This document shows, piece by piece, positions 1-64,000 of a DNA stretch of 64,000 nt (the stretch's first letter is position 1; each line of letters starts with the position of its first letter). Made by a program: the position numbers and the translations under genes. The notes under the pieces are model-generated. The model worked only from the letters and a program-made list of their open reading frames with translations, was not told the origin of the DNA and ran no database searches. The DNA is taken from NCBI GenBank assembly GCA_027310625.1, contig DAIDAM010000002.1, positions 65,123 to 129,122 on the forward strand. The letters are read 5' to 3'. This stretch comes from a bacterium. GTDB lineage: Bacteria > Patescibacteriota > Minisyncoccia > UBA6257 > 2-01-FULL-56-20.

Positions 1-610
1 TGGCGCCGTAATATTCTTTCAGTGTTTTATGCGCATCCAGATGGTCGGGGAAAATATCCAAAACCACCGCAATCGGCGGCGATTTTTTGAGGTCCTGAAG
101 CTGGAAGCTCGACAGTTCAAGAATTACAACGGATTTTTTATTTAATTTCGGAAGCAAATCCAACGCCGGGATTCCTATGTTTCCGCCAAGAAAAACTTTT
201 TTTCCCGCTGCTCTCAGAATTTTGTAAAGAATCGTCGCCGTTGTTCCTTTGCCTTTGGTGCCGGTGATGCCGATGATTTTAACTGATGACTGATGACTGA
301 TGACCGATGACTTTTTATTAATCTCATCAAAAAACAGCTTGGTAGCGCTCGAAATTTTTACGCCCTTCTTTCTTGCCTTTTGTATTTGAGGCGTGAGATA
401 AGGAATGCCGGGCGTGCGGAAAATTACGTCGAAATCGGAAAGATTTTTAAGATAATTACTGCCCGTTTGCGAGCGAACGTTGAGGGGCAATCCGATTGTT
501 GACTTTTTATCAACAATCCAAATTTCGGAGTTTTTGTATCGGCTGTCTCTCTCCAAAAATTTCAGAACCGAATGTCCCTCTCTGCCGAAACCGAGAATTG
601 CGATTTTCAT
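1..610 (-). CDS. murD: UDP-N-acetylmuramoylalanine--D-glutamate ligase MurD, N-terminal ~200 aa; gene continues beyond the window start
   Basis: Minus-strand translation from ATG at 610-608 gives MKIAILGFGREGHSVLKFL...IGITGTKGKGTT (Mur ligase P-loop). Not in the ORF track because there is no stop in the window. Carries an in-frame tgatgac x4 tract at 281-310. Confidence 0.8.
   Translation of the reverse strand, partial: MKIAILGFGREGHSVLKFLERDSRYKNSEIWIVDKKSTIGLPLNVRSQTGSNYLKNLSDFDVIFRTPGIPYLTPQIQKARKKGVKISSATKLFFDEINKKSSVISHQSSVKIIGITGTKGKGTTATILYKILRAAGKKVFLGGNIGIPALDLLPKLNKKSVVILELSSFQLQDLKKSPPIAVVLDIFPDHLDAHKTLKEYYGA
281..310. repeat. Tandem heptamer tract (TGATGAC)x4 inside murD, translated as a short S/V/I/H/Q-rich insert
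   Basis: Direct reading: tgatgactgatgactgatgaccgatgac. A similar TGATGTC tract occurs at 59620-59650. Confidence 0.6.
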
Positions 611-614
611 CTTG

Positions 615-688
615 TTGCGGGGGCGGGACTCGAACCCGCTTCGGGAGCTTATGGGGCTCCCCGGTAAACCTTTCCCAACCCTCCCGCG
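615..688 (-). tRNA. tRNA-Met (CAT), initiator-like
   Basis: Minus-strand CGCGGGAGGG...GGGAGC-CCCATAA-GCTCCC...GCGGG-TTCGAGT-CCCGC-CCCCGCA-A. Anticodon CAT, three G-C pairs in the anticodon stem, C1xA72 mismatch, 3' end CCCCCGCAA as in bacterial tRNA-fMet. Unusual C33; D-arm non-canonical; CCA not encoded. Confidence 0.55.
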
Positions 689-833
689 GCATCCGAATAG
701 CGCTTAACCTGCCCGCTTCGCGTCGCGAAGCGAGGCGGGCGGGCGAATGCGCCCATCCGAATAAAGCCGTTTTATTATAACCGTCGTAAAACGATTGTCA
801 AAAGTAATTATTGATGTCAAAATAAGTCCGCAC

Positions 834-905
834 GTCAGGGTAGCTCAATGGTGGAGCAGGGCTTTCATAAGGCCAAGGTTGTGGGTTCGAGTCCCGCCCC
901 TGACA
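834..905 (+). tRNA. tRNA-Met/Ile2 (CAT)
   Basis: GTCAGGG acceptor paired with CCCTGAC, anticodon loop TTCATAA (CAT), T-arm GTGGG-TTCGAGT-CCCGC; CCA not encoded. Confidence 0.8.
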
Positions 906-907
906 CA

Positions 908-1216
908 ATGAAAACAATCTTCGTCTACATCACCGCTCCGTCGCGCGCCGAGGCGAGAAAAATCGCAAAATATCTTCTCGATAAAAAACTGATTGCCTGC
1001 GCCAATATCCACAAAATCGAAAGCTTGTACCGCTGGAAAGGAAAAATGGCGGACGAAAGCGAATGGGTTTTGGTTTGTAAAACCGTCGGGAAAAATTATC
1101 AAAAAATTGTTAAGGAAACGGAGAAAATCCATTCCTACAGCGTTCCCTGCGTTATTAAAATCCCCGCATTTTCGAACGACAAGTACTTTAAGTGGGTAGA
1201 GAAAGAAACGTGTTAG
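908..1216 (+). CDS. cutA: Divalent-cation tolerance protein CutA
   Basis: MKTIFVYITAPSRAEARKIAKYLLDKKLIACANI...YRWKG...IHSYSVPCVI is the CutA1 family pattern. The ORF-track start at 848 lies inside the tRNA, so the CDS is trimmed to ATG 908. Confidence 0.75.
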   Translation: MKTIFVYITAPSRAEARKIAKYLLDKKLIACANIHKIESLYRWKGKMADESEWVLVCKTVGKNYQKIVKETEKIHSYSVPCVIKIPAFSNDKYFKWVEKETC

Positions 1217-1228
1217 AATGCTCCTTAA

Positions 1229-3268
1229 ATGAAGCGGAGAGTTCCGAAGAAGAATATTTCTCTTGAGATTTCCGACGTAAAGCATCCGGACGGCGATTTG
1301 TCCGGGGTTGACGAGGAATACGAAGAATTTGAAGAAAAGACGAACACGGCGGGTGAACCGCCGCCGAGCAAGGGGGGAAGTATTCCCGGTTTCAAAAAAC
1401 CGGTGCTGAAGTTAACTCTTGTTTTATCGCTTTCCTTCATTTTGGTTTTTTCTGTCATCTGGGCAATCGGCGCTTACGCTAAACTTAACGGCCTTCTTGG
1501 GTACTTCAATCTCGCAAACGGCGAGATTAGCGGCTTTTTGAACAAAGGCGGCAACGCCCCGGATTCTCCGGCAGCGGAAGAAAAAAAGCTGGATGTTTTT
1601 GACATTGCAAAAAGCAGGGAAGCGTGGAGCAACGTCGGTTCCGTCTTTTCGGGATTGAATGATTTTTCGGTTGCCGGAATAGGAGCGGCTTACGAACTTT
1701 CGTTTTTGAACAACAACTGGGCGAATCTTTTGTTGCGCGGCGGAGGCGGCGAACTCATTTCCAATCTTTCGAAACTGAAGGATTATATCAGCGCCCTTAA
1801 CGAAGCGAACGGAAAGCTGAGTTCACTCAACATCGGGTTTGAAAGATTTTTCCTGAACGGGTACAATTCGCCGCTTTCCATCGGGTTGAATTTCAGGCGC
1901 GCGGAGAATTTTCTCGGCGCGCTGATAAACTGGCTATCGTCAAAGGAAGAACGCCGCATACTCGTTTTTTTCGAGAACTCTTCGGAAATGAGGCCGGGAG
2001 GAGGATTTATGGGAAGCTACGCCGATGTAACGTTTTCGGAAGGAAGCGTGAAGTCGGTTGATGTCCGCGACATAAACGACGCCGACCGCGCGCTTTCTCT
2101 CAAAATAATTCCCCCGAAGCCGCTGCAGGCGATTGAAAAAAGCTGGACAATAGCGAACTCCAACTGGTTTTTCGATTATCCGCTCTCCGCTTCAAAGACG
2201 ATGGAGTTGATGGAAAAGTCCGACATCTACGCCGGAAAATCTTCTTTTGACGGTGCAATCGCAATTCTGCCCGGCTTCGTAAGCGATATTCTTGAGATTA
2301 CGGGGCCGATAAATCTCGCGGGCAGAAATGTGACAATAGACAAAAACAATTTTTTGAAAGAGATACAGAGCGAGGTTCAGGAGTATCAGTCAAAAGGGAA
2401 GCCGTCGAAGGGGGTGATTGCGGAACTTGTTCCGGAACTTTTGTCGCGAATCGGGAGCGAGAACGCGGGAGGCAGCGGGAAACTGACCGGCAAAATTCTG
2501 GAACGGATAAAGAAAAAAGATCTGATTTTTTATTTCAAAGACGCAGGCATTCAGAGTTTTCTCGATTTTTACGGGGCTTCGGGGAGGATTTTTGAGGAGC
2601 CGGCGAAATATAACGGCGATTACCTTGCCGTCGCAAGTGCAAACATCGGCGGCGGGAAAAGCGACGCCTTTTTGGAGCAAAAAATATTTTTCAAAACCCA
2701 GATTAACCTTGACGGCACAGCGAGCAATCGTTTGGAACTTTCTCGTTCGCACACCGCGGGGAAAAGCGAGCCGTGGTGGTACAGGACGCCGAATGAAAGC
2801 TACATTAAGGTTTTCATGCCCCAAGGTTCGCTCCTGTCTTATTTCGAGGGCGGGCGGGACAAAAAAATAACGCCGAAGACGGATTACAAAAAAGGCGGTT
2901 ACAAAAGCGACCAAACAGTCGCTTTGATTGAATCAACTCTTAAAAAGGACTTTAATTACCCTTTGGTGGAAGAATTTTCAGAGTCCAAAAAAAATGTTTT
3001 CGGGTTTTGGGTGAAAACTGACCCCGGAAAAACGACAAAGGCAATTCTTAATTATTCTCTCCGCCTTTTTTCAACCCCGAGAGACGGAGAAAAATATCAG
3101 TTTGTTTTCGAAAAGCAGGCGGGAAGAAATGACGGCCTGAAACTGGAAATCTACGCCCCAGTCGGATTTTTCTGGGCGGAAGAAAATTCCCCACTTTTTG
3201 AGTATGAGTCGGACAATCCCGACGGGCGTGTAACATTCGATTTGACAATGAAAAAGGCGGAACTCTGA
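1229..3268 (+). CDS. Membrane-anchored protein, DUF4012-like (from memory of the RPGGGF.GSY motif)
   Basis: 679-aa ORF with an N-terminal TM helix after an acidic segment; motif FENSSEMRPGGGFMGSYADV. Confidence 0.45.
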   Translation: MKRRVPKKNISLEISDVKHPDGDLSGVDEEYEEFEEKTNTAGEPPPSKGGSIPGFKKPVLKLTLVLSLSFILVFSVIWAIGAYAKLNGLLGYFNLANGEISGFLNKGGNAPDSPAAEEKKLDVFDIAKSREAWSNVGSVFSGLNDFSVAGIGAAYELSFLNNNWANLLLRGGGGELISNLSKLKDYISALNEANGKLSSLNIGFERFFLNGYNSPLSIGLNFRRAENFLGALINWLSSKEERRILVFFENSSEMRPGGGFMGSYADVTFSEGSVKSVDVRDINDADRALSLKIIPPKPLQAIEKSWTIANSNWFFDYPLSASKTMELMEKSDIYAGKSSFDGAIAILPGFVSDILEITGPINLAGRNVTIDKNNFLKEIQSEVQEYQSKGKPSKGVIAELVPELLSRIGSENAGGSGKLTGKILERIKKKDLIFYFKDAGIQSFLDFYGASGRIFEEPAKYNGDYLAVASANIGGGKSDAFLEQKIFFKTQINLDGTASNRLELSRSHTAGKSEPWWYRTPNESYIKVFMPQGSLLSYFEGGRDKKITPKTDYKKGGYKSDQTVALIESTLKKDFNYPLVEEFSESKKNVFGFWVKTDPGKTTKAILNYSLRLFSTPRDGEKYQFVFEKQAGRNDGLKLEIYAPVGFFWAEENSPLFEYESDNPDGRVTFDLTMKKAEL

Positions 3269-3290
3269 AGCCACAATAAAAGATTAAAAA

Positions 3291-5189
3291 ATGGAACAAT
3301 CACCTTCAAAAATTAGAAATTTTGTTGTCATAAGTCATATCGACCATGGGAAAAGCACTTTAGCCGACCGCTTTTTGGAAATCACGGGCACGGTGGAGGC
3401 GCGCCGCATGAAACCGCAGTATCTTGACCAACTTGAACTTGAAAGGGAACGCGGTATAACGATAAAGATGGCGCCTGTCAGGATGATTTATCATCCTGAC
3501 CGCGGAACAACGCGGAAAGACACGCGGAATGACGCAGGAAGTAATCTGTTGGAGGAGTATATTCTCAACCTGATTGATACTCCAGGGCACAGCGATTTTT
3601 CATACGAGGTTTCCCGCGCGCTCGCGGCCGTGGAAGGTGCAATACTCCTCGTTGACGCCACAAAGGGAATTCAAGCGCAGACACTTTCCAATTTTCGCGC
3701 CGCTAAAAAGGCGGGGCTCAAAATAATAGGCGCGGTCAACAAAATTGACCTCAACCCGCCCCGCGCGGGCGAATCGGCGCTGCTTCTCGCGGAACTTATC
3801 GGCGTTCCGGAAAAAGAAATTTTCAGGATTTCCGGAAAAACCGGCGAAGGAGTGCGGGACTTGCTTGATGCCGTTGTGGAACGGGTTCCGCCGCCCCGAA
3901 AGTCCGCGGAAAATTTTTCCCGGGCGCTGATATTCGACTCGCTCTACGACGACCATAAAGGAATAATTGCTTTCGTCCGGTTTTTCGACGGTTCTTTGAG
4001 TTCGGGAAACGAAGCGGAGCTTTTGGCTTCAAGAACAAAATTCCGCGTGAAAGAGTCGGGATATTTTTCTCCGCAGTTCAGGCCGGCTTCTTCGCTTTCC
4101 GGCGGCGAGATAGGATACGTGGCGACGGGATTGAAAGAGCCGTCGCTCGTGAAAATCGGCGATACTATCGTAGCGCGGAATCACGCAGACGGCACGCGGA
4201 ATTACGCGGAAAAAGTTCGGCGAGATTCTGCGTCAAGTCCGCGTCAGTCGGCGTCGTTGGTGTTGCCGGGCTACAAGGAGCCGTCGCCGGTGGTTTTCGT
4301 TTCGCTTTATCCCGACAGCGGAACGCAGTTCGAGGACTTGAAAAAAGCGATGGAGCGCCTGCGCCTAACCGATTCTTCGCTTTCGTTTGAGCAGGACTCG
4401 AGCGAGGCGCTGGGACGCGGTCTCAAGGCCGGATTTCTCGGCCAGCTCCACTTCGAGATAACGGCGAGCCGGCTGGAAAGGGAATTCGGGGTGAAATTCA
4501 TCGCGAGTTTTCCGTCGGTCGCCTACAGAGTTAAACTGAAAGGAAAGACGTCGGTTATAAAAGACCCCAACAATTTCCCGGACGACCCCGACGAAGTTTT
4601 ACAGCCAATGATGGGCGTGGAGATATTTTCGCCCGCGGATTACGTCAGCCAGATACTGGGCTTGAAGGAAAAGTTTCACATAGAGGTTTTGGAAATAAAA
4701 AACATCGGCAACAATGTCGTGATTTCGTCCAAGATGCCGCTCATCGAGCTTACGCGCAATTTTGACGACAGAATCAAATCGGTTTCCTCAGGATTCGCTT
4801 CTTTCAGCTATGAAATTTACGGAGAGGAGCCGGCGAAAGTCGAAAAAATGGAAATTCTGGTCAACGGCGAGCCGGTTTCGGCGCTGACGAGAATCGTTTT
4901 CAAGGACGAAGCGGAAACGGAAGCGCGCGCCACAGTGGAGCGCCTGAAGGAACTCCTGCCGAAGCAGCAGTTCGCCCAGGCGATTCAGGCAAAAGTTCGC
5001 GGGCGGATAACCGCAAGGGAAACCATTCCGGCGATGAAAAAACTGCTCGGCAATTTCGGCAAAACCGGCGGCGACAGGACGCGGAAAATGAAGCTTTGGA
5101 AAAAACAAAAGGAGGGCAAGAAAAAACTGAAGGGTATGTCGCGCGTCTCGGTTCCAACCGAGGTTTTTCGCGACCTTTTGAAGAAGTAG
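3291..5189 (+). CDS. lepA: Elongation factor 4 (LepA)
   Basis: IRNFVVISHIDHGKSTLADRFLE...LIDTPGHSDF; C-terminal LepA tail GKTGGDRTRKMKLWKKQKEGKKKLK. Contains a roughly 25-aa in-frame insert RRDSASSPRQSAS encoded by a palindromic mini-element. Confidence 0.9.
   Translation: MEQSPSKIRNFVVISHIDHGKSTLADRFLEITGTVEARRMKPQYLDQLELERERGITIKMAPVRMIYHPDRGTTRKDTRNDAGSNLLEEYILNLIDTPGHSDFSYEVSRALAAVEGAILLVDATKGIQAQTLSNFRAAKKAGLKIIGAVNKIDLNPPRAGESALLLAELIGVPEKEIFRISGKTGEGVRDLLDAVVERVPPPRKSAENFSRALIFDSLYDDHKGIIAFVRFFDGSLSSGNEAELLASRTKFRVKESGYFSPQFRPASSLSGGEIGYVATGLKEPSLVKIGDTIVARNHADGTRNYAEKVRRDSASSPRQSASLVLPGYKEPSPVVFVSLYPDSGTQFEDLKKAMERLRLTDSSLSFEQDSSEALGRGLKAGFLGQLHFEITASRLEREFGVKFIASFPSVAYRVKLKGKTSVIKDPNNFPDDPDEVLQPMMGVEIFSPADYVSQILGLKEKFHIEVLEIKNIGNNVVISSKMPLIELTRNFDDRIKSVSSGFASFSYEIYGEEPAKVEKMEILVNGEPVSALTRIVFKDEAETEARATVERLKELLPKQQFAQAIQAKVRGRITARETIPAMKKLLGNFGKTGGDRTRKMKLWKKQKEGKKKLKGMSRVSVPTEVFRDLLKK
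4182..4256 (+). repeat. Palindromic mini-element (ACGCNGA arm + TCNGCGT arm) inserted in frame in lepA
   Basis: acgcagacggcacgcggaattacgcggaaaaag...ttctgcgtcaagtccgcgtcagtcggcgtcg. Shares CGTCAAGTCCGCGTCAGTC with the cca and 23S copies. Confidence 0.6.
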
Positions 5190-5213
5190 GGATTTTGGAT
5201 TATTTTTAATGGG

Positions 5214-5504
5214 ATGAACATTACAAAGGCGGCGGTGGTGATTTTTTTGGCGATAGCCCTGGTTGTTCTGGGGAAAGAAATACTTTTCTTTGTGAAGAAG
5301 AGCGCGGAGAGCGGGAAACGATACCAAGTACTGCGGGCAGAAATGATTCAAGCGCAGACAAGCTACGATAAAGTGAAAGCGGATCTTGAATACTATCTGA
5401 ATCCGCGCAACCTGGAAAAAGAACTGCGCGCCCGTTTCAACTACCGCTCTCTCGGCGAAAAAATGCTCATAATCATTCCCCAGCCCTCTTCAACCAATCA
5501 ATGA
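5214..5504 (+). CDS. Small membrane-anchored coiled-coil protein, possibly a septum formation initiator (FtsB/DivIC-like)
   Basis: N-terminal TM helix followed by a predicted coiled coil; 96 aa. Confidence 0.4.
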   Translation: MNITKAAVVIFLAIALVVLGKEILFFVKKSAESGKRYQVLRAEMIQAQTSYDKVKADLEYYLNPRNLEKELRARFNYRSLGEKMLIIIPQPSSTNQ

Positions 5505-5604
5505 GCCGCATATAATAACTTAAGTTTTTAGATTTTTGAACAAGCCGGCGTTCTTCCCGGACTTGGTAATATAAACAGGTTCCGTGATATAAGTTATACG
5601 GGGG

Positions 5605-6171
5605 ATGAAATACAAATTATACATTGTCTTTTTAACAATAGTCGGCGCCGGAGCAATCGCCCTATTTTTCGCTTCCTCCGGATATTATCCGATTGCCGTC
5701 GTGGGTGGTCGCGTGATTACCGCAAAAGCTTTCGCGAAAGATTATTTAATGGCTGAAATGTATTACAAGAACGTTTTGAAATCAGCCGTTGGTTCTTCGA
5801 CTGCGGCGGAATTGACCGAAGAGCAAATTCAGCAATCCGTCCTTTATATGCTTATTGAAAATGAGCTTGTGGATATCGGCGCCCAAAAAGAAGTCGGCGG
5901 CTCAGTTGACGATTTGGTTAATAAAAAAATCGGAGAGGTTGCGACTGAACCGGGGATTGAAAAAGAAATCGAGGCGGTTTACGGCGTGGGGTTCAACGAT
6001 TTCAAAAGCGAAATTCTTGTTCCCCAGGCGAAGCGCGACATTCTTACGGGCAATCTTCTCTTGAAAGGCAAAAAAATTGAGGATTGGCTTGCGGAAGCGA
6101 AAAAATCCAGCAAGGTGATTATTTTTTCCGGAAAATTTTACTGGGACGGCAAAAACGTTTCAGTGCGCTGA
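5605..6171 (+). CDS. Hypothetical membrane-anchored protein
   Basis: 188-aa ORF with an N-terminal TM helix; no recognised family. Confidence 0.45.
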   Translation: MKYKLYIVFLTIVGAGAIALFFASSGYYPIAVVGGRVITAKAFAKDYLMAEMYYKNVLKSAVGSSTAAELTEEQIQQSVLYMLIENELVDIGAQKEVGGSVDDLVNKKIGEVATEPGIEKEIEAVYGVGFNDFKSEILVPQAKRDILTGNLLLKGKKIEDWLAEAKKSSKVIIFSGKFYWDGKNVSVR

Positions 6172-6312
6172 AACGTTAAATCCAAAAATCCTAATTTCTA
6201 AACCCTAAACAATCCCCAATTTTAAATTGCTAAAGGTTTGGAATCTATAATTTTTGACTTATAATTTGTTCCAGATTTCATATTTAGAATTTTCGATTTT
6301 AATCACTGGTGT

Positions 6313-6386
6313 GCGAGCGTGGTTCAATGGTAGAATGTCAGCTTCCCAAGCTGAAGACAGGGGTTCGATTCCCCCCGCTCGCTCCA
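6313..6386 (+). tRNA. tRNA-Gly (CCC), CCA encoded
   Basis: GCGAGCG paired with CGCTCGC acceptor, anticodon loop TTCCCAA, T-arm AGGGG-TTCGATT-CCCCC, then TCCA. Confidence 0.85.
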
Positions 6387-6398
6387 AAATAAAATTTT

Positions 6399-6510
6399 AG
6401 CGCGGGACCAGGCTGAGGACGCCGGTTCGATCCCAGTATTCCGCTCAAAGTTTAATCACTAATTTGGCGCGGGGGCAAGCAGTAGACGCGAGGTCGATTT
6501 TGGAGTATAT
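6399..6510 (+). pseudogene. Two degenerate tRNA 3'-half-like fragments downstream of tRNA-Gly
   Basis: GCGCGGGACC...GGTTCGATCCCAGTATTCCGCTCA and GCGCGGGGGCAAG...GAGGTCGATTTTGGAG resemble the T-arm and acceptor of the adjacent tRNA but cannot fold as full tRNAs. Confidence 0.3.
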
Positions 6511-6746
6511 TTGTAGCAAGGCTCAAGCTTCTCTTTGCAGAATGCTGTAGGTGCTTCGCAAAATCCATAGCCGCCTCCGCTTCCAAAAGGTTTCGGGCCA
6601 AAAAGACCATGAAAAAAGATAAAGCATATATCCGTTTTGGTAATTTTAAGGGAGCAACTACTCGAGGCTGTTTTTGTATTGGGCAAAATCTCAAAATTTC
6701 TGAATATATAGCGACAAGCTAAAATATTTTTCCAAGATTTTTCGAG

Positions 6747-6771
6747 AAAGCCCAGTACAATCTGGGCTTTC
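6747..6771. terminator. Perfect hairpin gaaagcccag-tacaatc-tgggctttc upstream of the ABC-F gene
   Basis: 9-bp stem and 7-nt loop, with T-rich sequence on both sides. Confidence 0.3.
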
Positions 6772-6792
6772 TTAATTATTAACAAAAAAATC

Positions 6793-8253
6793 ATGATCAT
6801 CATAAAAAATCTAACGAAAAATATTTTAGGCGAAACTCTTTTTGAAGAAGTGTCTTTTGTGTTGCAAAAAGGAGATAAGGTTGGCCTTGTCGGACCGAAT
6901 GGTTGCGGAAAATCTACGCTTTTGAAAATCATCCTTGGTGAAATTGAAGCTGACAGCGGCGATGTTCGAGTTGAACATGAAAATATCGGGTACTTGTCCC
7001 AAGAGATGCCTTTCAAAAGCGATGAAACAGTAGAGAGTTTTTTGTCCGCTTCTGAAAATCCAAAAGCAAAAACCGCCCTTGAAAAGGTTGGGCTTGGAAA
7101 TATCTTGCACAACATTGCGGTCAATAAACTTAGCGGTGGCCAAAAAACTCGACTATCTCTTGCAAAAATTTTATTGAACAAACCAAGCGTTTTGCTTCTT
7201 GACGAGCCGACAAACCATCTTGATTTGAAAGGATTGGAATGGTTAGAGAATTTCATACGCGATTTTAGAGGCGGTGTTTTGATTGTCTCTCACGACCGCC
7301 GTTTGCTTGATAATTCCGTCAATAAAATTCTTGAGATTGATTCGGTCAATCATAAATTTGCTGAATATGTTGGCGGATATACCGAGTATATGATTGAAAA
7401 AGAAAAGAAATTGGCTAAATGGGAAGACGAATATCAACGACAGCAAAAAGAAAAGCGGCGTCTTGAACTTTGGCTCGCACTTAAGCGGCAAGAAGCGCAT
7501 ATTCATCCTGATCCGGCGAAAGGCAGAATGATTCGAGCAAAGGAAAAATTTTTGCAGCGTGAAATTTATGACAAAGAAATTGCTCGACCAAAAAGCCAGA
7601 AAAAGATAAATAGTTTGGAACTCAAGGGCGAAGCAGCTTCTGCAAAACTCGTTGTGCGAGCCAAAAATATCGCAAAGAGTTTTCCCGGAAAGCAGCTGCT
7701 CCGTGGAATTAGTTTTGAATTGCGCGGCAGAGAGCATGTTTTATTGGCTGGAGATAATGGTTCAGGGAAAACTACTTTGCTCAAAATTCTCACAGGAGAA
7801 TTACAGCAGGACAGCGGAGAATTTAAGCTTGGCGAAAATGTCCGTTTTGGCTATTTCGCGCAAGAGCATGAAATTCTAAATCTCGACAAAACGGTCATGG
7901 ACGAATTTCTAAGTACCGACCGCTTACTTAATTCGTCCAGAAATCCGCGCTCGATTCTTGGTGCTTTTCTCTTTGGCGGTCAAAACGCGTTCAAGAAAAT
8001 TTCGAGTTTGAGCTTTGGTGAGCGAGTGCGCCTCATTTTCGCCAAGCTAACAAATCAAGAAAACGAGCTTCTTATTCTTGACGAACCGACCAATCATCTC
8101 GATATCCAATCGCGAGAGGTTATCGAGGACGCGCTTCTTGGATACAAAGGAGCAATCCTTGTCGTGTCTCACGACAGGTATTTCCTTGATAAAATTTCCG
8201 TAAATCGAATGCTCACGATTCAAAATGGAATTATCAAGGAAAAACTTGTATAA
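6793..8253 (+). CDS. ABC-F family ATPase with two ABC domains and no TMD; translation-factor or ribosome-protection type
   Basis: Two Walker A sites (GPNGCGKST, GDNGSGKTT), two LSGGQ-like signatures and two Walker B sites (LLLDEPTNHLD, LILDEPTNHLD), separated by a charged linker of about 75 aa. Gene GC is clearly lower than its neighbours. Confidence 0.8.
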   Translation: MIIIKNLTKNILGETLFEEVSFVLQKGDKVGLVGPNGCGKSTLLKIILGEIEADSGDVRVEHENIGYLSQEMPFKSDETVESFLSASENPKAKTALEKVGLGNILHNIAVNKLSGGQKTRLSLAKILLNKPSVLLLDEPTNHLDLKGLEWLENFIRDFRGGVLIVSHDRRLLDNSVNKILEIDSVNHKFAEYVGGYTEYMIEKEKKLAKWEDEYQRQQKEKRRLELWLALKRQEAHIHPDPAKGRMIRAKEKFLQREIYDKEIARPKSQKKINSLELKGEAASAKLVVRAKNIAKSFPGKQLLRGISFELRGREHVLLAGDNGSGKTTLLKILTGELQQDSGEFKLGENVRFGYFAQEHEILNLDKTVMDEFLSTDRLLNSSRNPRSILGAFLFGGQNAFKKISSLSFGERVRLIFAKLTNQENELLILDEPTNHLDIQSREVIEDALLGYKGAILVVSHDRYFLDKISVNRMLTIQNGIIKEKLV

Positions 8254-8265
8254 TTTTCTTATACA

Positions 8266-8311
8266 CGTGCTGAATCTCTTTGGAAGAGAAGACAGCACGG
8301 TAAGTTTTTTT
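8266..8311 (+). terminator. Rho-independent terminator after the ABC-F gene
   Basis: cgtgctg ... cagcacg stem followed by gtaagttttttt. Confidence 0.4.
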
Positions 8312-8329
8312 GTAGAATAATTTATCAAT

Positions 8330-9877
8330 ATGGAAAAAATACTGGCCATACTGAAACAAGTTTTCAAAACGCCGCCCTACCTTTTTATTGCCGTTGACGG
8401 CGCGCTGGCGCTCGGCCTCCTTTATTGGTGGCTGCTTTCCAAGACGACGACTTGGGTCACTTTCTACGGGATGTATTGGAATATCCCGCTTTATTTCTGG
8501 CCGTATGTTTTCCTTACACTTTTGAGTATGATTCTTTTCGGCATGAGCTTGGCGGTGGCGGTTTATTCGTGGCAGCGCTCCAAACTGCGAAGCGTCAAAA
8601 GCCAAAGCGGCAACGCGCTCGGCGCAACTTTCGGCGCGTTCGCCGCCGCCTGCCCCGTTTGCGGTTCTTTTCTTTTCTCGGCAATCGGCATCGCTGGCGG
8701 CGTTGCCCTTCTGCCGTTCAAAGGACTGGAATTGAAACTTTTGAGTGCGGGATTTTTCGGAGCGGCGCTTTTTCTCTCAACAAAAAAACTCTCCGATGCG
8801 GCGGCGCGCGGGGATTGCGAGACTTGCGAGATCCACCCCGTTCCCATTAGAAATAGCGAGAGTTCGCAGCGTGAAGTTTCTAATAGGGTAAAACCCGATG
8901 AACCGGTTGAAAGCGCTAAAGAGCCGAGCGCGTCGTCGTATCAAACGCTTCTCGCGGTTTTCTTTCTGATTATTTTTTTGGCGGCGCCGCTTTGGGACCG
9001 GGAATGGATTGCGGCAAGCGCGGCGGCAAAAAACGGAACGCTCCTTATGAACAAAGTGAACAGCGTCCAGAATGCCCAGACCGGCAATGCGCTCTACAAC
9101 GAGGTTGTCGCCAAAGTGCTTCCTCAGCAAGGGTTTCAAACAAAAATTGTGCTTGGCGACGCCATCGTTAAGTTGGTTCAAAACGGCGTTATTGACGTCG
9201 CCAAATTCAAAGACATCTACAAAAGCCGCGGCACGAGCGATAAAGAACTGGCGGTTCTCGCCGCGCCGTCTTACGACCCGATTGAAATAGACGCCCGGAA
9301 CGCCGGCGTCATGGTAAATCTTCTCTGGCCGCTCGGGCTTTCCAATAAAACCCAATTCAACGAGAAAAGCCCGGTCAACGGCGATTCTCTTTTCAACTTC
9401 GCTTCCACTGGCGGCTGGACGCTCGGCAAGGAAGACAACGGCGGCAAATACTTCAATAAATACGAAATTGTAAAACTTACGCCGGAGCAGGAAGCGATTG
9501 CTCTTGAGGTCGCGCAAAACACTTACCGCCCCTGCTGCAATAACTCGACTTTTTTTCAGGATTGCAACCACGGCTCGGCGCTGTTGGGTTTGATCGAGCT
9601 CGGCGCGTCGCAGGGACTTTCGCGAGACGAATTGTATAAAGCGGCTTTGCAATTCAATTCTTTCTGGTTTCCGCAAAACTACATTCAAACCGCGCTTTAC
9701 TACAAACTCGCCAAAAATACCGACTGGGAAAACGTTGACCCCAAAGAAATTATGGGTTACAACTACTCCGCCATTTCCGGCTGGATAAAAAATGTCGCCC
9801 AACCGTTTAAGGAAATCGTATCCAAAAACCCCGGCCTTCTGCCGCAAAGGCAGGGCGGTTCCGGCTGCGGAGTATAA
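8330..9877 (+). CDS. Cysteine-rich integral membrane protein of unknown function
   Basis: 515 aa with multiple N-terminal TM helices carrying AACPVCGSF in a helix, then a DCETCE motif and a C-terminal soluble domain with CCNNSTFFQDCNHG. Confidence 0.5.
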   Translation: MEKILAILKQVFKTPPYLFIAVDGALALGLLYWWLLSKTTTWVTFYGMYWNIPLYFWPYVFLTLLSMILFGMSLAVAVYSWQRSKLRSVKSQSGNALGATFGAFAAACPVCGSFLFSAIGIAGGVALLPFKGLELKLLSAGFFGAALFLSTKKLSDAAARGDCETCEIHPVPIRNSESSQREVSNRVKPDEPVESAKEPSASSYQTLLAVFFLIIFLAAPLWDREWIAASAAAKNGTLLMNKVNSVQNAQTGNALYNEVVAKVLPQQGFQTKIVLGDAIVKLVQNGVIDVAKFKDIYKSRGTSDKELAVLAAPSYDPIEIDARNAGVMVNLLWPLGLSNKTQFNEKSPVNGDSLFNFASTGGWTLGKEDNGGKYFNKYEIVKLTPEQEAIALEVAQNTYRPCCNNSTFFQDCNHGSALLGLIELGASQGLSRDELYKAALQFNSFWFPQNYIQTALYYKLAKNTDWENVDPKEIMGYNYSAISGWIKNVAQPFKEIVSKNPGLLPQRQGGSGCGV

Positions 9878-9931
9878 ACCCCTCGCCGCGCTCTCGCAGG
9901 TGGAGTTTTCTGCGCGGCGCGGATAAACCAT

Positions 9932-10423
9932 ATGAAAATGAAAACAGCTATCCTTATAATTACGGCGATAGCGCTTGCGGTCGGCTTTGCGCTGTTTCAG
10001 ATTTCAAAATCGCGAAAGGCCGCGACAACGGCCGCGCAACCGTCGGTGTCGAATAATGCGTGCCTGCTTGGCCAAGGCGGCTGCGCGAACCAAGCGCAGG
10101 AAAACACCGGCGTCGCGTCGCTCACCAGCAACGAGCTGGCGTCAATGCTCCTCAAAAAAGATTTTTTCTTTGTGAACGTTCATGTTCCGTACGAGGGTGA
10201 AATAAAAGGCACCGACGCTTTCATTCCGTACAACGAAATAGGAAACAGCCCCGATGAATTGCCGAAGGACAAAAATGCAAAAATCGTGCTATATTGCCGC
10301 AGCGGGCGAATGAGCGGGATAGCGAAAGAAATGCTGGCCAAACTTGGTTATACCAACGTGTCCGATCTCGCCGGTGGGATGCTTGATTGGGAAAAGAACG
10401 GCTACGAAATAGTCAAAAAATAA
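9932..10423 (+). CDS. Rhodanese-domain sulfurtransferase with a signal peptide or membrane anchor
   Basis: C-terminal rhodanese fold with active-site motif LYCRSGRMSG. Confidence 0.75.
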   Translation: MKMKTAILIITAIALAVGFALFQISKSRKAATTAAQPSVSNNACLLGQGGCANQAQENTGVASLTSNELASMLLKKDFFFVNVHVPYEGEIKGTDAFIPYNEIGNSPDELPKDKNAKIVLYCRSGRMSGIAKEMLAKLGYTNVSDLAGGMLDWEKNGYEIVKK

Positions 10424-10962
10424 TGGTGAACGAATTGGAAAAAAATCCGCAGCAAGCCGAAAAACCGCTTACCAAGCAGGAGCGCCGTCTGATTAGAAAA
10501 CAGCAGAAAGAGGGGGAGCGAAGAAGCGAACAGCGCAAGCGTTTAACCAAAAAGACATTAAACGCGGCCTTGGTCGTTTTGATTGCCGGCGGAGCGATTT
10601 TCGGCCTCGGTTGGTATATATCAACTCGTCCAAACTTGCCGCCCACAACCGCCCAGGGACATACCGAAGACATGCCGCAGTCGCACATTACCGACCAACC
10701 GATACCCGACAGCATGCAGCGCCATTTGCTTGAACATGCCGACGGCAGGGGCAAGCCCGGCGTTATCATCCAATACAACTGCAAAAAATATTCCTGCGAG
10801 CCGGACTTAATTCAAAAACTCACCGACCTCGTAAAGCAGTATCCGGCAAACGTTTATCTCGCCCCGAATAATTACGACGCGAAAATTGTTTTAACGAAAA
10901 TCGGGGAATTGAAAGTGCTGGAAAGTTTTGACGAAGAAACGATTAAAAAATTCGCAGAGTAA
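10423..10962 (+). CDS. Hypothetical membrane-anchored protein with CxxxxC (CKKYSCEP)
   Basis: The ORF track starts at 10387; the likelier start is ATG 10423 overlapping the rhodanese stop (TAATG). Basic N-terminus, one TM helix. Confidence 0.4.
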   Translation: MVNELEKNPQQAEKPLTKQERRLIRKQQKEGERRSEQRKRLTKKTLNAALVVLIAGGAIFGLGWYISTRPNLPPTTAQGHTEDMPQSHITDQPIPDSMQRHLLEHADGRGKPGVIIQYNCKKYSCEPDLIQKLTDLVKQYPANVYLAPNNYDAKIVLTKIGELKVLESFDEETIKKFAE

Positions 10963-10994
10963 CAAGTTGCGAGCGAAGAACGATAAACGCGCAT

Positions 10995-11822
10995 ATGTTG
11001 AATAAATTTTATAAAAACTACAGATTGCTTGTTGATACGGCGATAATAGTCGTCGGCATACTGCTGTTGAAAATACTGGTTGTCGAATCGCTGTCGCTCG
11101 AATTTTTCAGTTTGAGTTCTCTTTTTACGAGCATCATCGCCGGAGGCATTTTCATCGCGAGTATTCTCCTCGGCGGCGTCATCGCCGATTTCAAAGAGGG
11201 CGACAAGCTGCCGGCTGAAATCATCGCGGCCATCGAGTCCATTTACGAAGACGGGCTCTATGTAAAAAAGCTGAGAGAGTCGTTTAATGTCGCGCTCTTG
11301 TGTCAAAGACTTAATGCCGTCATTCAGTCGCTGCGCGAGGATTTGAATATGAACGCCAGCGGAAGAAAAGCCATCGCCGCGCTGTCGCAACTTTCGGAGT
11401 CGCTCCTGGAGATGGAGCGCCTCGGCGTTCCCGCCAACTACATCGTCAGGCTCAAACAAGAGCAGAGCGCGATTCGAAAAGCTGTTTTCCGCATTTATCA
11501 CATTCAGCGCATCCGGTTCATTCCCTCCGCCTACATTCTTTTGCAGACGTTCGTGGGTCTCATCATCGGCCTGCTGATATTCACGAAGATCGAGCCGCCG
11601 CTTGACGGATCGATTCTCGTTGCGGTGGTCTCGTATCTTTTTGTGTACATTTTGAAGCTGATCCGCAAGATCGACGATCCGTTCTCCGTCGGCGAGAAAA
11701 CAACCATGGATGAGGTGAGTTTATTTTTACTGCGGGAACATCACGGGCGGGCGGAAAAGACGGAAGATGATTCGCCGCCTGTTCAAGCTCGGGCGCGGAA
11801 AAACGCGCGAAAAATCCGATAA
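10995..11822 (+). CDS. Hypothetical integral membrane protein
   Basis: 275-aa ORF with multiple hydrophobic helices. Confidence 0.45.
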   Translation: MLNKFYKNYRLLVDTAIIVVGILLLKILVVESLSLEFFSLSSLFTSIIAGGIFIASILLGGVIADFKEGDKLPAEIIAAIESIYEDGLYVKKLRESFNVALLCQRLNAVIQSLREDLNMNASGRKAIAALSQLSESLLEMERLGVPANYIVRLKQEQSAIRKAVFRIYHIQRIRFIPSAYILLQTFVGLIIGLLIFTKIEPPLDGSILVAVVSYLFVYILKLIRKIDDPFSVGEKTTMDEVSLFLLREHHGRAEKTEDDSPPVQARARKNARKIR

Positions 11823-12051
11823 TCTCCTGCGCGGTTTGAAAAAAAACGAGGCCGCCAGCCGTGTCGGGTGGATTGGTTTTCTGCGGGCTCTCGCGGAATA
11901 CGCGCGGGCAAATTTTTGATTTTGTACCCGTTTTGTTGTATTGTGTCTGCAAGCGAGCAGAAATGCTTGTGGGGTGTTTACAGCGTCCCGCAAGCGGAGC
12001 GCTGTAAATTTAAAAGTGAAGAAGGTTGACTAAACGAACGGGAGAAGAAGG

Positions 12052-12492
12052 ATGACTAGGGATCTTTTCGGTTATTTTGCGGATGCACTCGGGCCGGCGG
12101 GGGTGGCGCATGAACTTTTCGAGGAGGCCTCCAAACTCGTCTTCAAGGACACGGACGATGCAAGCGTCAGGGCGGCTTGCATCCTACTTGTCATTGCCCA
12201 AAAGAGATTCGAGAAATCTCTTGCGGAGGTGGATTCCATCGCTACAGACATGCAGTCCGAGGCGCTCGGTTTGTCGGCTGATCTCGAGCGCAGAGTGGAG
12301 CACAGCACCGAACTTCTACGGATGCTCGTCGCTTACACAAGTTACCTCGAGAGAATGCTGAGCGGAAAAGAAGTTGATCAAAGAGAGCTCGGCGGAAAGC
12401 GGGAAGAAGATTTCGCTGCCGACATCAAGAAGGGCTGTGAATGCCTGTGGCGTTGTCTTGAAGGGTCCACAGGCGTCAAGATGGTTGCATGA
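12052..12492 (+). CDS. Hypothetical protein; doubtful GC-rich ORF
   Basis: 146-aa ORF in a GC-rich noncoding-looking stretch; no recognisable domain. Confidence 0.25.
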   Translation: MTRDLFGYFADALGPAGVAHELFEEASKLVFKDTDDASVRAACILLVIAQKRFEKSLAEVDSIATDMQSEALGLSADLERRVEHSTELLRMLVAYTSYLERMLSGKEVDQRELGGKREEDFAADIKKGCECLWRCLEGSTGVKMVA

Positions 12493-12641
12493 ACGAATTC
12501 ACATCTGCATGAACAGTCGCCGTGGCCAGAAGAATTCCGGAGTGGCCTAACTCTCCCTCCCCGGGCCCCCGGAACCCCCGATGACCATTGCGGCTGACTA
12601 GCAGCTTCCGGCTCTTCTCCTGATCAGGGCCGGTTGTTTTG

Positions 12642-12680
12642 GGCTACGCGGCGCGGCGAGCAAAGCGTAGCCTTTTTTTT
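12642..12680 (+). terminator. Rho-independent terminator
   Basis: ggctacgc-ggcgcggcgagcaaa-gcgtagcc followed by tttttttt. Confidence 0.55.
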
Positions 12681-12691
12681 GTAAAAAATTG

Positions 12692-12835
12692 GGTATACCC
12701 CGTAGGAAACGATGAGAAAACATTAAATTTTGAATCAAAACTAAACTTGTATTAATATGGAAATAGTCCCGGAACTTAAACGCCCTTTCTGATATTTGCG
12801 GAAAATATTTAATTTCCTACGGGGTATAAACTTAT
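12692..12835. repeat. Palindromic element of about 145 bp with 17-nt terminal inverted repeats GGTATACCCCGTAGGAAA / TTTCCTACGGGGTATAAAC
   Basis: Direct reading of both strands; lies just upstream of a second element and the pheS start. Confidence 0.5.
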
Positions 12836-12844
12836 TTCAATGAA

Positions 12845-12964
12845 TCCCGTTAGAGACAATAAGCAAATGCTTTTCATGAATAACTTTCAATTCCCCAAAA
12901 TGGTCGTTTTGCCGCATGCGGCGGGCGCTACGGTTGTCTAAAGACAACCTGTCTCTAACGGGAT
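12845..12964. mobile_element. MITE-like element, CCCGTTAGA family copy 1, ending at the pheS start codon
   Basis: ATCCCGTTAGAGACA...TGTCTCTAACGGGAT termini, with the pheS ATG (12963) immediately after CGGG. Same termini as the copies at 34501-34624 and 45899-45978. Confidence 0.6.
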
Positions 12965-14006
12965 GGAAATAGAGAAAATAAAGAAAGAAATCGTTTTGGA
13001 AATGGACAACGCCGCCGATTCGGCGGCAGTGGAAAAATTGCGCATCAAATATCTCGGCAGAAACGGGGAAATAAATTCGCTTTTCAAAAAACTGAAGGAT
13101 TTGCCGGTTGCCGAGCGGAGAAAAATCGGGCCGAAACTTCAATCGCTGAAGAGCGAACTGGGAGCGCTGTTTTCAAACAGGTTGGAGGTAAGCAAGAAAA
13201 CGAGCGTTGCGGCAAGCGTGGATTTGACAGCCCCCGCGAAAAAAGTGAGCAAGGGGCACCTTCATCCCTTGACGCTTGTTGACGCCGAAATCCGCCGCAT
13301 TTTTCTCGGGTTGAACTTTTCCGTTGTTGAAGGTCCCGAGGTGGAAAGCGAATACTACAACTTTGACGCGCTCAACGTTCCGGCGAACCACCCGGCAAGG
13401 GAAATGTGGGACACGTTCTGGCTTAAACAAGAGGCCAGAGACAAGAGACCAGAGACAAAATTACTATTGCGAACTCATACTTCTCCGGTGCAGATACGCT
13501 ACATGGAGAAAAACAATCCGCCGTTTCAAATCATAGTTCCCGGAAAAGTTTTCCGATACGAGGCGACGGACGCAAGCCATGAGGTTAATTTTTATCAACT
13601 CGAAGGTTTGATGGTTGGGAAAAATGTCAGTCTGGCGAATTTCAAATTCGTCGTCGAGGAATTTTTCAAAAAATTTTTCAGGGGACAAAAAATAGAATTC
13701 CGCTACCGGCCTGGATATTTCCCGTTCACCGAGCCGAGCGTAGAGGTGATTATAAAATTGCCCGCCCACGGCGGGGCCCTGCCCGACGGCGGGCGTGGCG
13801 CCTCGGGCGGAGAAAACAGATGGCTGGAGGTGATGGGCGCAGGAATGGTTCATCCGAAAGTTTTCGAGTATGCCGGCTACAATCCCCGCGACTGGCAGGG
13901 ATTCGCTTTCGGAGTCGGCATCGACCGACTGGCGATGATTAAATACAAAATCCCTGACATCAGAATGTTTTACTCGGGCGATTTGAGATTCATAAAACAA
14001 TTCTAA
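12963..14006 (+). CDS. pheS: Phenylalanine--tRNA ligase alpha subunit
   Basis: LLRTHTSPVQIRYM...FRYRPGYFPFTEPSVEV...WLEVMGAGMVHP class II motifs. Contains an EARDKRPETK insert from a tandem AGAGACA x3 tract and a GC-rich palindromic insert HGGALPDGGRGASGG. Confidence 0.9.
   Translation: MEIEKIKKEIVLEMDNAADSAAVEKLRIKYLGRNGEINSLFKKLKDLPVAERRKIGPKLQSLKSELGALFSNRLEVSKKTSVAASVDLTAPAKKVSKGHLHPLTLVDAEIRRIFLGLNFSVVEGPEVESEYYNFDALNVPANHPAREMWDTFWLKQEARDKRPETKLLLRTHTSPVQIRYMEKNNPPFQIIVPGKVFRYEATDASHEVNFYQLEGLMVGKNVSLANFKFVVEEFFKKFFRGQKIEFRYRPGYFPFTEPSVEVIIKLPAHGGALPDGGRGASGGENRWLEVMGAGMVHPKVFEYAGYNPRDWQGFAFGVGIDRLAMIKYKIPDIRMFYSGDLRFIKQF
13435..13459 (+). repeat. Tandem heptamer (AGAGACA/AGAGACC) x3 in frame in pheS
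   Basis: ccagagacaagagaccagagacaaa; 21 nt equals 7 codons. Confidence 0.5.
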
Positions 14007-14015
14007 AAATTAGAT

Positions 14016-14711
14016 ATGTTCGATCTACAAAGGAATTATCCCAACTTCGAAAATTTCAGAAGAGAGGAAAATGTTGCAGAACAGGAAATATCGGCCGCCG
14101 AAAAGAAGCCTCAGCGCGTGTTTGTTGATTTCGGCGCCGGCAGACACCCTGTTGCCGGAGCTGACTGGGAAAAATTCCGAGATAATTACACTTATGTTGC
14201 AATTGATTACGATCCAGAAGAACTGAAATTTGGGAAGAACGATCTGCTGGAAAAAATAGGATACATTCCGGAAAATGTTCTTTTCGTTCAATCAAACGGT
14301 AAAAACATTCCTCTTCAAAGCAATTCAGTCGACGAAATTTATTTCGGAAATGTCTTTGGAGAACCTTTTCGAAAAGAATTTAAAAAAAAGAAAGAACCCG
14401 AGCTGATCTCTGAGCGTAAAACAATAATTGATATAAGAAACTTTGTTAGCGAAGCTGGCAGGATTTTGAAGGACAACGGATTAATCGTTATTTTGGAAAC
14501 ATATACACCAACCGATTCAAGTGAGAATGATTTAAAGAAAACGCTTGAAAGCGCAGGCTTTGTCATCGAAAAAAGAATCGGAGCTGAAGATCCTGGATTT
14601 GTTACAGAGTGGCGCAAATATGATTCTTTCCATGAACACTTCAGTCGAAAGGGGGAAGGCATCGGCGGTGAATCATACATTCTTTATGCGCGCAAGAAAA
14701 AAGAGAAATGA
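14016..14711 (+). CDS. Class I SAM-dependent methyltransferase inserted between pheS and pheT
   Basis: Motif I VDFGAGRHP; acidic post-I and motif II-like segments. Markedly lower GC than pheS and pheT. Confidence 0.65.
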   Translation: MFDLQRNYPNFENFRREENVAEQEISAAEKKPQRVFVDFGAGRHPVAGADWEKFRDNYTYVAIDYDPEELKFGKNDLLEKIGYIPENVLFVQSNGKNIPLQSNSVDEIYFGNVFGEPFRKEFKKKKEPELISERKTIIDIRNFVSEAGRILKDNGLIVILETYTPTDSSENDLKKTLESAGFVIEKRIGAEDPGFVTEWRKYDSFHEHFSRKGEGIGGESYILYARKKKEK

Positions 14712-14728
14712 ATCTATAATTAACAAAT

Positions 14729-16795
14729 ATGAAGTTCTCATACTCATTGATTAAAAAGTTGTCGCCGCGGCTGCCGAATATTTCCAAAGCGGCAGAAACG
14801 CTCAACCTTTACTCGTTTGAAGTTGAAGACGCGGCGGGCGATTTGTTGGACATCGCTCTGCCGGCGAACAGATACTCCGACGCCGCTTCGCATCTCGGAA
14901 TCGCGCGCGAACTTTCGGCGGCGCTCGGAAAGCCGCTCAAAAATCCCGTAAAGCTCATCGTCAATCCGCCGAGCGACCAAGGATTGATCGAGGTGGAGGT
15001 GGAAAATAAAGCCGCCTGTCCGCGGTATGCCGCGCGTGTTTTTGAAATCAAAAAAATGCCGGCGACTCCGTTGTGGATGAAAAATGTTTTGAAAACCTGC
15101 GGCGTAAAATCAATAAACGGCGTCGTCGACCTGATGAATTACGTGATGCTTGAAGTCGGACAGCCGCTCCACGCTTTCGATTTCGATAAAATCGCGGACA
15201 AACGCGGACGGCACGCGGATAAACGCGGAAAGTTTCAGCGTAATTCAGCGTTAAGTCAGCATAAGTCAGCGTCAATTATTGTGAGGAAAGCCAAAAAAGG
15301 CGAGCGAATCGAGACGCTCGATGGCCAACGTCTCGAACTCGATGCGAATGACATTGTTATCGCCGACGCTTCGCGCGCCATTGCAATCGCCGGCGCAAAA
15401 GGCGGAGCGAATTCCGGCGTCGACGGGAAGACGAGGCGGATAGTCGTGGAGGCGGCGAATTTCGACCCCGTGAGGATTTTCAAAACCTCGCGGCGGCTGA
15501 AGCTCGCGACAGACGCGAGCATAAGGTTCTCGCACGGCTTGAGTCCCGCGCTCGTCGATTTCGGAATGGACAGGGTAACGGAGCTTCTCAAAAAATCCGG
15601 CGCGAAACTTGTTGATTCCGTTGATGTTTACCCGCGGCGCGCAGGCGACGAAATTATAGAGTTTGACGCGGAGAAGTACGAAAATTTCATCGGTGCCGCC
15701 GTTTCACCGGCAAAAGCGAAGAAAATTTTTGCGAGATTGTCTTTCGCCGTTGTGAAGGCACGTACCAACGCGGATAAAAAATCAGCATCAATCAGTAGAA
15801 ATCAGCATAAATCAGCGTTCTTAGTCAGAGTTCCCGCCTGGAGGACGGACATTGAAAATCCGGAGGACTTGATGGAAGAAATCGCGCGGTTCGTCGGCTA
15901 CAACAAGCTGAAACCGCAGGCGCCCGCCATTTCTCTCAAGCCGGCGGAAGAAGAAGACATAGTCGTTTTCAAAGACAGAATGAGAAAATTTTTGTCGGGC
16001 GCCGGACTGAACGAGGTTTACAACCATTCTTTTTCTGCCGAAGGCGGAAGCGCGGCAGTGGAACTTGAAAATCCGATAAGCTCCGAGTTTAAAAATCTCC
16101 GCCAGTCGCTTGCGGGCGGATTGATTAAGAATGTAAAAGACAACGGCAGATTCTTTGACGAAGTGAGAATTTTTGAAATCGGAAAAGTTTTCAAAAAAAC
16201 GAAGAGCGGCGTCGGCGAAAAATTGAATCTCGGCGTCGCCATCGGCGCGAGAAAAAAGTCGTTTATCCGCGAAGTCAAAGGCATCGTTGACGATTTGCTC
16301 AAGGGTCTCGGCGTCGCCGATTTTTACATGGCGGAATCGGGAGCGGGAAATCTTCAAATAGAAATTGATAAAAAAATAATCGGAAACATAAAAATTGTGG
16401 ATGTCGGAAAAGGCCTGCCCGCCGGCAGGCAGGGGTGGGTTGCGACCGTAGGCGAAATGAATCTTGACGCGATTCTGCCGATTGTTGAAGAAGAGCGAGC
16501 TTTCAAGCCGCTGCCGAAATATCCGGCGGTGATGCGCGACGTTTCCATTCTTCTTCCCGCGGACGTAAGAATCGGAAGAGTTCTTGAGGTTATTGACGGC
16601 GCTTCGTCGGAAATCGCGGAGAACGTTGATTTGGTTGACGAGTATGTTGACAAGAAGTTCGACGGGAAACAGAGTTTAACATTCAGAATTATTTTCCAAT
16701 CGGAGGAAAGAACGCTCACGGACGCGGAAGTGAATCGCGATCTTTCGAAAATAATCGCGGCGCTCAAAAAATCTTTCAAGGCGGAAATCAGATAA
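14729..16795 (+). CDS. pheT: Phenylalanine--tRNA ligase beta subunit (short form)
   Basis: Position directly after pheS; tRNA-binding N-terminus, B3/4 and B5 regions, C-terminal FDGKQSLTFRIIFQSEERTLTDAEVN. Two in-frame palindromic mini-element inserts. Confidence 0.85.
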   Translation: MKFSYSLIKKLSPRLPNISKAAETLNLYSFEVEDAAGDLLDIALPANRYSDAASHLGIARELSAALGKPLKNPVKLIVNPPSDQGLIEVEVENKAACPRYAARVFEIKKMPATPLWMKNVLKTCGVKSINGVVDLMNYVMLEVGQPLHAFDFDKIADKRGRHADKRGKFQRNSALSQHKSASIIVRKAKKGERIETLDGQRLELDANDIVIADASRAIAIAGAKGGANSGVDGKTRRIVVEAANFDPVRIFKTSRRLKLATDASIRFSHGLSPALVDFGMDRVTELLKKSGAKLVDSVDVYPRRAGDEIIEFDAEKYENFIGAAVSPAKAKKIFARLSFAVVKARTNADKKSASISRNQHKSAFLVRVPAWRTDIENPEDLMEEIARFVGYNKLKPQAPAISLKPAEEEDIVVFKDRMRKFLSGAGLNEVYNHSFSAEGGSAAVELENPISSEFKNLRQSLAGGLIKNVKDNGRFFDEVRIFEIGKVFKKTKSGVGEKLNLGVAIGARKKSFIREVKGIVDDLLKGLGVADFYMAESGAGNLQIEIDKKIIGNIKIVDVGKGLPAGRQGWVATVGEMNLDAILPIVEEERAFKPLPKYPAVMRDVSILLPADVRIGRVLEVIDGASSEIAENVDLVDEYVDKKFDGKQSLTFRIIFQSEERTLTDAEVNRDLSKIIAALKKSFKAEIR
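15198..15277 (+). repeat. Palindromic mini-element copy (ACGCGGA arm + TCAGCGT arm) in frame in pheT
   Basis: gacaaacgcggacggcacgcggataaacgcggaaag + tttcagcgtaattcagcgttaagtcagcataagtcagcgtcaatt, translated ADKRGRHADKRGKFQRNSALSQHKSASI. Confidence 0.6.
15762..15838 (+). repeat. Second mini-element copy (ATCAGCA/ATCAGCG heptamer tract) in frame in pheT
   Basis: aaaaatcagcatcaatcagtagaaatcagcataaatcagcgttcttagtcag, translated KKSASISRNQHKSAFLV. Confidence 0.55.
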
Positions 16796-16822
16796 AAAAA
16801 GCCCCGCGCGCGGCAACGGGGC
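16794..16822 (-). terminator. Hairpin gccccg-cgcgcggcaa-cggggc between convergent pheT and the 16843-17130 gene; the T-run is on the minus strand
   Basis: On the minus strand the stem is followed by ttttttt (plus-strand aaaaaaa at 16794-16800). Confidence 0.5.
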
Positions 16823-16842
16823 CAGTTCTGTGGGCGGGAAGG

Positions 16843-17130
16843 TCATTTCGCGAAGGTCGCGGCCGCGAGCAGTTCGCGGGGCTCCATCTGCCCTCTTTTC
16901 AAAATTTGTGCGACTGCGGCAACCTTCGTTCGGAGCTCCCCGTCAGCATGTTGGTGGAGAATGTCGTTCAGGGCGATTGCGATGTTGTTGAGCGCGTTTT
17001 TCATCGTGTCCTCCATTTCTTTTTCGATTTTTTCCCCGAACTGTAATTCCCTTCTTGTGCTGAGTTCTCCGTGGCTGCTGAAGAGGTACTGAATCTCAGC
17101 CCTTAAGACGTCGCTTATTTCTATCCTCAT
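16843..17130 (-). CDS. Hypothetical small protein
   Basis: 95-aa ORF with its own terminator. Confidence 0.4.
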   Translation of the reverse strand: MRIEISDVLRAEIQYLFSSHGELSTRRELQFGEKIEKEMEDTMKNALNNIAIALNDILHQHADGELRTKVAAVAQILKRGQMEPRELLAAATFAK

Positions 17131-17194
17131 AATGCCGCTCCTTGTGTTGATATGCTTTGGAAAGCGTAAATTTTAAAAAGAAGTGTGTCAATTT

Positions 17195-17224
17195 TTAGCA
17201 AAGAATCGCTCGCGGATATATAAT
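17195..17224 (+). promoter_or_regulatory. Candidate sigma-70-type promoter for cca (-35 TTAGCA, 18-nt spacer, -10 TATAAT)
   Basis: Direct reading; -10 lies 10 nt upstream of the ATG at 17234. Weak -35. Confidence 0.3.
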
Positions 17225-17233
17225 GATTAAAAA

Positions 17234-18868
17234 ATGCGATTCATCATTCCCGAAGAAATATCGGACATTTCAAAAAAGCTCAAGAAAGCCGGTTTCAAGG
17301 TGTACCTCGTCGGCGGGTGCGTTCGCGACCTTTTGACGAACGTAGTGCCGCCCCTTCGGGGCGAGCCTCGCCCTGACGGGCGGGAACCGAAGGACTGGGA
17401 CATAGCGACGGACGCGAAGCCGGATGAGGTGCAGAAAATTTTTCCCGACAGCGTCTACGAAAACGAATTCGGCACCGTTTTGGTGAAACTAAAACCGCTG
17501 ACCGGCGCAGATTTACCCGCCAAAGTTTCCGAAGGAAATTCAGGCGGGCAGGCGCAGAAAAACGCAGACACGTTTCCGCGTCAATCCGCGTCAAGTCCGC
17601 GTCAGTCCGCGCTGAATGTGGTGGAAATCACCACGTTCCGTTCCGAGGGAAAGTACACCGACAAGCGCCATCCCGACGAAGTGAGATTCGCGGAAACGAT
17701 TGAAGAGGATTTGTCGCGCCGCGATTTCACGATCAACGCCATCGCCCTCAACATCGGCGGCGTCGCGCAAAAACTGGTTGACCCGTTCAACGGGCAGGAA
17801 GATTTGAAAAAAGGAATTGTCCGCGCCGTCGGTAATGCCGAAGAAAGATTCAACGAAGACGCATTACGCCTTATCAGAGCGGTACGCTTCGCTTCCGAGC
17901 TTGGATTTTCCGCCGGAGGCGGACCGGTCTCGGGCTGGCAGATTGAGTTCAACACCAGACGCGCGATAGAAAAGTTCGCCGGGCTTTTGGAAGCGATAGC
18001 GAAGGAAAGGATACGCGACGAATTTACGAAGATAATAATGTCCGACGGAGCGGCGGGAGGAATTATTCTTCTTGAAGAGCTCGATTTGCTCCGCTACGTT
18101 TTGCCGGAACTTCGCGAGGGCATCGGCGTCGGCCAAAACAAACATCACATTTACACCGTTTTCGAGCACAACGTGAAATCTTTGGATTACTCGGCGAAGA
18201 AAAATTATTCCCTCGAAGTTCGTCTCGCATCCCTGCTTCACGACCTCGGCAAACCGAAAGCAAAAAGAGGCGAAGGACCGGACTGCACTTTCTACGGACA
18301 CGAAGTCGTCGGCGCCAAAATGGCCGTGAGAGCTTTAGAACGTTTGCGTTTTTCGAAAGACGTAATTGAAAAAGTAGTCCATCTCGTCCGCTACCACATG
18401 TTTTACTACAACGTCGGCGAGGTGAGTGAAGCGGGAGTGCGTCGTTTTATCGCCCGCGTCGGTCCGGAAACCGTTCCGGATTTATTGAAACTTCGCGAAG
18501 CGGACCGCATCGGCTCCGGCGTGCCGAAAGCCGTCCCTTACAAAATGCGCCACCTTCTTTTCATGATTGAAAAGGTTAAAAACGACCCCGTTTCGCCGAA
18601 GATGCTCAAAGTGAAAGGCGACGACGTGATGAAAATTCTCGGAATCGAGCCAGGCCCGCGCGTCGGCTACATACTTTCCGCGCTTCTTGAAGAAGTTCTT
18701 GACGACCCTTCCAAAAACGATTCGCCGCATCTTGAAAGGCGCGTCCGCGAGCTCGGAAAATTGAGCGATTCCGAACTGAACGGAATTTCAAAAAAGGCGA
18801 AAGAAAAAAAGGATGAATTCCAAGCGGGAATTGAAGAAGAAATGAAAAAAAAGTATTATGTCCGCTAA
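17234..18868 (+). CDS. cca: CCA tRNA nucleotidyltransferase / poly(A) polymerase family with HD domain
   Basis: YLVGGCVRDLL head motif and HD domain (LLHDLGK, HE...RYHM). Carries an in-frame insert of about 35 aa ending TFPRQSASSPRQSAL from a mini-element. Confidence 0.85.
   Translation: MRFIIPEEISDISKKLKKAGFKVYLVGGCVRDLLTNVVPPLRGEPRPDGREPKDWDIATDAKPDEVQKIFPDSVYENEFGTVLVKLKPLTGADLPAKVSEGNSGGQAQKNADTFPRQSASSPRQSALNVVEITTFRSEGKYTDKRHPDEVRFAETIEEDLSRRDFTINAIALNIGGVAQKLVDPFNGQEDLKKGIVRAVGNAEERFNEDALRLIRAVRFASELGFSAGGGPVSGWQIEFNTRRAIEKFAGLLEAIAKERIRDEFTKIIMSDGAAGGIILLEELDLLRYVLPELREGIGVGQNKHHIYTVFEHNVKSLDYSAKKNYSLEVRLASLLHDLGKPKAKRGEGPDCTFYGHEVVGAKMAVRALERLRFSKDVIEKVVHLVRYHMFYYNVGEVSEAGVRRFIARVGPETVPDLLKLREADRIGSGVPKAVPYKMRHLLFMIEKVKNDPVSPKMLKVKGDDVMKILGIEPGPRVGYILSALLEEVLDDPSKNDSPHLERRVRELGKLSDSELNGISKKAKEKKDEFQAGIEEEMKKKYYVR
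17552..17611 (+). repeat. Palindromic mini-element copy in frame in cca
   Basis: ggcgcagaaaaacgcagacacg + tttccgcgtcaatccgcgtcaagtccgcgtcagtccgcg. Confidence 0.6.
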
Positions 18869-19730
18869 TATGTTCAAAGACGAGCGCATTTGGAGAACGC
18901 TTGCAAATGTCTGGACGTTTTTCGTCGCCATTTTCATCGTTTTCGATTTCTTTTCTTTTAACAAGTACCACTATTTGGCGTCGATTTTCAGCGTGATTTA
19001 CGCCGCGATTTTGAGCACCTACATAGGCGCCAAAGAATTCAAACGCTGGTCTTCGCATTACGAAGGGCGACATTTTGGGGGATGGTTTGCGATAGGGTGG
19101 ACTGCGCTGATTGTTTTTCTTATTTCGGCAAAACTGATTCTCGGAGGTAAATATTCCGTTTCGCCCGAAGCGCTTGCGGATTACGTATTGGTTATTTCTT
19201 TGTTTGCCCTGACGCAAAGATTGAAGCTCGCGTACGCGAAGAAAAAAGAAGAAAACAACGGAATGAAAATCGCGGAACTTTTCTTCGGTATCGGAAAACT
19301 TTTAAAAATCACGGAAGAGAAATTGAAACGATACCCGATAATATACGCTGTCCTTGGCGCAGTCGGCATAATCCTTTTTTGGCGCGGAATTTGGTATCTT
19401 GCCGATTTTGTTTTTCCGCTTTTCATTAACGGCCAGAGCGCGTCCGCCATGGGTTACATTTATTTTTGGGACGGCTTGCTGTCCACCATAATCGGATTCG
19501 CGTTCCTTCTTGTTACCGGCCTCTTCGTTTCGGATTTTATCGGCTCAACGGTTATAAAGACCGAAGAACTTGTCGAGGAAACGGAAAAAGAAGTTGAAGA
19601 AACCGAAAAAGAGGAAAAAGCGGAAGAAAAGCGGCTGGAGAAAATAGAAAAAAAGTTCGAGGAAGTTACGGGCCATCTGGACGAACACCTGGAAAAAATT
19701 GAGAAAAAACTCAAAAAGAAGAAGAAATGA
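18858..19730 (+). CDS. Integral membrane protein with an acidic coiled-coil C-terminus
   Basis: 4-6 TM helices, then EETEKEVEETEKEEKAEEKRLEKIEKK. Confidence 0.5.
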   Translation: MSANMFKDERIWRTLANVWTFFVAIFIVFDFFSFNKYHYLASIFSVIYAAILSTYIGAKEFKRWSSHYEGRHFGGWFAIGWTALIVFLISAKLILGGKYSVSPEALADYVLVISLFALTQRLKLAYAKKKEENNGMKIAELFFGIGKLLKITEEKLKRYPIIYAVLGAVGIILFWRGIWYLADFVFPLFINGQSASAMGYIYFWDGLLSTIIGFAFLLVTGLFVSDFIGSTVIKTEELVEETEKEVEETEKEEKAEEKRLEKIEKKFEEVTGHLDEHLEKIEKKLKKKKK

Positions 19731-19736
19731 ATTTTG

Positions 19737-19807
19737 TCGGGCTGCCGGGAATCGAACCCGGTCTTTACGCACCCGAAGCGCACGTACTGCCGGTATACTA
19801 CAGCCCG
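19737..19807 (-). tRNA. tRNA-Pro (CGG)
   Basis: Minus-strand CGGGCTG acceptor paired with CAGCCCG, anticodon loop TTCGGGT, T-arm CCGGG-TTCGATT-CCCGG; CCA not encoded. Confidence 0.8.
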
Positions 19808-19863
19808 TCGTTTATAATCTCTAAACAATAATGTAGCCCTTTTCAGCAAACTATTCAACATTA

Positions 19864-20292
19864 ATGGAAAAAGGAAAAGAATCCATCGGGGTCAGCATTG
19901 TTTACTTTTGTCATGACGGAAAAGGAAATTTTTTGATGCATAAGCGCAGTGCGAATGCGCGCGACGAAAACGGCAGATGGGACATCGGCGCGGGTTCGCT
20001 TGAATTCGGAGAAAAAGTCGAGGATACACTAAAAAGAGAAATAAAAGAAGAATACGGAACCGATGTCTTGTCGCACGAATTCCTCGGATTTCGGGATGTG
20101 CACAGGGAAAAAGACGGCAAGCCAACTCACTGGGTGGCGCTTGATTTCAAAGTGTTAGTTGACTCTTCGAAAGTAAAGAACGGCGAACCGCACAAATTTG
20201 ACGAAGTAAAATGGTTTGACCCGAAAAATATTCCTTCGCCTGTCCATTCGCAATTACCTATGTTTTTGGAAAAATATAAAGATAAGTTATAG
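19864..20292 (+). CDS. NUDIX hydrolase
   Basis: Nudix box GAGSLEFGEKVEDTLKREIKEEYG. Confidence 0.8.
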   Translation: MEKGKESIGVSIVYFCHDGKGNFLMHKRSANARDENGRWDIGAGSLEFGEKVEDTLKREIKEEYGTDVLSHEFLGFRDVHREKDGKPTHWVALDFKVLVDSSKVKNGEPHKFDEVKWFDPKNIPSPVHSQLPMFLEKYKDKL

Positions 20293-20445
20293 TATTTCTA
20301 ATGCTTAAAAAAATTCTGATAATAATTTTCGCGATTGTCGTCGTCCTCGGTTTGATGGGGCCGATTTTCGTTTTCAGGTAATATTTACACTCGCGAAGAA
20401 AATCGGTAACATTCGCACTGTCCTGCACCAAAACTGGGCCTGTAG

Positions 20446-20506
20446 TATAGTGGTAATACACCGCATTCGCATTGCGGAGACAGGGATTCGATTTCCCTCA
20501 GGTCCA
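20446..20506 (+). tRNA. tRNA-Ala (CGC)
   Basis: GGGCCTG paired with CAGGTCC with the G3-U70 Ala identity pair, anticodon loop TTCGCAT, T-arm AGGGA-TTCGATT-TCCCT; CCA not encoded. Short span as called. Confidence 0.8.
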
Positions 20507-20512
20507 CTGCCG

Positions 20513-21262
20513 ATGAAACCTTTTCCTGTAAAATACGCGGAAGCGAGAGAAATTTTAAAAGAAACTATTTCCTGCATTCCACCCAAAACGAAAGTTTACG
20601 TTGTCGGCGGTGCGGCAAGAAGCGCTGCATATTTCGATTTGCTTAAAAAATCTTTGCCGCAGAGGGATTTAGATATTTTACTGGTGGGGGATTTGGGAAA
20701 ATTCGTCGAGAACCTGCGGAGACACAGATTCACCTACGGGAAAATACGCAGAAAAAACGATATCGTTCTCAAGAAAAAAATAATACCGTCTCCGGTGTCG
20801 CTGGACGATTACGTTTATTTGGATATTCATAAATCGGTTGAGAGAAACATAAAAAAGAATCTTCAAAATTCCGCGGCTTTTACCATAAGCGGCTTTGCGA
20901 TTCCGCTGAAAAATTACTGTTCCGAATACCGCATGAAACATCTCGTTTCCCTGCCGGGCGCGGTCGGCGATTTGAAAAAGAAACGTCTCCGCCTTAATGG
21001 GAACAGCTACAAAAAACACCCCGGAAATCTTTTCGCCTGTTTGCGATTTATGTCTCTGGGATTTACGCCGCCGGGCAAAAAAGAAGTCAGCCTTTTGTTA
21101 GAGCAACTCAAAAAGATGGAAAAATGGCGCTTTGAGAGGAATGTCAAAAAAGTTTTCAGCTATGTCGGCGGAGAAAGAAAAGCGCGCCGGCTGGTCAAGC
21201 GGCTCGGCATAAAAACCGACATTTTCGACATTGACAGATTGCGGCGCGCCGGTTCCGCATAA
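20513..21262 (+). CDS. Small Pol-beta-superfamily nucleotidyltransferase, CCA/poly(A)-polymerase head-domain-like, without HD domain
   Basis: VYVVGGAARSAAYFDLL...RDLDILLVGD (GG..R and DxD motifs). The ORF-track start at 20450 is inside the tRNA, so the CDS is trimmed to ATG 20513. Confidence 0.5.
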   Translation: MKPFPVKYAEAREILKETISCIPPKTKVYVVGGAARSAAYFDLLKKSLPQRDLDILLVGDLGKFVENLRRHRFTYGKIRRKNDIVLKKKIIPSPVSLDDYVYLDIHKSVERNIKKNLQNSAAFTISGFAIPLKNYCSEYRMKHLVSLPGAVGDLKKKRLRLNGNSYKKHPGNLFACLRFMSLGFTPPGKKEVSLLLEQLKKMEKWRFERNVKKVFSYVGGERKARRLVKRLGIKTDIFDIDRLRRAGSA

Positions 21263-21309
21263 GTCATTCTATTTGTTTATTTCAGCTGATTTTGTATAAT
21301 TAACGGAAT

Positions 21310-21630
21310 ATGGAAAAAGAAAATTTTGGGGAATTTTTGAAAAGCATACCAGAGGATGTGACCCAGCCGCTGGAAAGAAAAAGAGAAAGCGTAGATGAAC
21401 TTCTTGATGAAAGCGATTTACTTTGCAATGAACTGGATATTCTTGAAACCAAGACGGGCGAGGAATCAAAGGAAGCGCAAATTCGTTTGCTGCCGCAAGT
21501 TAAGAAATTGATCGCCGAACTGCAGGCGGCGCAGAGAGAAGAAAAAGAAAAATACGACAAAGAAGGAGTAAAAATTTCTTTAACAAAATTGATTCATAGA
21601 AGGGATAAAATCGAAGCGATGATAAACTGA
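21310..21630 (+). CDS. Hypothetical coiled-coil protein
   Basis: 106-aa charged helical ORF. Confidence 0.4.
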   Translation: MEKENFGEFLKSIPEDVTQPLERKRESVDELLDESDLLCNELDILETKTGEESKEAQIRLLPQVKKLIAELQAAQREEKEKYDKEGVKISLTKLIHRRDKIEAMIN

Positions 21631-21654
21631 AAATCCCGCTCGAGCGGGATTTTC
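21629..21654. terminator. Bidirectional terminator hairpin gaaaatcccgctc/gagcgggattttc
   Basis: Perfect 13-bp palindrome flanked by A-run and T-run, between convergent genes. Confidence 0.65.
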
Positions 21655-21713
21655 AGTTTGCGCGCGTTTGAAAAAAGTGCGCCCGCCGGTGAACCCAGCG
21701 GGCGTTTGCGTGT

Positions 21714-22142
21714 TTACAACTTGTGCAAGAGATGTGGTCCGTGCCTAGTGATGCGATCAATCTTCATTTTCTTTGCTCCGCTGAACTCCTTCAGGTGTTC
21801 AGCTACTCGTTTGGCCTTAGCATTATTGTTGTTAACCCCGCGCTCGCAGAAGTTAACAATGAATTCCACCTTCTTACCTCTTTCGGGCCAAGCATTGATG
21901 ATGAAGTGTGACTCGCCCAAGACAACAACGATTCCCGGGCCGCTTTCTATTTTTTGGCAGCCCTTTTTTTCCTGCGGATACTTGTCAAGGTGAACCTTGA
22001 TAACGCTGAATCCGCTCTTTTGAACAAGTTTCCGCAAGTTGCGCCTGAGGCGAGCTCTTCCTGCACGTGAAGGATACTTGAGAAACAACTCATTCTGGCA
22101 TTCAGCAAGGATGCCAGAATAAATCTTCGATCTGGTTTCCAT
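21714..22142 (-). CDS. speH: S-adenosylmethionine decarboxylase proenzyme (SpeH type)
   Basis: ESHFIINAWPE matches the ESHxxIHTWPE processing-site motif; 142 aa. Confidence 0.75.
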   Translation of the reverse strand: METRSKIYSGILAECQNELFLKYPSRAGRARLRRNLRKLVQKSGFSVIKVHLDKYPQEKKGCQKIESGPGIVVVLGESHFIINAWPERGKKVEFIVNFCERGVNNNNAKAKRVAEHLKEFSGAKKMKIDRITRHGPHLLHKL

Positions 22143-22439
22143 GCCGACCTCCAGTCAAAAAAATTTTTCAAATGGCCTCTTGTTTTGATTCATTATAAAT
22201 TTTTTTCGAACTTGCGCAATTATCCCCGGCTTCCAAAGCAGGTTGTATAAAAATCACGCAAAATAAGGCGAAAAATGCCGCTTTAAGTTTTCCACAATCG
22301 TTTCCTGGAAAGAAAATCGGTGTTGGTATAATAGATGCAGTAAAAATCCTGCGCCTTTCGCCGAGTATTCGACCGTTTTTCGGAAGATGCGGGATAAGGA
22401 TGAAAAGGTCGACACATTATTATTCACTGAAACTAACAA

Positions 22440-23126
22440 ATGATAGCTCAAAATTGGACGGACGTTGTCGTGGCTTCGCTGCAAAGGCTCTGGGACGGAG
22501 TGGCCAGCGTTGTTCCGAGTTTGGTTGGCGCGCTGGTTATAATAATCGTCGGCCTTGTCGTTGCCTACGTTCTCGGCACGCTTGTCGTGGAAAAAATCCT
22601 TGAGGCGCTGAAGTTTGATGCCTTGCTCCAAAAGCTCGGTCTCTCTCCCTATTTTGAAAGAGGGGGATTGCAGATGAAGGGCGCAAGATTCGTCGGACGT
22701 CTCGTTTACTGGTTCGTGGTTATTTCCTTCCTTCTTGCCGCATCCGATGTTTTGGGACTCTACGCGTTCTCAGCTTTCCTTAAGGATGTATTGTTCTACA
22801 TCCCGAATGTCATCGTTGCCGTCCTTATCATGGTGGCCGCGGTGGTTGTCGCCAACTTTGTGAGGAAAGTTGCTTCGGCTTCGGTGATGAGCGCAAAGCT
22901 TCACGCTGCGCACTTCGTCGGTTCCATGGCTTGGTGGGCGATTGTCATCTTCGGCCTTCTGACGGCGCTTGTTCAGCTGAACGTCGCTGTCAGCGTCATC
23001 AATACCGTCATCACCGGTTTCGTTGCCATGCTCGCCCTGGCGGGCGGACTTGCTTTCGGACTCGGTGGAAAGGATTATGCCGCGGCGCTCATCAACCGCC
23101 TGAGAGAAACGACAGGTTCAAGATAG
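22440..23126 (+). CDS. Membrane protein with repeated TM helices (MscS N-terminal / TM-helix-repeat-like)
   Basis: 228 aa, hydrophobic repeats. Confidence 0.4.
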   Translation: MIAQNWTDVVVASLQRLWDGVASVVPSLVGALVIIIVGLVVAYVLGTLVVEKILEALKFDALLQKLGLSPYFERGGLQMKGARFVGRLVYWFVVISFLLAASDVLGLYAFSAFLKDVLFYIPNVIVAVLIMVAAVVVANFVRKVASASVMSAKLHAAHFVGSMAWWAIVIFGLLTALVQLNVAVSVINTVITGFVAMLALAGGLAFGLGGKDYAAALINRLRETTGSR

Positions 23127-23143
23127 GATTTGCCGATATTTAC

Positions 23144-23178
23144 GCAAAACGTCCGCCCAAGGCGGACGTTTTGTTTTT
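23144..23178 (+). terminator. Terminator hairpin gcaaaacgtccgcc-caa-ggcggacgttttg, copy 1
   Basis: 12-bp stem, 3-nt loop, followed by gtttttct. Identical 30-nt copy at 23711-23740. Confidence 0.6.
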
Positions 23179-23208
23179 CTCCGCCATTTAATGTGATAAA
23201 CTTGTTAT

Positions 23209-23442
23209 GTGAATATTATTTTCAGCAATCACGCGTTATTGAAAATAAATCACAGAAATATAAGCAAGGAATATGTACTGAAAGCGGTGAATAATCCCGA
23301 TTTTTCACAACCAAGCCGTAATTTCAGAGAAGAGTTGTATAAAAAGTTCGGCAACAGGTATTTGAAAGTTGTTGTGAAAAGAACCAGAAAAAATATGATT
23401 ATTGTTACCGCTCACTGGATTGCGAAATTCAGAAGTAGTTGA
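23209..23442 (+). CDS. DUF4258-family putative toxin
   Basis: 77 aa; pattern FSNHALLKINHRNISKEYV...VVVKRTRKNMIIVTAHW fits the DUF4258 consensus from memory. Confidence 0.6.
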   Translation: MNIIFSNHALLKINHRNISKEYVLKAVNNPDFSQPSRNFREELYKKFGNRYLKVVVKRTRKNMIIVTAHWIAKFRSS

Positions 23443-23454
23443 TAAAATGAAACC

Positions 23455-23679
23455 ATGAAAATTTCTTACGATAAAGATGTAGATGCGCTTAATGTTTCTC
23501 TCCGAGCCGGGGTGGTGGCTAAAACCGTTGAAATAGCCCCCGAAGTTTTGGTTGATTTGGATAAAAAGGGAAACCCTCTTTATTTAGAGATAATCGGAGC
23601 GAGCGAAAAAATCGGCAAGAAAAATTTCCGGAAAGTTGTCGTAGGCAAAAAATCTATTCCTTTGCCGTCTTTTGCGTAA
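23455..23679 (+). CDS. DUF2283-family putative antitoxin
   Basis: MKISYDKDVDALNVSL...LYLEIIGAS matches the DUF2283 N-terminal consensus from memory; located 12 nt after the toxin. Confidence 0.6.
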   Translation: MKISYDKDVDALNVSLRAGVVAKTVEIAPEVLVDLDKKGNPLYLEIIGASEKIGKKNFRKVVVGKKSIPLPSFA

Positions 23680-23710
23680 TTCGGCGGCGTGAAATTTATC
23701 GCAAAACGTC

Positions 23711-23741
23711 CGCCCAAGGCGGACGTTTTGCTTGTGGAAAA
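23711..23741 (+). terminator. Terminator hairpin copy 2, identical to 23144-23173
   Basis: gcaaaacgtccgcccaaggcggacgttttg repeated verbatim after the toxin-antitoxin pair. Confidence 0.55.
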
Positions 23742-23804
23742 CTTTTTGACAGTTTTGAGGGGGGGGTAATATGAGATTATTAAAACTAATCCTTCTTAAT
23801 TACT

Positions 23805-24950
23805 ATGAGCCAGGAAAAACCGTATCAGCCAACTAGGAAAGAAATAGAAAAGGCAGAGAATATAATTAGTTCTGAGCAAAGGGTAAAATCACAAGAAAGA
23901 ATCCAAGATATCGAGGGTTGGGTGCTCGCGGAGTTAAATGCGCTGACCTCCGAGGAAGACTACAAAGAGCAAGATTCCGAGAAAGCCAAATCCCTTTTAG
24001 GCAGGCTTGGTTTAGAAAAGTTTAGCGAAATTCCTCAGGAAGTTTTTGAGTCACCACGGATTGAGGCTGCAGTAAAAGAATTGCTACCCTCGATATTGGC
24101 AAATGATCCATGGACTTTTATTGACGATTCCTACCTCTTCCAACATTTCTTGAGAAAGTTTGTTACCCCCGAACTCAAACCACAGATGATGGAAGGAGCT
24201 AGAAAGTTGCTACAAAAAAACTATGTCAATTCTTTTGAAGTTACGACCGAGTTTCTCAGGAGTTTTGGAGTCGACGATGAAAAAGAATTTTGGAGGTCGG
24301 CCGATAATAATGCAATGATATCGGATGCTGTAAGTAACCATTTAGAGCATAGCGAGCAAATATTTGGTTATCATTCTCGCGATGGCCGAAGCATGTGGAT
24401 TGGCGGCGTTCATGCCGCGGGTGGATTTAAAGCATACTTAAAAGATCTCGGAGTTTCTGTCGAACCAATTAAAGAGGGCGGCGCAACGTGGATTAAAGAA
24501 ACCTTAAGCGGTAAACGCAATTTATTATTCGGAGGGAAAGAGACCGAACCAACGCAATTGGCTTTTAAGATCGTCGACGTGGTACATGAATTTGAGTTTG
24601 ATGAACCGTCGTTTTTTTCCTCCGAGGAAATCATTTCATCATTAGAGCACTACATTTTTCAATTCGCGAAGGAGCAATTTAGTCGTCGGCTTTTCGAGTT
24701 ACAACCTCCTGAAGATATGCGTGGACGAGGATTCCCACAGGATCAAATAGATCTGGAGAAAACAAGAAGACGCATAAAGCCGCTCGATAAAAAGATAGAA
24801 ATTGCAATAGTCGATCGGCAGTTAGAAGCTTTAATGCGCTATTTTCCTGCACTGTCTGAGGACAGACTAAAAAGTATTTTGGAAAATGCGTTCGAAGTAG
24901 CACTGTCTGATCAACAATCAAGAACGCGCTTTATAGAAATCTCGGATTAG
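23805..24950 (+). CDS. Hypothetical protein of 381 aa, low GC, no recognised domain
   Basis: Long ORF with AT-rich codon usage unlike the core genes. Confidence 0.5.
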   Translation: MSQEKPYQPTRKEIEKAENIISSEQRVKSQERIQDIEGWVLAELNALTSEEDYKEQDSEKAKSLLGRLGLEKFSEIPQEVFESPRIEAAVKELLPSILANDPWTFIDDSYLFQHFLRKFVTPELKPQMMEGARKLLQKNYVNSFEVTTEFLRSFGVDDEKEFWRSADNNAMISDAVSNHLEHSEQIFGYHSRDGRSMWIGGVHAAGGFKAYLKDLGVSVEPIKEGGATWIKETLSGKRNLLFGGKETEPTQLAFKIVDVVHEFEFDEPSFFSSEEIISSLEHYIFQFAKEQFSRRLFELQPPEDMRGRGFPQDQIDLEKTRRRIKPLDKKIEIAIVDRQLEALMRYFPALSEDRLKSILENAFEVALSDQQSRTRFIEISD

Positions 24951-25522
24951 TTTTATTTGAATTACCGCTATTGTTTAGTGGGTATGTATAATGGCGCAAT
25001 TGGTTTCATATCCAGGTTTTTTGAAGAATTAAGAGGGTAAAGCCAGTCATTGTTTATGTGCAAAAGGTTGGGGATTGACATTTTTAGCGTAGCGATTACC
25101 ATAATAACCAACTGATGAACAGCAAAAAAATAACCCACAAAAGAAGCGGCTGAAACCCGATTTTTCGTCGTGCTTTGAAGCCGCTCTTGAAGCGGTTTTT
25201 CATTTTGCGGAGAAGCGAAAGCAGTGACTGCCGATTGAAAATAGCAGTGATAAGCACTGCGTTCGAAGTTCAAATTGTTCGAACCGTTCGAAACGTTAAT
25301 TCAGTTGAACCTCGAACATCGAACCACGAACGCGATGCGAAGCATTGTAATATCAGATTCCCTGCACTGTACTTTTGCGAAAGTGGCGTCCCGCCGCAAT
25401 CGCAATCCAATTTCAACAGTGAGCAGGGAAATATCCAGTGCTTTGCACTGGGAAGCACGAAATTTCAAGCACGAAATCTGAAACTATATTGTTTCAAATT
25501 TCAAATTTGAGATTTCGAATTT

Positions 25523-25566
25523 CCAGCGCAGGGCGCTGGTAGTCAGCATTGGGATAATTGGCATGC
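25523..25566 (+). other. 5' strand of a long rRNA processing stem, complementary to 31378-31421
   Basis: ccagcgcagggcgctggtagtcagcattgggataattggcatgc pairs with gcatgctgattatcccaatgctgactgccagcgctctgcgctgg, about 25 bp perfect plus local palindromes. Confidence 0.55.
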
Positions 25567-25586
25567 TTAACGCTTCGCTTTATGCG

Positions 25587-25672
25587 ATCCGAACATTCCG
25601 AATTTCATCCGAATTACCCGAATATTCGGGACATTCGGATGCATTCGTAGATTCGGATTGCGTAGGCGAATG
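25587..25672. repeat. Palindromic repeat family B (CCGAATATTCGGG...CATTCGGATGCATTCGTAG.TTCGGATTGCG), copy 1, in the 23S leader
   Basis: Near-identical copy at 27955-28040 inside the 23S. Confidence 0.55.
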
Positions 25673-25827
25673 AAATGAGCATGCATTAAGGGCTAATGGT
25701 GGATGCCTAGACATCAAAAGGCGACGAAGGACGCGGCGTAGCTGCGATAAGCTTCGGTGAGGTGCGTAGCAACCGATGACCCGGAGATTTCCGAATGGAG
25801 CAATCCAACACAGTAAACCTGTGTTGT

Positions 25828-25969
25828 CGTGCCTCACTATCGTTCGGCACTATTGCTATCGCGCGAATGGGCGAATTATTACGAACATACGAATTATTAA
25901 ACTGATTCGTAAGTTCGTATCCTATTCGTAAATTCGTGCGATAGAAGTGGCGAGCGGCAGCGAGGCACG
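25828..25969. repeat. 23S palindromic insertion, family A copy 1 (CGCGCGAATnnGCGAAT...TTACGAAC.TACGAAT...TTCGTAAATTCGTGCGATAGAAGTGGCGAGCGGCAGCGAGGCAC)
   Basis: Flanked by complementary GTGCCTCAC...GCGAGGCAC; interrupts conserved 23S sequence before GAAACATCTCAGTA. Confidence 0.6.
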
Positions 25970-26049
25970 ACGCAAACCCGCTGAAGTGAAACATCTCAGT
26001 AAGCGGAGAAAAAGAGAACAATCAAGTCCTCTGTTTCACATATCCCATC

Positions 26050-26235
26050 AATTTGACAGAGCGAATCTTGAGACAGATTCGCGGCGCGAGGAGCGCAGTG
26101 TGCCGGTAGGCACATAAGCGACGAGCAACAAAGAAGCTGGCCAAGATTCGCCTGCCCGAAAGGGAAACGAAAAATTGGCCGATTTCTGTGTTGCTCCTCG
26201 TCGACGTAGCTTTGGCTACAATCTCCTCGTTGCGC
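26050..26235. repeat. 23S insertion, family C copy 1 (GATTCGCGGCGCGAGGAGCGCAGTGT...ATAAGCGACGAGCAACAAA...GTTGCTCCTC)
   Basis: Second copy at 30650-30900. Confidence 0.5.
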
Positions 26236-26341
26236 CTTGAAGTCGTCTCATTCTTTCGCTTTCAAATTTGACGGTATATGTGAAATAGAGGACGTTATTC
26301 CCTCAGTAGCGGCGAGCGAAAAGGGAAGAGCCGAAACTAAT

Positions 26342-26475
26342 CGTGCCTCACCGCCGTTCAGCACTCCATCGCGCGAATAGCCGAATTTTTACGAACGTAC
26401 GAATGAAACCAATTCGTATGTTCGCGCCGATTCGTAAATTCGTGCGATAGAAGTGGCGAGCGGCAGCGAGGCACG
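26342..26475. repeat. 23S family A copy 2
   Basis: cgtgcctcaccgccg...ttcgtaaattcgtgcgatagaagtggcgagcggcagcgaggcacg. Confidence 0.6.
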
Positions 26476-26507
26476 ATTGGGGTAACAAGAGAGAAACGCT
26501 CTTAAAG

Positions 26508-26580
26508 TGTCACGTGTCATGGGTCATGTGTCAGGATTTTTCTTGATACTTGATACTTGACACCTGATACTTTGAGGTGG
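26508..26580. repeat. Tandem heptamer tract in the 23S (GTGTCAC/GTGTCAT/GGGTCAT/GTGTCAG then CTTGATA x3)
   Basis: Direct reading. Confidence 0.5.
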
Positions 26581-26813
26581 AGAAGTTACAAAATTTTTGC
26601 CTAGCTGAATCTGCTGGAAAGCAGAACCAAAGACGGTGAAAGTCCGGTAGGCGAAAGGCAAAAATCTTCTTAGTTTCCCGGCGCACATAATTTATGTGCG
26701 CAGCCGAGCACAAAACTTGTTTTGTGCTCTGGTTTATCTTCAGTACTTCGAGGCAAAAAAACTTCGAAGGAATTAGCGAGTACTATCTCGCAAGGCTAAA
26801 TACTTTTGATGAT

Positions 26814-26850
<37 letters not shown>

Positions 26851-26904
26851 CAGGCCGGTGAGGCCGTTGAAATAGAACCTGAAACCATTTGCCTACAAGG
26901 ATTC

Positions 26905-27033
26905 GGAGCTCTCCGCTATCGCTTTGAGCTCCTCTATCGCGCGAATATGCGAATTCTTACGAATGTACGAATTCGTAAATTCGTATTTTTTTCGTAATTC
27001 GTGCGATGGGGAACTCCGAGCGGTAGCGAGGAG
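26905..27033. repeat. 23S family A copy 3
   Basis: ctatcgcgcgaatatgcgaattcttacgaatgtacgaattcgtaaattcg...ttcgtgcgatgggg. Confidence 0.55.
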
Positions 27034-27140
27034 TGACGAAGTGCCTATTGAAGAATGAGCCAACGACTTATGGTGCATTGCTTGTGTAAGTACCTTTAAG
27101 GGATGTACGCGCAGGGAGACCGAGTCTTAATAGGGCGTAT

Positions 27141-27266
27141 CGTGTCTCACTATTGTTCGACACGTTATCGCGCGAATAAGCGAATAATTACGAACTTACG
27201 AATTCGTATATTCGCAACCGATTTGTAAATTCGTGCGATAGAAGTGGCGAGCGGCAGCGAGGCACG
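27141..27266. repeat. 23S family A copy 4
   Basis: cgtgtctcactattg...gcgcgaataagcgaataattacgaacttacgaattcg...ttcgtgcgatagaagtggcgagcggcagcgaggcacg. Confidence 0.6.
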
Positions 27267-27607
27267 AAAAGCAGTGCATCATAGACCCGAAGCCGGATGA
27301 GCTTGCCTTGGCCAGGTTGAATTTCGCAGAAATGCGGGAGGAGGACCGAACTGGTGGGTTGTTCAAAACCCTCGGATGAGCTGAGGCAAGGAGTGAAAAG
27401 CTAATCGAATTCGGTAATAGCTGGTTCTCTCCGAAATAGTTTTAGGACTAGCGGTGAAAGTTACCTGTGGGGGTAGAGCTACTGGATGATTCGTAAAGGC
27501 CGAAAGGCCGGCGAATCAATCAAACTCCGAATACCGCAGGCCATATTTCACTAGTCAGACTGTGGGGGCTAAGCTCCATGGTCAAAAGGGAAACAGCCCA
27601 ACGCTCA

Positions 27608-27720
27608 ACTTCGTTTCGCTTCATCGCGCGAACAAGCGAATTTTACGAATGTACGAATCTGTATTCGTAAGTTCGTAATTTATTCGTAAATTCGTGCGAT
27701 GGATGCGAGCGGAAACGAGC
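27608..27720. repeat. 23S family A copy 5
   Basis: catcgcgcgaacaagcgaattttacgaatgtacgaatctgtattcgtaagttcgtaatttattcgtaaattcgtgcgatgg. Confidence 0.55.
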
Positions 27721-27954
27721 ATCAGATCATCATCTAAGGCCCCTAAATGCGCGCTAAGTGTTAAAGGCAGTCGTAATCCATAGACAGATAGGAGGTTGGC
27801 TTAGAGGTAGCCATCCTTTAAAGAGTGTGTAACAACTCACTATTCGACTCGCCTCGCTTCGCGAGAGCGAAGCTGGGTGGGACCGCGGCGCCGAAAATGT
27901 ACCGGGGCTAAGCGCGCTGCCGAAGATATGAATCGTTCGCTTCGCTCACTGTTG

Positions 27955-28040
27955 CAATCCGAACAATCCGAATTCCATCCGAATGTTCCGAATATTCGGG
28001 GCATTCGGATGCATTCGTAGGTTCGGATTGCGGTAGCGAG
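27955..28040. repeat. Family B copy 2 inside the 23S
   Basis: caatccgaacaatccgaattccatccgaatgttccgaatattcggggcattcggatgcattcgtaggttcggattgcgg. Confidence 0.55.
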
Positions 28041-28587
28041 CGGAGCGAGCGGTGGTAGGAGAGCATTCCCGTTGCGCCGAAGGAAGATCCGCGAGGACTT
28101 CTGGAGCGGCGGGAAGAGAGAATGTTGGCATGAGTAACCACAATCCTAATGAGAAATTGGGACCCCGAAAATCCAAGGTTTCCGTGGCACTGGCAATCAA
28201 CCACGGGTTAGTCGGCCCTAAGGCGATGGCGAAAGCCGCAGCCGATGGACAGACGGTTAATATTCCGTCACTCCCGCAGTTTTCAATGGAGGGACGAGAT
28301 TCAGTAGATGGAGCGCCTTATTGGTTTGGCGTCCTTGCGCGAGGATTCCCGGCTGGAAAATCCGTCGGGATGCGTTCAATCGCAAATCCCAGCAAAAAGG
28401 CAACTCCGATGTTTTCATTGGGGGAGTTCGTCGAGCGGATCTCCAAGAAAAACTTCTAAGGTTAAAATTGCGGAATCCGTACCGTAAACCGACACTGGTG
28501 GATAGGGCGAGAAGCCCAAGGGGAACGAGTGATTCGCCGTTAAGGAACTCGGCAAAAAAGCGGCCGTAAGTTAGCGATAAGGCCTGC

Positions 28588-28660
28588 CTTGTTCGGATGT
28601 CGGACTTCGGACGTCAGATTTCGGATAATCTGGCATCTGATTTCTGAAATCCGATATCTG
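28588..28660. repeat. Palindromic TCGGATG/TCAGATT heptamer tract in the 23S
   Basis: ttcggatgtcggacttcggacgtcagatttcggataatctggcatctgatttctgaaatccgatatctgaac; the two halves are reverse complements. Confidence 0.5.
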
Positions 28661-29290
28661 AACTAGGCCGCAGCGAAAGTTTTCCTGGCGACTGTTTACC
28701 AAAAACACAGCTCCCTGCGAACTCGCAAGAGGATGTATAGGGGGTGACGCCTGACCGATGCGAGAAGGTCAAGACTGCCTGTCGCATCTCACTAAGGTGA
28801 GATGCTCTGATATTCATTGAAATTAGTTCGCCGAAGGCGAACGAAAATTAATAGAAATTATTGGTGATAAATTTCGCGAGCGAAGCGAGCAAATTTCTAT
28901 AAATTTCAGCGAAGCGAATATCAAAAGCACCGAACTTTAGTGAGGTGCGGCGGAGTGGTTCAAGCCCTCGTCAATGTCAGCAATAACTATAATTGTTCTA
29001 AGGTAGCGCAGTTCCTTTCCGGGTAAGTTCCGGAGCGCACGAATGGCGTAACGACTGGGAAACTGTCTCGACGGCGAGCTCGGTGAAAATGCGATTCCCG
29101 TGAAGACGCGGGATACCTGCAGCGGGACGGAAAGACCCCGGAAGCTTTACTGCAGCTTGGTATTGGCTTTAAGGTCTTGATGCGTAGCGTAGTGGGGAGG
29201 GTTTGAAGCTCCGATTTCGGTCGGAGTGGACCCGACAATGAAACACCCATCTTTAGGACTTTAAATTCTAACCATACCAGAACCCCTCTT

Positions 29291-29390
29291 TGCGCATAAG
29301 CGCAAAGCGCAGAAGGACGCAGAATGAACGCGGACTAACGCAGAATTTTTTTCAGCGTGGGTCTGCGTAAAGTCAGCGTGAGTCAGCGCT
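29291..29390 (+). repeat. Composite palindromic mini-element (ACGCAGA arm + TCAGCGT arm) in the 23S, copy a
   Basis: gcgcagaaggacgcagaatgaacgcggactaacgcagaa + tttttttcagcgtgggtctgcgtaaagtcagcgtgagtcagcgc, closed by cctctttg ... caaagagg. Confidence 0.6.
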
Positions 29391-29630
29391 TTGTTTACTC
29401 GTGAACAAAGAGGGGAAGCTGGTGAGGGACAGTGCTTGGCGGGCAGTTTCAATGGGGCGTTGTCCTCCTAAAGAGTAACGGAGGAGTCTATTAAGGTCGG
29501 CTTGGCCCGGATGGAAACCGGGCTGGACGCGTAAAGGCAGAAGCCGGCTTAACTGCAAGACCTACAAGTCGCGCAGATGCGAAAGCAGAGCTTAGTGACC
29601 CGACCACTATGTCAGTGCTTCGCACTGACC

Positions 29631-29708
29631 GCAGAATAACGCGGAACGAACGCAGAACTACGCAGAACTTTCAGCGTAAGTCAGCGTCAAGTCCGCGTGA
29701 GTCCGCGG
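29631..29708 (+). repeat. Composite palindromic mini-element in the 23S, copy b
   Basis: cgcagaataacgcggaacgaacgcagaactacgcagaac + tttcagcgtaagtcagcgtcaagtccgcgtgagtccgcgg. The right arm is near-identical to the lepA and cca copies. Confidence 0.65.
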
Positions 29709-29917
29709 CCAATGCGGAGCATTGGCTCTTCATAGAAAGGTGGGAGACACCGGATAAAAGCTACTCCGGGGATAACAGGCTGGTGAGATCCGAGAGTCCC
29801 TATCGACGATCTCGCTCGGCACCTCGATGTCGGCTCATCCTAGCGCGGGGCTGGAGAAGGTCCCAAGCGTTTGGCTGTTCGCCAATTAAAAGGATACGTG
29901 AGCTGGGTTCAGACCGT

Positions 29918-30585
29918 CAAAATAACTGAACCGAGGACATCAAGCACGGCGGCTCGTCGCCGCAAGGCGACCCGAATAAATCGACTCATATCGGTGGAGT
30001 CCTAGCACGGCAACCTGTCATATGCTAGGATAATACCGAGGGAAGTTGCATATGTTGAATCTTTCGTCAACGCAAAAAGCATATTTAGCGGGATTTCTAG
30101 ACGGCGATGGGAGTATCTACGTGCGGCTGAAACCAAATACCGATTACAAGTATGGTTTTCAGGTTGCACCGTACGTTATTCTTTTCCAATCGTCCAAAGA
30201 ACGTAAGAAATTTGAAAAGGTTTGTTCCTTAATTGGTCTCGGATACATTCGAGAAAGAAAGGATAGAATTTTGGAATACACCATCGGCAGGGAAAAAGCA
30301 ATCAAGTTTTTTCTTAAAATGGTGATTCCGTATCTGATTCTAAAAAAGAAGCAAGCAATTCTTACGTTGGAAATCCTGGATATGAAAATGAAAATCAAAA
30401 ACAAGAACGATTTTCAGGCGTTGATGAATAAGATAGATATTTTTCGTAATCTGAATTATTCGAAAAAGCGTAAAAAGCATGTGTTAACCTCGTAGAGACT
30501 ACACGTCGATCCCGAGCACATAAAGCGTTGCGTGCTTCGGTGGTGGTATAGTCCGACACTCTTAGTAATAGGAGATTACAGTATG
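29918..30585 (+). mobile_element. Presumed group I intron in the 23S at the I-CreI-type site (between CGT and CGTGAGACAG), carrying a LAGLIDADG ORF
   Basis: Conserved exon sequence GGGTTCAGACCGT | ... | CGTGAGACAGGTCGGTCCC is reconstituted if 29918-30585 is removed; the insert ends in G and the 5' exon ends in T. Confidence 0.6.
30046..30495 (+). CDS. LAGLIDADG homing endonuclease, single-motif homodimeric type
   Basis: KAYLAGFLDGDGSIYV motif; 149 aa; AT-rich; located inside the rRNA insert. Confidence 0.85.
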   Translation: MHMLNLSSTQKAYLAGFLDGDGSIYVRLKPNTDYKYGFQVAPYVILFQSSKERKKFEKVCSLIGLGYIRERKDRILEYTIGREKAIKFFLKMVIPYLILKKKQAILTLEILDMKMKIKNKNDFQALMNKIDIFRNLNYSKKRKKHVLTS

Positions 30586-30649
30586 CGTGAGACAGGTCGG
30601 TCCCTATCTGTTGCAGGCGTAGAGTTCTCTCTGCACAAATTGCACGACT

Positions 30650-30900
30650 CGCAATCGTAGCTATTTTGTTTCGGATTCGCGGCGCGAGGAGCGCAGTGTA
30701 TCCTCTGTGATACATAAGCGACGAGCAACAAAAACAAAGAAGACGAACAAAATAGCACGACCGGAGGAGCTTCCGAAATCGCACGATTTCGGCGTTGCTC
30801 CTCCTCAACGTGCTTTCCAACAAGCACAATTTCGTCGTCGCGCCTTGAACTCGCGCGATTTCGGAAGCTTTGCGATGTCGCGGAATTTGTGCAGAGAGAA
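30650..30900. repeat. 23S family C copy 2
   Basis: gattcgcggcgcgaggagcgcagtgtatcctctgtgatacataagcgacgagcaacaaaaacaaag...gttgctcctcctcaacgtgctttcc...cgtcgtcgcgccttgaactcgcg. Confidence 0.5.
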
Positions 30901-31007
30901 CCAATACTTGAGGGGAGTTGGAATTAGTACGAGAGGACTTTTCTGAACGGACCTCTGGTGTACCGGCTTTGGTACCAACTGAAGCGCCGGGTAGCTATGT
31001 TCGGAAG

Positions 31008-31041
<34 letters not shown>

Positions 31042-31076
31042 ACCCCAAGATTAGGTATCAGCGTGCGTAGCACAAT

Positions 31077-31185
31077 GTTCGGTGTTCGATCGCTTCGCTT
31101 GTTCGATTTGTTCGAATTGTTTTTACTTCGAACATTCGAACTTCGAACGTTTCGAACGCGAGCATCGCGCTGCGCGCGCAAGGTT
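31077..31185. repeat. TTCGAAC-rich repeat tract inserted near the 23S 3' end
   Basis: gttcgatcgcttcgcttgttcgatttgttcgaattg...cttcgaacattcgaacttcgaacgtttcgaacgcgagcatcgcgctgcgcgcgc between conserved CCCCAAGATTAGGTATC and CCACGTTGATAGG. Confidence 0.5.
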
Positions 31186-31262
31186 TCGTGGGAGACTACC
31201 ACGTTGATAGGTTCTAGATGTAAGGCCCGCAAGGGTTTTAGTCAAGGAATACTAATAACCTG

Positions 31263-31380
31263 AAAAGCTCAATTTCGTATTCGCTTTATCGCTCGAATAA
31301 ACGAATCTTTACGAACATGCGAATTCGTAAGTTCGTATTACTATTCGTAAATTCGTGCGATGATGCGAGTGACGCGAGCA
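31263..31380. repeat. Family A copy 6, directly after the 23S 3' end and before the processing stem
   Basis: atttcgtattcgctttatcgctcgaataaacgaatctttacgaacatgcgaattcgtaagttcgtattactattcgtaaattcgtgcgatgatgcgag. Confidence 0.55.
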
Positions 31381-31421
31381 TGCTGATTATCCCAATGCTG
31401 ACTGCCAGCGCTCTGCGCTGG
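31378..31421 (+). other. 3' strand of the rRNA processing stem (pairs with 25523-25566)
   Basis: See 25523-25566. Confidence 0.55.
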
Positions 31422-31473
31422 AAATCCTAAATTCTAAATCTGAAATTCTAAACAAGGCATCAAAACTCTTGTC

Positions 31474-31578
31474 TGCCGGTGTTTTATCTATGTGTGTTCC
31501 ACCTCCCGCCAAGTTTGATTGGGCGAGGCTCGCCCGTAAAACGGGCAGTTATCCTCCCGCACTAAATTTTCTCCAGTG
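31474..31578 (+). pseudogene. Degenerate partial duplicate of the 5S rRNA 5' region
   Basis: gtctgccggtgttttatctatgtgtgttccacctc resembles the downstream tcccggtgatttagtgatatgtgtcctacctc. Confidence 0.3.
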
Positions 31579-31580
31579 GT

Positions 31581-31699
31581 TTCCCGGTGATTTAGTGATA
31601 TGTGTCCTACCTCTTCCCATTCCGAACAGAGAAGTAAAAGCATATCACTCCGATGATACTCATGGCTTCGGCTGTGGGGAAAGTAGGACTCGCCGGGAT
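31581..31699 (+). rRNA. rrf: 5S rRNA
   Basis: TCCCGGTGATTTAGTGATATGTGTCCTACCTCTTCCCATTCCGAACAGAGAAGTAAAAGC...GGGGAAAGTAGGACTCGCCGGGA aligns to the 5S consensus (CCGAAC..GAAGT.AA.C, GAGAGTAGG); helix I ends are complementary. Confidence 0.7.
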
Positions 31700-31906
31700 A
31701 CTATTGGAGAAAATTCAGTGCGGGATTTTGTTTTTGTAATCTCGCTTCGCTCGAAAACAAAAACTACAACATTCCGATTTGTTTATTTTGGAAAGCGATA
31801 TGAAATGTTCGGTTTTTTTGTTTGACATTAGTTAATACAGCGATTATTTTGTAATAAGTTCAGCTGAGCCCTATTTCGCAATCCCGCGGATACAAAGGCG
31901 AAGCTT

Positions 31907-32554
31907 TTGTCACGAAAGGGAATTGCCATGGATTACGCAACCCCGAGACAGGTTTTGCATGCTGCAAAGATGATGGTCGACACGAAGGTTTCAGAAGAAA
32001 GCGCCAAGTTTCTCGAAGAATCGGGGCTCCTAACCGATCTTTTCAAATCCGGGCTTACTAGAAACGGACCGGTGCATATCGCGCGAAACACGTTCCGGCG
32101 GTTTTTGGGTATGGAACCAGAGCCGAACGCGATACTTACGCTCGCCCACGCAAGGACGACAAACGAACTCCTTGAGCATATCCCGCACGACGATTTGCTG
32201 AGCGACAAAAATTTTCCGTATCGCGGGCGTGACCTCGTCGTTTGCGAAAGAGTGAGTTTTCCGTGGACGGTCTCCTACTCGCAGGCAGTGGAACTAGCTT
32301 CCCTTTGGGGTCTGACTCAACTTGAATACGAGGATGCTTTCGTTTGGGCATCTATTTCGTATCACCTGCCGATGGACAGAGAAGGGAGGACAGTTTTTTC
32401 GCACAAACCGGTTTGGGTTAACGGCGCACACATGCTGGTTGCTTTCTATGACGGCAAATTGCAGCCGCTGTGGCAGAGTGATTACGAGAAACTCGACCGT
32501 TCCTGGGAATTCGCCTTTGCTCAAGAGCGCCGTCCGATCGAAGGGTATCGGTAG
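31907..32554 (+). CDS. Hypothetical protein
   Basis: 215-aa ORF just downstream of the 5S; no recognised family. Confidence 0.5.
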   Translation: MSRKGIAMDYATPRQVLHAAKMMVDTKVSEESAKFLEESGLLTDLFKSGLTRNGPVHIARNTFRRFLGMEPEPNAILTLAHARTTNELLEHIPHDDLLSDKNFPYRGRDLVVCERVSFPWTVSYSQAVELASLWGLTQLEYEDAFVWASISYHLPMDREGRTVFSHKPVWVNGAHMLVAFYDGKLQPLWQSDYEKLDRSWEFAFAQERRPIEGYR

Positions 32555-32577
32555 GCCCCCGTTCCCTGTTTAATCCT

Positions 32578-32612
32578 CCCTGCATGTGAGAGCGTGCAGG
32601 GAGTTTCGTTTT
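32578..32612 (+). terminator. Rho-independent terminator
   Basis: ccctgca-tgtgagagcg-tgcaggg followed by agtttcgtttt. Confidence 0.5.
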
Positions 32613-32658
32613 ACATCAAAAATACTTTCTATCGAATTAATGCTAAAATACTAAGAAT

Positions 32659-33414
32659 ATGCGCCGCTTCAAGCAATTCGTCTACGGGTTTTTTTATCTC
32701 GCCATTTTAAGCGGGATAACTTTCGTCGTTTATTCAACGTGGTTTAAAACGGCGCCAAGTTGTTTCAACGGCATTAAGGACGCCGGCGAAAGAGGCGTGG
32801 ATTGCGGAGGCGTTTGTCAAAAAATTTGCCTGCCGTTTGGATTAAGCAACATAGAGATAAGCGGAAATCCTTTCCTGTTCAGACCCACATTGTCCAGCGT
32901 AAGCGCCATGGCGCAGGTCAAAAACACAAATTCCGATTTTGCCGCGAAAGGTTTTCCTTACAAATTCGTTTTCTATGATAATGACAACAAAGTTGTAAAG
33001 GAGATAAACGGGGAATCTTTCATATATGCGTCGGAGATAAAGTATGTGGGCGAGTTCAATCTTGTTTTTGACGGAGTTGAAAAGGTTGCGACGGTTGATT
33101 TTTCCGCCGGCAAGCCCGAATGGGTTCCGAAATCGTCATTTGAAAAACCCGATTTATCGAAGCAGTACAAGACCTATGTTTCTGACGACGGCAAAGTGAA
33201 AGTTGACGGCAGTTTCGTGAACAGCGGGAGTGCGTATGTTCCGCGCCTTACGGTTTTCGCTGTTTTCTACAGCAAATTGGGACAGATTGCGGGTGTATCC
33301 AAGAGCGAGATTGAAAACGTCGCCCCAGGGCAGCAGAAAAATTTTTCCGTTTCCCATCCGCCACTCCCCAATCTTAATTTGTCGGCAACCCAGATTTACT
33401 TGTACGGGGACTGA
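32659..33414 (+). CDS. Hypothetical secreted or membrane-anchored protein
   Basis: 251 aa with an N-terminal TM/signal segment. Confidence 0.5.
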   Translation: MRRFKQFVYGFFYLAILSGITFVVYSTWFKTAPSCFNGIKDAGERGVDCGGVCQKICLPFGLSNIEISGNPFLFRPTLSSVSAMAQVKNTNSDFAAKGFPYKFVFYDNDNKVVKEINGESFIYASEIKYVGEFNLVFDGVEKVATVDFSAGKPEWVPKSSFEKPDLSKQYKTYVSDDGKVKVDGSFVNSGSAYVPRLTVFAVFYSKLGQIAGVSKSEIENVAPGQQKNFSVSHPPLPNLNLSATQIYLYGD

Positions 33415-33421
33415 ATGAAAA

Positions 33422-34501
33422 ATGCTTCAGAAATTGAGTTTTAAAGAAATCTTTCTTTCCAAGAACATTTTTTTACCGCTTTCGGTAGTTTTGCTTTTCA
33501 GTCTCGTCGTTTTGTCCAGCATATCGGAAGATCTTTTTTACAGACAGGCCTTATTTATAGCTCTCGGGTTCGTAATTGTTCTCACTTTCAGGAAGTTTGA
33601 TTTTCTGCCGGTTTTAAGACACAGATGGCTGATTACGGGCATTTATGCCGCATCAATATTTTTTCTGGTTTTGGTTCTTCTTATCGGCCCTGATATAAGA
33701 AATGTGAAAAGCTGGCTCGTTCTCGGGCCGATAGGATTCCAGCCGTCCGAAATTGCGAAGGTCGCCTTGATACTTGTTCTTTCTGATTACTTCAGCAGAA
33801 GGCATTTATCTGTCGCTCGCTGGAAAATAATATTTACATCGTTTCTTTTTTTTATCGTGCCCGCCGTTTTGGTTGCCGCCCAGCCGGCGCTCGGCTCCGC
33901 AGCCGTTCTTTTTGTAATTTGGTTTGGATTCCTTCTTTCAAGCGGCTTGCCGCGAAACAGAATACTTCTTTTTTCTGCCGCATTCGTCGTTTTCGGAATA
34001 CTCCTTTGGAACTGGGGATTGAAAGATTATCAAAAAGACAGGATAACCCATTTCTTTTACCCCGAGAAAAACGTTTTGGGGGCGAATTACAGCGTCGTTC
34101 AGTCAAAAGTGGCGATTGGCTCCGCCGGACTTTGGGGAGAGGGGTACAGACAGGGGTCGCAAACACAACTCGGCTTTCTCGCTGAGCCGACAAACGACTT
34201 TATTCTCGCCGCTTTGACGGAGGAGTGGGGGCTTGCGGGCGGACTTTTGACAATAGGAGCGTTTTTCATGCTCATGTTCGGGATAATGAAGACGGCTTCT
34301 GCGGCTGTAAGAAATTTTGACAAGTTCGTCTGTCTTGGGACCGTGATATCTTTGGGAACCCAGTTTTTCCTGAACAGCGGTTCAGCGCTCGGAATCGTTC
34401 CGGTCGTCGGGATACAATTTCCCTTTTTGAGTTACGGGGGTTCGAGTGTTTTGACTAACTTCTTTCTTATAGCTATCATCTCGTCCATTGGTAAAAAATG
34501 A
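33422..34501 (+). CDS. SEDS-family peptidoglycan polymerase (RodA/FtsW)
   Basis: PSEIAKVALILVLSDYFS, GSAGLWGEGY..GSQTQLGFLAEPTNDFILAA, FPFLSYGGSSVLTNF. Confidence 0.85.
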   Translation: MLQKLSFKEIFLSKNIFLPLSVVLLFSLVVLSSISEDLFYRQALFIALGFVIVLTFRKFDFLPVLRHRWLITGIYAASIFFLVLVLLIGPDIRNVKSWLVLGPIGFQPSEIAKVALILVLSDYFSRRHLSVARWKIIFTSFLFFIVPAVLVAAQPALGSAAVLFVIWFGFLLSSGLPRNRILLFSAAFVVFGILLWNWGLKDYQKDRITHFFYPEKNVLGANYSVVQSKVAIGSAGLWGEGYRQGSQTQLGFLAEPTNDFILAALTEEWGLAGGLLTIGAFFMLMFGIMKTASAAVRNFDKFVCLGTVISLGTQFFLNSGSALGIVPVVGIQFPFLSYGGSSVLTNFFLIAIISSIGKK

Positions 34502-34624
34502 TCCCGTTAGAAGCAACTAACCCTTTGTTTTCAGAAAATGCCCTACATTACAAACAAAAAAGCCGATTACAGCTCAAGACAGTTGAATTACGGTCGTCCG
34601 GAGACAACCTGCTTCTAACGGGAT
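34501..34624. mobile_element. MITE-like element, CCCGTTAGA family copy 2, exactly filling the rodA stop / mltG start junction with ATGAT duplicated on both sides
   Basis: aaaaATGAT|CCCGTTAGAAGCA...TGCTTCTAACGGG|ATGATttt. The left ATGA supplies the rodA TGA stop and the right ATGA supplies the mltG ATG. Confidence 0.65.
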
Positions 34625-35591
34625 GATTTTTATTGAGAATTTTTTAAGGAGCAAAATTGTCTTGTTCGTTATTTTAATATCTTTCCTTTTCATTTTTTTT
34701 CTTTTTTACGGTTTGAGCCCCGCCTCGGCGGAAAAAGGGCAGATTATTTTTGAAGTTTCGCGCGGCGAGGGTTTCTTCGACATAATGAATCGTTTGAAAA
34801 ACGAAAATCTCATACGTTCTCCTGCGGCTTTCACATTTTACTCGGTTATTTCGGGGTCGGCCCGGAAAATGAAGCCCGGTATTTACCAGCTTCGCGGCGA
34901 GATGAATGCATTTGAAATAGCGAATACTTTGAGTGATTCTCCTCAAGCAGTAAAGGTTGTAATACCCGACGGTGCGACCATTTACGAAATTGACGCAATA
35001 TTAAGCGAGAAAAAAATATTACCCCCGGGGTTTCTTGCCTCTTTCGAAGAAAAAAACGACATTGAAGGAAAACTTTTTCCGGACACTTACGAATTTTTTA
35101 AAAATTCATCAGTTGAGGACGTCGTTCAAAAATTCCTTGAAAATTTCTCGGAAAAAGCCGAACCAATTTTGAAAAAGGATTCCCTAAACTACAGAAGGAA
35201 TCTGATCATCGCGTCGCTCATACAAAAAGAAGTTCCCGACGGCGACGATGCAAGAGTCATATCGGGCATTCTTAGAAAACGCCTTTCCGCCGGAATGAAA
35301 CTGGATGTTGACGCGACAATTTGCTACATCAAGAAAATTTTGAAAGCGATAAGTTCCTGTTATCCCCTTAGCGACGACGATTTCAAAATTGATTCGCCCT
35401 ACAACACCTACCTTCATTCCGGGTTGCCTCCCGGCCCGATAGGGAATCCGAACGCCGCGATGATAAACGCCGCGGTTAACCCCCTATCTTCGCCTTATTG
35501 GTTTTATTTGAGCGACCCGAAAACGGAGAAGACGATTTTTGCAAAGACGCTTGACGAGCAGAACACGAACCGCGCAATTTATTTGCGGTAG
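34623..35591 (+). CDS. mltG: Endolytic murein transglycosylase MltG (YceG family)
   Basis: N-terminal TM helix; DSPYNTYLHSGLPPGPIGNPNAAMINAAVNP signature. Confidence 0.85.
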   Translation: MIFIENFLRSKIVLFVILISFLFIFFLFYGLSPASAEKGQIIFEVSRGEGFFDIMNRLKNENLIRSPAAFTFYSVISGSARKMKPGIYQLRGEMNAFEIANTLSDSPQAVKVVIPDGATIYEIDAILSEKKILPPGFLASFEEKNDIEGKLFPDTYEFFKNSSVEDVVQKFLENFSEKAEPILKKDSLNYRRNLIIASLIQKEVPDGDDARVISGILRKRLSAGMKLDVDATICYIKKILKAISSCYPLSDDDFKIDSPYNTYLHSGLPPGPIGNPNAAMINAAVNPLSSPYWFYLSDPKTEKTIFAKTLDEQNTNRAIYLR

Positions 35592-35606
35592 ATTTTTTTA
35601 CTTTTA

Positions 35607-35921
35607 TTGGTACAATTACATTTAGCTATGACAAACGAACTGGCGAAAATGCTGAAAGATGCCGGTTTCCCGCAACATGGCGCGAAGAACGCGCCCTATG
35701 TGCCGAATTTGGGCGAGCTGATCGCGGAATGCGGAAACAGATTTTGGAGCTTGCGGCGAACTCCCGACGGCAAATGGATCGCCGCCGGCCATCTTACTCA
35801 AAACAGCAGCAAAATCCCTTATTACGAATCTACTTCCTATGACGAGCCGGATACCGCCGCCGCCGAACTTTTTCTTTCCATAAAAGTGCACGAGCACGAA
35901 AAAGACAGCAATAATAAATGA
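35607..35921 (+). CDS. Hypothetical protein
   Basis: 104-aa ORF. Confidence 0.4.
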   Translation: MVQLHLAMTNELAKMLKDAGFPQHGAKNAPYVPNLGELIAECGNRFWSLRRTPDGKWIAAGHLTQNSSKIPYYESTSYDEPDTAAAELFLSIKVHEHEKDSNNK

Positions 35922-36310
35922 ACTATGCAGTCGCCGTTCTAATAATTTCTCCAGAGGGAATTCCTTTGATTCGCGATCCTAAGAAACCGATGCCGATTTT
36001 TTGGAAAGTTCCTGGCGGACGGAGCAATTCTAACGAAAGCGCCAAGGCGGCGGTCCTACGCGAAGTTAAAGAGGAAACAGGAATAAAGCTTTCGGAAAAA
36101 GACCTTAGTTTGGTTTACAAGGAAGACAGAGAATCCCATGTGCTTGCTCTTTTTTCCGCTGAAATCGACTCGCTTGCCGGCTTGAAGAAACAGGGCAACG
36201 AAGGAGAGGAAATCAAAGTTTTTTCTCCCAAGCAGGTTTTAGGGCTCAGGGATTTTTTCCCAAATCACCGAAAGGCGTTCGGGAAGATTCTCGGCGACCT
36301 AAGCGCTTAA
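35918..36310 (+). CDS. NUDIX hydrolase
   Basis: GGRSNSNESAKAAVLREVKEETG Nudix box. Confidence 0.75.
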   Translation: MNYAVAVLIISPEGIPLIRDPKKPMPIFWKVPGGRSNSNESAKAAVLREVKEETGIKLSEKDLSLVYKEDRESHVLALFSAEIDSLAGLKKQGNEGEEIKVFSPKQVLGLRDFFPNHRKAFGKILGDLSA

Positions 36311-36355
36311 CAGCCAAAAATATAAGCAAAAGCGAGGCCGGGCACAAGGAATTGG

Positions 36356-36389
36356 CCCCGCACCTTTTGTCGCGACAAAAGGTGCGGGG
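36356..36389 (+). terminator. Long hairpin ccccgcaccttttgtcg/cgacaaaaggtgcgggg ahead of rpoBC
   Basis: 17-bp perfect palindrome, immediately followed by TTGACA. Confidence 0.45.
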
Positions 36390-36416
36390 TTGACAACTTT
36401 GGGTTGAGAGTATTAA
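36390..36416 (+). promoter_or_regulatory. Candidate promoter for rpoBC (-35 TTGACA, 15-nt spacer, -10 TATTAA)
   Basis: Direct reading; the spacer is short, so confidence is low. Confidence 0.25.
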
Positions 36417-36547
36417 GATGTGAGCCAATCTAATTCGCTGTCCCAACGGCTTCCGGGCTAGTTTTTTTTCGTTTTGTGGCGAATCGAGTTTATCCGCGTT
36501 TTTGATTTGCGATTTAAATAAATTCTCAATCATTTTTCAATAGTTAA

Positions 36548-39500
36548 ATGTCAAAAATTCTCCCCCTAAAAGATTTTTCAAAGTTCAAGTTGCTCGCCAT
36601 ACCTTCGGATTTCAACGAAATTCAGCTGAAGTCCTATCAGTGGTTCTTGAAAGACGGCATGCGTGAGATCTTGGAGGAGGTTTCTCCGATTCGCGACCAC
36701 ACCGGAAAGGAACTTGAGCTTTACTTTGAGGGTTTTCGTTTTGACAAACCGAAGGCGGACGAAGCAACCGTCGTTTACAAAGACGCGACTTATGAAATTC
36801 CCCTTTACATAAAAGTCCGCCTGGAAAACAAAAAAACGGGAAAGTCCATGGCGCAGGAGATCTATTTGGGAGATTTCCCGGCGATGACGGACAGAGGGAC
36901 CTTTATCATAAACGGAGTGGAAAGAGTCGTCGTTTCCCAGCTTATAAGATCTTCGGGCGTCTACTTCACTTCTTCGCTGTGGCATGACCAGCAGCTTTTC
37001 GGAGCAAAAGTTATTCCCAATCGCGGCGCATGGCTGGAGTTTGAAACGGATGCCGACGGAACGATCGGCGTAAAAATAGACAGAAACAGAAAAGTTCCGG
37101 TAACCGATCTTCTGCGGGTTTTTTCCGCCCAGGGCGGAGGAGTAACCGACGATGTCATAAAGTCAAAATTTCAGGACGCGGACCGCGGGCCGATAAAGTA
37201 TATTGATGCAACTCTTAAAAAAGACGCCGCGAAAAGTTTGGATGAATCATACGTTGAGATTTACAGAAGATTAAGGCCCGGCGACCCCGCCACGCCCGCA
37301 ACCGCAAAAAACCTCGTTGATTCAATATTCCATCGTTTTGAACGCTATGACCTTTCGCCGGTCGGAAGATTCAAACTTAACCAGCGCCTGGGCATAAACT
37401 CCGCCGTGCACGGCGGGGTAAAAAAGACGAAAGAAAACCGTCTCCTTGACCTTGAAGACCTTCTTCTCATCGTCAGGGAAATAATAAGGCTCAACAATAC
37501 CCCGGGAGCGAAACCGGACGACATAGATCATCTCGGCAATCGCCGGTTGAAATCCGTCGGAGAGCTTCTTCAGGGCCGACTCCGTGTTGGGCTCGCGCGT
37601 CTCCGAAGAATAATCCAGGACAGGATGTCGACGCTGGAGAGAGATTCGCTCACCCCGGCTCAGCTTATAAACTTCCGGCCGATTAACGCGGTCGTAAAGG
37701 AGTTCTTCGCATCCTCGCAACTTTCGCAGTTTATGGACCAGGTGAATCCGCTTGCGGAACTGGAACACAAGCGCCGTCTTTCGGCGCTCGGTCCCGGCGG
37801 ACTCCGCAGAGAACACGCCGGATTCGAAGTGCGCGACGTCCACCATTCTTACTACGGAAGAATTTGTCCGATACTTACTCCCGAGGGGACGAACATCGGG
37901 CTCATAAATTATCTCGCCGACTTCGCGCGCGTGAATGACTTCGGTTTTTTGGTGACGCCGTACGTCAAAATCAAAAACGGAAAGATAACCAATGAAATAA
38001 TCTGGCTGGACGCGATTGAAGAGGAAAAACACAAAATTGTCCACGCGACGGCTGAAAGAGACGGCAATAAAATCCTCGGCGACATTCTGGAAGCGCGCTT
38101 CGGCGGCGAGGTCGGAACTTATCCGACCGGCGAAATTGATTTGATGGAGGTTGCCCCTCATCAGTTCGTAAGCATTGCTTCTTCGCTGATTCCTTTTCTT
38201 CAGCACACCGACGCTTCCCGCGCGCTGATGGGTTCCAACATGCAGAGGCAGGCGGTGCCTTCGGTAAAGCCCGCCGCCCCTCATATAATGACCGGGCAGG
38301 AGGAAAAATCCGCCAAGGACTCGGGGTACGTCGTTACCGCCGAAGCCGACGGAAAAGTGACGGCCGTGGACGCTCTTTCCGTTACCGTTCAATACGGAAG
38401 AGAGAAAAAGACCCACAGCCTCACGAAATTCAAGCGCTCCAACCAGTACACATGCATTCTTCAGAGACCCGTTGTTTCGCTTGGCCAGCAGGTGAAAAAA
38501 GGCGATGTTTTGGTTGACGGGCCTTCAACCGACAACGGAATTCTTTCTCTCGGCCAAAACCTTACCGTTGCTTTCATGTCTTGGGAGGGAGCGAATTTTG
38601 AAGACGCGATAATAGTTTCCGAGCGCGTAGTTCGCGACGATCTTTTTACCTCCATACACATAGAAGATTTTTACTGCGATGTCCGCGACACGAAGCTCGG
38701 TCCCGAAATAACGACGCCCGACCTTCCGAACGTTGCGGAAGAAAAACTCAAAAATCTCGACGAGGAAGGAATAATCCGCATCGGCGCCGAGGTCAAAGCG
38801 GGGGACATACTTGTCGGAAAAATTTCTCCCAAAGGGGAAACAGAACTTACCGCCGAGGAGCGGCTTCTCCGCGCGATTTTCGGAGAGAAAGCAAGGGACG
38901 TAAAAGATACGTCCCTCACCCTGCCGCACGGCAAGCGCGGGAGGGTCGTCGGCGTTAAAGTTTTCTCGCGCGACGAGGGCGATAAGCTGGAGGTCGGCGT
39001 GATAAAACGCATTCAGGTTGAAGTTGCGAACCTTCGCAAGGTCCAGTCCGGAGACAAGCTTGCCGGCCGTCACGGGAACAAGGGCGTCATTTCGCAGGTG
39101 CGGCCGATGGAAGATATGCCTTACCTTGAAGACGGAACTCCCGTTGACATAATTTTGAATCCTCTGGGCGTCGTTTCCCGAATGAACCTGGGGCAGATTC
39201 TTGAAACGCATCTTGGGTGGGCGGCTTCGAAAATCGGCTACCGCGCGATTACGCCCGGCCTTGATTCGGCGAAAGAGGAAGAAATACGCGAGGAGCTCAA
39301 GAAGGCAGGCCTCCCGGAGGACGGAAAAGTTACGCTCCGCGACGGGCAGACCGGACAGCCCTTTGACCAGAAGATTACCGTCGGAACGATTTACATGATG
39401 AAGCTCAATCACCTCGTTGAGGACAAAGTGCACATGCGCTCCATCGGTCCTTATTCGCTTATCACGCAGCAGCCGCTCGGCGGCAAGGCGCAGTTCGGAG

Positions 39501-42500
39501 GACAGAGGTTCGGCGAAATGGAAGTTTGGGCGCTTGAGGGCTACGGCGCGAGGCACACCTTGCAGGAGATGCTCACGATAAAATCGGACGACGTTATGGG
39601 ACGCTCGGCGGCTTACGAATCCATCATACGCGGGGAACCGATAAGGGAGCCGAACATTCCCGCGACTTTCAACGTTTTATTGAGCGAACTTAAAGCGCTG
39701 GGATTAAACGTGGAGCCCGTTTATGAATCGGAAACCGACAGACGCGACGATTTCAAGGCGCTCAGGATAAGCCCTGCCTCCCCGGAAGACATCGTCGGCA
39801 AATGGTCTCACGGCGAAGTTACGAAGCCGGAGACCATCAACTACAGAACGCAGCGCCCCGAAAAAGATGGACTCTTTTCGGAACGCATTTTCGGCCCCGT
39901 GAAGGATTACGAGTGTTACTGCGGAAAATACCGCCGCATAAGATACAAAGGGATAGTTTGCGACCGCTGCGGAGTGGAGGTGACGCGCGCTTCCGTGAGA
40001 AGAGAACGCCTCGGGCACATCAATCTGGCGGCTCCGGTGGCGCATAACTGGTTCTTTAAGGCGATTCCTTCGCGTTTGAGTTTAATTCTCAACGTTTCTT
40101 CGTCAAAACTGGAACGCGTCATTTATTACGTGGACTACATCGTTACGGAAGTGAACGAGGATAACAGGAAAGCCGCGCTTGAGGAAGTGGAAAGAGAACT
40201 GAAAGGCAAGATAAAGACCTTCAAATCCGTTGCGACGAAAAAATCCGCGAAGAAAGTTTCCAGCGAGCTTGAATCCGCGGCGGACCAGATAAAATCAACG
40301 CTTTTGAGCATAAGGCCGGGGCTCGTTTTGAGCGAAACTGAATATCTGAACCTGAGCAAAAGATTCGGCAACGTCTTCGCGGCCGGGACGGGAGCGGAAG
40401 CCATCAGAAAAATTCTTGAGAGAATGGACCTCAAAGGCGAGATACATACGATGGAAAAGGAACTGGAGTTTTCAAAAAAGAGCGCCGCAGACACGAAAAC
40501 TTTCAGACGCCTAAAACTCTTCCGTTCTATGCTCAAAAACGGCATACGGCCGGAGTGGCTGATTATGACGGCTTTGCCCGTTTTGCCGCCCGATCTCCGT
40601 CCCATGGTTGCGCTGGACGGCGGAAGATACGCGACGTCGGACCTGAACGACCTTTACCGCCGCGTCATCAACAGAAACAACAGATTGAAGCGGCTGATGG
40701 AAATAAAAGCCCCCGAAGTAATCATAAAGAACGAAAAAAGAATGCTTCAGGAATCCGTTGACGCCCTCATAGACAACTCAACGAGGTTTGGAGCCCAGCA
40801 GATGTCGTCGCAGAGGCGGCCGCTTCGTTCGCTCGCCGATATGTTGAAAGGAAAGCAGGGAAGATTCAGGCAGAATCTTCTCGGGAAGCGCGTTGATTAT
40901 TCCGGCCGCTCGGTTATCGTTGTTGGTCCCAATCTTGATTTGGATGAATGCGGCATTCCGAAAAAAATGGCGCTTGAGCTTTTCCGCCCCTTCGTCATCC
41001 AGGAAATAATAAAAAGGGGAATGGCGCACACGATAAGGAACGCCAACCGTCTCATTGAGCAGGCCGGGGACGAAATTTACGCGATACTTGAAGAGATAAT
41101 AAAGGACCGGCACGTACTTTTGAATCGCGCCCCGACGCTTCACCGTCTCGGCATCCAGGCGTTCAAGCCGCTTTTGATTGAGGGTCTCGCCATTCAGATT
41201 CCGCCCCTTGTCTGCGTCGCGTTCAACGCCGATTTTGACGGGGACCAGATGGCCGTTCACCTTCCGCTTTCTTCCAACGCCCAGAAAGAGGCGTTGGAAA
41301 TAATGTCGGCGAGAAGAAATATTCTGAAGCCCGCGACCGGCGACCTTGTGGCGGTGCCGACAAACGACATTGTTCTCGGCCTTTACTACCTGACGATGGT
41401 CGATAAAGAAGGAAAAGGAAACGGCAAAGCGTTTGTCGGAATTGAAGAGGCGGTTGCCGCTTTCGAAAACGGAATTATTTCGCTTCACGCCCCCGTGAGA
41501 ATAGGAGAGGAGGAAACAACTCTGGGCAGGGCGATTTTCGGCGAAGCGCTGGGCGACGTCCCGGAGCATCTGGAGACAAAAGACACGTTCAACAAGAAAA
41601 AACTTTCCAAATTTATAGGCGGGTTGGTCGGGCATTTTGGGCTGGAAAAGGCGACCGAAATACTTGTTAAAGTTAAAAACCTCGGGTTCAGGATAGCGAC
41701 AAGATCCGGAATAACCTGGGCGATGGCTGATTTGATAATTCCAAAAGCGAAGGAAGGCATAATCAAAAAAGCCGAGGAAGAAATTTCTATTGTTCGCGAG
41801 CAGTACCGCGATGGTCTCCTTACGGACTCGGAGAGGAGGGCAAGGGTGATAAGCATCTGGGAAAATGCGAAAACGGAGATAACGAAACACGTCGCGTCGT
41901 CCTTTTACCCCGGCAACCCGATATACCAGATAATAGATTCCGGCGCGCGAGGTTCCTGGGCGCAGCCGATTCAGATGATGGGAATGAAAGGGCTTGTTCA
42001 AAACCCGCAGGGAGAAACTCTTGAGCTCCCGATTAAATCGTCCTTCAAGGAGGGCTTCAGCGTTATCGAGTACTTCATTTCCACGAGGGGCGCAAGGAAA
42101 GGAATGACCGACACCGCTCTCAAGACGGCGCAGGCCGGTTATCTTACGAGGCGTCTCGTTGACGTTTCACAGGAACTCACGATAAAGGAGGACGATTGCA
42201 GGACGACCGAAGGAATTGAAGTGTTCGTTAAGGATGCAAAGGACATTGGTCAGTCCCTTGAAACGATGCTCTTTTCAAGGACTGCTGCCGAGGATGTAAA
42301 ATCGGGCAACAAAATAATAGTGAGGGCGGGGGAAGTTATAGACAAAGATCACGTCACGGCGATACAGAACTCAAAGGTGGAGTCGGTAAAACTTCGTTCC
42401 CCGATTTCCTGCAAGACGGCTTACGGGTTCTGCCGCAAGTGCTACGGACTTGATTTGAGCAGAAACGAACTTGTGAAAAGCGGGGAAGCCGTCGGGATAA

Positions 42501-43369
42501 TAGCCGCGCAGTCAATCGGCGAGCCGGGAACCCAATTGACTCTCAGAACTTTTCACGTCGGAGGCGTTGCCGGGCTTGACATAACGCACGGACTTCCGAG
42601 GGTTGAAGAGCTTTTTGAAGCGCGCCCGCCGAAGGGAAAAGCTATTCTCTCGTCCGTTGACGGAAAAGTTGAGAAAATAGAGCAAAAAGGCGCACTCAAG
42701 GTGATCAGCGTCGCGCCGAAGGAGAAACGCGGCGCAAAGAAAAAGAAAACCGACAAAAAATTCGTTGAATACTCCGTTTCCCGAGCTGCGCTTCTTTTTG
42801 TGAATGTCGGCGACGAAGTTACGGCCGGGCAGCAGCTCTCGGAAGGCCACGTGGACCTGCAGGAACTTCTCGAATACAAGGGAAGCAAGGAAGTCGTTCG
42901 TTACATACTTAACGAAGTGCAGAAGATTTATTCAGCCGAGGGCGCTTCCATCAACAACAAACATATAGAGGTAATAATCAGACAAATGTTTTCAAGAATC
43001 AGAATAAAGGAGACCGGTGACGCGAGCGACTTCGTTATCGGAGAAATAGTGGATAAATCAAAATTTCTTGAAACGAATCGTGAGCTCAAGAGAAAAGGAA
43101 AACAACCCGCCCGCGCCCAGCAGCTCCTCCTCGGAATAACTAGAGTCGCGCTTTCAACTGAAAGTTTCCTTTCCGCAGCTTCTTTCCAGGATACTTCAAG
43201 AGTTCTTGTTCAGGCCTCGCTTGAGGGACGCGTTGACCCTCTCCGTGGACTTAAAGAGAACGTTATCATCGGTCGCCTTGTTCCGACCGGTGAAACAGCA
43301 AGGAAAAATGTTCGGGAGGAAAGCGATGAAAAAAGCGAAACCGCCGTTGCCGAGTCCGTTGAACTTTGA
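36548..43369 (+). CDS. rpoBC: Fused DNA-directed RNA polymerase beta and beta' subunits (RpoB-RpoC) as one 2273-aa ORF
   Basis: The RpoB region contains GPGGLRREHAGFEVRDVHHSYYGRICPILTPEGTNIGLINYLADF, NMQRQAVPS, GDKLAGRHGNKGVIS and ends ...SELKALGLNVEPV. It continues without a stop into RpoC: YESETDRRDDFKALRISPASPEDIVGKWSHGEVTKPETINYRTQRPEKDGLFSERIFGPVKDYECYCGKY, NADFDGDQMAVHLPLS, and so on. Confidence 0.85.
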   Translation: MSKILPLKDFSKFKLLAIPSDFNEIQLKSYQWFLKDGMREILEEVSPIRDHTGKELELYFEGFRFDKPKADEATVVYKDATYEIPLYIKVRLENKKTGKSMAQEIYLGDFPAMTDRGTFIINGVERVVVSQLIRSSGVYFTSSLWHDQQLFGAKVIPNRGAWLEFETDADGTIGVKIDRNRKVPVTDLLRVFSAQGGGVTDDVIKSKFQDADRGPIKYIDATLKKDAAKSLDESYVEIYRRLRPGDPATPATAKNLVDSIFHRFERYDLSPVGRFKLNQRLGINSAVHGGVKKTKENRLLDLEDLLLIVREIIRLNNTPGAKPDDIDHLGNRRLKSVGELLQGRLRVGLARLRRIIQDRMSTLERDSLTPAQLINFRPINAVVKEFFASSQLSQFMDQVNPLAELEHKRRLSALGPGGLRREHAGFEVRDVHHSYYGRICPILTPEGTNIGLINYLADFARVNDFGFLVTPYVKIKNGKITNEIIWLDAIEEEKHKIVHATAERDGNKILGDILEARFGGEVGTYPTGEIDLMEVAPHQFVSIASSLIPFLQHTDASRALMGSNMQRQAVPSVKPAAPHIMTGQEEKSAKDSGYVVTAEADGKVTAVDALSVTVQYGREKKTHSLTKFKRSNQYTCILQRPVVSLGQQVKKGDVLVDGPSTDNGILSLGQNLTVAFMSWEGANFEDAIIVSERVVRDDLFTSIHIEDFYCDVRDTKLGPEITTPDLPNVAEEKLKNLDEEGIIRIGAEVKAGDILVGKISPKGETELTAEERLLRAIFGEKARDVKDTSLTLPHGKRGRVVGVKVFSRDEGDKLEVGVIKRIQVEVANLRKVQSGDKLAGRHGNKGVISQVRPMEDMPYLEDGTPVDIILNPLGVVSRMNLGQILETHLGWAASKIGYRAITPGLDSAKEEEIREELKKAGLPEDGKVTLRDGQTGQPFDQKITVGTIYMMKLNHLVEDKVHMRSIGPYSLITQQPLGGKAQFGGQRFGEMEVWALEGYGARHTLQEMLTIKSDDVMGRSAAYESIIRGEPIREPNIPATFNVLLSELKALGLNVEPVYESETDRRDDFKALRISPASPEDIVGKWSHGEVTKPETINYRTQRPEKDGLFSERIFGPVKDYECYCGKYRRIRYKGIVCDRCGVEVTRASVRRERLGHINLAAPVAHNWFFKAIPSRLSLILNVSSSKLERVIYYVDYIVTEVNEDNRKAALEEVERELKGKIKTFKSVATKKSAKKVSSELESAADQIKSTLLSIRPGLVLSETEYLNLSKRFGNVFAAGTGAEAIRKILERMDLKGEIHTMEKELEFSKKSAADTKTFRRLKLFRSMLKNGIRPEWLIMTALPVLPPDLRPMVALDGGRYATSDLNDLYRRVINRNNRLKRLMEIKAPEVIIKNEKRMLQESVDALIDNSTRFGAQQMSSQRRPLRSLADMLKGKQGRFRQNLLGKRVDYSGRSVIVVGPNLDLDECGIPKKMALELFRPFVIQEIIKRGMAHTIRNANRLIEQAGDEIYAILEEIIKDRHVLLNRAPTLHRLGIQAFKPLLIEGLAIQIPPLVCVAFNADFDGDQMAVHLPLSSNAQKEALEIMSARRNILKPATGDLVAVPTNDIVLGLYYLTMVDKEGKGNGKAFVGIEEAVAAFENGIISLHAPVRIGEEETTLGRAIFGEALGDVPEHLETKDTFNKKKLSKFIGGLVGHFGLEKATEILVKVKNLGFRIATRSGITWAMADLIIPKAKEGIIKKAEEEISIVREQYRDGLLTDSERRARVISIWENAKTEITKHVASSFYPGNPIYQIIDSGARGSWAQPIQMMGMKGLVQNPQGETLELPIKSSFKEGFSVIEYFISTRGARKGMTDTALKTAQAGYLTRRLVDVSQELTIKEDDCRTTEGIEVFVKDAKDIGQSLETMLFSRTAAEDVKSGNKIIVRAGEVIDKDHVTAIQNSKVESVKLRSPISCKTAYGFCRKCYGLDLSRNELVKSGEAVGIIAAQSIGEPGTQLTLRTFHVGGVAGLDITHGLPRVEELFEARPPKGKAILSSVDGKVEKIEQKGALKVISVAPKEKRGAKKKKTDKKFVEYSVSRAALLFVNVGDEVTAGQQLSEGHVDLQELLEYKGSKEVVRYILNEVQKIYSAEGASINNKHIEVIIRQMFSRIRIKETGDASDFVIGEIVDKSKFLETNRELKRKGKQPARAQQLLLGITRVALSTESFLSAASFQDTSRVLVQASLEGRVDPLRGLKENVIIGRLVPTGETARKNVREESDEKSETAVAESVEL

Positions 43370-43409
43370 CTTGTATCGGGAAATTTATTACCTTTTAACT
43401 ACCTGAAAA

Positions 43410-43823
43410 ATGGAGAATACAAAAGAAAAAAAGCAATACGAAGTATCTTTCGTGTCCGCCGACGAGGATGGCGCAAAAAAACTTACCGATTATTTTAGGA
43501 AGTCCGGAGCGGAGATAATTTTTGAAAGCCCGCTTTCGAAAATGCGTCTTGCGCAGCCGATAAACAAAAAAAATGAAGCGTACTTCGGATTTTTGCACCT
43601 GGACGCAGAACCCGAAGAAATCTCGAAGGCCGAAAGACAATTGCGCATTCACCCCGGCGTTTTGAGATTTCTTGTTGTGACTCCGCCCTTGGTCAAACAA
43701 AAAGAGAGGAGTCAATACGAGCCGAGAAAAAGGCAATTTTCCGCCGCTCGACCGGAGAAGAAGCATGTTCCGCATATCAGCAATGAAGCGCTTGAAGAGC
43801 AGCTGAAGGAAATTCTTCAGTAA
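43410..43823 (+). CDS. rpsF: 30S ribosomal protein S6
   Basis: QYEVSFVSADEDG... S6-like N-terminus; position upstream of ssb and rpsR. Confidence 0.7.
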   Translation: MENTKEKKQYEVSFVSADEDGAKKLTDYFRKSGAEIIFESPLSKMRLAQPINKKNEAYFGFLHLDAEPEEISKAERQLRIHPGVLRFLVVTPPLVKQKERSQYEPRKRQFSAARPEKKHVPHISNEALEEQLKEILQ

Positions 43824-43824
43824 C

Positions 43825-43935
43825 AATCAGCATAAATCCGCTGAAATCAGCATAAATCGGCGTAGTAAAGTTAATGAAAAGTATCGAAAGTCAATAACGC
43901 TGATAAATGCTGATTAAACCGATTAATGCGGATAA
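43825..43935. repeat. Inverted repeats of the ATCAGCATAAA unit in the rpsF-ssb spacer
   Basis: aatcagcataaatccgctgaaatcagcataaatcggcg ... cgctgataaatgctgattaaaccgattaatgcggataaaa; the halves are reverse complements. Confidence 0.55.
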
Positions 43936-43941
43936 AATAAA

Positions 43942-44400
43942 ATGAACTTAAACAAAGTTTTTTTGATAGGTAATTTAACCGCCGACCCCGAGCTGCGCAC
44001 CACGCCGAGCGGCCAGTCAGTTATGGAAATTCGCGTGGCCACGAACAGAACATGGACGGATAAGTCGGGGAAAAGGCAGGACCAGCCGGAATTCCACAGC
44101 GTCATCATCTGGGGAAGACAGGCGGAAATAGTGAAGCAATTTCTGACGAAGGGCAGTTCCATCTTCATCGAAGGACGTTTGCAAACGAGAAACTGGGACG
44201 ACAAACAAGGGACGAGGCATTGGAAAACCGAGGTAATATGCGAGCGGATGCAGCTCGGCCCGCGTTCTTCGCGGAGTGACGGCGGGTTCTCTGCGGACTC
44301 GCAAAAAGGGGGAAGTCAGGAAAATCCGAAGCAAGAGAAAGAAATGCCCGTGATAGACATAGGGGAAGAAGATATAAAAGCCGAAGATTTACCATTTTAA
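43942..44400 (+). CDS. ssb: Single-stranded DNA-binding protein
   Basis: MNLNKVFLIGNLTADPELRTTPSGQSVMEIRVATNRTWTDKSG, acidic tail ending EDLPF. Confidence 0.85.
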   Translation: MNLNKVFLIGNLTADPELRTTPSGQSVMEIRVATNRTWTDKSGKRQDQPEFHSVIIWGRQAEIVKQFLTKGSSIFIEGRLQTRNWDDKQGTRHWKTEVICERMQLGPRSSRSDGGFSADSQKGGSQENPKQEKEMPVIDIGEEDIKAEDLPF

Positions 44401-44468
44401 ATCAAATCTCAAATTACAAATCTGAAATCTGAAAAGTTTAGAATTTCAAAATTCAAATTTTAACTAAG

Positions 44469-44672
44469 ATGCCCCAACATTGTTTCTTTTGTTCCCAGAA
44501 CATGAAGGAGATTGATTATAAAGAAGTTGATCTCCTTAAAAAATTTATTTCCAGTCAAGCAAAGATAATAGACCCGAGGCACACCGGCGTGTGCGCAAAG
44601 CATCAACGAAAACTTTCCAAAGCCATAAAAAGAGCGAGGTTTTTAGGACTGCTCGCTTTTACAAGAAGATAA
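44469..44672 (+). CDS. rpsR: 30S ribosomal protein S18
   Basis: [24 protein letters not shown]...[26 protein letters not shown]. Confidence 0.85.
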
Positions 44673-44677
44673 GTAGT

Positions 44678-44740
44678 TCACGAAATACGAAATAGTACGA
44701 ATATACGAATTCGTGCGTTCGTAGAAATTAGTATTAGTAA
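44678..44740. repeat. Partial family A palindromic element outside the rRNA
   Basis: cacgaaatacgaaatagtacgaatatacgaattcgtgcgttcgtag shares the ACGAAT/ATTCGT units of the 23S insertions. Confidence 0.4.
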
Positions 44741-44746
44741 ATATCA

Positions 44747-45310
44747 ATGGAAGGGCTTAACAACCTCTTTTTTAATTTCATCCACGGCTTGAGCGGGCGC
44801 GGCTTTTTAACCGACGCCCTCGGTATTTTCATCGCCGAGTACTTTTCCTATTTTGTTTTCGCCGGCGTCATTTGGTTTGCCGCTTTCCGGCGGGGCTGGA
44901 GGATGAAATTGTTTTTTTTGATTGAGTCCGCGCTCGCTTTGATTTTATCCAGAGGAATTGCAACCGAGGCAATAAGGTTTTTTTATCAATCGCCGAGGCC
45001 GTTTGATGTTCTCAATTTCCAGCCGCTTATACCGGCAAACGGAAACTCGCTCCCTTCGGGTCACGCGGCTTTTTTCTTCGCGCTCGCTACGATTGTTTAT
45101 CTCTACGACAAACGTTGGGGAATTTGGTATTTCTCTTTCTCGGCATTGATTTCTGTCGGAAGAATTTTTGTCGGGGTTCACTGGCCCGCAGACATAATAG
45201 CCGGCGCAGTCGTCGGCGTTTTAAGCGGGCTTTTGATTCATTTTCTTCTTTCAAAAGAGATAACGGAGCTCAAAAAATCGCCCCTTTCGGAAGCGGGGCA
45301 TCAAGCGTAG
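44747..45310 (+). CDS. PAP2 family phosphatase (undecaprenyl-diphosphatase-like)
   Basis: SLPSGHAAFFFALA and RIFVGVHWPADIIAGAVVG motifs. Confidence 0.75.
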   Translation: MEGLNNLFFNFIHGLSGRGFLTDALGIFIAEYFSYFVFAGVIWFAAFRRGWRMKLFFLIESALALILSRGIATEAIRFFYQSPRPFDVLNFQPLIPANGNSLPSGHAAFFFALATIVYLYDKRWGIWYFSFSALISVGRIFVGVHWPADIIAGAVVGVLSGLLIHFLLSKEITELKKSPLSEAGHQA

Positions 45311-45604
45311 AATCTTTTATTCACAAGTTTTCTTCAGGAAGTTGGGAGATTTTCAACTGGAGCTGCACAGTTCGCCGTTGGTTTTTTCTTAAAATAATGC
45401 ATGCTTTGAGTGGGTTCTCTTAATGGACAAGGGAGTTCCAATCAAGTAATGGTTAAAAAACGAACTCACCCAAAAGCGCTCCGACTCGAGGGTCGGAGTT
45501 GAGGGTAAAAAATTAACATAAATGGGATTACTCCTTGCCCAAGCGGGGAACTTTCCGCCGGAATCTGACAGAAAGACCTTTGAATGGAAAAGGCCTTTCT
45601 TTGT

Positions 45605-47638
45605 TTACAGCTTGTATACGAATATTGACGTGCCGACAATGAAGTTTGGTCCCGGCAGTTCCCCCATTCCTTTCTTTGGGGGTCGGAGCGAAGTGAGCCA
45701 GCGATACTCGTCTTCGGGGTTTCGCCTTTGTCCGGGAGCAAGCGGTTGTATGGCGCTCTGAAGCGTGTTAACCGAAACCGCGAGCCAGTATATCCCTTTT
45801 TCGGCAGGATTTCCTTTTGATGACGACCAGTCAATTTCTTTTTCTCCGAGAGAATATTTCGGATTCCCTCCGCCGAAGTAATCCACGGCGATTTTGTCTA
45901 TCCCGTTAGAAGTCGCGCTCCCCGACCGCAATCGGGGAGTCCCTTCGGGACCGCTGGCGCGGCTACTTCTAACGGGATCTATTTCTTTATAATTTTCAAC
46001 AAATTCTTTAAGCCGAATTAAATCCTGACCCCAGTCGTAATTGGAGTCAGTTACATATTTGTAACCGCCGTAAACACCTCCGCCGATTTCGTTGAAATAG
46101 GAGAGAAAATACGGCGCCGAAAAAGCGGCCTCGAGCGCAAACCAAAACACAATCACGAAAATTATTCCCGGCTTCAAAAAACGCTCCAGTTTTTCTCTTG
46201 CGCCGCCGATCCCGTTTTCGCCGTTAGCAAGAAGTTTTTTTATTGCGGCGACGGAAATAATGTAAACGAAAGGAAACGTTGGGAGAAGATGACGGACGCC
46301 TATATTCAGCGGACTTTTTACGCTGTACACCCAATAGAAAATGACAAAAACGAACATTGAAAAACCGGCGAAGTTTCTTCCGATGAAATCGAACAGCGAC
46401 TTCAGCGACTTTTTTATCCCGCCCGCGACGTTTTTTATGAACGCGAAGATGGCGAAGATTCCCGCCAAAAGAACGACTATCAGCGACGGCAAAGGTTCTT
46501 TAAGAAGATAGACGGTCGGGAAGTAAAGCGGCGAGCCGGCGGCGGAAACTTCGCCGAGAAAGTAAGCGGTGTTGCCTCCGGACGAACGCTGAAGAACCAT
46601 CAGAACGCCGAGAAGATATTCCGCAAACGGTTTTGTTATCGGATTTTTTGTCATCCAAATGTCGACGTCCGCAAGGCAGCGCACCGGCTTGCAGAGCTGT
46701 CCGGCCGGGGTCGGACCGCTCGCAAAAGAAGTGAGGATGAATTCCGTGTCGGTTGTTTGTTTTTGCGCCGGATAGTTGAGCGTGAAAAGAGCGTAGACGG
46801 GATAAACAATCGCGATGTAGCCGATTGCAAAAATTGCGATTGTCGACCGCAAGTAACGCCAGGCGCGAACGGAAAATCTTTTTATTCTCGAATCGTTTTC
46901 TGTTTTGTTCCAGTCGCGGACGACTGTCCATATAAAAAAGAGAATTATAAGAATCAGGAAATACGGAACGAGAAGCACCGTTGAGAATTTGGTGAGTTCT
47001 CCCACGCCGAAGCCTATGCCGGCAACGATGAGCCTGAAAACGGAAGGCGACAATAAAAATTTGACGAATAAGTAAGTCGCGAGAACTACGCCGAACGTCG
47101 CGCCGATATCGGTGGTTACGTAGTGTCCGTGGGCGAGTACGGTTGGTGATAATCCGAAAAATAGAGCGGGGAGAAGCGCCCACCATCTTCCGAGAATTTC
47201 CGCCGCCCAGACATAAACGAGAATTATCAAAAACAAAGTCAGCACCATCGGCAGGATTCTCGCGGAGCGGACGATATAATCGGCGTCATTCCCCGAACCG
47301 TAAAGGAAATCCGCGCCCACCGCCCATTGGCCGTTTACGTCTTTTCTCCAGGCGTCGTTGTCCGTCGGAAAATAAAGGTCGAGAAAGGTGAGCGGGAAAG
47401 CGGCAAGCACCTTCACGAGCGGCGGATGTTCGGGATTCAACCGGTAGTCGAGATTATTTAGATAACTGTAGCCGGCGGGGATGTGCGCGAGTTCGTCCAT
47501 AATCGCCGAGTCGCCGGAAGACGCCCAGAGCATCAATAGAAAAGCAGCAGCAACGATGCCGCCGAGAATTATAACCGGCAGAGACGAGCGATTGTCTAAA
47601 AATTCCTCACCCAATGGATTAAGGACATAATACCACAT
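45605..47638 (-). CDS. Membrane glycosyltransferase, GT39/ArnT-PMT-like
   Basis: N-terminal DE motif (AIMDELAHIPAGY), more than 10 TM helices and a C-terminal soluble domain. Contains the in-frame 80-bp CCCGTTAGA element, translated DPVRSSRASGPEGTPRLRSGSATSNGID. Confidence 0.6.
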   Translation of the reverse strand: MWYYVLNPLGEEFLDNRSSLPVIILGGIVAAAFLLMLWASSGDSAIMDELAHIPAGYSYLNNLDYRLNPEHPPLVKVLAAFPLTFLDLYFPTDNDAWRKDVNGQWAVGADFLYGSGNDADYIVRSARILPMVLTLFLIILVYVWAAEILGRWWALLPALFFGLSPTVLAHGHYVTTDIGATFGVVLATYLFVKFLLSPSVFRLIVAGIGFGVGELTKFSTVLLVPYFLILIILFFIWTVVRDWNKTENDSRIKRFSVRAWRYLRSTIAIFAIGYIAIVYPVYALFTLNYPAQKQTTDTEFILTSFASGPTPAGQLCKPVRCLADVDIWMTKNPITKPFAEYLLGVLMVLQRSSGGNTAYFLGEVSAAGSPLYFPTVYLLKEPLPSLIVVLLAGIFAIFAFIKNVAGGIKKSLKSLFDFIGRNFAGFSMFVFVIFYWVYSVKSPLNIGVRHLLPTFPFVYIISVAAIKKLLANGENGIGGAREKLERFLKPGIIFVIVFWFALEAAFSAPYFLSYFNEIGGGVYGGYKYVTDSNYDWGQDLIRLKEFVENYKEIDPVRSSRASGPEGTPRLRSGSATSNGIDKIAVDYFGGGNPKYSLGEKEIDWSSSKGNPAEKGIYWLAVSVNTLQSAIQPLAPGQRRNPEDEYRWLTSLRPPKKGMGELPGPNFIVGTSIFVYKL
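45899..45978. mobile_element. MITE-like element, CCCGTTAGA family copy 3, inserted in frame in the glycosyltransferase with a TCTAT flank duplication
   Basis: tgTCTAT|CCCGTTAGAAGTcgcgctccccgaccgcaatcggggagtcccttcgggaccgctggcgcggctACTTCTAACGGG|ATCTATttc. Confidence 0.6.
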
Positions 47639-47678
47639 CCTGTTCGTTCAGCCCGTCCCGGAAATGCGGGAAAACGGA

Positions 47679-48446
47679 TTACTTTTTGGTTTTTAATAAA
47701 CTCAGCGCGAAGATTATAGAAGCTACCACAATAGCCGTTGGTCCCAGATCAAGACCGTAAACGGAAGAAATGATCAATCCGGCGACCATCGATGCAATCG
47801 CGAGCAGAACCGAGCAACCCAAAAACATGCCCAAGCTGTGCGTCAGCTGACGGGCGGCGGATGCCGGAACGATTATGAGGGCGCCGGCAAGAAGAGCGCC
47901 AAGAAAACGGAGACCAACGAGTATCGCGAGCGAGAAAAGAATGAGGAAAGTGAAATTTATCGTTCCCGTTTTTATCCCCGTTGACGCCGCCAAATCCTCG
48001 GAGAAAAGTCCGATGATGAGCTTGTTTCTCATCGCCCACAATGTTGCGAAAATCACAGCGCTCGCCGCGACTCCGAAAGCGAATTCCCCCGGCGGAATGT
48101 TCTTAAATCCTCCGAAGAGGGCGTCGATCAATTCCTCTTTGGAGTTTATGAGAAGCGCTCCGAGTGCCACAGAGGAAGCAAAAATCACCCCCACTGCGGC
48201 TTCCGACGACAACGCCGTTTTTTTCTCCAGCCGCGAAATCATGAATGCTCCGAGAAAGAGCGTCAGCGCCCCGCCAACAATCGGATTCAGATTCCATATC
48301 ACCGCGAGACCAAGCCCCGGGATGGCGATGTGCGACATAACGTCGCCGGCGAGCACGGTTTTTTTCATCAGGGCGAAAGCGCCGACCAGTCCGGCCGTCG
48401 CGGCGGCGAGCAATGCCAAAATGACTGAATAGACGTCAATGGTCAT
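47679..48446 (-). CDS. Metal ABC transporter permease (ZnuB/MntB-like)
   Basis: 255 aa, 7-8 TM helices, AGDVMSHIAIPGL motif. Confidence 0.7.
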   Translation of the reverse strand: MTIDVYSVILALLAAATAGLVGAFALMKKTVLAGDVMSHIAIPGLGLAVIWNLNPIVGGALTLFLGAFMISRLEKKTALSSEAAVGVIFASSVALGALLINSKEELIDALFGGFKNIPPGEFAFGVAASAVIFATLWAMRNKLIIGLFSEDLAASTGIKTGTINFTFLILFSLAILVGLRFLGALLAGALIIVPASAARQLTHSLGMFLGCSVLLAIASMVAGLIISSVYGLDLGPTAIVVASIIFALSLLKTKK

Positions 48447-49149
48447 GGTGCAAATGATGAACGTATTTGTGTTCCTGGCCGTAAAGTTTTTTGAAAATTT
48501 CCGGCGTCAGAGCGATTTCCGGCGGACCGAAACAAACGCCGGTTTTGTTGAGACACAAAACTTTCGTGGCGTATTTGTAAACGATGCTCAAGTCGTGGGA
48601 AACAAGAATTATCGTGATGCCGTATTTTTCCTGCAATTCGTGAATCAGCTCGTAAATTTGCTCTTCGCCGAGCTGGTCGATGCTCGCCGTCGGTTCGTCG
48701 AGAAGAATGATATCCGGCTTTCCGAGAACGGCGAAAGCGATGAGCGCCCGCTGGAATTGGCCGCCAGAAAGATGCCCGATGGGGGTTTTTAAAACCTTGT
48801 CCGTTATTTTCACGGCGTCGGTTGCCTCTTTCACGTCGGATTTTTTTAGTCCAAGAACGGCCGCCTTGGCGTTGATGAGATTTTCCAAATCAATCGGCAG
48901 GTGCCTGTCGGCGTCTATTTTCTGCGGCACGTAACCCAATTTGGTTCTTTCCGCCCGGATTATTTTACCCTCGTGCGGGAATATGCCGAGAAGCGTTTTC
49001 AAAAGGACAGTTTTCCCGGAGCCATTTGGTCCGATGACGGCGAGGTTTTCACCTTTCTCGATTTCGAAATTGACGTTTTTAAGTATCGTTTCGCCGTCGA
49101 GCGCAACCGATAAATTTTCCACCCTGAGAATATTGGACATTCGTCCCAT
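48436..49149 (-). CDS. Metal ABC transporter ATP-binding protein (ZnuC-like)
   Basis: GENLAVIGPNGSGKT, LSGGQFQRALIA, ILLDEPTASID. The start is placed at the ATG at 49149-49147 (MGRMSNILRVENLSV) rather than the overlapping 49221. Confidence 0.75.
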   Translation of the reverse strand: MGRMSNILRVENLSVALDGETILKNVNFEIEKGENLAVIGPNGSGKTVLLKTLLGIFPHEGKIIRAERTKLGYVPQKIDADRHLPIDLENLINAKAAVLGLKKSDVKEATDAVKITDKVLKTPIGHLSGGQFQRALIAFAVLGKPDIILLDEPTASIDQLGEEQIYELIHELQEKYGITIILVSHDLSIVYKYATKVLCLNKTGVCFGPPEIALTPEIFKKLYGQEHKYVHHLHHDH

Positions 49150-49219
49150 TCTATCAGAAAGATTGTCTTTTTGGAATATGATTAATAAAAGCTTCCGGGG
49201 TTTTTGATATAATCCGCCC

Positions 49220-49837
49220 ATGCTTCGAATTTATCTTGCTCGCCACGGCCAAGACAGAGATAACGCCAGAGGTGTTTTGAACGGTCGCCGCGATGAGCCG
49301 CTGACTGAACTCGGCTTGGAACAAGCCCGAACATTAGCCATGGAAATTAAAAACACCGGAATGACATTCGACGCCGTTTACAGTTCGCCCCTCAAGCGCG
49401 CTTACGCCACTGCGAAGACAATTACCGATATGCTCGGCATCAAAAGACCTGTGGTAGCGGAAAGTTTGATCGAGCGCGATTTCGGCGTCATGACTGGGAA
49501 ATTAGTGAAAGACATAAAAACCCTCTGCTCTCCGGACATTTTGCAGGGGGATCCGATAACATATTTTCTTTCACCAGTGGGCGCGGAAACGTTTCCTGAT
49601 TTGGTTGAACGAGGAAAATTGGTAATCGCTTGGATAAAAAACCGCCATCAGGACGGCAATATACTTCTGGTGACTCATGGGGACTTTGGGAAAATGATCT
49701 ATGCCGCCTACTACAATCTCGACTGGAAGTCAGTTTTATTGATGTTTCACTTCGGCAATTCGGAATTGCTTTTGCTGTCCGAGAATTCCCCTGCCGAAGC
49801 CGCCCATGTATTCCGCTTCGAGCAACACAACCACTGA
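49220..49837 (+). CDS. Histidine phosphatase family protein (phosphoglycerate-mutase-like)
   Basis: LRIYLARHGQ RHG motif. Confidence 0.7.
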   Translation: MLRIYLARHGQDRDNARGVLNGRRDEPLTELGLEQARTLAMEIKNTGMTFDAVYSSPLKRAYATAKTITDMLGIKRPVVAESLIERDFGVMTGKLVKDIKTLCSPDILQGDPITYFLSPVGAETFPDLVERGKLVIAWIKNRHQDGNILLVTHGDFGKMIYAAYYNLDWKSVLLMFHFGNSELLLLSENSPAEAAHVFRFEQHNH

Positions 49838-49885
49838 CGGCGTCGTATTTGCCCGTGGATTTTCTTTTGTCTACAATTGTCGTAA

Positions 49886-51643
49886 ATGGCCACCACTCCT
49901 GTAGAAGCAATTAAAGAGCGGCTGGATATCGTTGATTTCATCAAGGGCTATCTTCAGCTCCAGCCGGCGGGGAAAAATTTCAAAGCGCTTTGTCCGTTCC
50001 ATCGCGAAAAAACCCCATCGTTTATGGTTTCGCCCGAACGCCAGAGCTGGCATTGCTTCGGCTGCGGCGCGGGCGGCGACATTTTTTCATTTCTCATGCG
50101 CTACGAGAACATCGAGTTCGGCGAAGCGCTGAAAATTCTCGCCGAAAAAGCGGGCATCGAACTTAGGCGCGTAAGCCCGGCGGAATACAAGCAGATAGGT
50201 CTTCTTTACGACATAAACGAAAAGGCGAAAGATTTTTTCAGAGGAGGAATGGAAAGTTCGAAAGTGGCGAGCGATTACATCTCCGGCCGCGGGCTCGAGA
50301 AAAACACGCTTGAAGAATTCGAAATCGGTTTTGCGCCGACGAACCCCGACGCGCTTCTTGTTTATCTCATCAATTCCGGTTTTCACCCCGACGACATTTT
50401 GCGCGCCGGACTTTCTTTCAAAACTGAAAGGGGACTGCAGATGGACAGATTCCGCGGCAGAATCATTTTCCCGATACACAACCATCTCGGAAAAATCGTC
50501 GGCTTCACCGGGAGGATTCTACCAACAACGCCGACCAACGCGGACGATACGCGGACCAGCGTAGAAAAATTTCAGCGTAGTTCAGCGTTTAGTCAGCGTG
50601 AATCAGCGATCCCTAAATACGTCAATTCGCCGGAGACGCCCGTCTTTTCGAAATCAAAAATTCTTTACGGACTTTTCAAAAGCAAAAACCATATCCGTGA
50701 GGCGAAAAACGCTCTCCTTGTCGAGGGGCAGATGGATTTCCTTGCAAGCTGGCAAGCGGGAATTAAAAACGTCGTCGCCAGTTCGGGAACGGCGCTGACC
50801 GCCGACCATCTCCGCGTTTTGCGTCGTCTTACCGACCAGCTTGTCGTCAGTTTTGACAACGACGATGCGGGGTTGGAGGCGGGCGAGCGTGCCATTGACC
50901 TTGCGGAAGCGAACGATTTCGGAGTGAAAGTCGCTCTTTTTCGTGATTACAAGGACCCCGCGGACGCCGCGATTTCCGACAAAAAATACTTTTTCGAAGT
51001 TATTGAGGGTGCCAAGCCGGCGGCGGAATTTTATTTCGAAAAATATTTGCCCGGAGGTGAATTCAGCGTCCGCAACCGCGACGATTTCAAAAATTTGAGA
51101 ATTGTCCTTGAAAAAATAGGGAATATCGGCAGCCCCGTTTTGAAATCTTTCTGGCTGAAGGAGTTGTCCAAAAGAGTTGGAGTGAATGAACTCACGCTCG
51201 CGGAAGAAATGGAAAGAAAAATTGTCGCGAAAAAAGACGAGCGCGAAGGAAACAATGACACGAATATAATCGCGAAAAAATTTTCCCGATGGGAAGTACT
51301 CTCGCAAAGGTGCCTCGCCTGGATTCTGCACAAGGAGGATTTTGAGAGTAAAGAATTTTTTCCCCATCTCCCCGGCGCTTATCGCGAAATTTTCTCAATT
51401 CTTGAAAGCGGCGGAAGACGCTCCGAAGATCCGCTTCTTGATGAACTGTTGAATCTCATTGTTTTCCAGCAAAGAGAGGCGAGCATGGAGGAATTTGAAG
51501 CGCTGAAGATGGAACTCTACAAGGAGTACGTGAAAGAAAGAAGGCGCGAGCTTGCGTCAATCATCGGCGGTGCGGAGCGTTCTGGAGACGACGAACTCCT
51601 CCGCAAAGCGATGCAGGAATTAGACAATTTGCCGGGTTTCTAG
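49886..51643 (+). CDS. dnaG: DNA primase
   Basis: Zinc finger CPFHREKTPSFMVSPERQSWHCFGCGAGGD, TOPRIM EGQMDFL...DNDDAG. Carries an in-frame mini-element insert TSVEKFQRSSAFSQRESA. Confidence 0.9.
   Translation: MATTPVEAIKERLDIVDFIKGYLQLQPAGKNFKALCPFHREKTPSFMVSPERQSWHCFGCGAGGDIFSFLMRYENIEFGEALKILAEKAGIELRRVSPAEYKQIGLLYDINEKAKDFFRGGMESSKVASDYISGRGLEKNTLEEFEIGFAPTNPDALLVYLINSGFHPDDILRAGLSFKTERGLQMDRFRGRIIFPIHNHLGKIVGFTGRILPTTPTNADDTRTSVEKFQRSSAFSQRESAIPKYVNSPETPVFSKSKILYGLFKSKNHIREAKNALLVEGQMDFLASWQAGIKNVVASSGTALTADHLRVLRRLTDQLVVSFDNDDAGLEAGERAIDLAEANDFGVKVALFRDYKDPADAAISDKKYFFEVIEGAKPAAEFYFEKYLPGGEFSVRNRDDFKNLRIVLEKIGNIGSPVLKSFWLKELSKRVGVNELTLAEEMERKIVAKKDEREGNNDTNIIAKKFSRWEVLSQRCLAWILHKEDFESKEFFPHLPGAYREIFSILESGGRRSEDPLLDELLNLIVFQQREASMEEFEALKMELYKEYVKERRRELASIIGGAERSGDDELLRKAMQELDNLPGF
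50527..50609 (+). repeat. Palindromic mini-element copy in frame in dnaG
   Basis: ccaacgcggacgatacgcggaccagcgtagaaaaa + tttcagcgtagttcagcgtttagtcagcgtgaatcagcg. Confidence 0.6.
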
Positions 51644-51661
51644 GTATATTTAGGTATAATA

Positions 51662-52876
51662 ATGAGGAAAGCCAGGTTCAGGAAAAAACCGGCTAAAAAA
51701 GCCGGAAGGAAAACCGCACTTCGTAAAAAAGCGCGGGGGAAAAAGGCGGTCGCAAAAAGAGGAAAAACGACGGCCAAGAGCAAGAAAAAGATATCTAAAC
51801 TGAGCGAGACGGCGCTCACCGAGCTCATTGCGCGCGGAAAGCCGAGAGGATTCGTTACCGACAACGAAATACTTTACTATTTTCCGCGAATAGAGGAAGA
51901 CATTTCTCTTCTTGACAGAATCTACGAGGAGCTTGAGAAATCAAACGTGAAGGTGATAGAAACGAGCGGCCTCATAGACATTTCCAAAGGCGACGTTAAT
52001 GAAGCGGAGCTTGAAAGGGCGCTGGAGTTTGAACGCGGAACGCCGGACGCCGTCCAGGTTTATCTGAAGGAAATCGGCAAGACCCCGCTCCTCACAAAAG
52101 ACGAGGAAAAAGAACTCGCCAAAAGGATTTTGAAAGGCGACGAGGAAGCGCGGCAAAAATTAATGAAAGCGAATTTGCGTTTGGTTGTTTCCATCGCTAA
52201 ACGTTACGCCAACAGAACGCCGAACCTGACGCTACTCGATTTGATACAGGAAGGTAACATCGGTCTTTCGCGCGCCGTCGAAAAATTCGATTACAGAAAG
52301 GGTTTTAAGTTTTCCACTTACGCCACGTGGTGGATAAGGCAGGCGATAACGCGCGCGCTCGCCGACCAGTCGCGAACGATAAGAATCCCGGTGCACATGG
52401 TGGAAACAATTTCAAAGTACGCGCAGATGCGCCGCCAGCTCATTCAGGAACTCGGGCGCGACCCGCTGGCGGAGGAAGTCGCCGCCGAAATGAGCTTGGA
52501 CGTGGACAAAGTTAGGCAAATACAAAAAATCTCGCAGGAGGTTCTTTCCATTGAGCAGCCGGTCGGCGACGAGGAGGACTCCACGCTTTCCGACTTCATA
52601 CCCGACGAGAAAAATGTAACTCCCGCCCAGCAGGCGGCGCAGGCACTGATACGCGATTTGATAAAAGGGATAATAATTGACCTCACCGAGCGCGAGCGCG
52701 AGATTCTGAAAATGCGCTTCGGTCTGGAGGACGGCGTGACGCACACTTTGGAAGAGGTGGGGAAAGTGTTCGGCGTAACAAGAGAACGCATCAGGCAGAT
52801 TGAAGCGAAAGCGCTTGAGAAAATCCGCGAACACGGCAAAACGAAAGCGCTGGAGGGATTCGAAAACCTCGTCTAG
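51662..52876 (+). CDS. rpoD: RNA polymerase sigma factor RpoD (sigma-70)
   Basis: Regions 2-4: [53 protein letters not shown]; basic N-terminus. Confidence 0.9.
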
Positions 52877-53031
52877 ACATGACTTTACGCTTTTCAGAAC
52901 CGGCGTCGTTCCGCTTCCAGCGAGCGGAACGCGCCTGCATCTCGGCGCGGCAATCCGCTTAGCGGAACCAATCTTGCCGCGCCTCCGATAGCTTCTGAAA
53001 AACGCAAAGTCAAACATTCCGTTTTAGTAGA

Positions 53032-54969
53032 ATGAAACTCATGTCGTCCGAAGAAATAAGAAGAAAATTCCTGGAATTTTTCGAGAAAAGGGGACACAAA
53101 ATAATTCCTTCGGCGTCGCTTGTTCCCGAAAACGACGTAACGACGCTTTTCACCGGCTCGGGAATGCAGCCGCTCTTGCCTTATCTTTTGGGAAAGACAC
53201 ATCTACTGGGGAAACGGCTTGCGAATTCGCAAAAATGCTTCCGCGCCGAGGATATCGAAGAAGTCGGCGACAATCGCCACACGACCTTTTTTGAAATGCT
53301 GGGTAACTGGTCGCTCGGCGATTACTTCAAAAAAGAGCAGCTGCCGTGGATTTTTGAGTTTCTGACGGAAGAAATCGGTCTCAATCCCGAAAAAATTTAC
53401 GTCACGGTTTTTGCCGGCGACAAGAAAAATGGCATACCGCGCGACGAGGAATCCGTGAAAATTTGGAAAGAACTTTTCAAAGAAAAAGGAATTGATGCAA
53501 AAGATATTAAGCTTTTGACCGTAAAAAGGGGCGGCGAAGTCGGCATGCAGGGCGGAAGAATTTTTTACTACGATTCGAGCAAGAATTGGTGGAGCAGAGT
53601 CGGCGTGCCCGAAAAGATGCCCGCGCGAGAACCGGGAGGACCGGATTCGGAAATATTTTACGAGTTTACAAACGTTCCGCACGACAAAAAATTCGGCGAA
53701 CATTGCCACCCGAACTGCGACTGCGGAAGATTTTTTGAAATCGGCAACTCCGTTTTCATGGAATACGTTAAAAACGATAAAGGCGGTTTCGACAAACTGG
53801 AGCAGAAAAACGTTGACTTCGGCGGCGGACTGGAGAGAATAGCCGCGGCCTCGAACGACGACGCCGATATTTTCCATATTGACGTTTTCGGGAAAATGCG
53901 CGGCGCGCTTTTGAAGGCAGGAGCCGATTTATCTAAAAAAGAGAACGAAAGACGCGTCAGAATAATTCTCGACCACATCCGCGCGAGCGTTTTTTTGGTG
54001 GGCGACGGCGTGCTTCCCTCGAATAGAGATCAAGGATACATGCTTCGCCGCCTCGTCAGGAGAAGCATCGTTCACGCGCACATAATGAAAATGCCCGATT
54101 TCTGGCTGAAAGCGCTCGTCGATTCGGTTGTCGATTCCTACCGCGGCGCCTACGGAGAAATTTTTTCAAAGGAGAAAGAAATTGTCGCCGTTTTGAGCGA
54201 AGAGCACGAGAGATTCAATAAAACCCTTTCAAAAGGCCTTGAGGAATTCAAGAAACTTCAAAGAATCGGCGCGAAGGAGGCGTTTAATTTGCACCAGACC
54301 TACGGATTTCCGTTCGAGCTGACGAGGGAATTGGTGAAAGAGTCGGGCGGCGACGTTGACGAAAAGGGTTTTGAAGAAGCGTTCAGAAAACACCAGGAAA
54401 TTTCCCGCGCCGGGCGGGAGAAAAAATTCGGCGGGCACGGGTTGATTTTGGATACCGGCGAACTGAAAGCCGCAAACGAAGAAGAGTTGAAAAAGGTGAC
54501 GCGCTTGCACACGGCGACGCATATGCTCCAGCAGGCGCTGCGCGACGTTCTCGGTCCGGAAGTGAAGCAGGCGGGTTCTGATATAACGGTTGAGCGCACG
54601 CGTTTTGACTTTTCTTTCCCGCGAAAACTGACGCCGGAGGAAATTAAAGCCGTGGAAAATAAAGTCAACGAAAAAATAAAAGAGAATTTGCCGATGCAGA
54701 AAGTTGTTTTGCCGAAAGCGGAGGCGGAAAAAACCGGCGCGCTTTATTTCTTCTCCGCCAAAGGCGGATCCGCCTCCGGCGGAAAAGAAAAGTATCCCGA
54801 CCCGGTAAACGTTTATTTTATCGGCAAGGACCTGAAGGGCGCTTGGAGCAAGGAATTCTGCGGCGGCCCGCACGTCAGCCGCACCGGCGAAATCGGAAAA
54901 TTCAAAATCGCTAAAGAAGAAGCCGTCGGTTCAGGCGTCAGAAGAATAAGGGGAATTGTGGAGCCGTAA
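53032..54969 (+). CDS. alaS: Alanine--tRNA ligase, short form of 645 aa
   Basis: N-terminal class II catalytic domain (TLFTGSGMQP, FFEMLGNWSLGDYFK) and editing-domain HxxxH (TATHMLQQALRDVLG); no long C-terminal domain. Confidence 0.85.
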   Translation: MKLMSSEEIRRKFLEFFEKRGHKIIPSASLVPENDVTTLFTGSGMQPLLPYLLGKTHLLGKRLANSQKCFRAEDIEEVGDNRHTTFFEMLGNWSLGDYFKKEQLPWIFEFLTEEIGLNPEKIYVTVFAGDKKNGIPRDEESVKIWKELFKEKGIDAKDIKLLTVKRGGEVGMQGGRIFYYDSSKNWWSRVGVPEKMPAREPGGPDSEIFYEFTNVPHDKKFGEHCHPNCDCGRFFEIGNSVFMEYVKNDKGGFDKLEQKNVDFGGGLERIAAASNDDADIFHIDVFGKMRGALLKAGADLSKKENERRVRIILDHIRASVFLVGDGVLPSNRDQGYMLRRLVRRSIVHAHIMKMPDFWLKALVDSVVDSYRGAYGEIFSKEKEIVAVLSEEHERFNKTLSKGLEEFKKLQRIGAKEAFNLHQTYGFPFELTRELVKESGGDVDEKGFEEAFRKHQEISRAGREKKFGGHGLILDTGELKAANEEELKKVTRLHTATHMLQQALRDVLGPEVKQAGSDITVERTRFDFSFPRKLTPEEIKAVENKVNEKIKENLPMQKVVLPKAEAEKTGALYFFSAKGGSASGGKEKYPDPVNVYFIGKDLKGAWSKEFCGGPHVSRTGEIGKFKIAKEEAVGSGVRRIRGIVEP

Positions 54970-55063
54970 AAATAAAAAGGGCGCCAACACTTAAGAGGCT
55001 AACCCTGTTCGAGCGCGCCCGCCTTGCCGGGGCGAGTTTTGCTCCTTCCTGCTTCGCCGCCGC

Positions 55064-55834
55064 TTACGTCTGTTGCGGCAGCTGCGAAGTTGTGATTTTC
55101 AGCCAGTTCTCATCGGTAGCTTTCGGCTTGATGGCTTCCGAGCCCCTCTTGCAGAGAGGGCACGTCGCCGCCCGCCAGTCCTGGACGCGCCAGTTGACGA
55201 CAGGTAAAACCTTGTACTTCCACAGGGGGTTGAGAGGGTTGATGTAAATCGTTTCCAACCCGCCGCGGTTGATGATGACTGGATCGTACGGCAAGATGTC
55301 AACGGAGCGATTTTTTTTCGTGACCTCCATTACCGCTTCTTTGAAGCCTGTACCTCTCGTGCAGAAGTCCTCAACGAGAAGAAGGGTTGCTCGGTCGGGG
55401 ATTTCCGTAACGAGATTGATGCGTCCGCTCGCTTCGTCTTTTTCCATCTTCGCGAGCTTTGCGCCGATGGTCTCTGAAATCATCTCGCCGAGCTTCGTTG
55501 CGCCTTTTGGAATGCCCGCGACATAGTCGGGGACGTCGTCGGGAAGAATTTCAATCAGGCGCATGACAATCTGGTTTGCGATGATCTTACAGATGTTATC
55601 GGGCTCAAGAAGAATCTTAGAGGCGAAAAACCCGTCGCTATGGAGCCCGGACTTCAACTCCGCGTGCAATCCGACCCTGCCGTTCTCCGCGGCTTCGTAA
55701 TCGTATCTCCACCACGCGCCGAGCACAGTCGCCATGTGAACCACTTCGTCGGCCGTGAGCGCCCGCGGCGGCACCTTGTTCGGGTCCAGCGTGCGCAGCT
55801 GCTCGGCGTCCATTTGCAGAATGTTGATGTTCAC
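55064..55834 (-). CDS. pyrE: Type I phosphoribosyltransferase, probable orotate phosphoribosyltransferase
   Basis: PRPP-binding motif LLLVEDFCTRGTGF; adjacent to pyrF; higher GC than most of the window. Confidence 0.5.
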   Translation of the reverse strand: MNINILQMDAEQLRTLDPNKVPPRALTADEVVHMATVLGAWWRYDYEAAENGRVGLHAELKSGLHSDGFFASKILLEPDNICKIIANQIVMRLIEILPDDVPDYVAGIPKGATKLGEMISETIGAKLAKMEKDEASGRINLVTEIPDRATLLLVEDFCTRGTGFKEAVMEVTKKNRSVDILPYDPVIINRGGLETIYINPLNPLWKYKVLPVVNWRVQDWRAATCPLCKRGSEAIKPKATDENWLKITTSQLPQQT

Positions 55835-55847
55835 GATTTCACCTCCT

Positions 55848-56555
55848 TTACATTTGTCCGCCTCGGGCGGATCTGTACTGGTTGACGAGATTGCGGAGTT
55901 TGTTGGGATATGTCGCGCCGACGACGAGCCCGCAGTTGTTGTTCTTGTTCCAGACCTTTGCGACGTTGCGTGCGATCATCTTGTAAAGCGGTTCGGTTAC
56001 TCGTCCTCCCATACCGACTGCGACCGGCATATCCTGGAACTCGCCCGCGCCCGGGTTGGATGTGCGGCAGATGACGAAAATGCCTTTGTTCTTGTATTTC
56101 AGAAACGGCGCCATCGCTTCGTGGCCGAGGTACGGGTGAACCGTGATCGCATCCGCGCCGAGGTAGTCAAACGCGAACTTCGCGTAACCCTCGTTGGTGT
56201 TGCCGATGTCGGCGCGTTTAGCGTCGAGAATCACAGGAACGTCCGGCGCAATTTCGTGAATATTCGCGACGGTATGCCGCAAGGCCGCGATGCCTTCTGC
56301 GCCGTACGCCTCGTAAAACGCGGCGTTCGGCTTGTAGGCGCACACGAAATCCATGGTCGCTTCCACGATTGCGCGGTTGAACGCGACAATGGTTGGTCCA
56401 ACCTCGATACCGACGGGAGGATCCCACCTCAAAGGTCGCATGACGTCGTGAGAGATTCTAGGTATCTTGCCGAACTCGCTGTCCAGCCCGACGGAGACAA
56501 GGTTGCCGCGCGACCACTGGTTCTCAAGCATTTGCCTGAAGTTTCTGTCGTTCAT
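55848..56555 (-). CDS. pyrF: Orotidine 5'-phosphate decarboxylase
   Basis: VILDAKRADIGNT and VSVGLD motifs; 235 aa. Confidence 0.7.
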   Translation of the reverse strand: MNDRNFRQMLENQWSRGNLVSVGLDSEFGKIPRISHDVMRPLRWDPPVGIEVGPTIVAFNRAIVEATMDFVCAYKPNAAFYEAYGAEGIAALRHTVANIHEIAPDVPVILDAKRADIGNTNEGYAKFAFDYLGADAITVHPYLGHEAMAPFLKYKNKGIFVICRTSNPGAGEFQDMPVAVGMGGRVTEPLYKMIARNVAKVWNKNNNCGLVVGATYPNKLRNLVNQYRSARGGQM

Positions 56556-56669
56556 GTTCTGACTCTCCTCTTCAGTAGTATTCGGTTGTGTTTCAGCCCG
56601 AAAATTCGGGCCCTATTGCTGGGATAACTTTACAGTATGGTGACGCCGGAAATCAAGGAGGAAATTTTT

Positions 56670-56687
56670 TGTGCGCGCGGAAGGGAT
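56670..56687. repeat. 18-bp direct repeat TGTGCGCGCGGAAGGGAT duplicating the 3' end of tRNA-Ile (second copy at 56859-56876)
   Basis: Identical 18-mer at both positions; att-core-like. Confidence 0.55.
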
Positions 56688-56821
56688 CCGCTTCGCTAGA
56701 ACCTTACGCCTCACCCCGACCCCCGTCTGGGACACCTTCTGGTTTCCCATTCCGTCCCGACTGCGGTCGGGACGACCTTCCAACACAGGGTGATGCTAGG
56801 TTCAATCCCTGCTCATTGGAA

Positions 56822-56856
56822 TAAAAATACCCGTGACTAAGTCACGGGTATTTTTA
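56822..56856. terminator. Bidirectional terminator aaaaatacccgtgac-taa-gtcacgggtattttt
   Basis: Perfect 10-bp stem flanked by A-run and T-run. Confidence 0.6.
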
Positions 56857-56860
56857 TCTG

Positions 56861-56932
56861 TGCGCGCGGAAGGGATTGAACCTTCGACCTTCCCCTTATC
56901 AGAGGGATGCTCTGCCACTGAGCTACACGCGC
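56861..56932 (-). tRNA. tRNA-Ile (GAT)
   Basis: GCGCGTG paired with CGCGCGC acceptor, anticodon loop CTGATAA, T-arm GAAGG-TTCAATC-CCTTC; CCA not encoded. Confidence 0.8.
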
Positions 56933-56965
56933 GATTTATTTTTGCACGTCTGTCCCATCCATTTT

Positions 56966-57040
56966 GTGCACCCTGCAGGGATCGAACCTGCGGCCTTTTC
57001 CATGTCAAGGAAACGCCCTGCTTCATCCCGCACCTTTATG
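56966..57040 (-). pseudogene. tRNA-Val-like pseudogene: intact anticodon arm (GAC) and T-arm, no pairing 5' acceptor strand
   Basis: ...TTTCC-TTGACAT-GGAAA-AGGCC-GCAGG-TTCGATC-CCTGC-AGGGTGC-A, but no complementary GCACCCT upstream. Confidence 0.4.
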
Positions 57041-57112
57041 TGCGTCTTGGAGGGATCGAACCTCCGACCTTTTGCGTGTCATGCAAACGCTCTACCACTG
57101 AGCTAAAGACGC
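57041..57112 (-). tRNA. tRNA-Val (GAC)
   Basis: GCGTCTT paired with AAGACGC acceptor, anticodon loop ATGACAC, T-arm GGAGG-TTCGATC-CCTCC. Confidence 0.8.
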
Positions 57113-57141
57113 GTAATTAAAAAAGCACGGGGCAGGTTGGG

Positions 57142-57384
57142 TTATGCACGCAATTTCCTTTTAAGCCATTCTCTTCCCTTGCCTCCTTTCAAGAGTTTTT
57201 CTCTGTATCGCGCGCTTTTAAGAGTATCCAATTCTTCTTTGTAAATCAACTCAAATGGCCTAGTAAGGCAGGTATATTTGCTTTTTCCCGTGTTGTGCTC
57301 ATGCAATCGTCTCTCAATATTGTTAGTGCAACCAATGTAATAACGTCCATTCTTTAAACTGCGGAGAACGTAGACGTAAAACAT
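57142..57384 (-). CDS. Small GIY-YIG nuclease family protein
   Basis: MFYVYVLRSLKNGRYYIGCTNNIERRLHEH GIY-YIG motif; 80 aa. Confidence 0.8.
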   Translation of the reverse strand: MFYVYVLRSLKNGRYYIGCTNNIERRLHEHNTGKSKYTCLTRPFELIYKEELDTLKSARYREKLLKGGKGREWLKRKLRA

Positions 57385-57396
57385 TGATGATAGTGC

Positions 57397-57470
57397 GTGA
57401 TGCAGGGATCGAACCTGCGGCCTGTCGCCTCAGGCGACCGCTCTACCACTGAGCTAAGAGTGCGTTTGAA
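57397..57470 (-). pseudogene. Degenerate tRNA-like sequence (T-arm and D-arm present, acceptor strands not complementary, 3-nt anticodon loop)
   Basis: GCACTCT-TA-GCTC-AGTGGTA-GAGC...GTCGCC-TGA-GGCGAC...GCAGG-TTCGATC-CCTGC-ATCACGC; CGCACT repeated at both ends. Confidence 0.3.
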
Positions 57471-57499
57471 ATGGTATGGGACTAACCGCGCAAAAATAT

Positions 57500-57709
57500 C
57501 TACTGCGCCAAGCCCTTCAAGTTTAATCGTTTGGCGCCTTCCAAGTCAAAACTTGCTCCGGTTTTTGCTCCACTGCCGGCGGTTATCGCCTTGCTTACAT
57601 TTAGAGCGATGAATCCAACTCCCCAAATGAAAGCGTAGGCGAGCGCCGCAAGAAGGATGGCCGCAATGCCACCCAAAATCATTTCGTTCTTATGTTTTAT
57701 CCCCCACAT
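57500..57709 (-). CDS. Small membrane protein
   Basis: 69 aa with two hydrophobic helices. Confidence 0.35.
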   Translation of the reverse strand: MWGIKHKNEMILGGIAAILLAALAYAFIWGVGFIALNVSKAITAGSGAKTGASFDLEGAKRLNLKGLAQ

Positions 57710-57731
57710 AACTTACATTTTAAACTTCTTC

Positions 57732-58262
57732 TTATCTAAAGAAAACTCTTCCGCTTACGCCCGCTTGGTAATCGCCGCCGCTTCTTTTGAGATCGAAGCC
57801 GTCAAAGGAAACGGTGTATCTCGGGTCTTTCATTTCAACGTCTCTCAGAAAATTAACCAAATCGGAATAATTTCCGCTTGCGTTCAGGGTGAATCTTATG
57901 AAGCCGGCAACATCTCCTTCCGGAGAAACGGCGTCGCCGTTGAAACTGAAATTCACGCCAATATTGTACACACGCGAGAGACCGTTCAACCATGAGGAAA
58001 AATTCACCAAATCGTCTTTGGTCGGAAGCAAGAGATTTATCGCCCTCGTGAACTTCTGCACTTCCGGGTCAATCGTTTTTTGCTCGGCAAGGCCGCTGAT
58101 GAGTTGGTTATTCCTGTTTATCGTCGCTCTGTCTTCCGATATTTTCTCCGCCTCCGCAGTTATCGCCTCCGAAAAAAAGTAAGCGGCGACGCCGAAAACG
58201 ATGAAACTCGAAACGATTATTGAAGTTCCGATGAGAAGGGAGTTCCGGAATTTGTTCATCAA
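57732..58262 (-). CDS. Hypothetical membrane-anchored protein (pilus-assembly PilO-like?)
   Basis: 176 aa with an N-terminal TM helix. Confidence 0.4.
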   Translation of the reverse strand: MMNKFRNSLLIGTSIIVSSFIVFGVAAYFFSEAITAEAEKISEDRATINRNNQLISGLAEQKTIDPEVQKFTRAINLLLPTKDDLVNFSSWLNGLSRVYNIGVNFSFNGDAVSPEGDVAGFIRFTLNASGNYSDLVNFLRDVEMKDPRYTVSFDGFDLKRSGGDYQAGVSGRVFFR

Positions 58263-58315
58263 AGTAAATTATACGCGAACCAAATTTTTGTTTCAAAAGC
58301 CGGTTCGTTGCGCGG

Positions 58316-58417
58316 GTTTGACCCCCACACCAAACGACAATGTCGCCCGCTTGCCGGCGGACAGGCAGAATACAAACATCACTTAAAAAAGTTGTCGTTT
58401 GGTGCGGGGGTTTGACT
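58316..58417. mobile_element. MITE-like element: 19-nt inverted repeats CCCCCACACCAAACGACAA / TTGTCGTTTGGTGCGGGGG flanked by a TTTGAC direct repeat
   Basis: Direct reading; lies in the divergent region between the 57732-58262 gene and dprA. Confidence 0.45.
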
Positions 58418-58561
58418 AATGATTACGCGGCACCATAATAAAACCAGGCAGTGAAAATCCAATTGCTATGCTAAAGCATAGCGCTGTGATACATCACAGC
58501 AGTTGGAACTTTCATTGTCCGGCTTGCTGTATGGTTGACGTAAATACAATAAATAATTAAG

Positions 58562-59626
58562 TTGAATTTCCATTACCTAGCGAATCAGATGAATCCTGCC
58601 TTGGACAGGGAGAAAATTTTTTATAACGCCGCTTTTTCTGCTCTCAGAGGCGATTACCGCAAACTTCAAAAATTGAAATCGGACTTGTCTTCGTGGGAGG
58701 AAGTTTTTGAAAGCACTCGTAGCATTGAAAGAAACGTAAATCCCGAGGAAGAATGGGAAAAACTGAAAAAGTGCGGCGCAGAACTCGTTTTTTCTGACGA
58801 ACCGGAATTCCCGCGGCTTCTCCGTGAAATTTACTTCGCTCCTTTCGGAATTTATGTAAAAGGAAATCCGGGGATTTTTGAAAAGACATCCGTTTCCGTT
58901 GTAGGCACGAGAAAAGCCACGGACGACGGATTGGAAACCGCGGGAAAATTCGGCCGCGATTTCGGAAGGGCGGGCATTGTTGTGGCAAGTGGTCTTGCTT
59001 TCGGCATTGATTCCGCGGCCCACAAGGGGTGCGTTTCCGCCGGAGGAAAAACGGCAGCCGTTCTCGCCTGCGGTGTGGATGAAGTTTATCCGAAAACGAA
59101 CGAACGACTCGCAAAAGAAATCCTCGCTTCCGGCGGCGCGATTATTTCCGAATATCCCGTTGGCACCCCGCCGCTTCCCCACAGATTCATCGAGCGCAAC
59201 AGAATTGTAAGCGGGCTTTCGGTTGGCGTGGTGATAATCGAGGCGCCCGAATCCTCGGGCTCGCTCGCAACGGCAAGATTCGCTTCGGAGCAAAACAGAG
59301 AGGCCTTTGTCGTTCCCGGTCCCGCGGGGCACAGAAATTTTTCCGGTTCTCATCGCTTGATAAGAAACGGGGCACGCCTCGTTTCAAACGCCGGCGACGT
59401 TTTGGAGGATTTGGGCATTGTTGAACCCCCGCCGACGCTTGCGGAAACGGAAGAAGAAAAAACAATTCTTGAAATACTTGAAAACTCAAAGTCGCCGCTG
59501 GAAGTTGACAAAATTTCCGAAATGTCCAATCTTGAATCCCGTGTCGTGAATGAGACCATCACCATTCTTCTTTTCAAGAATTTGGTTAAAGAAGAAAAAA
59601 ATGGCTATATCACAAACAAATTCTGA
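58562..59626 (+). CDS. dprA: DNA processing protein DprA (Smf)
   Basis: VVGTRKATDDGLETAGKFG...GIDSAAHKGC...ESSGSLATARFA Rossmann-like DprA core. Confidence 0.85.
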   Translation: MNFHYLANQMNPALDREKIFYNAAFSALRGDYRKLQKLKSDLSSWEEVFESTRSIERNVNPEEEWEKLKKCGAELVFSDEPEFPRLLREIYFAPFGIYVKGNPGIFEKTSVSVVGTRKATDDGLETAGKFGRDFGRAGIVVASGLAFGIDSAAHKGCVSAGGKTAAVLACGVDEVYPKTNERLAKEILASGGAIISEYPVGTPPLPHRFIERNRIVSGLSVGVVIIEAPESSGSLATARFASEQNREAFVVPGPAGHRNFSGSHRLIRNGARLVSNAGDVLEDLGIVEPPPTLAETEEEKTILEILENSKSPLEVDKISEMSNLESRVVNETITILLFKNLVKEEKNGYITNKF

Positions 59627-59656
59627 TGTCTGATGTCTAATATCTGATTTCTTAAC

Positions 59657-62044
59657 ATGAAGCTTGTTATTGTGGAATCACCCACCAAGGCGAAAACTAT
59701 CAGCCAATTTTTGGGCAAGGAATATAAGGTGGAATCGTCCTATGGGCATGTCAGAGACCTTCCCAAAAGCAAACTCGGCATTGATGTTTCGAGGAGCTTC
59801 GAGCCGACCTACTCGATTCTCCCCAAATCCAAGGAACGCGTTTCCGAACTGAAAAAACTTGCTGAAAAATCATCGGGAGTGATACTTGCGACCGATGAAG
59901 ACAGGGAAGGCGAAGCGATAGCATGGCACCTCACGCGAGCTCTTGAACTGCAAGCAGAAGACGGCTCACAGACTACAGCAAAAGCAAGAAAGAAAAAATT
60001 TGCCGTAGACCGTAGTCCGTCGGCTGTAGTCCAAAGAATCGTTTTCCACGAAATTACAAAGTCGGCGATAGAAGAAGCGCTTGAAAGCCCGCGCGCGATA
60101 GATATGAATCTCGTTGACGCCCAGCAGGCGCGTCGCGTCCTCGACCGTCTCGTCGGCTACGAACTTTCGCCGTTTTTGTGGAAGAGGGTGCGTTACGGAC
60201 TTTCGGCGGGGCGCGTCCAAAGCGTCGCCGTCCGTCTTGTCGTCGAGCGCGAACGCGAGATAGAAAATTTCAAGAAGGAAGAATACTGGACGATTGAGGC
60301 GGAATTTTTCAGCCCTAAGGCTGATCCGCCTCTGGCGGATAAAAAAGACAAAAAAACTTTTCGCGCCCGCCTGATGTCCGTTGACGGCGAGGTTTTGGAA
60401 AAATTCGCGATAAAAACCGGCGAGGAAGCGGAAAAACTCGTCGCCCGCCTGAAAAACACTTCTTACGCCGTCAAAGAAATTTCGTCAAAAGAAGTCGTCC
60501 GCAACCCCTATCCGCCCTTCACCACCTCCACTCTCCAACAGGAAGCGTCGAGAAAATTCGGTTTTTCCGCCAAACAGACGATGATGTTCGCGCAAAACCT
60601 TTACGAAAACGGTTTCATAACATATATGAGAACCGACAGCGTCAATCTCGCCGAACAGGCGCTCCGCCAGGCGAAAAAAGTAATCGAAGACAACTTCGGA
60701 AAAAATTATTCCCTCGATTCGCCTCGCCGTTTCGCGACGAAAGCAAAAGGCGCGCAGGAAGCCCATGAAGCGATAAGGCCAACCGATCTTTCCAAAAGAG
60801 ACGATGAAATAAAAGTGAGAGACGCCAAAGAAAGACGGCTTTACGACATGATTTGGAAAAGAACACTCGCTTCGCAGATGAAAGAAGCGGTTCTCGAGCA
60901 GACCGCCGTTGATGTGGAATCCGCCGACGAAAAATACGTTTTCCGGGCAAACGGCCAAAGAACGGTTTTCGACGGCTTTATGAAAGTTTACCATCCTATC
61001 TTTAACAAAATTAAAGATGGGATGGTGAATCGCGAAGAGGAAAACGGCCGGGAAAACGGAGAAAACGTTTTGCCGAAGCTCGAAAAAGGGGAGAAAGTCG
61101 TCGTAAAAGAAATATTTCCGCTTCAGCATTTCACCGAGCCGCCGCCAAGATACACCGACGCCTCGCTGATAAAAACGCTTGAGGCGGCCGGTGTAGGAAG
61201 GCCATCCACCTATGCGCCGACGCTTTCCACGATTCAAGGACGCGGCTACGTCGAGAAAGTCGAGAAAAAATATAAACCTACGGACGTCGGAATAATCGTG
61301 AACGACATCCTTGTCGAACATTTTCCCGAAATCGTCGACATTAATTTCACTTCCCACATCGAGGAGGAACTCGACGATATCGCCGAAGGAAAAATCGGCT
61401 GGACAGAAGTCGCGCGCGAATTTTACGGCCCATTCAAAAAACGTTTGACCGAAAAAGAGGCGGAAGTGGGGAGATACAGCGAAGTATCGAACATTCCCTG
61501 TCCGCACTGCGGCAAACCGATGCTCGTGAAATTCGGCCGCTTCGGAAAATTTCTCGCCTGCCCCGACCCTGAAAACAAATTCACTATGCCGATGCCCGAG
61601 GAAGCGGCGAAACTCAAAGAACTAAGAGAACAAACGAAAGGCGAACGCTGTCCTCTTTGCGGGAAGGAAATGGAGGTGAAACGGGGCAGGTTCGGATTTT
61701 TCCTCGGCTGCGTTGATTACCCGAAGTGTAAAGGGATAAAAAAAATAGTGAAGAAAACCGGATTTTTGTGCCCGAATTGCCTCGCTTCCCCCGAGAGAAA
61801 GGAAAAACCGGGAGATATAATAGAGAAGAAAGCAAGGGGTCGCTCGCCTCGTTTCGGCTTCGGCGAAGCGGGCGGGAAACCTTTTTACGGATGCAGCCGC
61901 TATCCGGAGTGCAATTTCATTATGAACAAAAAACCGGAGAGCGAAAAAGACGTAAAGGAAGCGTTTGAAAAATTTTCCCTCAAGAACGGGCTCGTAACCG
62001 GAAAGGCGGCTCCAAGAAAACGTCCGCATAAAAAACCAAAATGA
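59657..62044 (+). CDS. topA: DNA topoisomerase I with C-terminal zinc ribbons
   Basis: TOPRIM MKLVIVESPTKAKTI, catalytic region, four CxxC...CxxC ribbons; in-frame GTAGTCC-type repeat insert at 59986-60035. Confidence 0.9.
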   Translation: MKLVIVESPTKAKTISQFLGKEYKVESSYGHVRDLPKSKLGIDVSRSFEPTYSILPKSKERVSELKKLAEKSSGVILATDEDREGEAIAWHLTRALELQAEDGSQTTAKARKKKFAVDRSPSAVVQRIVFHEITKSAIEEALESPRAIDMNLVDAQQARRVLDRLVGYELSPFLWKRVRYGLSAGRVQSVAVRLVVEREREIENFKKEEYWTIEAEFFSPKADPPLADKKDKKTFRARLMSVDGEVLEKFAIKTGEEAEKLVARLKNTSYAVKEISSKEVVRNPYPPFTTSTLQQEASRKFGFSAKQTMMFAQNLYENGFITYMRTDSVNLAEQALRQAKKVIEDNFGKNYSLDSPRRFATKAKGAQEAHEAIRPTDLSKRDDEIKVRDAKERRLYDMIWKRTLASQMKEAVLEQTAVDVESADEKYVFRANGQRTVFDGFMKVYHPIFNKIKDGMVNREEENGRENGENVLPKLEKGEKVVVKEIFPLQHFTEPPPRYTDASLIKTLEAAGVGRPSTYAPTLSTIQGRGYVEKVEKKYKPTDVGIIVNDILVEHFPEIVDINFTSHIEEELDDIAEGKIGWTEVAREFYGPFKKRLTEKEAEVGRYSEVSNIPCPHCGKPMLVKFGRFGKFLACPDPENKFTMPMPEEAAKLKELREQTKGERCPLCGKEMEVKRGRFGFFLGCVDYPKCKGIKKIVKKTGFLCPNCLASPERKEKPGDIIEKKARGRSPRFGFGEAGGKPFYGCSRYPECNFIMNKKPESEKDVKEAFEKFSLKNGLVTGKAAPRKRPHKKPK
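59986..60035 (+). repeat. Tandem CGTAGAC/CGTAGTC/TGTAGTC tract in frame in topA
   Basis: aaatttgccgtagaccgtagtccgtcggctgtagtccaaag, translated KFAVDRSPSAVVQ. Confidence 0.45.
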
Positions 62045-63753
62045 CGGTAGAAGAAACGGCAAAAAAGAATCCTAATTCGCTCATCGGCAGGGCTTATCAC
62101 TTTGCCGAGAACGCGCACCGCGGGCAGAAAAGAAAAAACGGCGAGCCGCATTTCAATCACGTCCTTGCGACCGCGGAAACGCTCCAGCAGTGGCATATGG
62201 ACGAGGCAACCATTGCCGCCGGCCTCTTTCACGACGTCGTAGAAGACACCTCCGTCACGGAAAAGGAACTCAAGGAAAAATTCGGAGACGAAATCGCTTT
62301 TTTGGTTGACGGCGTCACTAAACTAAGCAAGATAAAATACCGCGGCGCCGAGGCGAAGGCGGAAAATCTCCGGAAAATGATAATGGCGATAAGCGAGGAC
62401 TTGAGAGTCGTTTTTATAAAGCTCGCCGACAGATTGCACAATATGAAAACGCTTTACGCCCTGCCGCTTGCGAAACAAAAAAGAATCGCCCTTGAAACGA
62501 GCGAAATTTACGCGGCGGTCGCCTATCGCCTCGGGATGTGGGAGCTGAGCGGCGAGCTTCAGGATTTGGCTTTCCCGTACCTTGAGCCGGAAAAGCACAA
62601 GTGGCTGAAAGACCAGGTGGAGGAAGAGTATGATGCAAGAAGAAAATATCTGGAAACGATAAAACCGCTTATCGAGGACGCTCTCAAGCGCGCCGGAATA
62701 AAGCCTCTTTCTTCCGATTTTCGCGCCAAGCGCTACTATAGCTTGTACCAAAAGCTTCTCCGCTACGACATGGACGTAAAGAGAATTTACGACCTCGTTG
62801 CGCTCCGCTTCATATTCAAAACCGTTCCGGAGTGCTACGCGGCACTGGGGGCGATAAATAATCTTTGGCCACCGCTTCCCGGGAGAATCAAGGACTACAT
62901 CGCCATGCCGAAACCGAACAATTACAGGAGTTTGCACACGACCGTCATCGGTCCCGACGGGAAGTACGTCGAAATCCAGCTTCGCACAAAAGAAATGCAC
63001 GACGAGAACGAGTTCGGCATCGCCGCCCACTGGTTTTACAAAAAAAGTTTGCTCGGAGACCTTTTCAGAAAAAAAGCGCCCCTCGGCGAAAAACTCGCCG
63101 CCGGGCTGACGTGGCTCCGACAGCTCCGCGAGTGGCAGGAAAAAAGAACGGAAGAGGGAATGGGTTCGGAAGAATTTGTGGAATCAATGAAAGCGGATTT
63201 TTTCAGGGACAGGATATTTGCGATTACTCCGAAAGGCGAAGTGATTGACCTGCCCGCGGGCGCGACGCCGGTTGATTTCGCCTACCACATTCACACCGAC
63301 GTCGGCGACGGCGCCATCGGTTCAAAAATAAACGGGAAGATAATGCCGCTGGACACGGCGCTCAAATCCGGCGACATGGTTGAGATACTCACGCAGAAAA
63401 GCAAAAAGCCGTCCGAGGACTGGCTGAAATTCGTGAGAACTTCGATGGCCAAAGACCACATCAAAGCCGCCCTCCGCGAAAAGAAAAAAACGCTTCTCCA
63501 AAAACGTCCCGCTTCCAAAATTGAAATTCATCTGACGTTCCAAAACAGATTGGGATTGACGAAGGACATCTCGGATATAATAGCGCGCTCGCACATACAC
63601 ATCAGGAGCATGAATTTGTCGGGGCAGAGCGGCAGCAAATTTTCCTCCTGCCGCATCGGCTGCGAAACAACCGACAAATCCAAAATTGAAAAAGTCATTT
63701 TGAAGCTGAAGAAATTGAAGGAAATAAAAGAAGTTGGGTACAAACTTGTGTAG
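62041..63753 (+). CDS. rel: RelA/SpoT-family (p)ppGpp synthetase/hydrolase, compact form
   Basis: HD domain HRGQKRKNGEPHFNHVL...HDVVEDT, synthetase YRSLHTTV, TGS domain. Confidence 0.85.
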   Translation: MTVEETAKKNPNSLIGRAYHFAENAHRGQKRKNGEPHFNHVLATAETLQQWHMDEATIAAGLFHDVVEDTSVTEKELKEKFGDEIAFLVDGVTKLSKIKYRGAEAKAENLRKMIMAISEDLRVVFIKLADRLHNMKTLYALPLAKQKRIALETSEIYAAVAYRLGMWELSGELQDLAFPYLEPEKHKWLKDQVEEEYDARRKYLETIKPLIEDALKRAGIKPLSSDFRAKRYYSLYQKLLRYDMDVKRIYDLVALRFIFKTVPECYAALGAINNLWPPLPGRIKDYIAMPKPNNYRSLHTTVIGPDGKYVEIQLRTKEMHDENEFGIAAHWFYKKSLLGDLFRKKAPLGEKLAAGLTWLRQLREWQEKRTEEGMGSEEFVESMKADFFRDRIFAITPKGEVIDLPAGATPVDFAYHIHTDVGDGAIGSKINGKIMPLDTALKSGDMVEILTQKSKKPSEDWLKFVRTSMAKDHIKAALREKKKTLLQKRPASKIEIHLTFQNRLGLTKDISDIIARSHIHIRSMNLSGQSGSKFSSCRIGCETTDKSKIEKVILKLKKLKEIKEVGYKLV

Positions 63754-63777
63754 CGGACTTACGCTGACTTTTCTGCA

Positions 63778-64000
63778 ATGTTCTCAAGAGAAATTAAGAA
63801 AGCGTTTTTGGACGAAAAATCATTTACGCTTTTTGAGGTTATTATAACAGCCGCGGTGATTTCAATCCTTTCTTTGATGATTTTAACCGTTATAAATCCC
63901 GCGGAACTTCTTAAGCAATCAAGGGATTCAAGGAGATTGAACGACATTTCAAACATCAACGGCGCAGTCAGCGCTTACGCGAATGAAAATCCCGCAGTTT
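63778..64000 (+). CDS. Prepilin-type N-terminal cleavage/methylation domain protein (type IV pilin-like), 5' part; runs off the window end
   Basis: MFSREIKKAFLDEKSFTLFEVIITAAVISILSLMIL is prepilin leader-like (K/G-FTL-x-E followed by a hydrophobic helix). Confidence 0.55.
   Translation, partial: MFSREIKKAFLDEKSFTLFEVIITAAVISILSLMILTVINPAELLKQSRDSRRLNDISNINGAVSAYANENPAV

Follow-up and report, generated by a model that had tools for sequence, protein, structure and literature searches.

A palindromic element at the rodA-mltG junction and at two further sites

In the window, the whole 64-kb stretch of DNA analysed here, a rodA/ftsW-family gene and mltG are separated exactly by a small palindromic element, termed copy 2. 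Its paired termini, ATCCCGTTAGA...TCTAACGGGAT, are found at three places (12844-12964, 34501-34624 and 45900-45978; six matches counting both strands), against none in 100 dinucleotide-preserving shuffles. This bears out the three copies with shared termini that a preliminary description had proposed; its coordinates hold for copy 2 and need correction at the starts of copy 1 (12844, not 12845) and copy 3 (45900, not 45899). The features at the three sites are as follows.

12840..12941, + strand: left ATG of copy 1 and a 33-codon upstream ORF (MNPVRDNKQ...)
12844..12964, + strand: element copy 1, with a 15-bp stem and arms ATCCCGTTAGAGACA / TGTCTCTAACGGGAT, ending inside the pheS ATG
12963..14006, + strand: pheS gene (Pfam tRNA-synt_2d and Phe_tRNA-synt_N), its ATG made of the terminal AT of copy 1 plus G
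33422..34501, + strand: rodA/ftsW-family gene upstream of copy 2, a 359-aa ORF (Pfam FTSW_RODA_SPOVE)
34498..34502, + strand: ATGAT, left duplicate of copy 2, containing the rodA stop TGA (34499-34501)
34498..34626, + strand: bridging ORF of 42 codons, MIPLEATNPLFSENALHYKQKSRLQLKTVELRSSGDNLLLTG followed by a stop, spanning copy 2 from the rodA stop to the mltG start
34501..34624, + strand: element copy 2, with perfect 15-nt arms ATCCCGTTAGAAGCA / TGCTTCTAACGGGAT and a 15-bp terminal stem
34623..34627, + strand: ATGAT, right duplicate of copy 2, containing the mltG start ATG (34623-34625)
34623..35591, + strand: mltG (YceG) gene (Pfam YceG/MltG), its start codon formed by the right end of copy 2
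45605..47638, - strand: GT39 (PMT-family) glycosyltransferase gene hosting copy 3 (Pfam PMT/PMT_2)
45897..45901, - strand: first duplication of copy 3, TCTAT on the + strand and ATAGA on the coding strand
45900..45978, - strand: element copy 3, of a short G+C-rich subtype (interior 76% G+C), inside the GT39 gene
45978..45982, - strand: second duplication of copy 3, TCTAT on the + strand and ATAGA on the coding strand

The 15-nt inverted terminal repeats of copy 2 and the ATGAT on both of its sides were present as previously described, as was the double use of the duplicated ATGA, the left one providing the TGA stop of rodA/ftsW and the right one the ATG of mltG, both genes being identified by Pfam. 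The bridging ORF begins in an ATGA shared with the rodA stop and ends in a second ATGA, where its TGA and the mltG ATG overlap. On the gene side, copy 2 contains the hairpin GGTCGTC-CGGA-GACAACC, after which come TG and the right arm. The copy was recovered identically in two independent Logan assemblies.

Copy 1 has a comparable gene-proximal hairpin (GGTTGTC-TAAA-GACAACC), and its upstream ORF stops in the loop of that hairpin, 21 nt before the pheS ATG. The left ATGAA of this copy is an imperfect repeat of the ATGGA at the pheS start. The left ATG is preceded at a distance of 9 nt by a TATAAA box (12825-12830), a placement shared with the unbroken pheS starts of relatives; a strict sigma-70 promoter scan upstream of copy 1 gave no match, this five-of-six TATAAA box being all that was found there. 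Copy 3 lies in frame inside the GT39 gene with a TCTAT duplication, as had been noted, and is read as (I)DPVRSSRASGPEGTPRLRSGSATSNG(I), a stop-free net insertion of 81 nt (27 codons). All three copies fold more stably than shuffled sequences (z = -5.3 to -6.9), and the start codon is half buried at the base of a 14-bp stem. The same window holds a 23S rRNA gene with large insertions.

Size, spread and anatomy of the family

The same 22 terminal bases were found in at least 239 loci, at least 119 from genomes and at least 120 from metagenomes, in scans of the two collections that demanded exact 11-nt termini; such counts tell nothing about how many copies a genome carries or how well the termini are conserved. 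Among the matches listed, the genome loci were almost all from Patescibacteria, organism labels existing for genome records only. Copy-level statistics refer to 262 copies from the matches listed, in sets of 135 and 127.

The copies are 28 to 133 bp long and share a 14-bp terminal stem, whose outer 11 bp, ATCCCGTTAGA/TCTAACGGGAT, are the same in very distant Patescibacteria among the matches listed. Stem pairs 12 to 14 vary and still pair (93-96% Watson-Crick, with four pair types, in 135 copies), and covariation is also seen in the interior hairpins of the G+C-rich subtype. The interior, of 6 to about 110 nt, differs between copies; some are bare hairpins of 28-35 nt, and others adjoin stop codons. 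Short upstream ORFs are the only ORFs within copies, which contain no transposase gene. Near-identical copies occupy different sites of one contig (loci L089, L095 and L249, for example), and the genes that host copies are unrelated to one another.

Direct repeats and empty sites

Insertion adds the element (counted from ATCCCG to CGGGAT) plus 2 nt and creates a direct repeat of 5 nt with the pattern ATNNA; a 4-nt repeat is a rarer variant, seen in about 10 copies. A perfect 5-nt repeat flanks 192 of the 262 copies, most often ATGAA (136), followed by ATGGA (29), ATAAA (8), ATTGA (6) and others. The repeat thus varies by site, with at least nine different 5-mers that match between left and right.

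Insertion of copy 2 into an ancestral ATGA overlap had been suggested as its simplest history, and a comparison of rodA-mltG junctions agrees with it. In locus L125, whose RodA is 70% identical, the junction is empty and consists of a plain ATGA stop/start overlap (...AAAAGATGACC...); L127 is also empty, and in L124 and L126 the junction is occupied by other subtypes of the family. Five states of this junction were found: empty with an ATGA overlap, empty with a 9-nt spacer, occupied by type A, occupied by type B, and occupied by two elements in tandem. At the GT39 site, 117 of 120 homologues lack an insertion, with an empty site at the DNA level in L130 (GAAATAGACAAAAT), and the pheS start is unbroken in the relatives L132 and L133. 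The predicted 29-mer empty site of copy 2 was absent from the metagenome contigs searched, and the empty junctions shown come from relatives. Small size, lack of a transposase gene, terminal inverted repeats, a site-varying duplication and dispersed, polymorphic copies are features that the family shares with a miniature inverted-repeat transposable element (MITE).

Preference for start codons

Most copies abut a start codon: 200 of 262 among the matches listed (76%), or 114/135 and 86/127 in the two sets. A copy was counted as such when its terminal AT plus G formed the ATG of an ORF of at least 60 codons, at least 25 open codons being accepted where a short metagenome contig ended first; starts were called by ATG and ORF length, with no gene finder. 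To the left of these copies the flank reads ATG[AG] and to the right G[AG]A, so that the repeat ATG(A/G)A leaves an intact ATG on each side. Non-coding ATNNA sites elsewhere outnumber start-codon sites by about 28:1, a ratio in which crude gene calls overestimate the intergenic space. The excess at start codons, more than 100-fold, may be too large for selection by itself, and directed targeting or slower loss at these sites remain candidates.

The interior has one orientation with respect to the gene in about 90% of cases (85 best matches in the same orientation and 11 reversed), as scored by alignment, which replaced a simple CCTR motif polarity test that proved too crude; at least five copies are reversed at the same kind of site. 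Confinement of the elements to one type of locus had been named beforehand as evidence against mobility. With three quarters of the copies at start codons this partly applies, yet duplications and empty sites are present, so the reading as an insertion survives and needs redefinition. Insertion, flank duplication and empty sites stand from the MITE interpretation first put forward, which had overlooked the preference for start codons and the bridging ORF of copy 2.

Open frames across the element and context of the start

The frame opened by the left ATG is stop-free across the interior in 31 of 69 copies, compared with 14 of 138 control frames (p = 5e-8), an excess that holds after de-replication into 85 clusters and recurs in a second, independent set from metagenomes (34/55 vs 27/110, p = 6e-6). 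These biases point to selection acting on translation. Open upstream ORFs end 4 nt before the gene ATG or overlap it, as UAA-CGGG-AUG or as an AUGA overlap. In long-form copies an upstream ORF in frame with the gene is seldom open (2/23); the short-form set showed no depletion of such in-frame open ORFs (11/20 open). Where copies are spanned by an ORF, their length is 1 modulo 3 in 14 of 15, all stop-free, as expected for in-frame insertion; these copies form a minority subtype. The upstream ORF stops early in about half of the start-codon copies, and termination coupling therefore cannot be the sole route of expression.

The spacer between a TATAAT-like box and the left ATG is most often 6-7 nt (21/92), and 24 of 114 start-codon copies occupy a stop/start junction. 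The left duplicated ATG would in this way keep a native start context, either a leaderless-type -10 box or the stop of the gene before it. Shine-Dalgarno-like motifs are at background in these genomes (23% vs 20%). Copy 1 does end at the pheS ATG as first described, but the accompanying statement that the pheS ribosome-binding region is now element sequence does not apply, given this background level and the left, duplicated ATG, which stands where the original start did with respect to the TATAAA box. We also considered a looped-out hairpin that restores Shine-Dalgarno spacing; since such motifs are at background upstream of the left ATG as well (18% vs 20% in random sequence), this idea was discarded. 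Transcription of the copies, leaderless starts and re-initiation at them are suggested by these sequence patterns.

Proposed origin and mechanism

We consider it likely that copy 2 is one of a non-autonomous, palindromic, MITE-like family spread across Patescibacteria, which persists almost only where translation is unbroken, above all on start codons. As the direct repeats vary by site yet match from left to right, we infer mobilisation in trans, as first suggested, by a putative transposase of the cut-and-fill type. About 1.7 Mb of fetched DNA yielded neither an autonomous element nor a transposase or recombinase bearing these termini; no long pair of termini was seen there, unpaired termini belonged to degenerate small copies, and all-against-all clustering of 1059 ORFs from 119 loci gave no family present in more than six loci, the top families looking like housekeeping ones. 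A viral origin was rejected, with only two matches in 2.9 million viral contigs.

According to the mechanism we propose, the left ATG would retain the native initiation of the gene, through a leaderless -10 box or an upstream stop codon, and ribosomes starting there would melt the stem as they continue into the element, translating MNPVR... or MIPLE... on the way. Termination at the right-arm UAA (UAA-CGGG-AUG) or at an AUGA overlap would follow in about half of the copies, and the ribosomes would then re-initiate on the host gene. Copy 2 would pass ribosomes from rodA to mltG via its 42-codon bridging ORF, copy 1 sits on the pheS start, and copy 3 is tolerated as a 27-residue in-frame insert in a variable loop of GT39. 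More tentatively, and with somewhat less than even confidence, we suggest that the element homes on start codons, being directed to them or retained only there, and has evolved a device for translational transparency. Such a device would comprise the duplicated ATG, arms encoding MNPVR or MIPLE with stops in fixed frames, and an upstream ORF ending on the host ATG, and would operate in leaderless, Shine-Dalgarno-poor genomes.

Weighing of alternative explanations

The preference for start codons (76% among the matches listed) and the orientation, about 90% fixed, would also fit a conserved cis-regulatory RNA, namely a 5'-leader hairpin bound by a conserved protein or ribonuclease and controlling the translation of many genes, whose position at the start reflects function and whose spread is secondary. 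An 11-bp stem unchanged across very distant Patescibacteria (matches listed), covarying stem pairs and G+C-rich interior hairpins, and a start codon half buried in the 14-bp stem base speak in the same direction. We regard this explanation as unlikely: the site-dependent repeats and the empty sites show arrival by insertion, copies also lie in frame inside genes, beside stop codons and as bare hairpins of 28-35 nt, the host genes are mutually unrelated, and G-U versus A-C mismatches on the sense strand (12:6), compared in order to tell an RNA hairpin from one in DNA, do not differ significantly. Rfam gave no credible match, either at the gathering threshold across the whole window or at E<=1 to 10 for copy 1 and six copy-bearing loci; an overlap of locus L050 with AaHKsRNA41 scored 26.8 bits against a gathering score of 97 and was read as chance. 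Later co-option of a mobile element is compatible with a regulatory role, so the two readings compete only as the primary explanation.

Conservative site-specific recombination of the integron attC or Xer/dif type, in which a tyrosine or serine recombinase integrates an excised circle or folded strand into ATGAA, appears improbable to us. When the ends are joined, TCTAACGGG-ATGAAT-CCCGTTAGA does give an arm-overlap-arm layout with a 6-bp overlap, an asymmetric overlap would account for the orientation bias, and size and variable interior are similar to those of attC sites. The core motifs of attC are GTTRRRY / RYYYAAC, which the arms GTTAGAR / YTCTAAC resemble, although their order along the hairpin is the opposite one. 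In conservative recombination the overlaps of donor and target must be identical, and repeats that differ by site while matching left to right (at least nine 5-mers) count against it. Moreover, the repeat length varies between 5 and 4 nt, at least five copies are reversed at the same site type, no integrase recurs near copies in the ORFs of 119 loci, and copies stand at housekeeping genes in conserved synteny rather than in cassette arrays. RNase III-type enzymes act on long perfect stems, and Correia elements are cleaved in this manner (PMC10969869), which would suit an RNA-level intervening sequence, a hairpin cut from the transcript, with or without religation, whose content is irrelevant to translation; the window's 23S rRNA gene with its large insertions would be in keeping with this. 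Frame constraints would not arise if the RNA were removed before translation, and both the intragenic copies, in frame and stop-free in 14 of 15, and the preferentially open left-ATG frame make this explanation very improbable. Chance inverted repeats or an assembly artefact, conceivable for metagenome-assembled source genomes, can be practically dismissed given the zero matches in shuffles, the recovery of copy 2 in two independent Logan assemblies and the hundreds of copies in unrelated assemblies.

Comparison with known repeat families

Correia elements (CREE) of Neisseria have 26-bp inverted repeats and a TA duplication. Like the MITE-like family described here, they are small, lack a transposase gene of their own and possess terminal inverted repeats and a target-site duplication. 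They exist in many copies, often just upstream of genes, are co-transcribed and can change the expression of neighbours (PMC10969869). They are limited to one genus and are not known to be tied to the start codon itself, whereas the present element spans a superphylum, its duplication holds the start codon, its arms carry stops and its upstream ORF ends on the ATG of the gene.

Rickettsia palindromic elements (RPEs) are specific to Rickettsia, and homology to their families is unlikely, as the host phylum, Patescibacteria, differs. Copy 3 and 14 other intragenic copies, inserted in frame, are RPE-like in behaviour. RPEs are in-frame palindromic inserts in unrelated genes of a reduced genome, are translated, measure about 150 bp and encode a conserved peptide in each family (PMC10969869). 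The in-frame copies found here, by contrast, are about 6% of the total and belong to the short G+C-rich subtype, and their conserved residues (PVR...SNG) come solely from the arms.

Mycobacterial interspersed repetitive units (MIRUs; Supply et al. 1997) are reportedly short repeats in the intergenic regions of operons, with small ORFs overlapping the flanking stop and start codons. They are the closest functional parallel to the bridging ORF of copy 2, but they are direct tandem repeats (VNTRs) without terminal inverted repeats, hairpin or target duplication, and are not known to lie on the start codon of a first gene.

REP/REPIN sequences consist of two inverted short repeats that form a single long hairpin. 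They reach high copy numbers, and a RAYT transposase, encoded once elsewhere in the genome, mobilises them in trans. REPINs are extragenic, are not known to leave a target duplication, bear a GTAG/GGAG foot and are found chiefly in Proteobacteria; these features were not seen here: duplications are present, copies overlap starts and ORFs, and there is no GTAG foot. Integron attC sites, of about 57-141 bp, share with the element conserved terminal inverted cores and a variable centre; GTTAGAR lies 5' and YTCTAAC 3' on both strands of the element, the reverse of the attC order, and neither arrays nor a nearby integrase were found. The ends of the element (CCC..., with a 4-5-bp duplication) may resemble those of IS1380/piggyBac-type elements, a resemblance that is not relied on here. 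A search of the literature on Patescibacteria/CPR repeats, MITEs, leaderless starts and translational coupling found no description of the element, and the phrase "start codon" is absent from a 2024 review of prokaryotic MITEs.

Implications

If correct, the proposed reading would describe a new insertion strategy of selfish DNA, that of landing on a start codon, duplicating it and handing the ribosomes on. The ultra-small Patescibacteria have genomes of about 1 Mb, and the fetched loci are about 78% coding by crude ORF calls; such a strategy would explain how a repeat spreads in compact genomes with scarce intergenic space. Very few Patescibacteria have been cultured, and the background level of Shine-Dalgarno motifs, the -10 boxes 6-7 nt from the ATG and the common stop/start coupling offer sequence evidence on how their translation starts. 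A 14-bp stem at many mRNA 5' ends of each carrier genome might also give one stem-binding factor a genome-wide post-transcriptional handle.

At element sites, gene callers would misplace starts or report false peptides and insertions (PVRS...SNGI, for instance), and in-frame copies flag permissive protein loops, as in GT39. The same 22 terminal bases across the superphylum would serve as a simple marker for horizontal exchange and for the search for the enzyme or a binding factor. Other CCC...GGG hairpin families, ACCCCCACACC... and ACCCCGTAGGAAA..., are also present in the sequences examined.

Copies of the element in the window

The preliminary description had called the element MITE-like and placed three copies in the window; all three positions were confirmed. 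In the window the paired termini ATCCCG...CGGGAT occur only at these three places, and they occur in none of 100 shuffles, and all three copies fold well above shuffled controls (z = -5.3 to -6.9).

Copies of the element
12844-12964, plus strand: copy 1, paired termini; on the pheS start
34501-34624, plus strand: copy 2, paired termini with 15-nt arms; between rodA and mltG
45900-45978, minus strand: copy 3, paired termini; 27-residue in-frame insertion in GT39

Copy 2 has, as first described, perfect 15-nt arms with ATGAT on both sides and joins two genes, its left TGA being the stop of an FtsW/RodA-family ORF and its right ATG the start of a YceG/MltG ORF. It forms a 42-codon ORF (34498-34626) whose own ATG overlaps the rodA TGA and whose own TGA overlaps the mltG ATG; judged from its sequence, a single ATGA junction is turned into two, between which the element is predicted to be translated. 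Copy 1 was correctly said to terminate in the pheS ATG. Its left ATG (12840) lies 9 nt downstream of a TATAAA box, the same spacing as the true pheS start in relatives, the repeats are ATGAA (left) and ATGGA (right), and its upstream ORF of 33 codons stops within the gene-proximal hairpin loop. Copy 3, also previously placed in frame, adds 81 stop-free nt to a GT39/PMT gene and belongs to a short G+C-rich subtype. The host falls within Patescibacteria, its nearest proteins being annotated as Paceibacterota or Liptonbacteria.

Empty sites in relatives

Comparison with relatives showed that the element is an insertion flanked by short, site-dependent duplications. The GT39 site of copy 3 is empty in 117 of 120 homologues (...PE-IDKIAVDYFGG...); its length varies in other lineages too. 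A homologue with 65% identity has GAAATAGACAAAAT in its DNA where the window has GAAATAGA-T-CCCG...CGGG-ATAGA-CAAAAT; at the same site, one relative (L003) carries a 36-nt bare-hairpin version of the element and another (L004) a hairpin of a different family. The pheS start of relatives is TATAAAC-N9-ATGGAAA, without the element. At rodA-mltG, synteny is kept and five junction states were found among the window and four other loci, including the predicted empty site, an ATGA stop/start overlap (AAAAGATGACC, L125).

States of the rodA-mltG junction
L127: empty, 9-nt spacer
L125: empty, ATGA overlap
Window: one element subtype
L124: another element subtype
L126: two elements in tandem

Anatomy of the element

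Stem pairs 1-11 were fixed by the search pattern and pairs 12-14 were free; the latter are 93-96% Watson-Crick with four pair types, and pairing falls to 33% at pair 15, so the stem is 14 bp long. Long forms contain one of two structures, a local hairpin (GGNNNTC-loop-GANNNCC) or a long-range extension (CGCGGTC...GACCGCG), each followed by CCTR immediately 5' of the right arm, with the rest of the interior unrelated between copies. Interiors favor one orientation with respect to the gene that follows: 85 best matches were same-sense and 11 reversed, with at least 5 copies clearly reversed. The short G+C-rich subtype keeps a four-helix layout across genomes, with some compensatory changes. Bare hairpins of 28-35 nt also occur, two near-identical 33-nt copies occupying different ATAAA sites of one contig, and the stem by itself may therefore carry all signals needed in cis.

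Distribution and target site

The 22 terminal bases, separated by 45-105 nt, were found at 119 or more loci of a species-representative genome collection, labeled nearly all as Patescibacteria of many classes among the 119 listed; carriers among the matches listed include Saccharibacteria, Parcubacteria groups, Kerfeldbacteria, Levyibacteria and others. Seven element-bearing contigs (L026, L053, L072, L041, L050, L065 and L073) bear the labels Omnitrophota, WOR-3 or Gammaproteobacteria, which may reflect wrong labels, binning error or genuine spread beyond Patescibacteria. Short forms occur on at least 120 further metagenome contigs.

In 114 of 135 long-form and 86 of 127 short-form copies, the terminal AT and the following G make up the ATG that opens a long ORF, meaning one of 60 codons or more, or of 25 or more open codons where the contig ends. 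Oriented so that the gene lies on the right, the copies are flanked as ATG(A/G)-ATCCCG...CGGGAT-G(A/G)A, a direct ATGRA repeat (85-88 of 114). A perfect 5-nt repeat, whose sequence follows the site, accompanies 192 of 262 copies (ATGAA 136, ATGGA 29, ATAAA 8, ATTGA 6, ATGTA 4, others); a minority, window copy 2 among them, have a 4-nt repeat (ATGA). Because the 5-nt repeat depends on the site, the general target is read as (A)TNNA, with ATG coming from the location of surviving copies.

The element is strongly restricted to start codons, stop codons and in-frame positions. Non-coding ATNNA sites off start codons outnumber start-codon sites by about 28:1 (crude gene calls), and despite this start-codon copies are several-fold commoner than all other non-coding copies; the remaining copies lie in frame within genes, beside stop codons or as part of a tandem pair. 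Integration aimed at start codons could explain the excess, as could purifying selection where a genome has hardly any neutral DNA, or slower loss of copies, since a copy on the start codon of an essential gene can be lost viably only by precise deletion.

Reading frames and predicted translation across the element

Stop codons are avoided across the element in a frame-specific manner. The arms leave two frames open (PVR/SNG and PLE/LTG) and place TAG or TAA in the third. Where the left-ATG frame would end beside the gene ATG, the interior is stop-free in 31 of 69 copies versus 14 of 138 control frames (p = 5e-8), a contrast that holds after de-replication into 85 clusters and was replicated in the independent short-form set (34/55 versus 27/110, p = 6e-6). 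Left-ATG frames running in frame into the gene were open in only 2 of 23 long-form copies, a scarcity not reproduced in the short-form set (11/20 open). Upstream ORFs end as UAA-CGGG-AUG or in an AUGA overlap. Copies spanned by a long ORF contain no stop, their length being 1 mod 3 in 14 of 15.

Shine-Dalgarno-like motifs are at background in these genomes (23% of 52 called genes versus 20% at random positions). A TATAAT-like box 5' of the left ATG peaks at a 6-7 nt spacer (21/92). Such a spacer would put the transcription start on the A of this ATG, and we infer a leaderless mRNA starting there. Copy 2 is instead one of 24 copies, of 114, whose left repeat or left arm supplies the stop codon of an ORF preceding the element. 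Many genes in loci L124-L133, L003 and L004 and in the flanks of 92 elements have a TATAAT box 6-10 nt 5' of the ATG, which suggests that leaderless mRNAs are widespread in these Patescibacteria.

Transcription would proceed from the native promoter and translation would start at the left ATG, the ribosome melting the stem, terminating and re-initiating at the host ATG. A DDE-like transposase of the cut-and-fill type, supplied in trans, would move the element; conservative recombination is disfavored because repeat sequence and length vary.

Comparison with known systems

Structurally, the element matches a MITE on every criterion but that of a known autonomous partner. Copies in frame within genes resemble Rickettsia palindromic elements, and the bridging ORF recalls mycobacterial MIRUs. 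The features that define attC sites and REP/REPIN elements are absent. Rfam searches returned no family for it. The full-text literature and a recent MITE review, as far as covered, describe neither a start-codon-specific element nor a Patescibacteria MITE; an earlier description may exist.

Other repeats and features

Just 5' of copy 1, a perfect 16-nt inverted repeat (TATACCCCGTAGGAAA / TTTCCTACGGGGTATA, 12694-12709 and 12813-12828) appears to belong to a third hairpin family whose ends are similar to those of the studied element. Between its arms lies a duplicate of the pheS promoter-plus-start segment (12742-12766, TAAACTTGTATTAAT plus ATGGAAATAG), which is why ATGGAAATAG occurs at both 12757 and 12963. 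The G+C-rich, apparently structured segment 12500-12690, between ORF 12052-12492 and pheS, terminates with a stem followed by a run of T (gctacgc...gcgtagccTTTTTTTT), had no Rfam match at E<=1 and may be an undescribed small RNA. Within pheS (~13761-13811), a 17-residue G+C-rich in-frame insertion (PAHGGALPDGGRGASGG), absent from 76-77%-identical PheS homologues and encoded by an imperfect palindrome starting CCCGCCC, probably represents a further short palindromic insertion.

A second hairpin family (ACCCCCACACCAAACGACAA...TTGTCGTTTGGTGCGGGGGT) lies at 58321-58411, 5' of dprA (58562-59626), with TTTGA on both flanks; a member occupies the copy 3 site in L004. Other in-frame GT39 insertions were seen in homologues P0017, P0024, P0025, P0027, P0031, P0038 and P0116 (L131, 2540-2686 and 3227-3328). 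P0027 and P0031 carry the studied element, as PVRSS...SNG, at another site, and peptides such as TQINADN...NQRK resemble translation products of additional repeat families. Between a sigma-70 gene (51662-52876) and alaS (53032-54969), an inverted repeat with 20-nt arms that are 90% complementary (52880-52899 and 52993-53012) surrounds 93 nt of G+C-rich sequence.

One 2273-aa ORF (36548-43369) contains all RpoB (Rpb2) and RpoC (Rpb1) domains, a fused rpoB-rpoC common to four relatives. The 23S rRNA gene, within 25676-30495, spans 4355 nt against a 2925-nt model and thus carries about 1.4 kb of insertions, among which several long inverted repeats occur. The ORF at 30046-30495 encodes a LAGLIDADG endonuclease. 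The 5S rRNA (31582-31699) sits within a 36-nt inverted repeat resembling a processing stem. Palindromes rich in TACGAAT / CGAATTCG, at 26957-27217 (23S insertion) and 44684-44735 (intergenic, near 44.7 kb), form a separate repeat family.

Follow-up and report, generated by a model that had tools for sequence, protein, structure and literature searches.

The gene for a GT39/PMT_2 membrane glycosyltransferase in an ultra-small bacterium (Patescibacteria/CPR) carries a palindromic mobile element in frame, an observation confirmed here in a 64,000-nucleotide stretch of DNA (hereafter the window). The element is a real in-frame MITE of a new family that resembles the Rickettsia palindromic elements (RPEs), and the family is apparently undescribed; literature searches for the end motifs, for MITEs in Patescibacteria, CPR, or Saccharibacteria, and for RPEs in Patescibacteria found nothing relevant. 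The explanation that best accounts for the evidence as a whole, and which we hold to be very probably correct, is that a non-autonomous MITE-like hairpin inserted at Ile-Asp codons (A-TAGA-C) and kept the reading frame. The Patescibacteria have tiny, tightly packed genomes in which mobile DNA is generally said to be scarce. The 60-120-bp hairpin family reported here spreads over many CPR classes as well as other phyla, and it accounts for part of the unusual low-complexity inserts found in CPR proteins, with implications for annotation, phylogeny alignments, and structure prediction.

The element occupies positions 45901..45977 (77 bp), and its minus-strand translation supplies residues 554-580 of the host protein; these limits follow from the sequence, from the gap in homologues, and from the ends of the family. 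The left terminal inverted repeat TCCCGTTAGAAGT (45901..45913), composed of 10 family-invariant and 3 covarying bases, and the right terminal inverted repeat ACTTCTAACGGGA (45965..45977) pair perfectly over 13 bp. Between them, MFE folds of the GC-rich interior (45914..45964) place a 5-bp stem, CGCGC/GCGCG, around two hairpins, TCCCCGA-CCGCAA-TCGGGGA and GTCCC-TTC-GGGAC. The two strands of the 77-bp element fold at -48 and -50 kcal/mol (z = -5.8 and -6.5, respectively), which was matched by 0 of 200 shuffles. A copy of TCTA stands on each side (45897..45900 and 45978..45981; TAGA on the gene strand), identified as a 4-bp target-site duplication by direct reading, by comparison with the family copies, and by the empty site of one orthologue (P0002), where a single TAGA is present; the duplication of TAGA is the signature of a staggered 4-bp cut with fill-in. 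A preliminary description of the window had placed a palindrome of 80 bp at 45899-45978, correctly as to its existence and place and incorrectly as to its boundaries, and had given it a 5-bp duplication, TCTAT. That duplication was rejected, as TCTAT only looks duplicated at this locus: set against the 140 other copies, the pattern is one of 4 bp and the outer T and A fall to the element itself, so the duplication is TCTA.

The minus-strand ORF 45605-47638 continues across the element as ...EI-DPVRSSRASGPEGTPRLRSGSATSNGI-DKIAV, with a loop peptide predicted from the element's translation to read, e.g., SSRASGPEGTPR. Element and duplication together add 81 bp (77 + 4), equal to 27 codons, so the reading frame is preserved; the element's ends are translated as ..PVR and SNG.. 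in the sole stop-free phase and the GC-rich interior contains no stop codon, so the gene stays open, as the preliminary description had proposed. Alignment with GT39 homologues, which that description had suggested as a check, identified the segment as an insert: 29 of 31 homologues in one alignment, and about 116 of 119 in another, have a gap of exactly 27 residues between ...EI and DKIAV... (54-68% identity), such that element-free homologues do not share the segment. The empty site in the closest homologue reads GAA ATA GAC AAA at the DNA level, and all residues that are invariant in the family are present in the element-bearing host protein. No relatives above 68% identity were found by which the insertion could be dated. 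Two other GT39 orthologues carry inserts at the same TAGA, and the interiors of all three inserts are unrelated. Common ancestry of the three was rejected, as their bearers are non-sisters in a poorly resolved NJ tree and each has closer relatives free of an insert; judged from their sequences, they are independent insertions. The position also varies naturally in length, with a 12-residue Cys-loop in some orthologues and a 7-nt microsatellite insert in one.

The host protein (45605..47638, minus strand; 677 aa, ORF intact) was assigned to GT39/PMT_2 from the ORF list, Pfam, AlphaFold, and Foldseek. Both PMT (4e-12; 46.6 bits vs. a cut-off of 22.7) and PMT_2 (5e-11; 43.4 vs. 26.1) exceeded the Pfam gathering score, and its 3537 homologues are mostly about 650 aa long. 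The AlphaFold model (pLDDT 89.1, pTM 0.91) has the GT-C fold and matched Pmt4, Pmt1-Pmt2, ArnT, and OST in Foldseek with a probability of 1.0. Within this model the insert falls between helix 540-549 and strand 583-586 with a pLDDT of 53-58, compared to 94 in both flanks; the earlier view of a 27-aa low-complexity loop in the C-terminal soluble domain thus holds, and the modelling that had been proposed to locate it returned a low-confidence loop at a naturally length-variable position. From the model we infer that the product would carry 27 extra hydrophilic residues, which would form a disordered loop on the surface of the C-terminal soluble domain. Few places in the protein are likely to tolerate such an insert; the location of the copy at one of them presumably accounts for its persistence, and the enzyme is therefore judged probably still to work with the loop.

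The 9-mer CCCGWTAGA occurs six times in the window, where 0.8 occurrences are expected, and the six matches are both ends of three elements, at 12845-12963, 34502-34623, and 45901-45977. The second family copy (12845..12963, 119 bp) has an unrelated interior and is flanked by TGAA and TGGA, and its terminal A (12963) supplies the first base of the pheS start codon. The third (34502..34623, 122 bp) reaches from the ftsW/rodA stop (TGA, 34499-34501) to the yceG/mltG start (ATG, 34623-34625) and divides what was once an ATGA overlap of stop and start; the start-codon type thus comprises two of the three copies in the window. The preliminary description had called these the same element, which is apt for their common 10-13-bp ends and not for their interiors and lengths (119, 122, and 77 bp), which are unrelated.

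Across genomes, the family ends TCCCGTTAGA...TCTAACGGGA are common to at least 141 copies and recur at over 140 unrelated loci, spread over more than 100 independently assembled genomes; about 110 host MAGs were counted among the matches listed. At least 119 stretches were found in species-representative genomes, mostly of Patescibacteria, with some in Planctomycetota, Omnitrophota, and others. All 141 copies were chosen by perfect 10-11-nt ends, so the conservation of positions 1-10 is partly a matter of ascertainment, and copy lengths of 62-92 bp reflect a genome scan restricted to interiors of 40-70 nt (N{40,70}), to which the window adds the copies of 119 and 122 bp. Among the copies listed, an exact 4-bp duplication is present in 94 of 141 (67%; chance about 1/256) and a 3-bp one in 11. 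Its consensus over the 141 is (A)TNNA(T), lying outside the element's own T...A, with A at position -5 in 83 and T at +5 in 71; the most frequent duplications listed are TGAA, TTCA, TTGA, and TCCA. The terminal stem has a length of exactly 13 bp in 86 of the 141 copies listed. Its positions 11-13 comprise 16 different triplets and are nevertheless complementary in 135, 137, and 128 of the 141, vs. 87, 65, and 59 in shuffles, and pairing at position 14 is at chance level. The interiors listed are either unrelated or GC-rich double hairpins with compensatory changes, an architecture that 12 copies of other genomes repeat with differing hairpin sequences (L023, L051, L077, L024, L030, L038, L107, and others). 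RNAalifold on a MAFFT alignment of this subfamily recovered the outer stem only, because the inner hairpins were misaligned, and single-sequence folds were used instead.

The copies are distributed unevenly with respect to genes. Among those listed, about 61% adjoin a gene start, with the terminal A completing the ATG, and 87 of 101 ATG-forming ends begin an ORF of 80 codons or more, vs. 20% of random ATGs. In-frame read-through inside long ORFs of housekeeping genes, in the PVR...SNG frame, was found in 15 of the 141 copies listed (approximately 10%), the hosts of which we take from their translations to include RsmH, GatB, UvrC, PepA, PurD, MetG, Dus, a GT2, and a DUF711 protein. Adding 4 to the length yields a multiple of 3 for 64% of the GC-rich copies listed vs. 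23% of the AT-rich ones. On landing at a start codon, the terminal T/A rebuilds an ATG (CAT on the opposite strand). The PVR...SNG phase is available in either orientation, and each of the remaining two closes with a stop, either TAG/TAA or a TGA overlapping the ATG that the element restores. Translation continuing from the former start would thus either give an in-frame fusion or stop right at the new start, which may result in translational coupling. Copies survive almost only at harmless sites, namely exactly on start codons, on ATGA overlaps of stop and start, or as in-frame inserts in permissive surface loops of essential proteins. Insertions of this kind map tolerant loops naturally, as in the GT39 loop that appears to have been hit three times independently.

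In the preferred explanation, the 77-bp hairpin with its 13-bp terminal inverted repeats would have inserted into the Ile-Asp codons under a target preference of (A)TNNA(T), mobilised in trans by a putative DDE-type transposase requiring the 13-bp terminal stem. A search for an autonomous partner, using unpaired ends with mates up to 3.5 kb away, returned degenerate short elements only, and neither the window nor about 850 kb of flanking sequence yielded an autonomous IS bearing these ends. When 757 ORFs of 180 aa or longer in these flanks were clustered, none of those that recur resembled a transposase; the recurring clusters are, from a reading of their sequences, presumably housekeeping families only. 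Two features of the family argue against the simplest form of this explanation: the interiors of copies within one genome are unrelated, which is unusual for master-copy amplification of a plain MITE, and positions 11-13 and the inner hairpins covary, which is unexpected of a plain TIR-binding transposase. The covariation, as seen in the sequences, points to a structural requirement, single-strand or RNA, beyond the TIR-binding model. A more far-reaching reading, possible although we doubt it, is that the family constitutes a class of its own among mobile hairpins, extending across phyla, with TCCCGTTAGA ends that evolved for translation compatibility; on this view only the 13-bp stem is required, the interior is free, and mobilisation would fall to an enzyme recognising the folded single strand in place of a classical TIR-binding transposase. 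The family raises a question of mechanism, namely which enzyme would move elements whose only defining features are a stem of 13 bp and a TNNA duplication of 4 bp.

The element might alternatively have been co-opted, such that the RNA hairpin (about -47 kcal/mol in the ORF) or the peptide loop has a role, for instance in mRNA processing or stability, in translational pausing for membrane insertion, or as an extracytoplasmic surface epitope. Three observations agree with a role of this kind, namely the inner hairpin structure kept by compensatory changes in 13 copies from different genomes, the terminal stem held at 13 bp, and the inserts at this very site in three GT39 orthologues. The compensatory changes, however, compare copies in different genes and so reflect the element's own needs and not a role in the GT39 gene; moreover, about 116 of 119 orthologues manage without an insert, the peptide is of low complexity and modelled as disordered, and the three GT39 inserts have unrelated interiors. 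We thus consider co-option improbable, and the element probably has no host function at the GT39 site.

Still less likely is that the element is removed after transcription as an intron or processing stem, in the manner of the excised insertions in CPR rRNA genes, leaving the loop absent from the protein and a product in which GAAATAGA is joined to CAAAATC. The 23S rRNA gene in the window is about 1.4 kb longer than the model, and at one locus (L108) a tRNA-Thr gene lies exactly between both element ends, its acceptor stem extending the terminal stem, both of which would fit with removal. Every copy listed that is uninterrupted in a long ORF is nevertheless read in the only phase lacking a stop at either end, and frame-preserving lengths are enriched in the GC-rich copies as given above, features expected only if the element is translated. 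Rfam returned no family for the element at the gathering threshold over the whole window and no match for 45850-46030 even at E <= 10, and we know of no bacterial mRNA splicing system for such hairpins. The least tenable reading, that the segment is a native lineage-specific GT39 loop or an assembly artefact, can draw on the length variability of the position but is effectively refuted by the perfect 13-bp inverted ends, the 4-bp duplication, and the recurrence of the same ends at unrelated loci in independent assemblies.

Among known systems, the RPEs (Ogata et al. 2000, summarised in PMC10969869) are short palindromes that lie in frame in unrelated housekeeping genes of small-genome, host-dependent bacteria, where they are translated as an extra peptide and tolerated at protein surfaces. 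The TCCCGTTAGA-ended elements also reside in bacteria with small genomes and a host-dependent life, and are likewise in-frame palindromes read through in unrelated genes, a behaviour found in the GT39 copy and 14 others and shared with the RPEs without a claim to membership. RPEs form sequence families of about 100-150 bp with conserved interiors and encoded peptides and, to our knowledge, have no clear terminal inverted repeats or target duplications and are confined to Rickettsia, whereas copies of the TCCCGTTAGA family have only 13-bp ends in common, show the 4-bp duplication as the rule, sit mostly at start codons, and are hosted by Patescibacteria and other phyla. By host phylum, ends, and duplication, the family is set apart from RPE-1 to RPE-10 as published, and it is the closest parallel so far to RPEs outside Rickettsia.

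Bacterial MITEs occasionally give in-frame fusions (PMC10969869). The family shares with the classical MITEs (Correia/NEMIS, ERIC, RUP) a non-coding length below 150 bp, inverted repeats, a target duplication, many copies, and a frequent position next to genes, and it qualifies as MITE-like in being short and non-coding, with inverted repeats, a fixed-length duplication, and dispersed copies (3 in the window, at least 119 stretches). In classical MITEs the interiors are conserved, the duplication is mostly TA, and a parent IS is known or suspected; in the present family, by contrast, interiors are unrelated within a genome, the duplication is a 4-bp TNNA, and three inner stem positions covary. 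The ends of piggyBac begin with CCC (motifs CCCTT and CCCTC), and IS1380 is its prokaryotic relative (PMC10813416). The 4-bp duplication of the form T..A recalls the piggyBac superfamily, in which it is TTAA. IS1380-family ends begin with CC and their duplications are 4-5 bp. In the TCCCGTTAGA family, a T precedes the CCC (ends T+CCCG), TTAA is absent from the 105 duplications listed, and no transposase of the IS1380/piggyBac type was found near the copies; kinship with this group may serve as a lead only.

REP/REPIN sequences resemble the family in forming hairpins whose structure is conserved over sequence and in being short, very numerous, and extragenic. REPINs, which are mobilised by RAYT (Y1 HUH) transposases, are not known to leave a target duplication and depend on an associated RAYT gene, and this assignment was rejected given the duplication in 67% of the copies listed and the absence of a recurrent neighbour gene in about 850 kb of flanks. 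Integron attC sites are imperfect palindromes of 57-141 bp in which conservation is confined to short motifs at the ends (RYYYAAC ... GTTRRRY), with variable interiors and recognition of the folded single strand, and the family motifs GTTAGAR and YTCTAAC resemble their core sites. An attC identity was rejected because the order is reversed (GTTAGAR ... YTCTAAC, on both strands), duplications flank the copies, and these sit at start codons or inside genes rather than in cassette arrays.

Plasmid and phage collections yielded chance-level matches only (E >= 0.2), and viral contigs two matches only. A metagenome scan for the junction of TCTAACGGGA with Ile-Asp-Lys-Ile-Ala recovered no further GT39 gene and two unrelated intergenic copies, both of which have a TTGA duplication by chance ahead of CAAAATAGC. 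Mini-elements in lepA, pheT, cca, and dnaG, to which the preliminary description had likened the GT39 copy, are also in frame but belong to another repeat family, consisting of 10-nt-periodic CGCGGA/TCCGCG palindromes.

The host ORF (45605-47638, minus strand; 677 aa) is a GT39/PMT_2 glycosyltransferase according to Pfam and has 3537 detectable homologues, chiefly from Patescibacteria and chiefly of ~650 aa. In a 32-sequence alignment, the 27 residues translated across the palindrome (EI-DPVRSSRASGPEGTPRLRSGSATSNGI-DKIAV) stood opposite a gap of exactly 27 columns, flanked by ...EI and DKIAV..., in 29 of 31 homologues, and the short form of the segment was found in 96 of 120 sequences (the query and the 119 homologues listed of the 3537). 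In P0002, the closest orthologue among the matches listed (67-68% identity), the DNA reads CCT GAA ATA GAC AAA ATA with one TAGA, whereas the window reads GAA A(TAGA)T-CCCG...CGGG-A(TAGA)C AAA ATC; the added length is a 77-bp element (45901-45977) plus a 4-bp duplication, or 27 codons. The two genes represent an empty and a filled site, and the segment is an insertion. On the plus strand, 45897-45981 is TCTA-TCCCGTTAGAAGT-CGCGC-TCCCCGA-CCGCAA-TCGGGGA-GTCCC-TTC-GGGAC-CGCTG-GCGCG-GCT-ACTTCTAACGGGA-TCTA, within which an exhaustive inverted-repeat scan returned 14-nt arms at 45900-45978, comprising the 13-bp ends and one flanking A/T pair. Predicted folding energies were −48.4 kcal/mol for the plus strand and −49.9 kcal/mol for the minus strand (z = −5.8 and −6.5). 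The preliminary description, which had an 80-bp palindrome at 45899-45978 read through in frame, was accurate within 1-2 bases, the ORF being open across the element; it also recognized a duplication, but this is the 4-bp TCTA rather than a 5-bp TCTAT, following the 4-bp rule seen across 141 copies (below).

AlphaFold2, given 120 sequences, produced a model (mean pLDDT 89.1, pTM 0.91) that places the insert between helix 540-549 and strand 583-586, downstream of the last long helix (ending at ~residue 507) and in the C-terminal soluble domain, where it had been assigned from the sequence. The insert forms a low-pLDDT loop, with values of 58, 53, and 58 for the ten-residue blocks across 551-580 and below 50 for residues 570-575, against 94 for each flanking block (541-550 and 581-590). 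Foldseek identified a GT-C fold, with matches to Pmt4, Pmt1-Pmt2, ArnT, and OST. The position tolerates extra length, since several orthologues have a natural 12-residue C-x-C loop there and the same loop of the homologue P0118 (locus L126) holds a 7-nt microsatellite, (AATGGCG) × 4, read in frame as NGEWRMANGE. The window protein retains all family-invariant residues which, together with the loop location and the tolerance of length, suggests that the enzyme still works.

The GT39 copy, though tidy, is unsurprising as a single example; of greater interest is the family to which it belongs. Further copies lie in the window at 12845-12963 and 34502-34623; the view that these are the same palindromic element holds for the ends, which all three have in common, but for nothing else. 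Scanning GTDB species-representative genomes (one per species) with the pattern TCCCGTTAGAR-N40-70-YTCTAACGGGA returned at least 119 matching stretches. Hosts among the matches listed include many classes of Patescibacteria (Saccharibacteria, Nomura-, Kerfeld-, Yanofsky-, Kaiser-, Lipton-, Levy-, and Doudnabacteria, and Kazan), a number of bins classified as Planctomycetota, Omnitrophota, WOR-3, and Stahlbacteria, and a few classified as Gammaproteobacteria or Bdellovibrionales, for which mis-binning is possible. The analysis covered 141 copies. With T...A taken as the ends, exact 4-bp direct repeats flank 94 copies and 3-bp repeats 11, the most frequent duplications being TGAA (23), TTCA (20), TTGA (11), TCCA (8), and CTCA (6); TTAA is absent from the duplications of these 141 copies. 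An A occupies position −5 in 83 copies and a T position +5 in 71, which gives the palindromic target (A)TNNA(T). Stem positions 1-10 were fixed by the search, and positions 11-13 were free or restricted to R/Y only; the latter show 16 different triplets that vary even inside one contig (GAC, AGC, and AGT in the window copies) and are paired in 135, 137, and 128 of the 141 copies, compared with 87, 65, and 59 in shuffles. Pairing at position 14 is at chance level (43 vs. 42), and the terminal stem is therefore exactly 13 bp long, with base-pairing as well as sequence being important.

Interiors span a range, with AT-rich, unstructured sequences at one end and GC-rich ones at the other. The GT39 copy is one of 13, from different genomes, that form a GC-rich subfamily with an inner 5-bp stem and two hairpins in common, the hairpin sequences varying with pairing kept; the same inner design recurs in two further GC-rich subfamilies. 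A second TCCCGTTAGA or TCTAACGGGA motif lies within the element at loci L020, L041, L079, L098, L110, and L033, and these nested or tandem copies may have arisen by insertion of one element into another or by recombination of solo ends. At a further locus (L108, 2731-2821), a tRNA-Thr(TGT) gene (2739-2811, minus strand) is bounded exactly by TCCCGTTAGA and TCTAACGGGA, and its acceptor stem extends the terminal stem; the flanks are CTTA/CTGG, with no clear duplication; the tRNA may be captured cargo or may hint at the stem as an RNA-processing feature.

Fifteen of the 141 copies are read through within ORFs that extend for 50 codons or more on both sides, in almost every case in the frame T-CCC-GTT-AGA...TCT-AAC-GGG-A (PVR...SNG). 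Because TAG or TAA occurs in the remaining two phases of the ends, only one in three insertion phases is open. The GC-rich class holds 14 of these 15, and length plus 4 is divisible by 3 in 64% of GC-rich copies vs. 23% of AT-rich ones. Judging from translations (the Pfam scan covered the window genes), the putative read-through hosts are common housekeeping genes, namely those for RsmH, GatB, UvrC, PepA, PurD, MetG, Dus, a GT2, an iron alcohol dehydrogenase, and a DUF711 protein. The terminal A and a flanking TG make an ATG at 101 of 286 ends, and 87 of these 101 begin an ORF of 80 codons or more, compared with 20% of all ATG trinucleotides in the same DNA; ~61% of elements (87/143) thus abut a gene start, with the ATG beginning at the terminal A (or at the T on the other strand). 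The last base of the copy at 12845-12963 is the A (12963) of the pheS ATG, and the copy at 34502-34623 lies between the ftsW/rodA TGA and the yceG/mltG ATG (A = 34623), where it split a former ATGA overlap. An element on a start codon therefore displaces the native ribosome-binding site 60-120 nt upstream; candidate routes to initiation of the downstream gene are bridging by the hairpin and coupling to read-through that stops at a TAA/TGA beside the ATG. The site pattern is most simply read as a target preference acting together with stringent survival filtering in a genome that has hardly any spare DNA.

Two other GT39 homologues carry inserts at this site. P0005 (locus L001) has a 32-bp minimal version, TCCCGATAGAGGC-CGCTCT-GCCTCTAACGGGA, at exactly this position, flanked by TAAA and TAGA, and P0009 (locus L002, ~4660-4730) has a 65-bp element of another end type, CCCGCACAC...GTGTGGGGG, flanked by TAGA/TAGA at the same TAGA. 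The P0009 element is a member of a second hairpin family, whose ends are CCCC(C/G)CAC...GTG(C/G)GGGG and whose duplication is 4 bp of T..A form; the window has this family at 58321-58411 (duplication TTGA) and 36356-36389. The window protein, P0005, and P0009 are not sisters in a neighbour-joining (NJ) tree, and the nearest relatives of P0009 (75-77% identity) are without an insert; independent insertion in all three is the more economical reading of this tree, which is weakly resolved for P0001 vs. P0005. A metagenome scan returned no further GT39 genes with this insertion junction.

The elements would be moved by a transposase making a 4-bp staggered cut and acting in trans, and the hairpin may be needed for movement, as single strand or RNA; a search of the window and ~850 kb of flanking DNA found no mobilising enzyme of the family. 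IS1380-family elements catalogued in ISfinder begin with CC and make duplications of 4-5 bp. The CCC-type ends and 4-bp T..A duplication seen here resemble piggyBac/IS1380 (PMC10813416), a resemblance that is a lead only. Rickettsia palindromic elements lie in frame in unrelated essential genes, at protein surfaces (PMC10969869); the present family likewise behaves as an in-frame insert in unrelated genes, but differs in that it has well-defined transposon ends and a duplication, its interiors are unrelated, it occupies a niche at start codons, and its range crosses phyla. REPIN identity was rejected because a target duplication is present, and attC identity because the core-site order is reversed. 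No Rfam family matches the element, plasmid and phage collections returned no DNA similar to it, and we found no paper describing MITEs in CPR bacteria; because the libraries behind these three results are incomplete, a prior description is possible.

A separate palindromic family, in which three or four units with a 10-nt period, (A)CGCGGAnnn, precede the inverse TCCGCGTnnn, is read through in frame in the housekeeping genes lepA (4174-4253), pheT (15193-15271), cca (17553-17611), and dnaG (50529-50608) and occurs twice within the 23S rRNA gene (29308-29388 and 29630-29707). The mini-elements of these four protein genes had been likened to the GT39 copy; the in-frame behaviour is indeed shared, but the palindrome family is different. 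The 23S rRNA gene (25676-30030) spans 4355 bp against a 2925-nt model and therefore contains ~1.4 kb of inserted DNA; its part at 25830-27730 is densely packed with degenerate repeats (families D1-D9: CGAATTnnTACGAAC..., GTGCGATAGAAGTGGCGAGCGGCAGCGAGGCACGA). A 135-bp element with 16-bp ends TATACCCCGTAGGAAA/TTTCCTACGGGGTATA at 12694-12828 lies 16 bp upstream of the copy at 12845, so that two hairpin elements are stacked before pheS. Identical 30-nt GC-rich hairpins (GCAAAACGTCCGCCCAAGGCGGACGTTTTG) at 23144-23173 and 23701-23731, 528 bp apart, bracket a short region and look like terminators.

Follow-up and report, generated by a model that had tools for sequence, protein, structure and literature searches.

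A tRNA-Val(GAC) gene split by a 425-bp insert that carries a minimal GIY-YIG nuclease gene: a probable very small selfish element in a bacterial tRNA operon

The DNA analysed here is a stretch of 64,000 nucleotides from a bacterium of a Liptonbacteria-like lineage (GCA_027310625.1, DAIDAM010000002.1:65123-129122), which we refer to as the window and from whose first letter all coordinates are counted. The locus is a tRNA cluster on the minus strand (Table 1). In the order of reading, it consists of a tRNA-like sequence that we call T3, an ORF for an 80-aa GIY-YIG nuclease, an intact tRNA-Val(GAC), a second, partial tRNA-like sequence that we call pV, and an intact tRNA-Ile(GAT). A promoter-like site, TTGACT-18-TAAACT, lies approximately 57 nt upstream of the cluster and, judged by its match to the consensus, is a candidate promoter of a T3-ORF-Val-pV-Ile transcription unit. 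The initial annotation had described the intact tRNA-Val, the diverged partial copy that follows it, the small nuclease gene and the degenerate tRNA-like sequence beyond it, and we recovered each of these. T3 (57463-57394) scores 43.1 bits with the Rfam tRNA model; it has four acceptor-stem non-pairs, a shortened anticodon loop, and a hairpin of 14-15 nt instead of an anticodon arm. The match to pV (57022-56975) scores 24.9 bits, which is below the gathering score of 29, covers model positions 9-63 only, and has a collapsed D arm. ARAGORN calls neither T3 alone nor pV alone, and no Intron_gpI match was found at E <= 10 in 56400-57700; neither sequence appears to be a functional tRNA gene with an intron. 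T3 and pV are non-functional tRNA relics. A search for a tmRNA at the locus found none.

Table 1. Features of the tRNA cluster and its surroundings, in window coordinates.
Feature	Position	Strand	Evidence
pyrF, context, outside the element	55848-56555	-	PF00215
Solo, displaced 18-mer identical to the tRNA-Ile 3' end	56670-56687	+	exact match
GC-rich hairpins	56714-56773		folding as RNA and DNA
Inverted tRNA T-arm copy with 3'-end-like sequence	56796-56820	+	read directly
Bidirectional terminator-type hairpin, 17-18 bp, A/T-run flanks, directly after tRNA-Ile	56820-56858		
18-mer repeat, copy inside the tRNA-Ile 3' end	56859-56876	+	exact match
tRNA-Ile(GAT), intact	56860-56932	-	ARAGORN; Rfam 70.6 bits
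3' part of A (in pV, the partial copy)	56967-57013	-	Rfam 24.9 bits; joining test
Whole insert, 425 bp	57014-57438	-	
Degenerate 5' part of B, GCGGGAT GA AGCAGGGCG, D arm collapsed, right end of insert	57014-57031	-	
Intact tRNA-Val(GAC) within the insert	57040-57112	-	ARAGORN; Rfam 72.5 bits
GIY-YIG nuclease gene, 80 aa, intact, minimal Slx1/UPF0213 type	57142-57384	-	profile search
3' part of B, a tRNA-Val-like gene: variable loop, T arm, 3' acceptor strand ATCACGC-A-C	57393-57423	-	
Palindromic hairpin GTCGCC-TGA-GGCGAC, left end of insert	57424-57438	-	
5' part of native tRNA-Val(GAC) A, positions 1-25 (acceptor 5' strand GCACTCT and D arm)	57439-57463	-	
Promoter-like site TTGACT-18-TAAACT	57520-57549	-	consensus match only; number found not above shuffles

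Residues 1-70 of the nuclease match PF01541 with a score of 59 bits, where the Pfam gathering score is 22.6 (E = 5.8e-16). No domain beyond PF01541 and no DNA-binding module was found in the protein, and NCBIfam and PADLOC returned nothing specific for it. All of the GIY-YIG catalytic residues (the Tyr of GIY, the Tyr of YIG, Arg, His and Glu) are present, and Y5, Y16, G18, R26, H30 and E62 are invariant among 21 aligned sequences. Sequence matches were obtained to 1zg2 (E = 1.3e-13), 1ywl (2e-12), SLX1 (6.6e-5) and I-TevI (7e-3). An AlphaFold model of the protein (pLDDT 88.6) predicts a three-stranded sheet with flanking helices, as the GIY-YIG fold requires. The best Foldseek matches for this model are 1zg2 and Slx1 (TM 0.64-0.70, rmsd 2.1-3.1 A), and in a comparison of folds Slx1 gave a TM of 0.68 (rmsd 2.1 A), as against 0.53 for I-TevI and 0.51 for UvrC. 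By sequence and predicted structure, the protein is nearest to UPF0213 BH0048 and Slx1, and not to I-TevI or UvrC. Since it lacks a DNA-binding domain, sequence-specific homing is unsupported. The protein family comprises approximately 9,000 clusters at 50% identity.

The two relics are reciprocal halves of one native tRNA-Val(GAC) gene, designated A. They had been taken for tRNA pseudogenes, which is correct insofar as they are non-functional, but their relationship to one another had been missed. The first part of T3 is the 5' part of A, and the 3' part of A, found in pV, holds an anticodon arm (TTTCC-TTGACAT-GGAAA), a variable loop, a T arm, the acceptor 3' strand AGGGTGC and the discriminator. 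The remainder of T3 is the 3' part of a second tRNA-Val-like gene, B. As they stand, the relics form few acceptor pairs (3 of 7 in T3 and 4 of 7 in pV). When the halves are exchanged, the acceptor strands of A pair at 7 of 7 positions (57439-57463 with 56968-56974) and those of B at 6 of 7 (GCGGGAT at 57031-57025 with the B 3' strand), for which the joint chance probability is approximately 2e-5. Moreover, when 57439-57463 is joined to 57013-56967, ARAGORN calls a canonical tRNA-Val(gac). This cross-pairing, together with the perfect tRNA-Val(GAC) that the joined halves make, indicates that one tRNA gene has been split by an insert of 425 bp. The reconstructed A is identical at 65 of 72 positions to the uninterrupted tRNA-Val of L084, a syntenic and distant locus.

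The interruption in A falls after position 25/26, where the D stem ends, and before the anticodon stem; the position of the junction is ambiguous by 3 nt (GCG). From left to right the insert comprises the hairpin, the 3' part of B, the nuclease ORF, the intact tRNA-Val and the 5' part of B. The GTCGCC-TGA-GGCGAC hairpin stands exactly in the place of the anticodon arm, and L004-L009, L012, L016, L017 and L097 have the same hairpin at this tRNA position. The outer stem pairs of the hairpin covary between loci, which argues that hairpin formation matters. The 3' part of B ends 8 nt before the nuclease ATG and is identical at 27 of 30 positions to the intact tRNA-Val of L105, an orthologous locus; at the homologous position in L097 there is an intact tRNA-Val, 9 nt before the ATG. 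The intact tRNA-Val(GAC) within the insert is identical to the reconstructed A at 58 of 72 positions and acts as a replacement for the split gene. When the insert is circularised on paper, its ends make a pseudo-tRNA consisting of B 1-26, the hairpin and B 44-73.

The same kind of arrangement was observed at homologous loci. A same-strand tRNA lies within 70 nt of the ORF in 57 of 80 such loci, which represent Patescibacteria, Bacteroidota, Omnitrophota, Chloroflexota and other phyla and include Melioribacter, Zunongwangia and Dokdonia strains (L034, L051, L055 and L050), and the tRNA partners have at least 15 amino-acid identities. Where the tRNA is downstream of the ORF, a copy of its 5' part was found upstream of the ATG in 35 of 42 loci. 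Likewise, where the tRNA is upstream, a copy of its 3' part follows the stop codon in 10 of 17 loci, while control flanks yielded such copies in 0 of 39. In most loci the duplication begins exactly at tRNA position +1. Three parts make up the common design: a tRNA copy with its anticodon arm swapped for, or interrupted by, a GC-rich hairpin; the ORF; and a second, intact copy of that tRNA. The joints coincide with either base of the anticodon arm (26|27 or 43|44) and with position +1. L002 and L010, in which the tRNA is upstream, have the mirror design. The modal overlaps between ORF and tRNA are -10 and -23 nt, at which the ORF ends on the tRNA's own TAG. Near the ORF, perfect GC-rich hairpins reach a density of 2.73/kb, compared with 0.53/kb elsewhere, an approximately five-fold difference, and a hairpin lies 12-40 nt before the ATG. 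The protein clades follow both tRNA identity and hairpin type. In the clade of the window, a hairpin of 14-15 nt exactly replaces the 17-nt anticodon arm and the nuclease ATG falls within the T loop. The G run of the T stem can act as a ribosome-binding site.

The homologs are also found in rRNA genes. In L076, the tip of a 23S rRNA hairpin carries an insert of 288 nt, with an enclosing stem of 19 bp, that contains a homolog of the ORF. An ORF inside a long stem, which is the design of an RNase III-processed intervening sequence, was seen only in the rRNA-type loci L076 and L077 and is absent from the tRNA-type loci; the host gene of the window's copy is tRNA-Val and not an rRNA gene. The 23S gene of the window has other insertions, with a LAGLIDADG ORF nearby. 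No relatives of the protein were found in IMG/VR viral contigs, and phage records gave distant matches only, at 34-42% identity.

Comparison of orthologous loci with the order TopA-DprA-176aa-70aa-tRNA-Val-tRNA-Ile revealed that the ORF is present in the window and in L097, in different arrangements and on different sides of tRNA-Val, and absent from L099, L101, L103 and L105. The loci without the ORF still hold tRNA fragments and hairpins, indicating that such relics can persist, and perhaps arise, without a resident nuclease gene. Among close relatives we found none with an uninterrupted A allele; the best example of an empty site is the distant L084, whose neighbouring protein is 25% identical. 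A search for empty-site or variant contigs from the same samples returned Logan contigs that are identical to the window and end inside the cluster. A look-up of the 69-aa neighbouring protein gave no match, and a metagenome scan with the 176-aa neighbouring protein gave one distant locus only.

We consider it probable that a very small selfish element, with a minimal GIY-YIG nuclease of the Slx1/UPF0213 type at its core, has colonised a tRNA operon in this region. From the anatomy of the loci we infer that the element may spread in the manner of a homing element, by nuclease-triggered recombination between its pseudo-tRNA and a target tRNA gene. The nuclease would break a tRNA gene, probably on recognising DNA folded as a hairpin or cloverleaf and not an extended sequence, and repair of the break by recombination with the element-borne pseudo-tRNA would place the element inside the tRNA gene. 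The joints at helix bases (26|27, 43|44 and +1) are only suggestive of such structure-specific cleavage. Where element and target hold the same tRNA, a working gene would be regenerated. At the locus in the window the target allele would have differed, leaving the hybrids T3 and pV both dead and the carried tRNA-Val to do the job. Transcription of the ORF would ride on the tRNA promoter.

An alternative is that nothing at the locus is mobile. Tandem duplication of tRNA genes by slippage or unequal crossing-over, followed by decay, would have produced the relics, and the GIY-YIG gene would be an ordinary, co-transcribed cellular gene of repair or RNA metabolism, served in its expression or processing by the tRNA-like leader and the hairpin. 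The protein clades keep their tRNA partner over long times, and most close pairs of ORFs have a common flank, which fits vertical descent. The place of the hairpin before the ATG and the T-stem G run usable as a ribosome-binding site are also what a leader might offer, and a 2006 survey described prokaryotic Slx1-like domains that are fused to, or adjacent to, tRNA methyltransferases (PMC1564403). Simple tandem duplication, however, cannot yield the reciprocal hybrids A5'-B3' and B5'-A3' without the parental genes. Nor does this alternative sit well with an ORF that is present or absent at an orthologous locus and changes sides of tRNA-Val between the window and L097, with tandem and truncated copies of the ORF (L015, L017 and L018), or with partners that span so many tRNA identities and an rRNA hairpin. 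Furthermore, because the ORF takes its stop codon from the tRNA, insertion is favoured over an ancient operon. We regard a non-mobile origin as unlikely.

Downstream of the split gene, the 3' end of tRNA-Ile is itself repeated. We searched the 64-kb window for the 18-mer TGTGCGCGCGGAAGGGAT and confirmed that there are two exact copies, 171 nt apart, one of which is the end of tRNA-Ile and spans the end of the T loop, the 3' strands of the T stem and acceptor, the discriminator and CA. No third copy was found in the window with up to 3 mismatches allowed, and 0 of 100 shuffles gave 2 matches. The solo copy is preceded by a T-arm-like hairpin, GAAG-CGGATCC-CTTC; beyond its 18 nt the repeat has no significant extension, since 292 of 2000 shuffles do as well as the actual comparison of tRNA-Ile with the sequence that precedes the downstream 18-mer. 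As had been reported, the copies bracket a terminator and a GC-rich structured segment, whose main hairpin, gtcccgactgcggtcgggac, lies at 56754-56773 with the arms GTCCCGAC-TGCG-GTCGGGAC, next to two smaller ones at 56714-56749. These hairpins are of the same kind as those enriched near GIY-YIG/tRNA units elsewhere, and L105 has a comparable one, CTCCGAC-TGCG-GTCGGAG, within a tRNA-Ile relic. The sequence at 56796-56820 includes AGGTTCAATCCCT, which is identical to the tRNA-Ile T arm on the opposite strand and forms with tRNA-Ile a long inverted repeat flanking the terminator. When the whole window, including the stretch between the repeats, was searched by tblastn for remnants of a decayed GIY-YIG ORF, the intact gene was the sole match.

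The initial annotation compared this repeat to the scar of an excised or decayed integrative element. An insertion-type event that duplicated the tRNA 3' end agrees with what we observed, and the GIY-YIG gene, which that annotation had grouped with the repeat and the relics, does have a part in it. An integrase-type element at tRNA-Ile finds no support. In the latter reading, the 18-mers are attL and attR of a tyrosine- or serine-recombinase element that has decayed to 171 bp, and the other relics are unrelated. The region of a tRNA gene from the T loop to the 3' end is a typical integrase att core, and the exact repeat covers that region plus 2 nt. In addition, synteny with relatives breaks directly after tRNA-Ile, where the window has pyrF-pyrE and L097-L105 have Ddl/MurC, GtrA or SerRS, and GC is somewhat raised over pyrF-pyrE (0.56-0.59 as against 0.44-0.50 next door). 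Against this, there is no integrase or other ORF between or beside the repeats, the pyrF-pyrE pair lies outside them and is conserved in related Paceibacteria, and a third copy of the 18-mer is lacking. The pair had been named as a high-GC pyrE-pyrF; pyrF is secure, while the match of the pyrE neighbour to the PRTase family is weak (E = 0.22) and the rise in GC is modest. Similar short, solo tRNA-end repeats with hairpins, 40-170 nt from tRNAs, recur at loci of the GIY-YIG family (L005, L033, L040, L046, L056, L059 and L031), and the att reading leaves the reciprocal halves of tRNA-Val unexplained. We judge it quite improbable. By analogy, an event like the one that split tRNA-Val most likely left the 18-mer pair and the hairpin-rich DNA between its copies as a relic without an ORF, and its tie to the GIY-YIG element family is weaker than that of the split gene.

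The filler might instead be a functional ncRNA or a cis-regulatory pyrF leader with the 18-mer as a tRNA-like module, an explanation to which we give little credence. Following the terminator, the segment precedes pyrF and shares its strand, and it folds, with a multi-branched core, far more stably than shuffles do (z = -6.9 as RNA and -7.5 as DNA). However, both strands are equally stable, perfect palindromes being the source of this stability, pyrF is preceded by unrelated sequence in the relatives L085 and L088, and the inverted T-arm copy inside the segment is what recombination debris would be expected to hold. The Rfam covariance search that had been suggested for a small ncRNA found no family at E <= 10 in 56688-56858. 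A mir-230 'hit' (56799-56883) is the inverted repeat around the terminator and spurious, and Plastid-ycf2 and other 'hits' of this sort go back to antisense tRNAs or to the same inverted repeat. Compared with its homologs, pyrF is missing approximately 67 aa, including the PGIGAQGG loop; its N-terminus is complete and the gap is an internal deletion, so that no 5' coding sequence of pyrF is hidden in the structured segment.

It is scarcely credible that the split tRNA-Val is still used, with the insert as an unconventional intron or the relic RNAs pairing into a two-piece tRNA: both acceptor helices could form between the relic RNAs and A keeps intact anticodon and T arms with compensatory changes relative to other tRNA-Val genes, but a group I signature is lacking, we know of no bacterial pathway for splicing at 26|27, the D arm of B has decayed, and the split gene need not work because an intact tRNA-Val(GAC) lies within the insert.

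Among known systems, SegB, a free-standing GIY-YIG homing endonuclease gene in the tRNA gene cluster of phage T4 (PMC2330249), resembles the element in that tRNA genes surround a gene for a GIY-YIG nuclease. SegB is thought to cut the allele that lacks the gene and to be copied in by repair with co-conversion of flanking tRNA (PMC2330249), to which we liken the element, and the Seg-type trait of presence or absence at a conserved locus was observed here as well. Unlike the element, SegB is of the I-TevI/UvrC lineage, much longer than 80 aa, equipped with a DNA-binding region and phage-borne, and partial duplication of a tRNA, a hairpin in place of the anticodon arm or a stop codon supplied by a tRNA are not described for it. 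In the rRNA genes of CPR bacteria, which belong to the same radiation, small GIY-YIG ORFs occur within insertion sequences that are not introns, that sit at the top or the base of a stem-loop and that have no ribozyme (PMC11270868), and the homolog in L076 sits in a comparable place. That report has 0 occurrences of tRNA genes and regards the GIY-YIG ORFs as sparse and outside homing. The element in the window differs from these inserts in its tRNA target, in its duplicated or replacement tRNA and in a family that extends far beyond CPR. The stand-alone UPF0213/YhbQ or 'Slx1-like' domains (1zg2 and 1ywl; PMC1564403) share its fold and family and are likewise minimal catalytic domains with no partner. 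In the searchable literature we found no report that links them to tRNA genes, to partly duplicated tRNAs or to hairpins formed by palindromes.

The inserted DNA of integrase islands and prophages also brings a piece of tRNA that rebuilds the gene and leaves the displaced native piece as a direct repeat. The 18-mer pair is a direct repeat of this type, and both it and the element-borne pseudo-tRNA would behave like the attP of such islands. In contrast to those, the elements here are units of 0.2-0.45 kb that often duplicate the 5' side of the tRNA and have their joints at the bases of the anticodon arm and not in a 3'-end core; the neighbouring ORFs include no tyrosine or serine recombinase gene or remnant of one. 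Bacterial group I introns that lie in the anticodon loop of a tRNA and carry a homing endonuclease gene, and the split or intron-containing tRNAs of archaea, are similar in that nuclease-encoding sequence interrupts a tRNA gene. The insert differs from them in having no ribozyme, in its position at 25/26|27 rather than in the anticodon loop, in the pairing of each half with a foreign half, and in supplying a complete spare tRNA instead of splicing. Short GC-rich palindromes are likewise tied to a small nuclease gene in the hairpin-dependent elements REP/RAYT and IS200/IS605 and the mobile fungal mitochondrial GC-rich palindromes. Here the nuclease is GIY-YIG and not HUH, each hairpin has a set position within a tRNA copy, and we saw no evidence of high-copy dispersal.

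More tentatively, the loci may belong to an undescribed, phylum-spanning class of mobile elements that combine a minimal Slx1-like nuclease with an 'anticodon-arm-swapped' pseudo-tRNA as attachment site and home by structure, with no recombinase or DNA-binding domain. In such a class, the nuclease would recognise the hairpin or cloverleaf DNA of stable-RNA genes, both tRNA genes and the hairpins of rRNA genes, and would cut where an arm begins, integration would rebuild or replace the tRNA, the tRNA promoter would drive the nuclease gene and the TAG of the tRNA would end the ORF. In the searchable full-text literature we found neither the palindrome CCTGCCTGCCGGCAGGCAGG nor this nesting within tRNA genes described.

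If this interpretation is correct, the tRNA genes of many bacteria, among them Patescibacteria, Bacteroidota, Ignavibacteria, Omnitrophota, Chloroflexota and others, would house a very small selfish element, and the uncharacterised UPF0213/YhbQ-type 'Slx1-like' nucleases of bacteria would gain a biological role. It would account for many odd tRNA pseudogenes, for 'intron-containing' tRNA calls such as the 95-nt tRNA-Arg of L028, for metagenome contig breaks, and for over-long gene calls through tRNA-like leaders. It would also provide a testable case of a homing-type nuclease whose targeting is guided by structure and not by sequence, and would make the GIY-YIG inserts in CPR rRNA genes part of a broader colonisation of stable-RNA genes. 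Finally, it suggests that such elements can drive the turnover of tRNA genes, with an old allele giving way to a new one at its own site.

The last 18 nucleotides of the tRNA-Ile region occur as two exact copies in the window, whereas none of the shuffles contained two copies. ARAGORN calls only tRNA-Ile and tRNA-Val in the cluster. With the Rfam tRNA model, the relic T3, in which four acceptor positions fail to pair and the anticodon loop is shortened, scores 43.1 bits, and the relic pV scores 24.9 bits, below threshold, over model positions 9-63 only. Thus, these tools bear out the repeat, the tRNA cluster and the relics described in the initial annotation, with slight corrections to the coordinates.

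Features of the tRNA cluster and the genes beyond it (window coordinates)
Feature	Position	Strand	Placement
tRNA-like relic T3	57463-57393	-	first in 5' to 3' order
GIY-YIG ORF, 80 aa	57384-57142	-	8 nt past T3
Intact tRNA-Val(GAC)	57112-57040	-	29 nt past GIY-YIG ORF
Relic pV	~57031-56967	-	
Intact tRNA-Ile(GAT)	56932-56860	-	
Strong hairpin terminator	56858-56820		directly past tRNA-Ile
Second exact copy of the 18-mer	56670-56687		closes hairpin-rich stretch
pyrF	56555-55848	-	
Divergent PRTase-like gene	55834-55064	-	

T3 and pV are halves of one tRNA gene. T3 reads GCACTCT TA GCTC AGTGGTA GAGC G / GTCGCC TGA GGCGAC / AGGCC GCAGG TTCGATC CCTGC ATCACGC A, and pV reads GCGGGAT GA AGCAGGGC G / TTTCC TTGACAT GGAAA AGGCC GCAGG TTCGATC CCTGC AGGGTGC A. 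The acceptor strands within each relic are unmatched (3/7 pairs in T3 and 4/7 in pV), but the 5' strand of T3 pairs with the 3' strand of pV at 7/7 positions and the 5' strand of pV with the 3' strand of T3 at 6/7; the joint probability of both cross-pairings by chance is approximately 2e-5. ARAGORN finds no tRNA in T3 alone or pV alone, and T3 positions 1-25 joined to pV from the anticodon stem onward form a flawless cloverleaf that it calls as tRNA-Val(gac). This reconstructed gene, A, is identical at 65/72 positions to the uninterrupted tRNA-Val(GAC) of L084 (L-numbers denote loci fetched from other genomes), the sole other locus reached via the neighbouring 176-aa protein in a metagenome scan. 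The remaining ends represent a second tRNA-Val-like gene, B, whose 3' part matches the tRNA-Val of the orthologous locus L105 at 27/30 positions and whose acceptor is GCGGGAT/ATCACGC, versus GCGCGAT/ATCGCGC in L105. The cross-pairing, the ARAGORN join and the likeness to L084 and L105 indicate that the native tRNA-Val gene has been split at its D-stem/anticodon-stem boundary by a 425-bp insert (57438-57014, minus strand). With a 3-nt ambiguity at its junction, this insert opens with a palindromic hairpin of 15 nt, continues through B positions 44-73, the nuclease ORF and a full-length tRNA-Val(GAC), and closes with a decayed copy of B positions 1-26. Since T3 and pV have 23 identical nucleotides in common (positions 44-66), any point from position 26 to 66 is formally possible for the crossover; it is a 26/27 crossover that yields a perfect tRNA and agrees with the design in other loci.

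A scan with one genome per species gave 559 relatives, the best 80 of which we examined. A same-strand tRNA lies within 70 nt of the ORF in 57/80 loci (40 have it downstream, 14 upstream and 3 on both sides), and the partner tRNAs cover at least 15 amino-acid identities. The commonest geometries are 10- or 23-nt overlaps, with the TAG of the tRNA itself (positions 8-10, or within the D loop) doubling as the ORF stop. L015, L017, L019, L025, L027, L029, L031 and others have a nuclease ORF with no stop of its own that runs into the downstream tRNA and ends at the conserved TAG (positions 8-10 or D-loop GGATAG), so RNase P cleavage of the transcript would remove the stop codon. At tRNA-downstream loci, a copy of the 5' part of that tRNA lies within 220 nt before the ATG in 35/42 cases; at tRNA-upstream loci, a copy of the 3' part lies past the ORF stop in 10/17; and control flanks contain partial tRNA copies in 0/39. 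The duplicated part usually starts exactly at tRNA position +1. Members of the window's clade, whose partner tRNAs are Val, Gly, Ala and Ile, have an upstream copy whose positions 1-26 and 44 to approximately 56 are those of the intact tRNA, a 14-15-nt hairpin (GTCGCC-N2-3-GGCGAC) that exactly replaces the 17-nt anticodon arm, and an ATG located in the T loop. The tRNA-upstream loci L002 and L010 show the mirror form, namely intact tRNA, ATG, ORF, stop, hairpin and positions 44-75, with the stop supplied by a tRNA-derived TAGAGCG. Clades of the nuclease protein track tRNA partner and hairpin type alike. One homolog (L049, 1501-2308) lies approximately 250 nt upstream of a tmRNA gene, not beside a tRNA.

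Other clades carry other palindromes, CCTGCCTGCCGGCAGGCAGG and also CCCGCC...GGCGGG, in the D loop, anticodon loop or T loop of the tRNA copy. The identical CCTGCCTGCCGGCAGGCAGG is shared by Bacteroidota and Chlorobiota, one Dehalococcoidia genome, and Patescibacteria, among them a Yanofskybacteria genome. In L028 (1394-1488) and L061 (1396-1490), a copy of tRNA-Arg(TCT) has this 20-nt palindrome cleanly inserted at position 37/38, which accounts for the 95-nt "tRNA" reported there by ARAGORN; in L031 (~1880-1990), a single tRNA copy contains the palindrome twice, in its D loop and in its anticodon loop. Close to the ORF, perfect GC-rich hairpins occur at 2.73/kb, a five-fold excess over the remainder of these loci (0.53/kb), and they peak within 40 nt before the ATG. 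Their outer stem pairs compensate (GT/AC, CT/AG, TG/CA, TC/GA, CC/GG) around a constant GCC...GGC tip, indicating that pairing is what the hairpins conserve.

The 80-aa protein matches PF01541 with 59 bits, and Y5, Y16, R26, H30 and E62 are invariant among its relatives. The family profile matches UPF0213 proteins (BH0048, E = 1.3e-13; also EF2693), Slx1 structure-specific nucleases at approximately 1e-4 and I-TevI at just 7e-3. For the AlphaFold model (pLDDT 88.6), the best superposition is with Slx1 (TM 0.68, rmsd 2.1 Å), and I-TevI and UvrC give lower scores. The protein is a bare catalytic domain, without a DNA-binding module. Its family numbers 8,999 clusters at 50% identity (E <= 1e-10), and neither NCBIfam nor PADLOC has a model specific to it. 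Many family gene calls among the protein hits (P0002, P0004, P0173-P0322) are 99-126 aa long with 20-40 extra N-terminal residues, and some database calls have two domains, which agrees with gene callers running through the tRNA-like leader and with tandem copies. One clade of the nuclease has no tRNA partner; its member in L076 (1479-1767) occupies a 288-nt insert standing in place of the 4-nt loop at a 23S rRNA hairpin tip, around model position 285, within a 19-bp enclosing stem (13 bp in L077). The window's own 23S rRNA gene (25676-30030) is 4355 nt long versus a 2925-position model, and thus holds approximately 1.4 kb of insertions; a LAGLIDADG endonuclease ORF (30046-30495; PF00961, E = 6.9e-12) lies directly past its annotated end. 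This combination is typical of CPR rRNA insertion sequences.

Syntenic relatives, Liptonbacteria according to source names, have a 176-aa protein 55-61% identical to the window's and the conserved order TopA-DprA-176aa-70aa, then tRNA-Val(GAC) and tRNA-Ile(GAT). The nuclease gene of L097 is 79% identical to that of the window but differently arranged, the order being a tRNA-Val 5' relic with the same hairpin, intact tRNA-Val, 9 nt, ORF, tRNA-Ile 5' relic and intact tRNA-Ile. The orthologous loci L099, L101, L103 and L105 contain no nuclease ORF, yet they hold many tRNA relics. A tRNA-Val in L101 (acceptor GCGCGGT/ACCGCGC) is split around another intact tRNA-Val, with a hairpin replacing its anticodon arm. 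In L099 (4245-4660) and L105 (3840-4230), an intact tRNA-Ile belongs to a cassette without an ORF, bounded by imperfect terminal inverted repeats of approximately 29 nt (…CCGAAATTTTGG / CCAAAATTTCGG…). The cassette interrupts the anticodon loop (CTGA/TAAGACAG) of an older tRNA-Ile, the two ends of which remain complementary (GGGCGTG/CACGCCC in L105), and it looks like a self-replacing tRNA cassette. This comparison of orthologous loci shows a single locus both with and without the ORF, and repeated in-place replacement of its tRNA genes, which supports mobility. It also shows that relics persist, or possibly arise, where no nuclease gene is resident. Three independent Logan assemblies of the same organism (L081-L083; SRR5161788, SRR5161795, SRR5161805) are identical to the window and all break inside the cluster, either at 57079 in the anticodon region of tRNA-Val or at 56745, immediately ahead of the GC hairpin. 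Repeats or variation in the population at these two sites would fit such breaks.

Among all tRNAs of the fetched loci, the terminal 16 nt at the 3' or 5' end often recur close by, at spacings of 270-370 nt when an ORF is spanned or 40-170 nt when hairpins alone intervene. The latter, solo relics occur in L005, L031, L033, L040, L046, L056 and L059, and in L088 as a 5'-end repeat. With an offset of 174 nt, the tRNA-Ile pair of the window is in keeping with this solo class. Its filler contains a hairpin, GTCCCGAC-TGCG-GTCGGGAC, close to CTCCGAC-TGCG-GTCGGAG in the L105 tRNA-Ile relic, and an inverted copy of the tRNA-Ile T arm that forms, with tRNA-Ile, a long inverted repeat around the terminator; the fold has z of approximately -7 on either strand. 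The filler holds no ORF remnant and matches no Rfam family, and similarity past the 18-mer is not significant. By analogy, we propose with moderate confidence that the repeat is a product of the same process as the nuclease/tRNA units. The initial annotation had likened it to the scar of an excised or decayed integrative element; the exact repeat stands, and an integrase scar is possible, but nothing specific favours an integrase origin. Synteny breaks directly past tRNA-Ile (~56560-56860), where the window has pyrF-pyrE and the relatives compared (L097, L099, L103, L105) have Ddl/MurC, GtrA or SerRS genes; a rearrangement breakpoint thus coincides with the hairpin-rich segment. The window's pyrF lacks approximately 67 residues near the C-terminus relative to all 7 aligned homologs, including the conserved PGIGAQGG phosphate-binding loop, and its enzyme is probably inactive. 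The 256-aa product of the adjoining "pyrE" is divergent and matches the PRTase family only marginally (E = 0.22); in relatives, the gene that follows pyrF encodes an unmistakable PRTase of 209 aa.

Each unit can be read as a circle containing a pseudo-tRNA, X, made of positions to 26, hairpin and positions from 44. Opening X left of the hairpin and inserting it at 26/27 of a tRNA gene would give the tRNA-downstream design; opening it right of the hairpin and inserting it at 43/44 would give the tRNA-upstream design. If X and its target were derived from one and the same tRNA, insertion would rebuild an intact gene beside the ORF and displace only a harmless fragment. In the window, the termini would have been of type B and the target A, so that both hybrids are dead and the carried tRNA-Val(GAC) would substitute. 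The joints at anticodon-arm bases and +1, the Slx1 type without a DNA-binding domain and the relative at an rRNA hairpin tip suggest that the nuclease may recognise stable-RNA genes by their hairpin or cloverleaf DNA structure and make the initiating break, after which host recombination would complete insertion. The tRNA promoter would drive the ORF. In the tRNA-downstream design, the G-rich T-stem strand may provide a ribosome-binding site; members of the tRNA-Val group have their ATG 0-9 nt past the tRNA 3' end, so tRNA 3' processing could give a nearly leaderless mRNA.

Four known systems come closest to the window's unit. One is T4 SegB (PMC2330249), whose GIY-YIG homing endonuclease gene sits in a tRNA cluster but belongs to another lineage, is phage-borne and lacks the tRNA-nested architecture. 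GIY-YIG ORFs also occur in non-intron insertion sequences of CPR rRNA genes, in a paper that does not mention tRNA (PMC11270868), and the uncharacterised UPF0213/Slx1-like stand-alone domains have been linked to tRNA methyltransferases, not tRNA genes (PMC1564403). Integrase islands at tRNA genes share the rebuild-the-tRNA logic of the window's unit but differ in having a recombinase. The full-text literature searched, with most subscription journals outside its scope, yielded no description of the tRNA-nested design. We regard the window's unit as a homing-endonuclease-like selfish element, and there is a substantial chance that it represents a distinct class of element.
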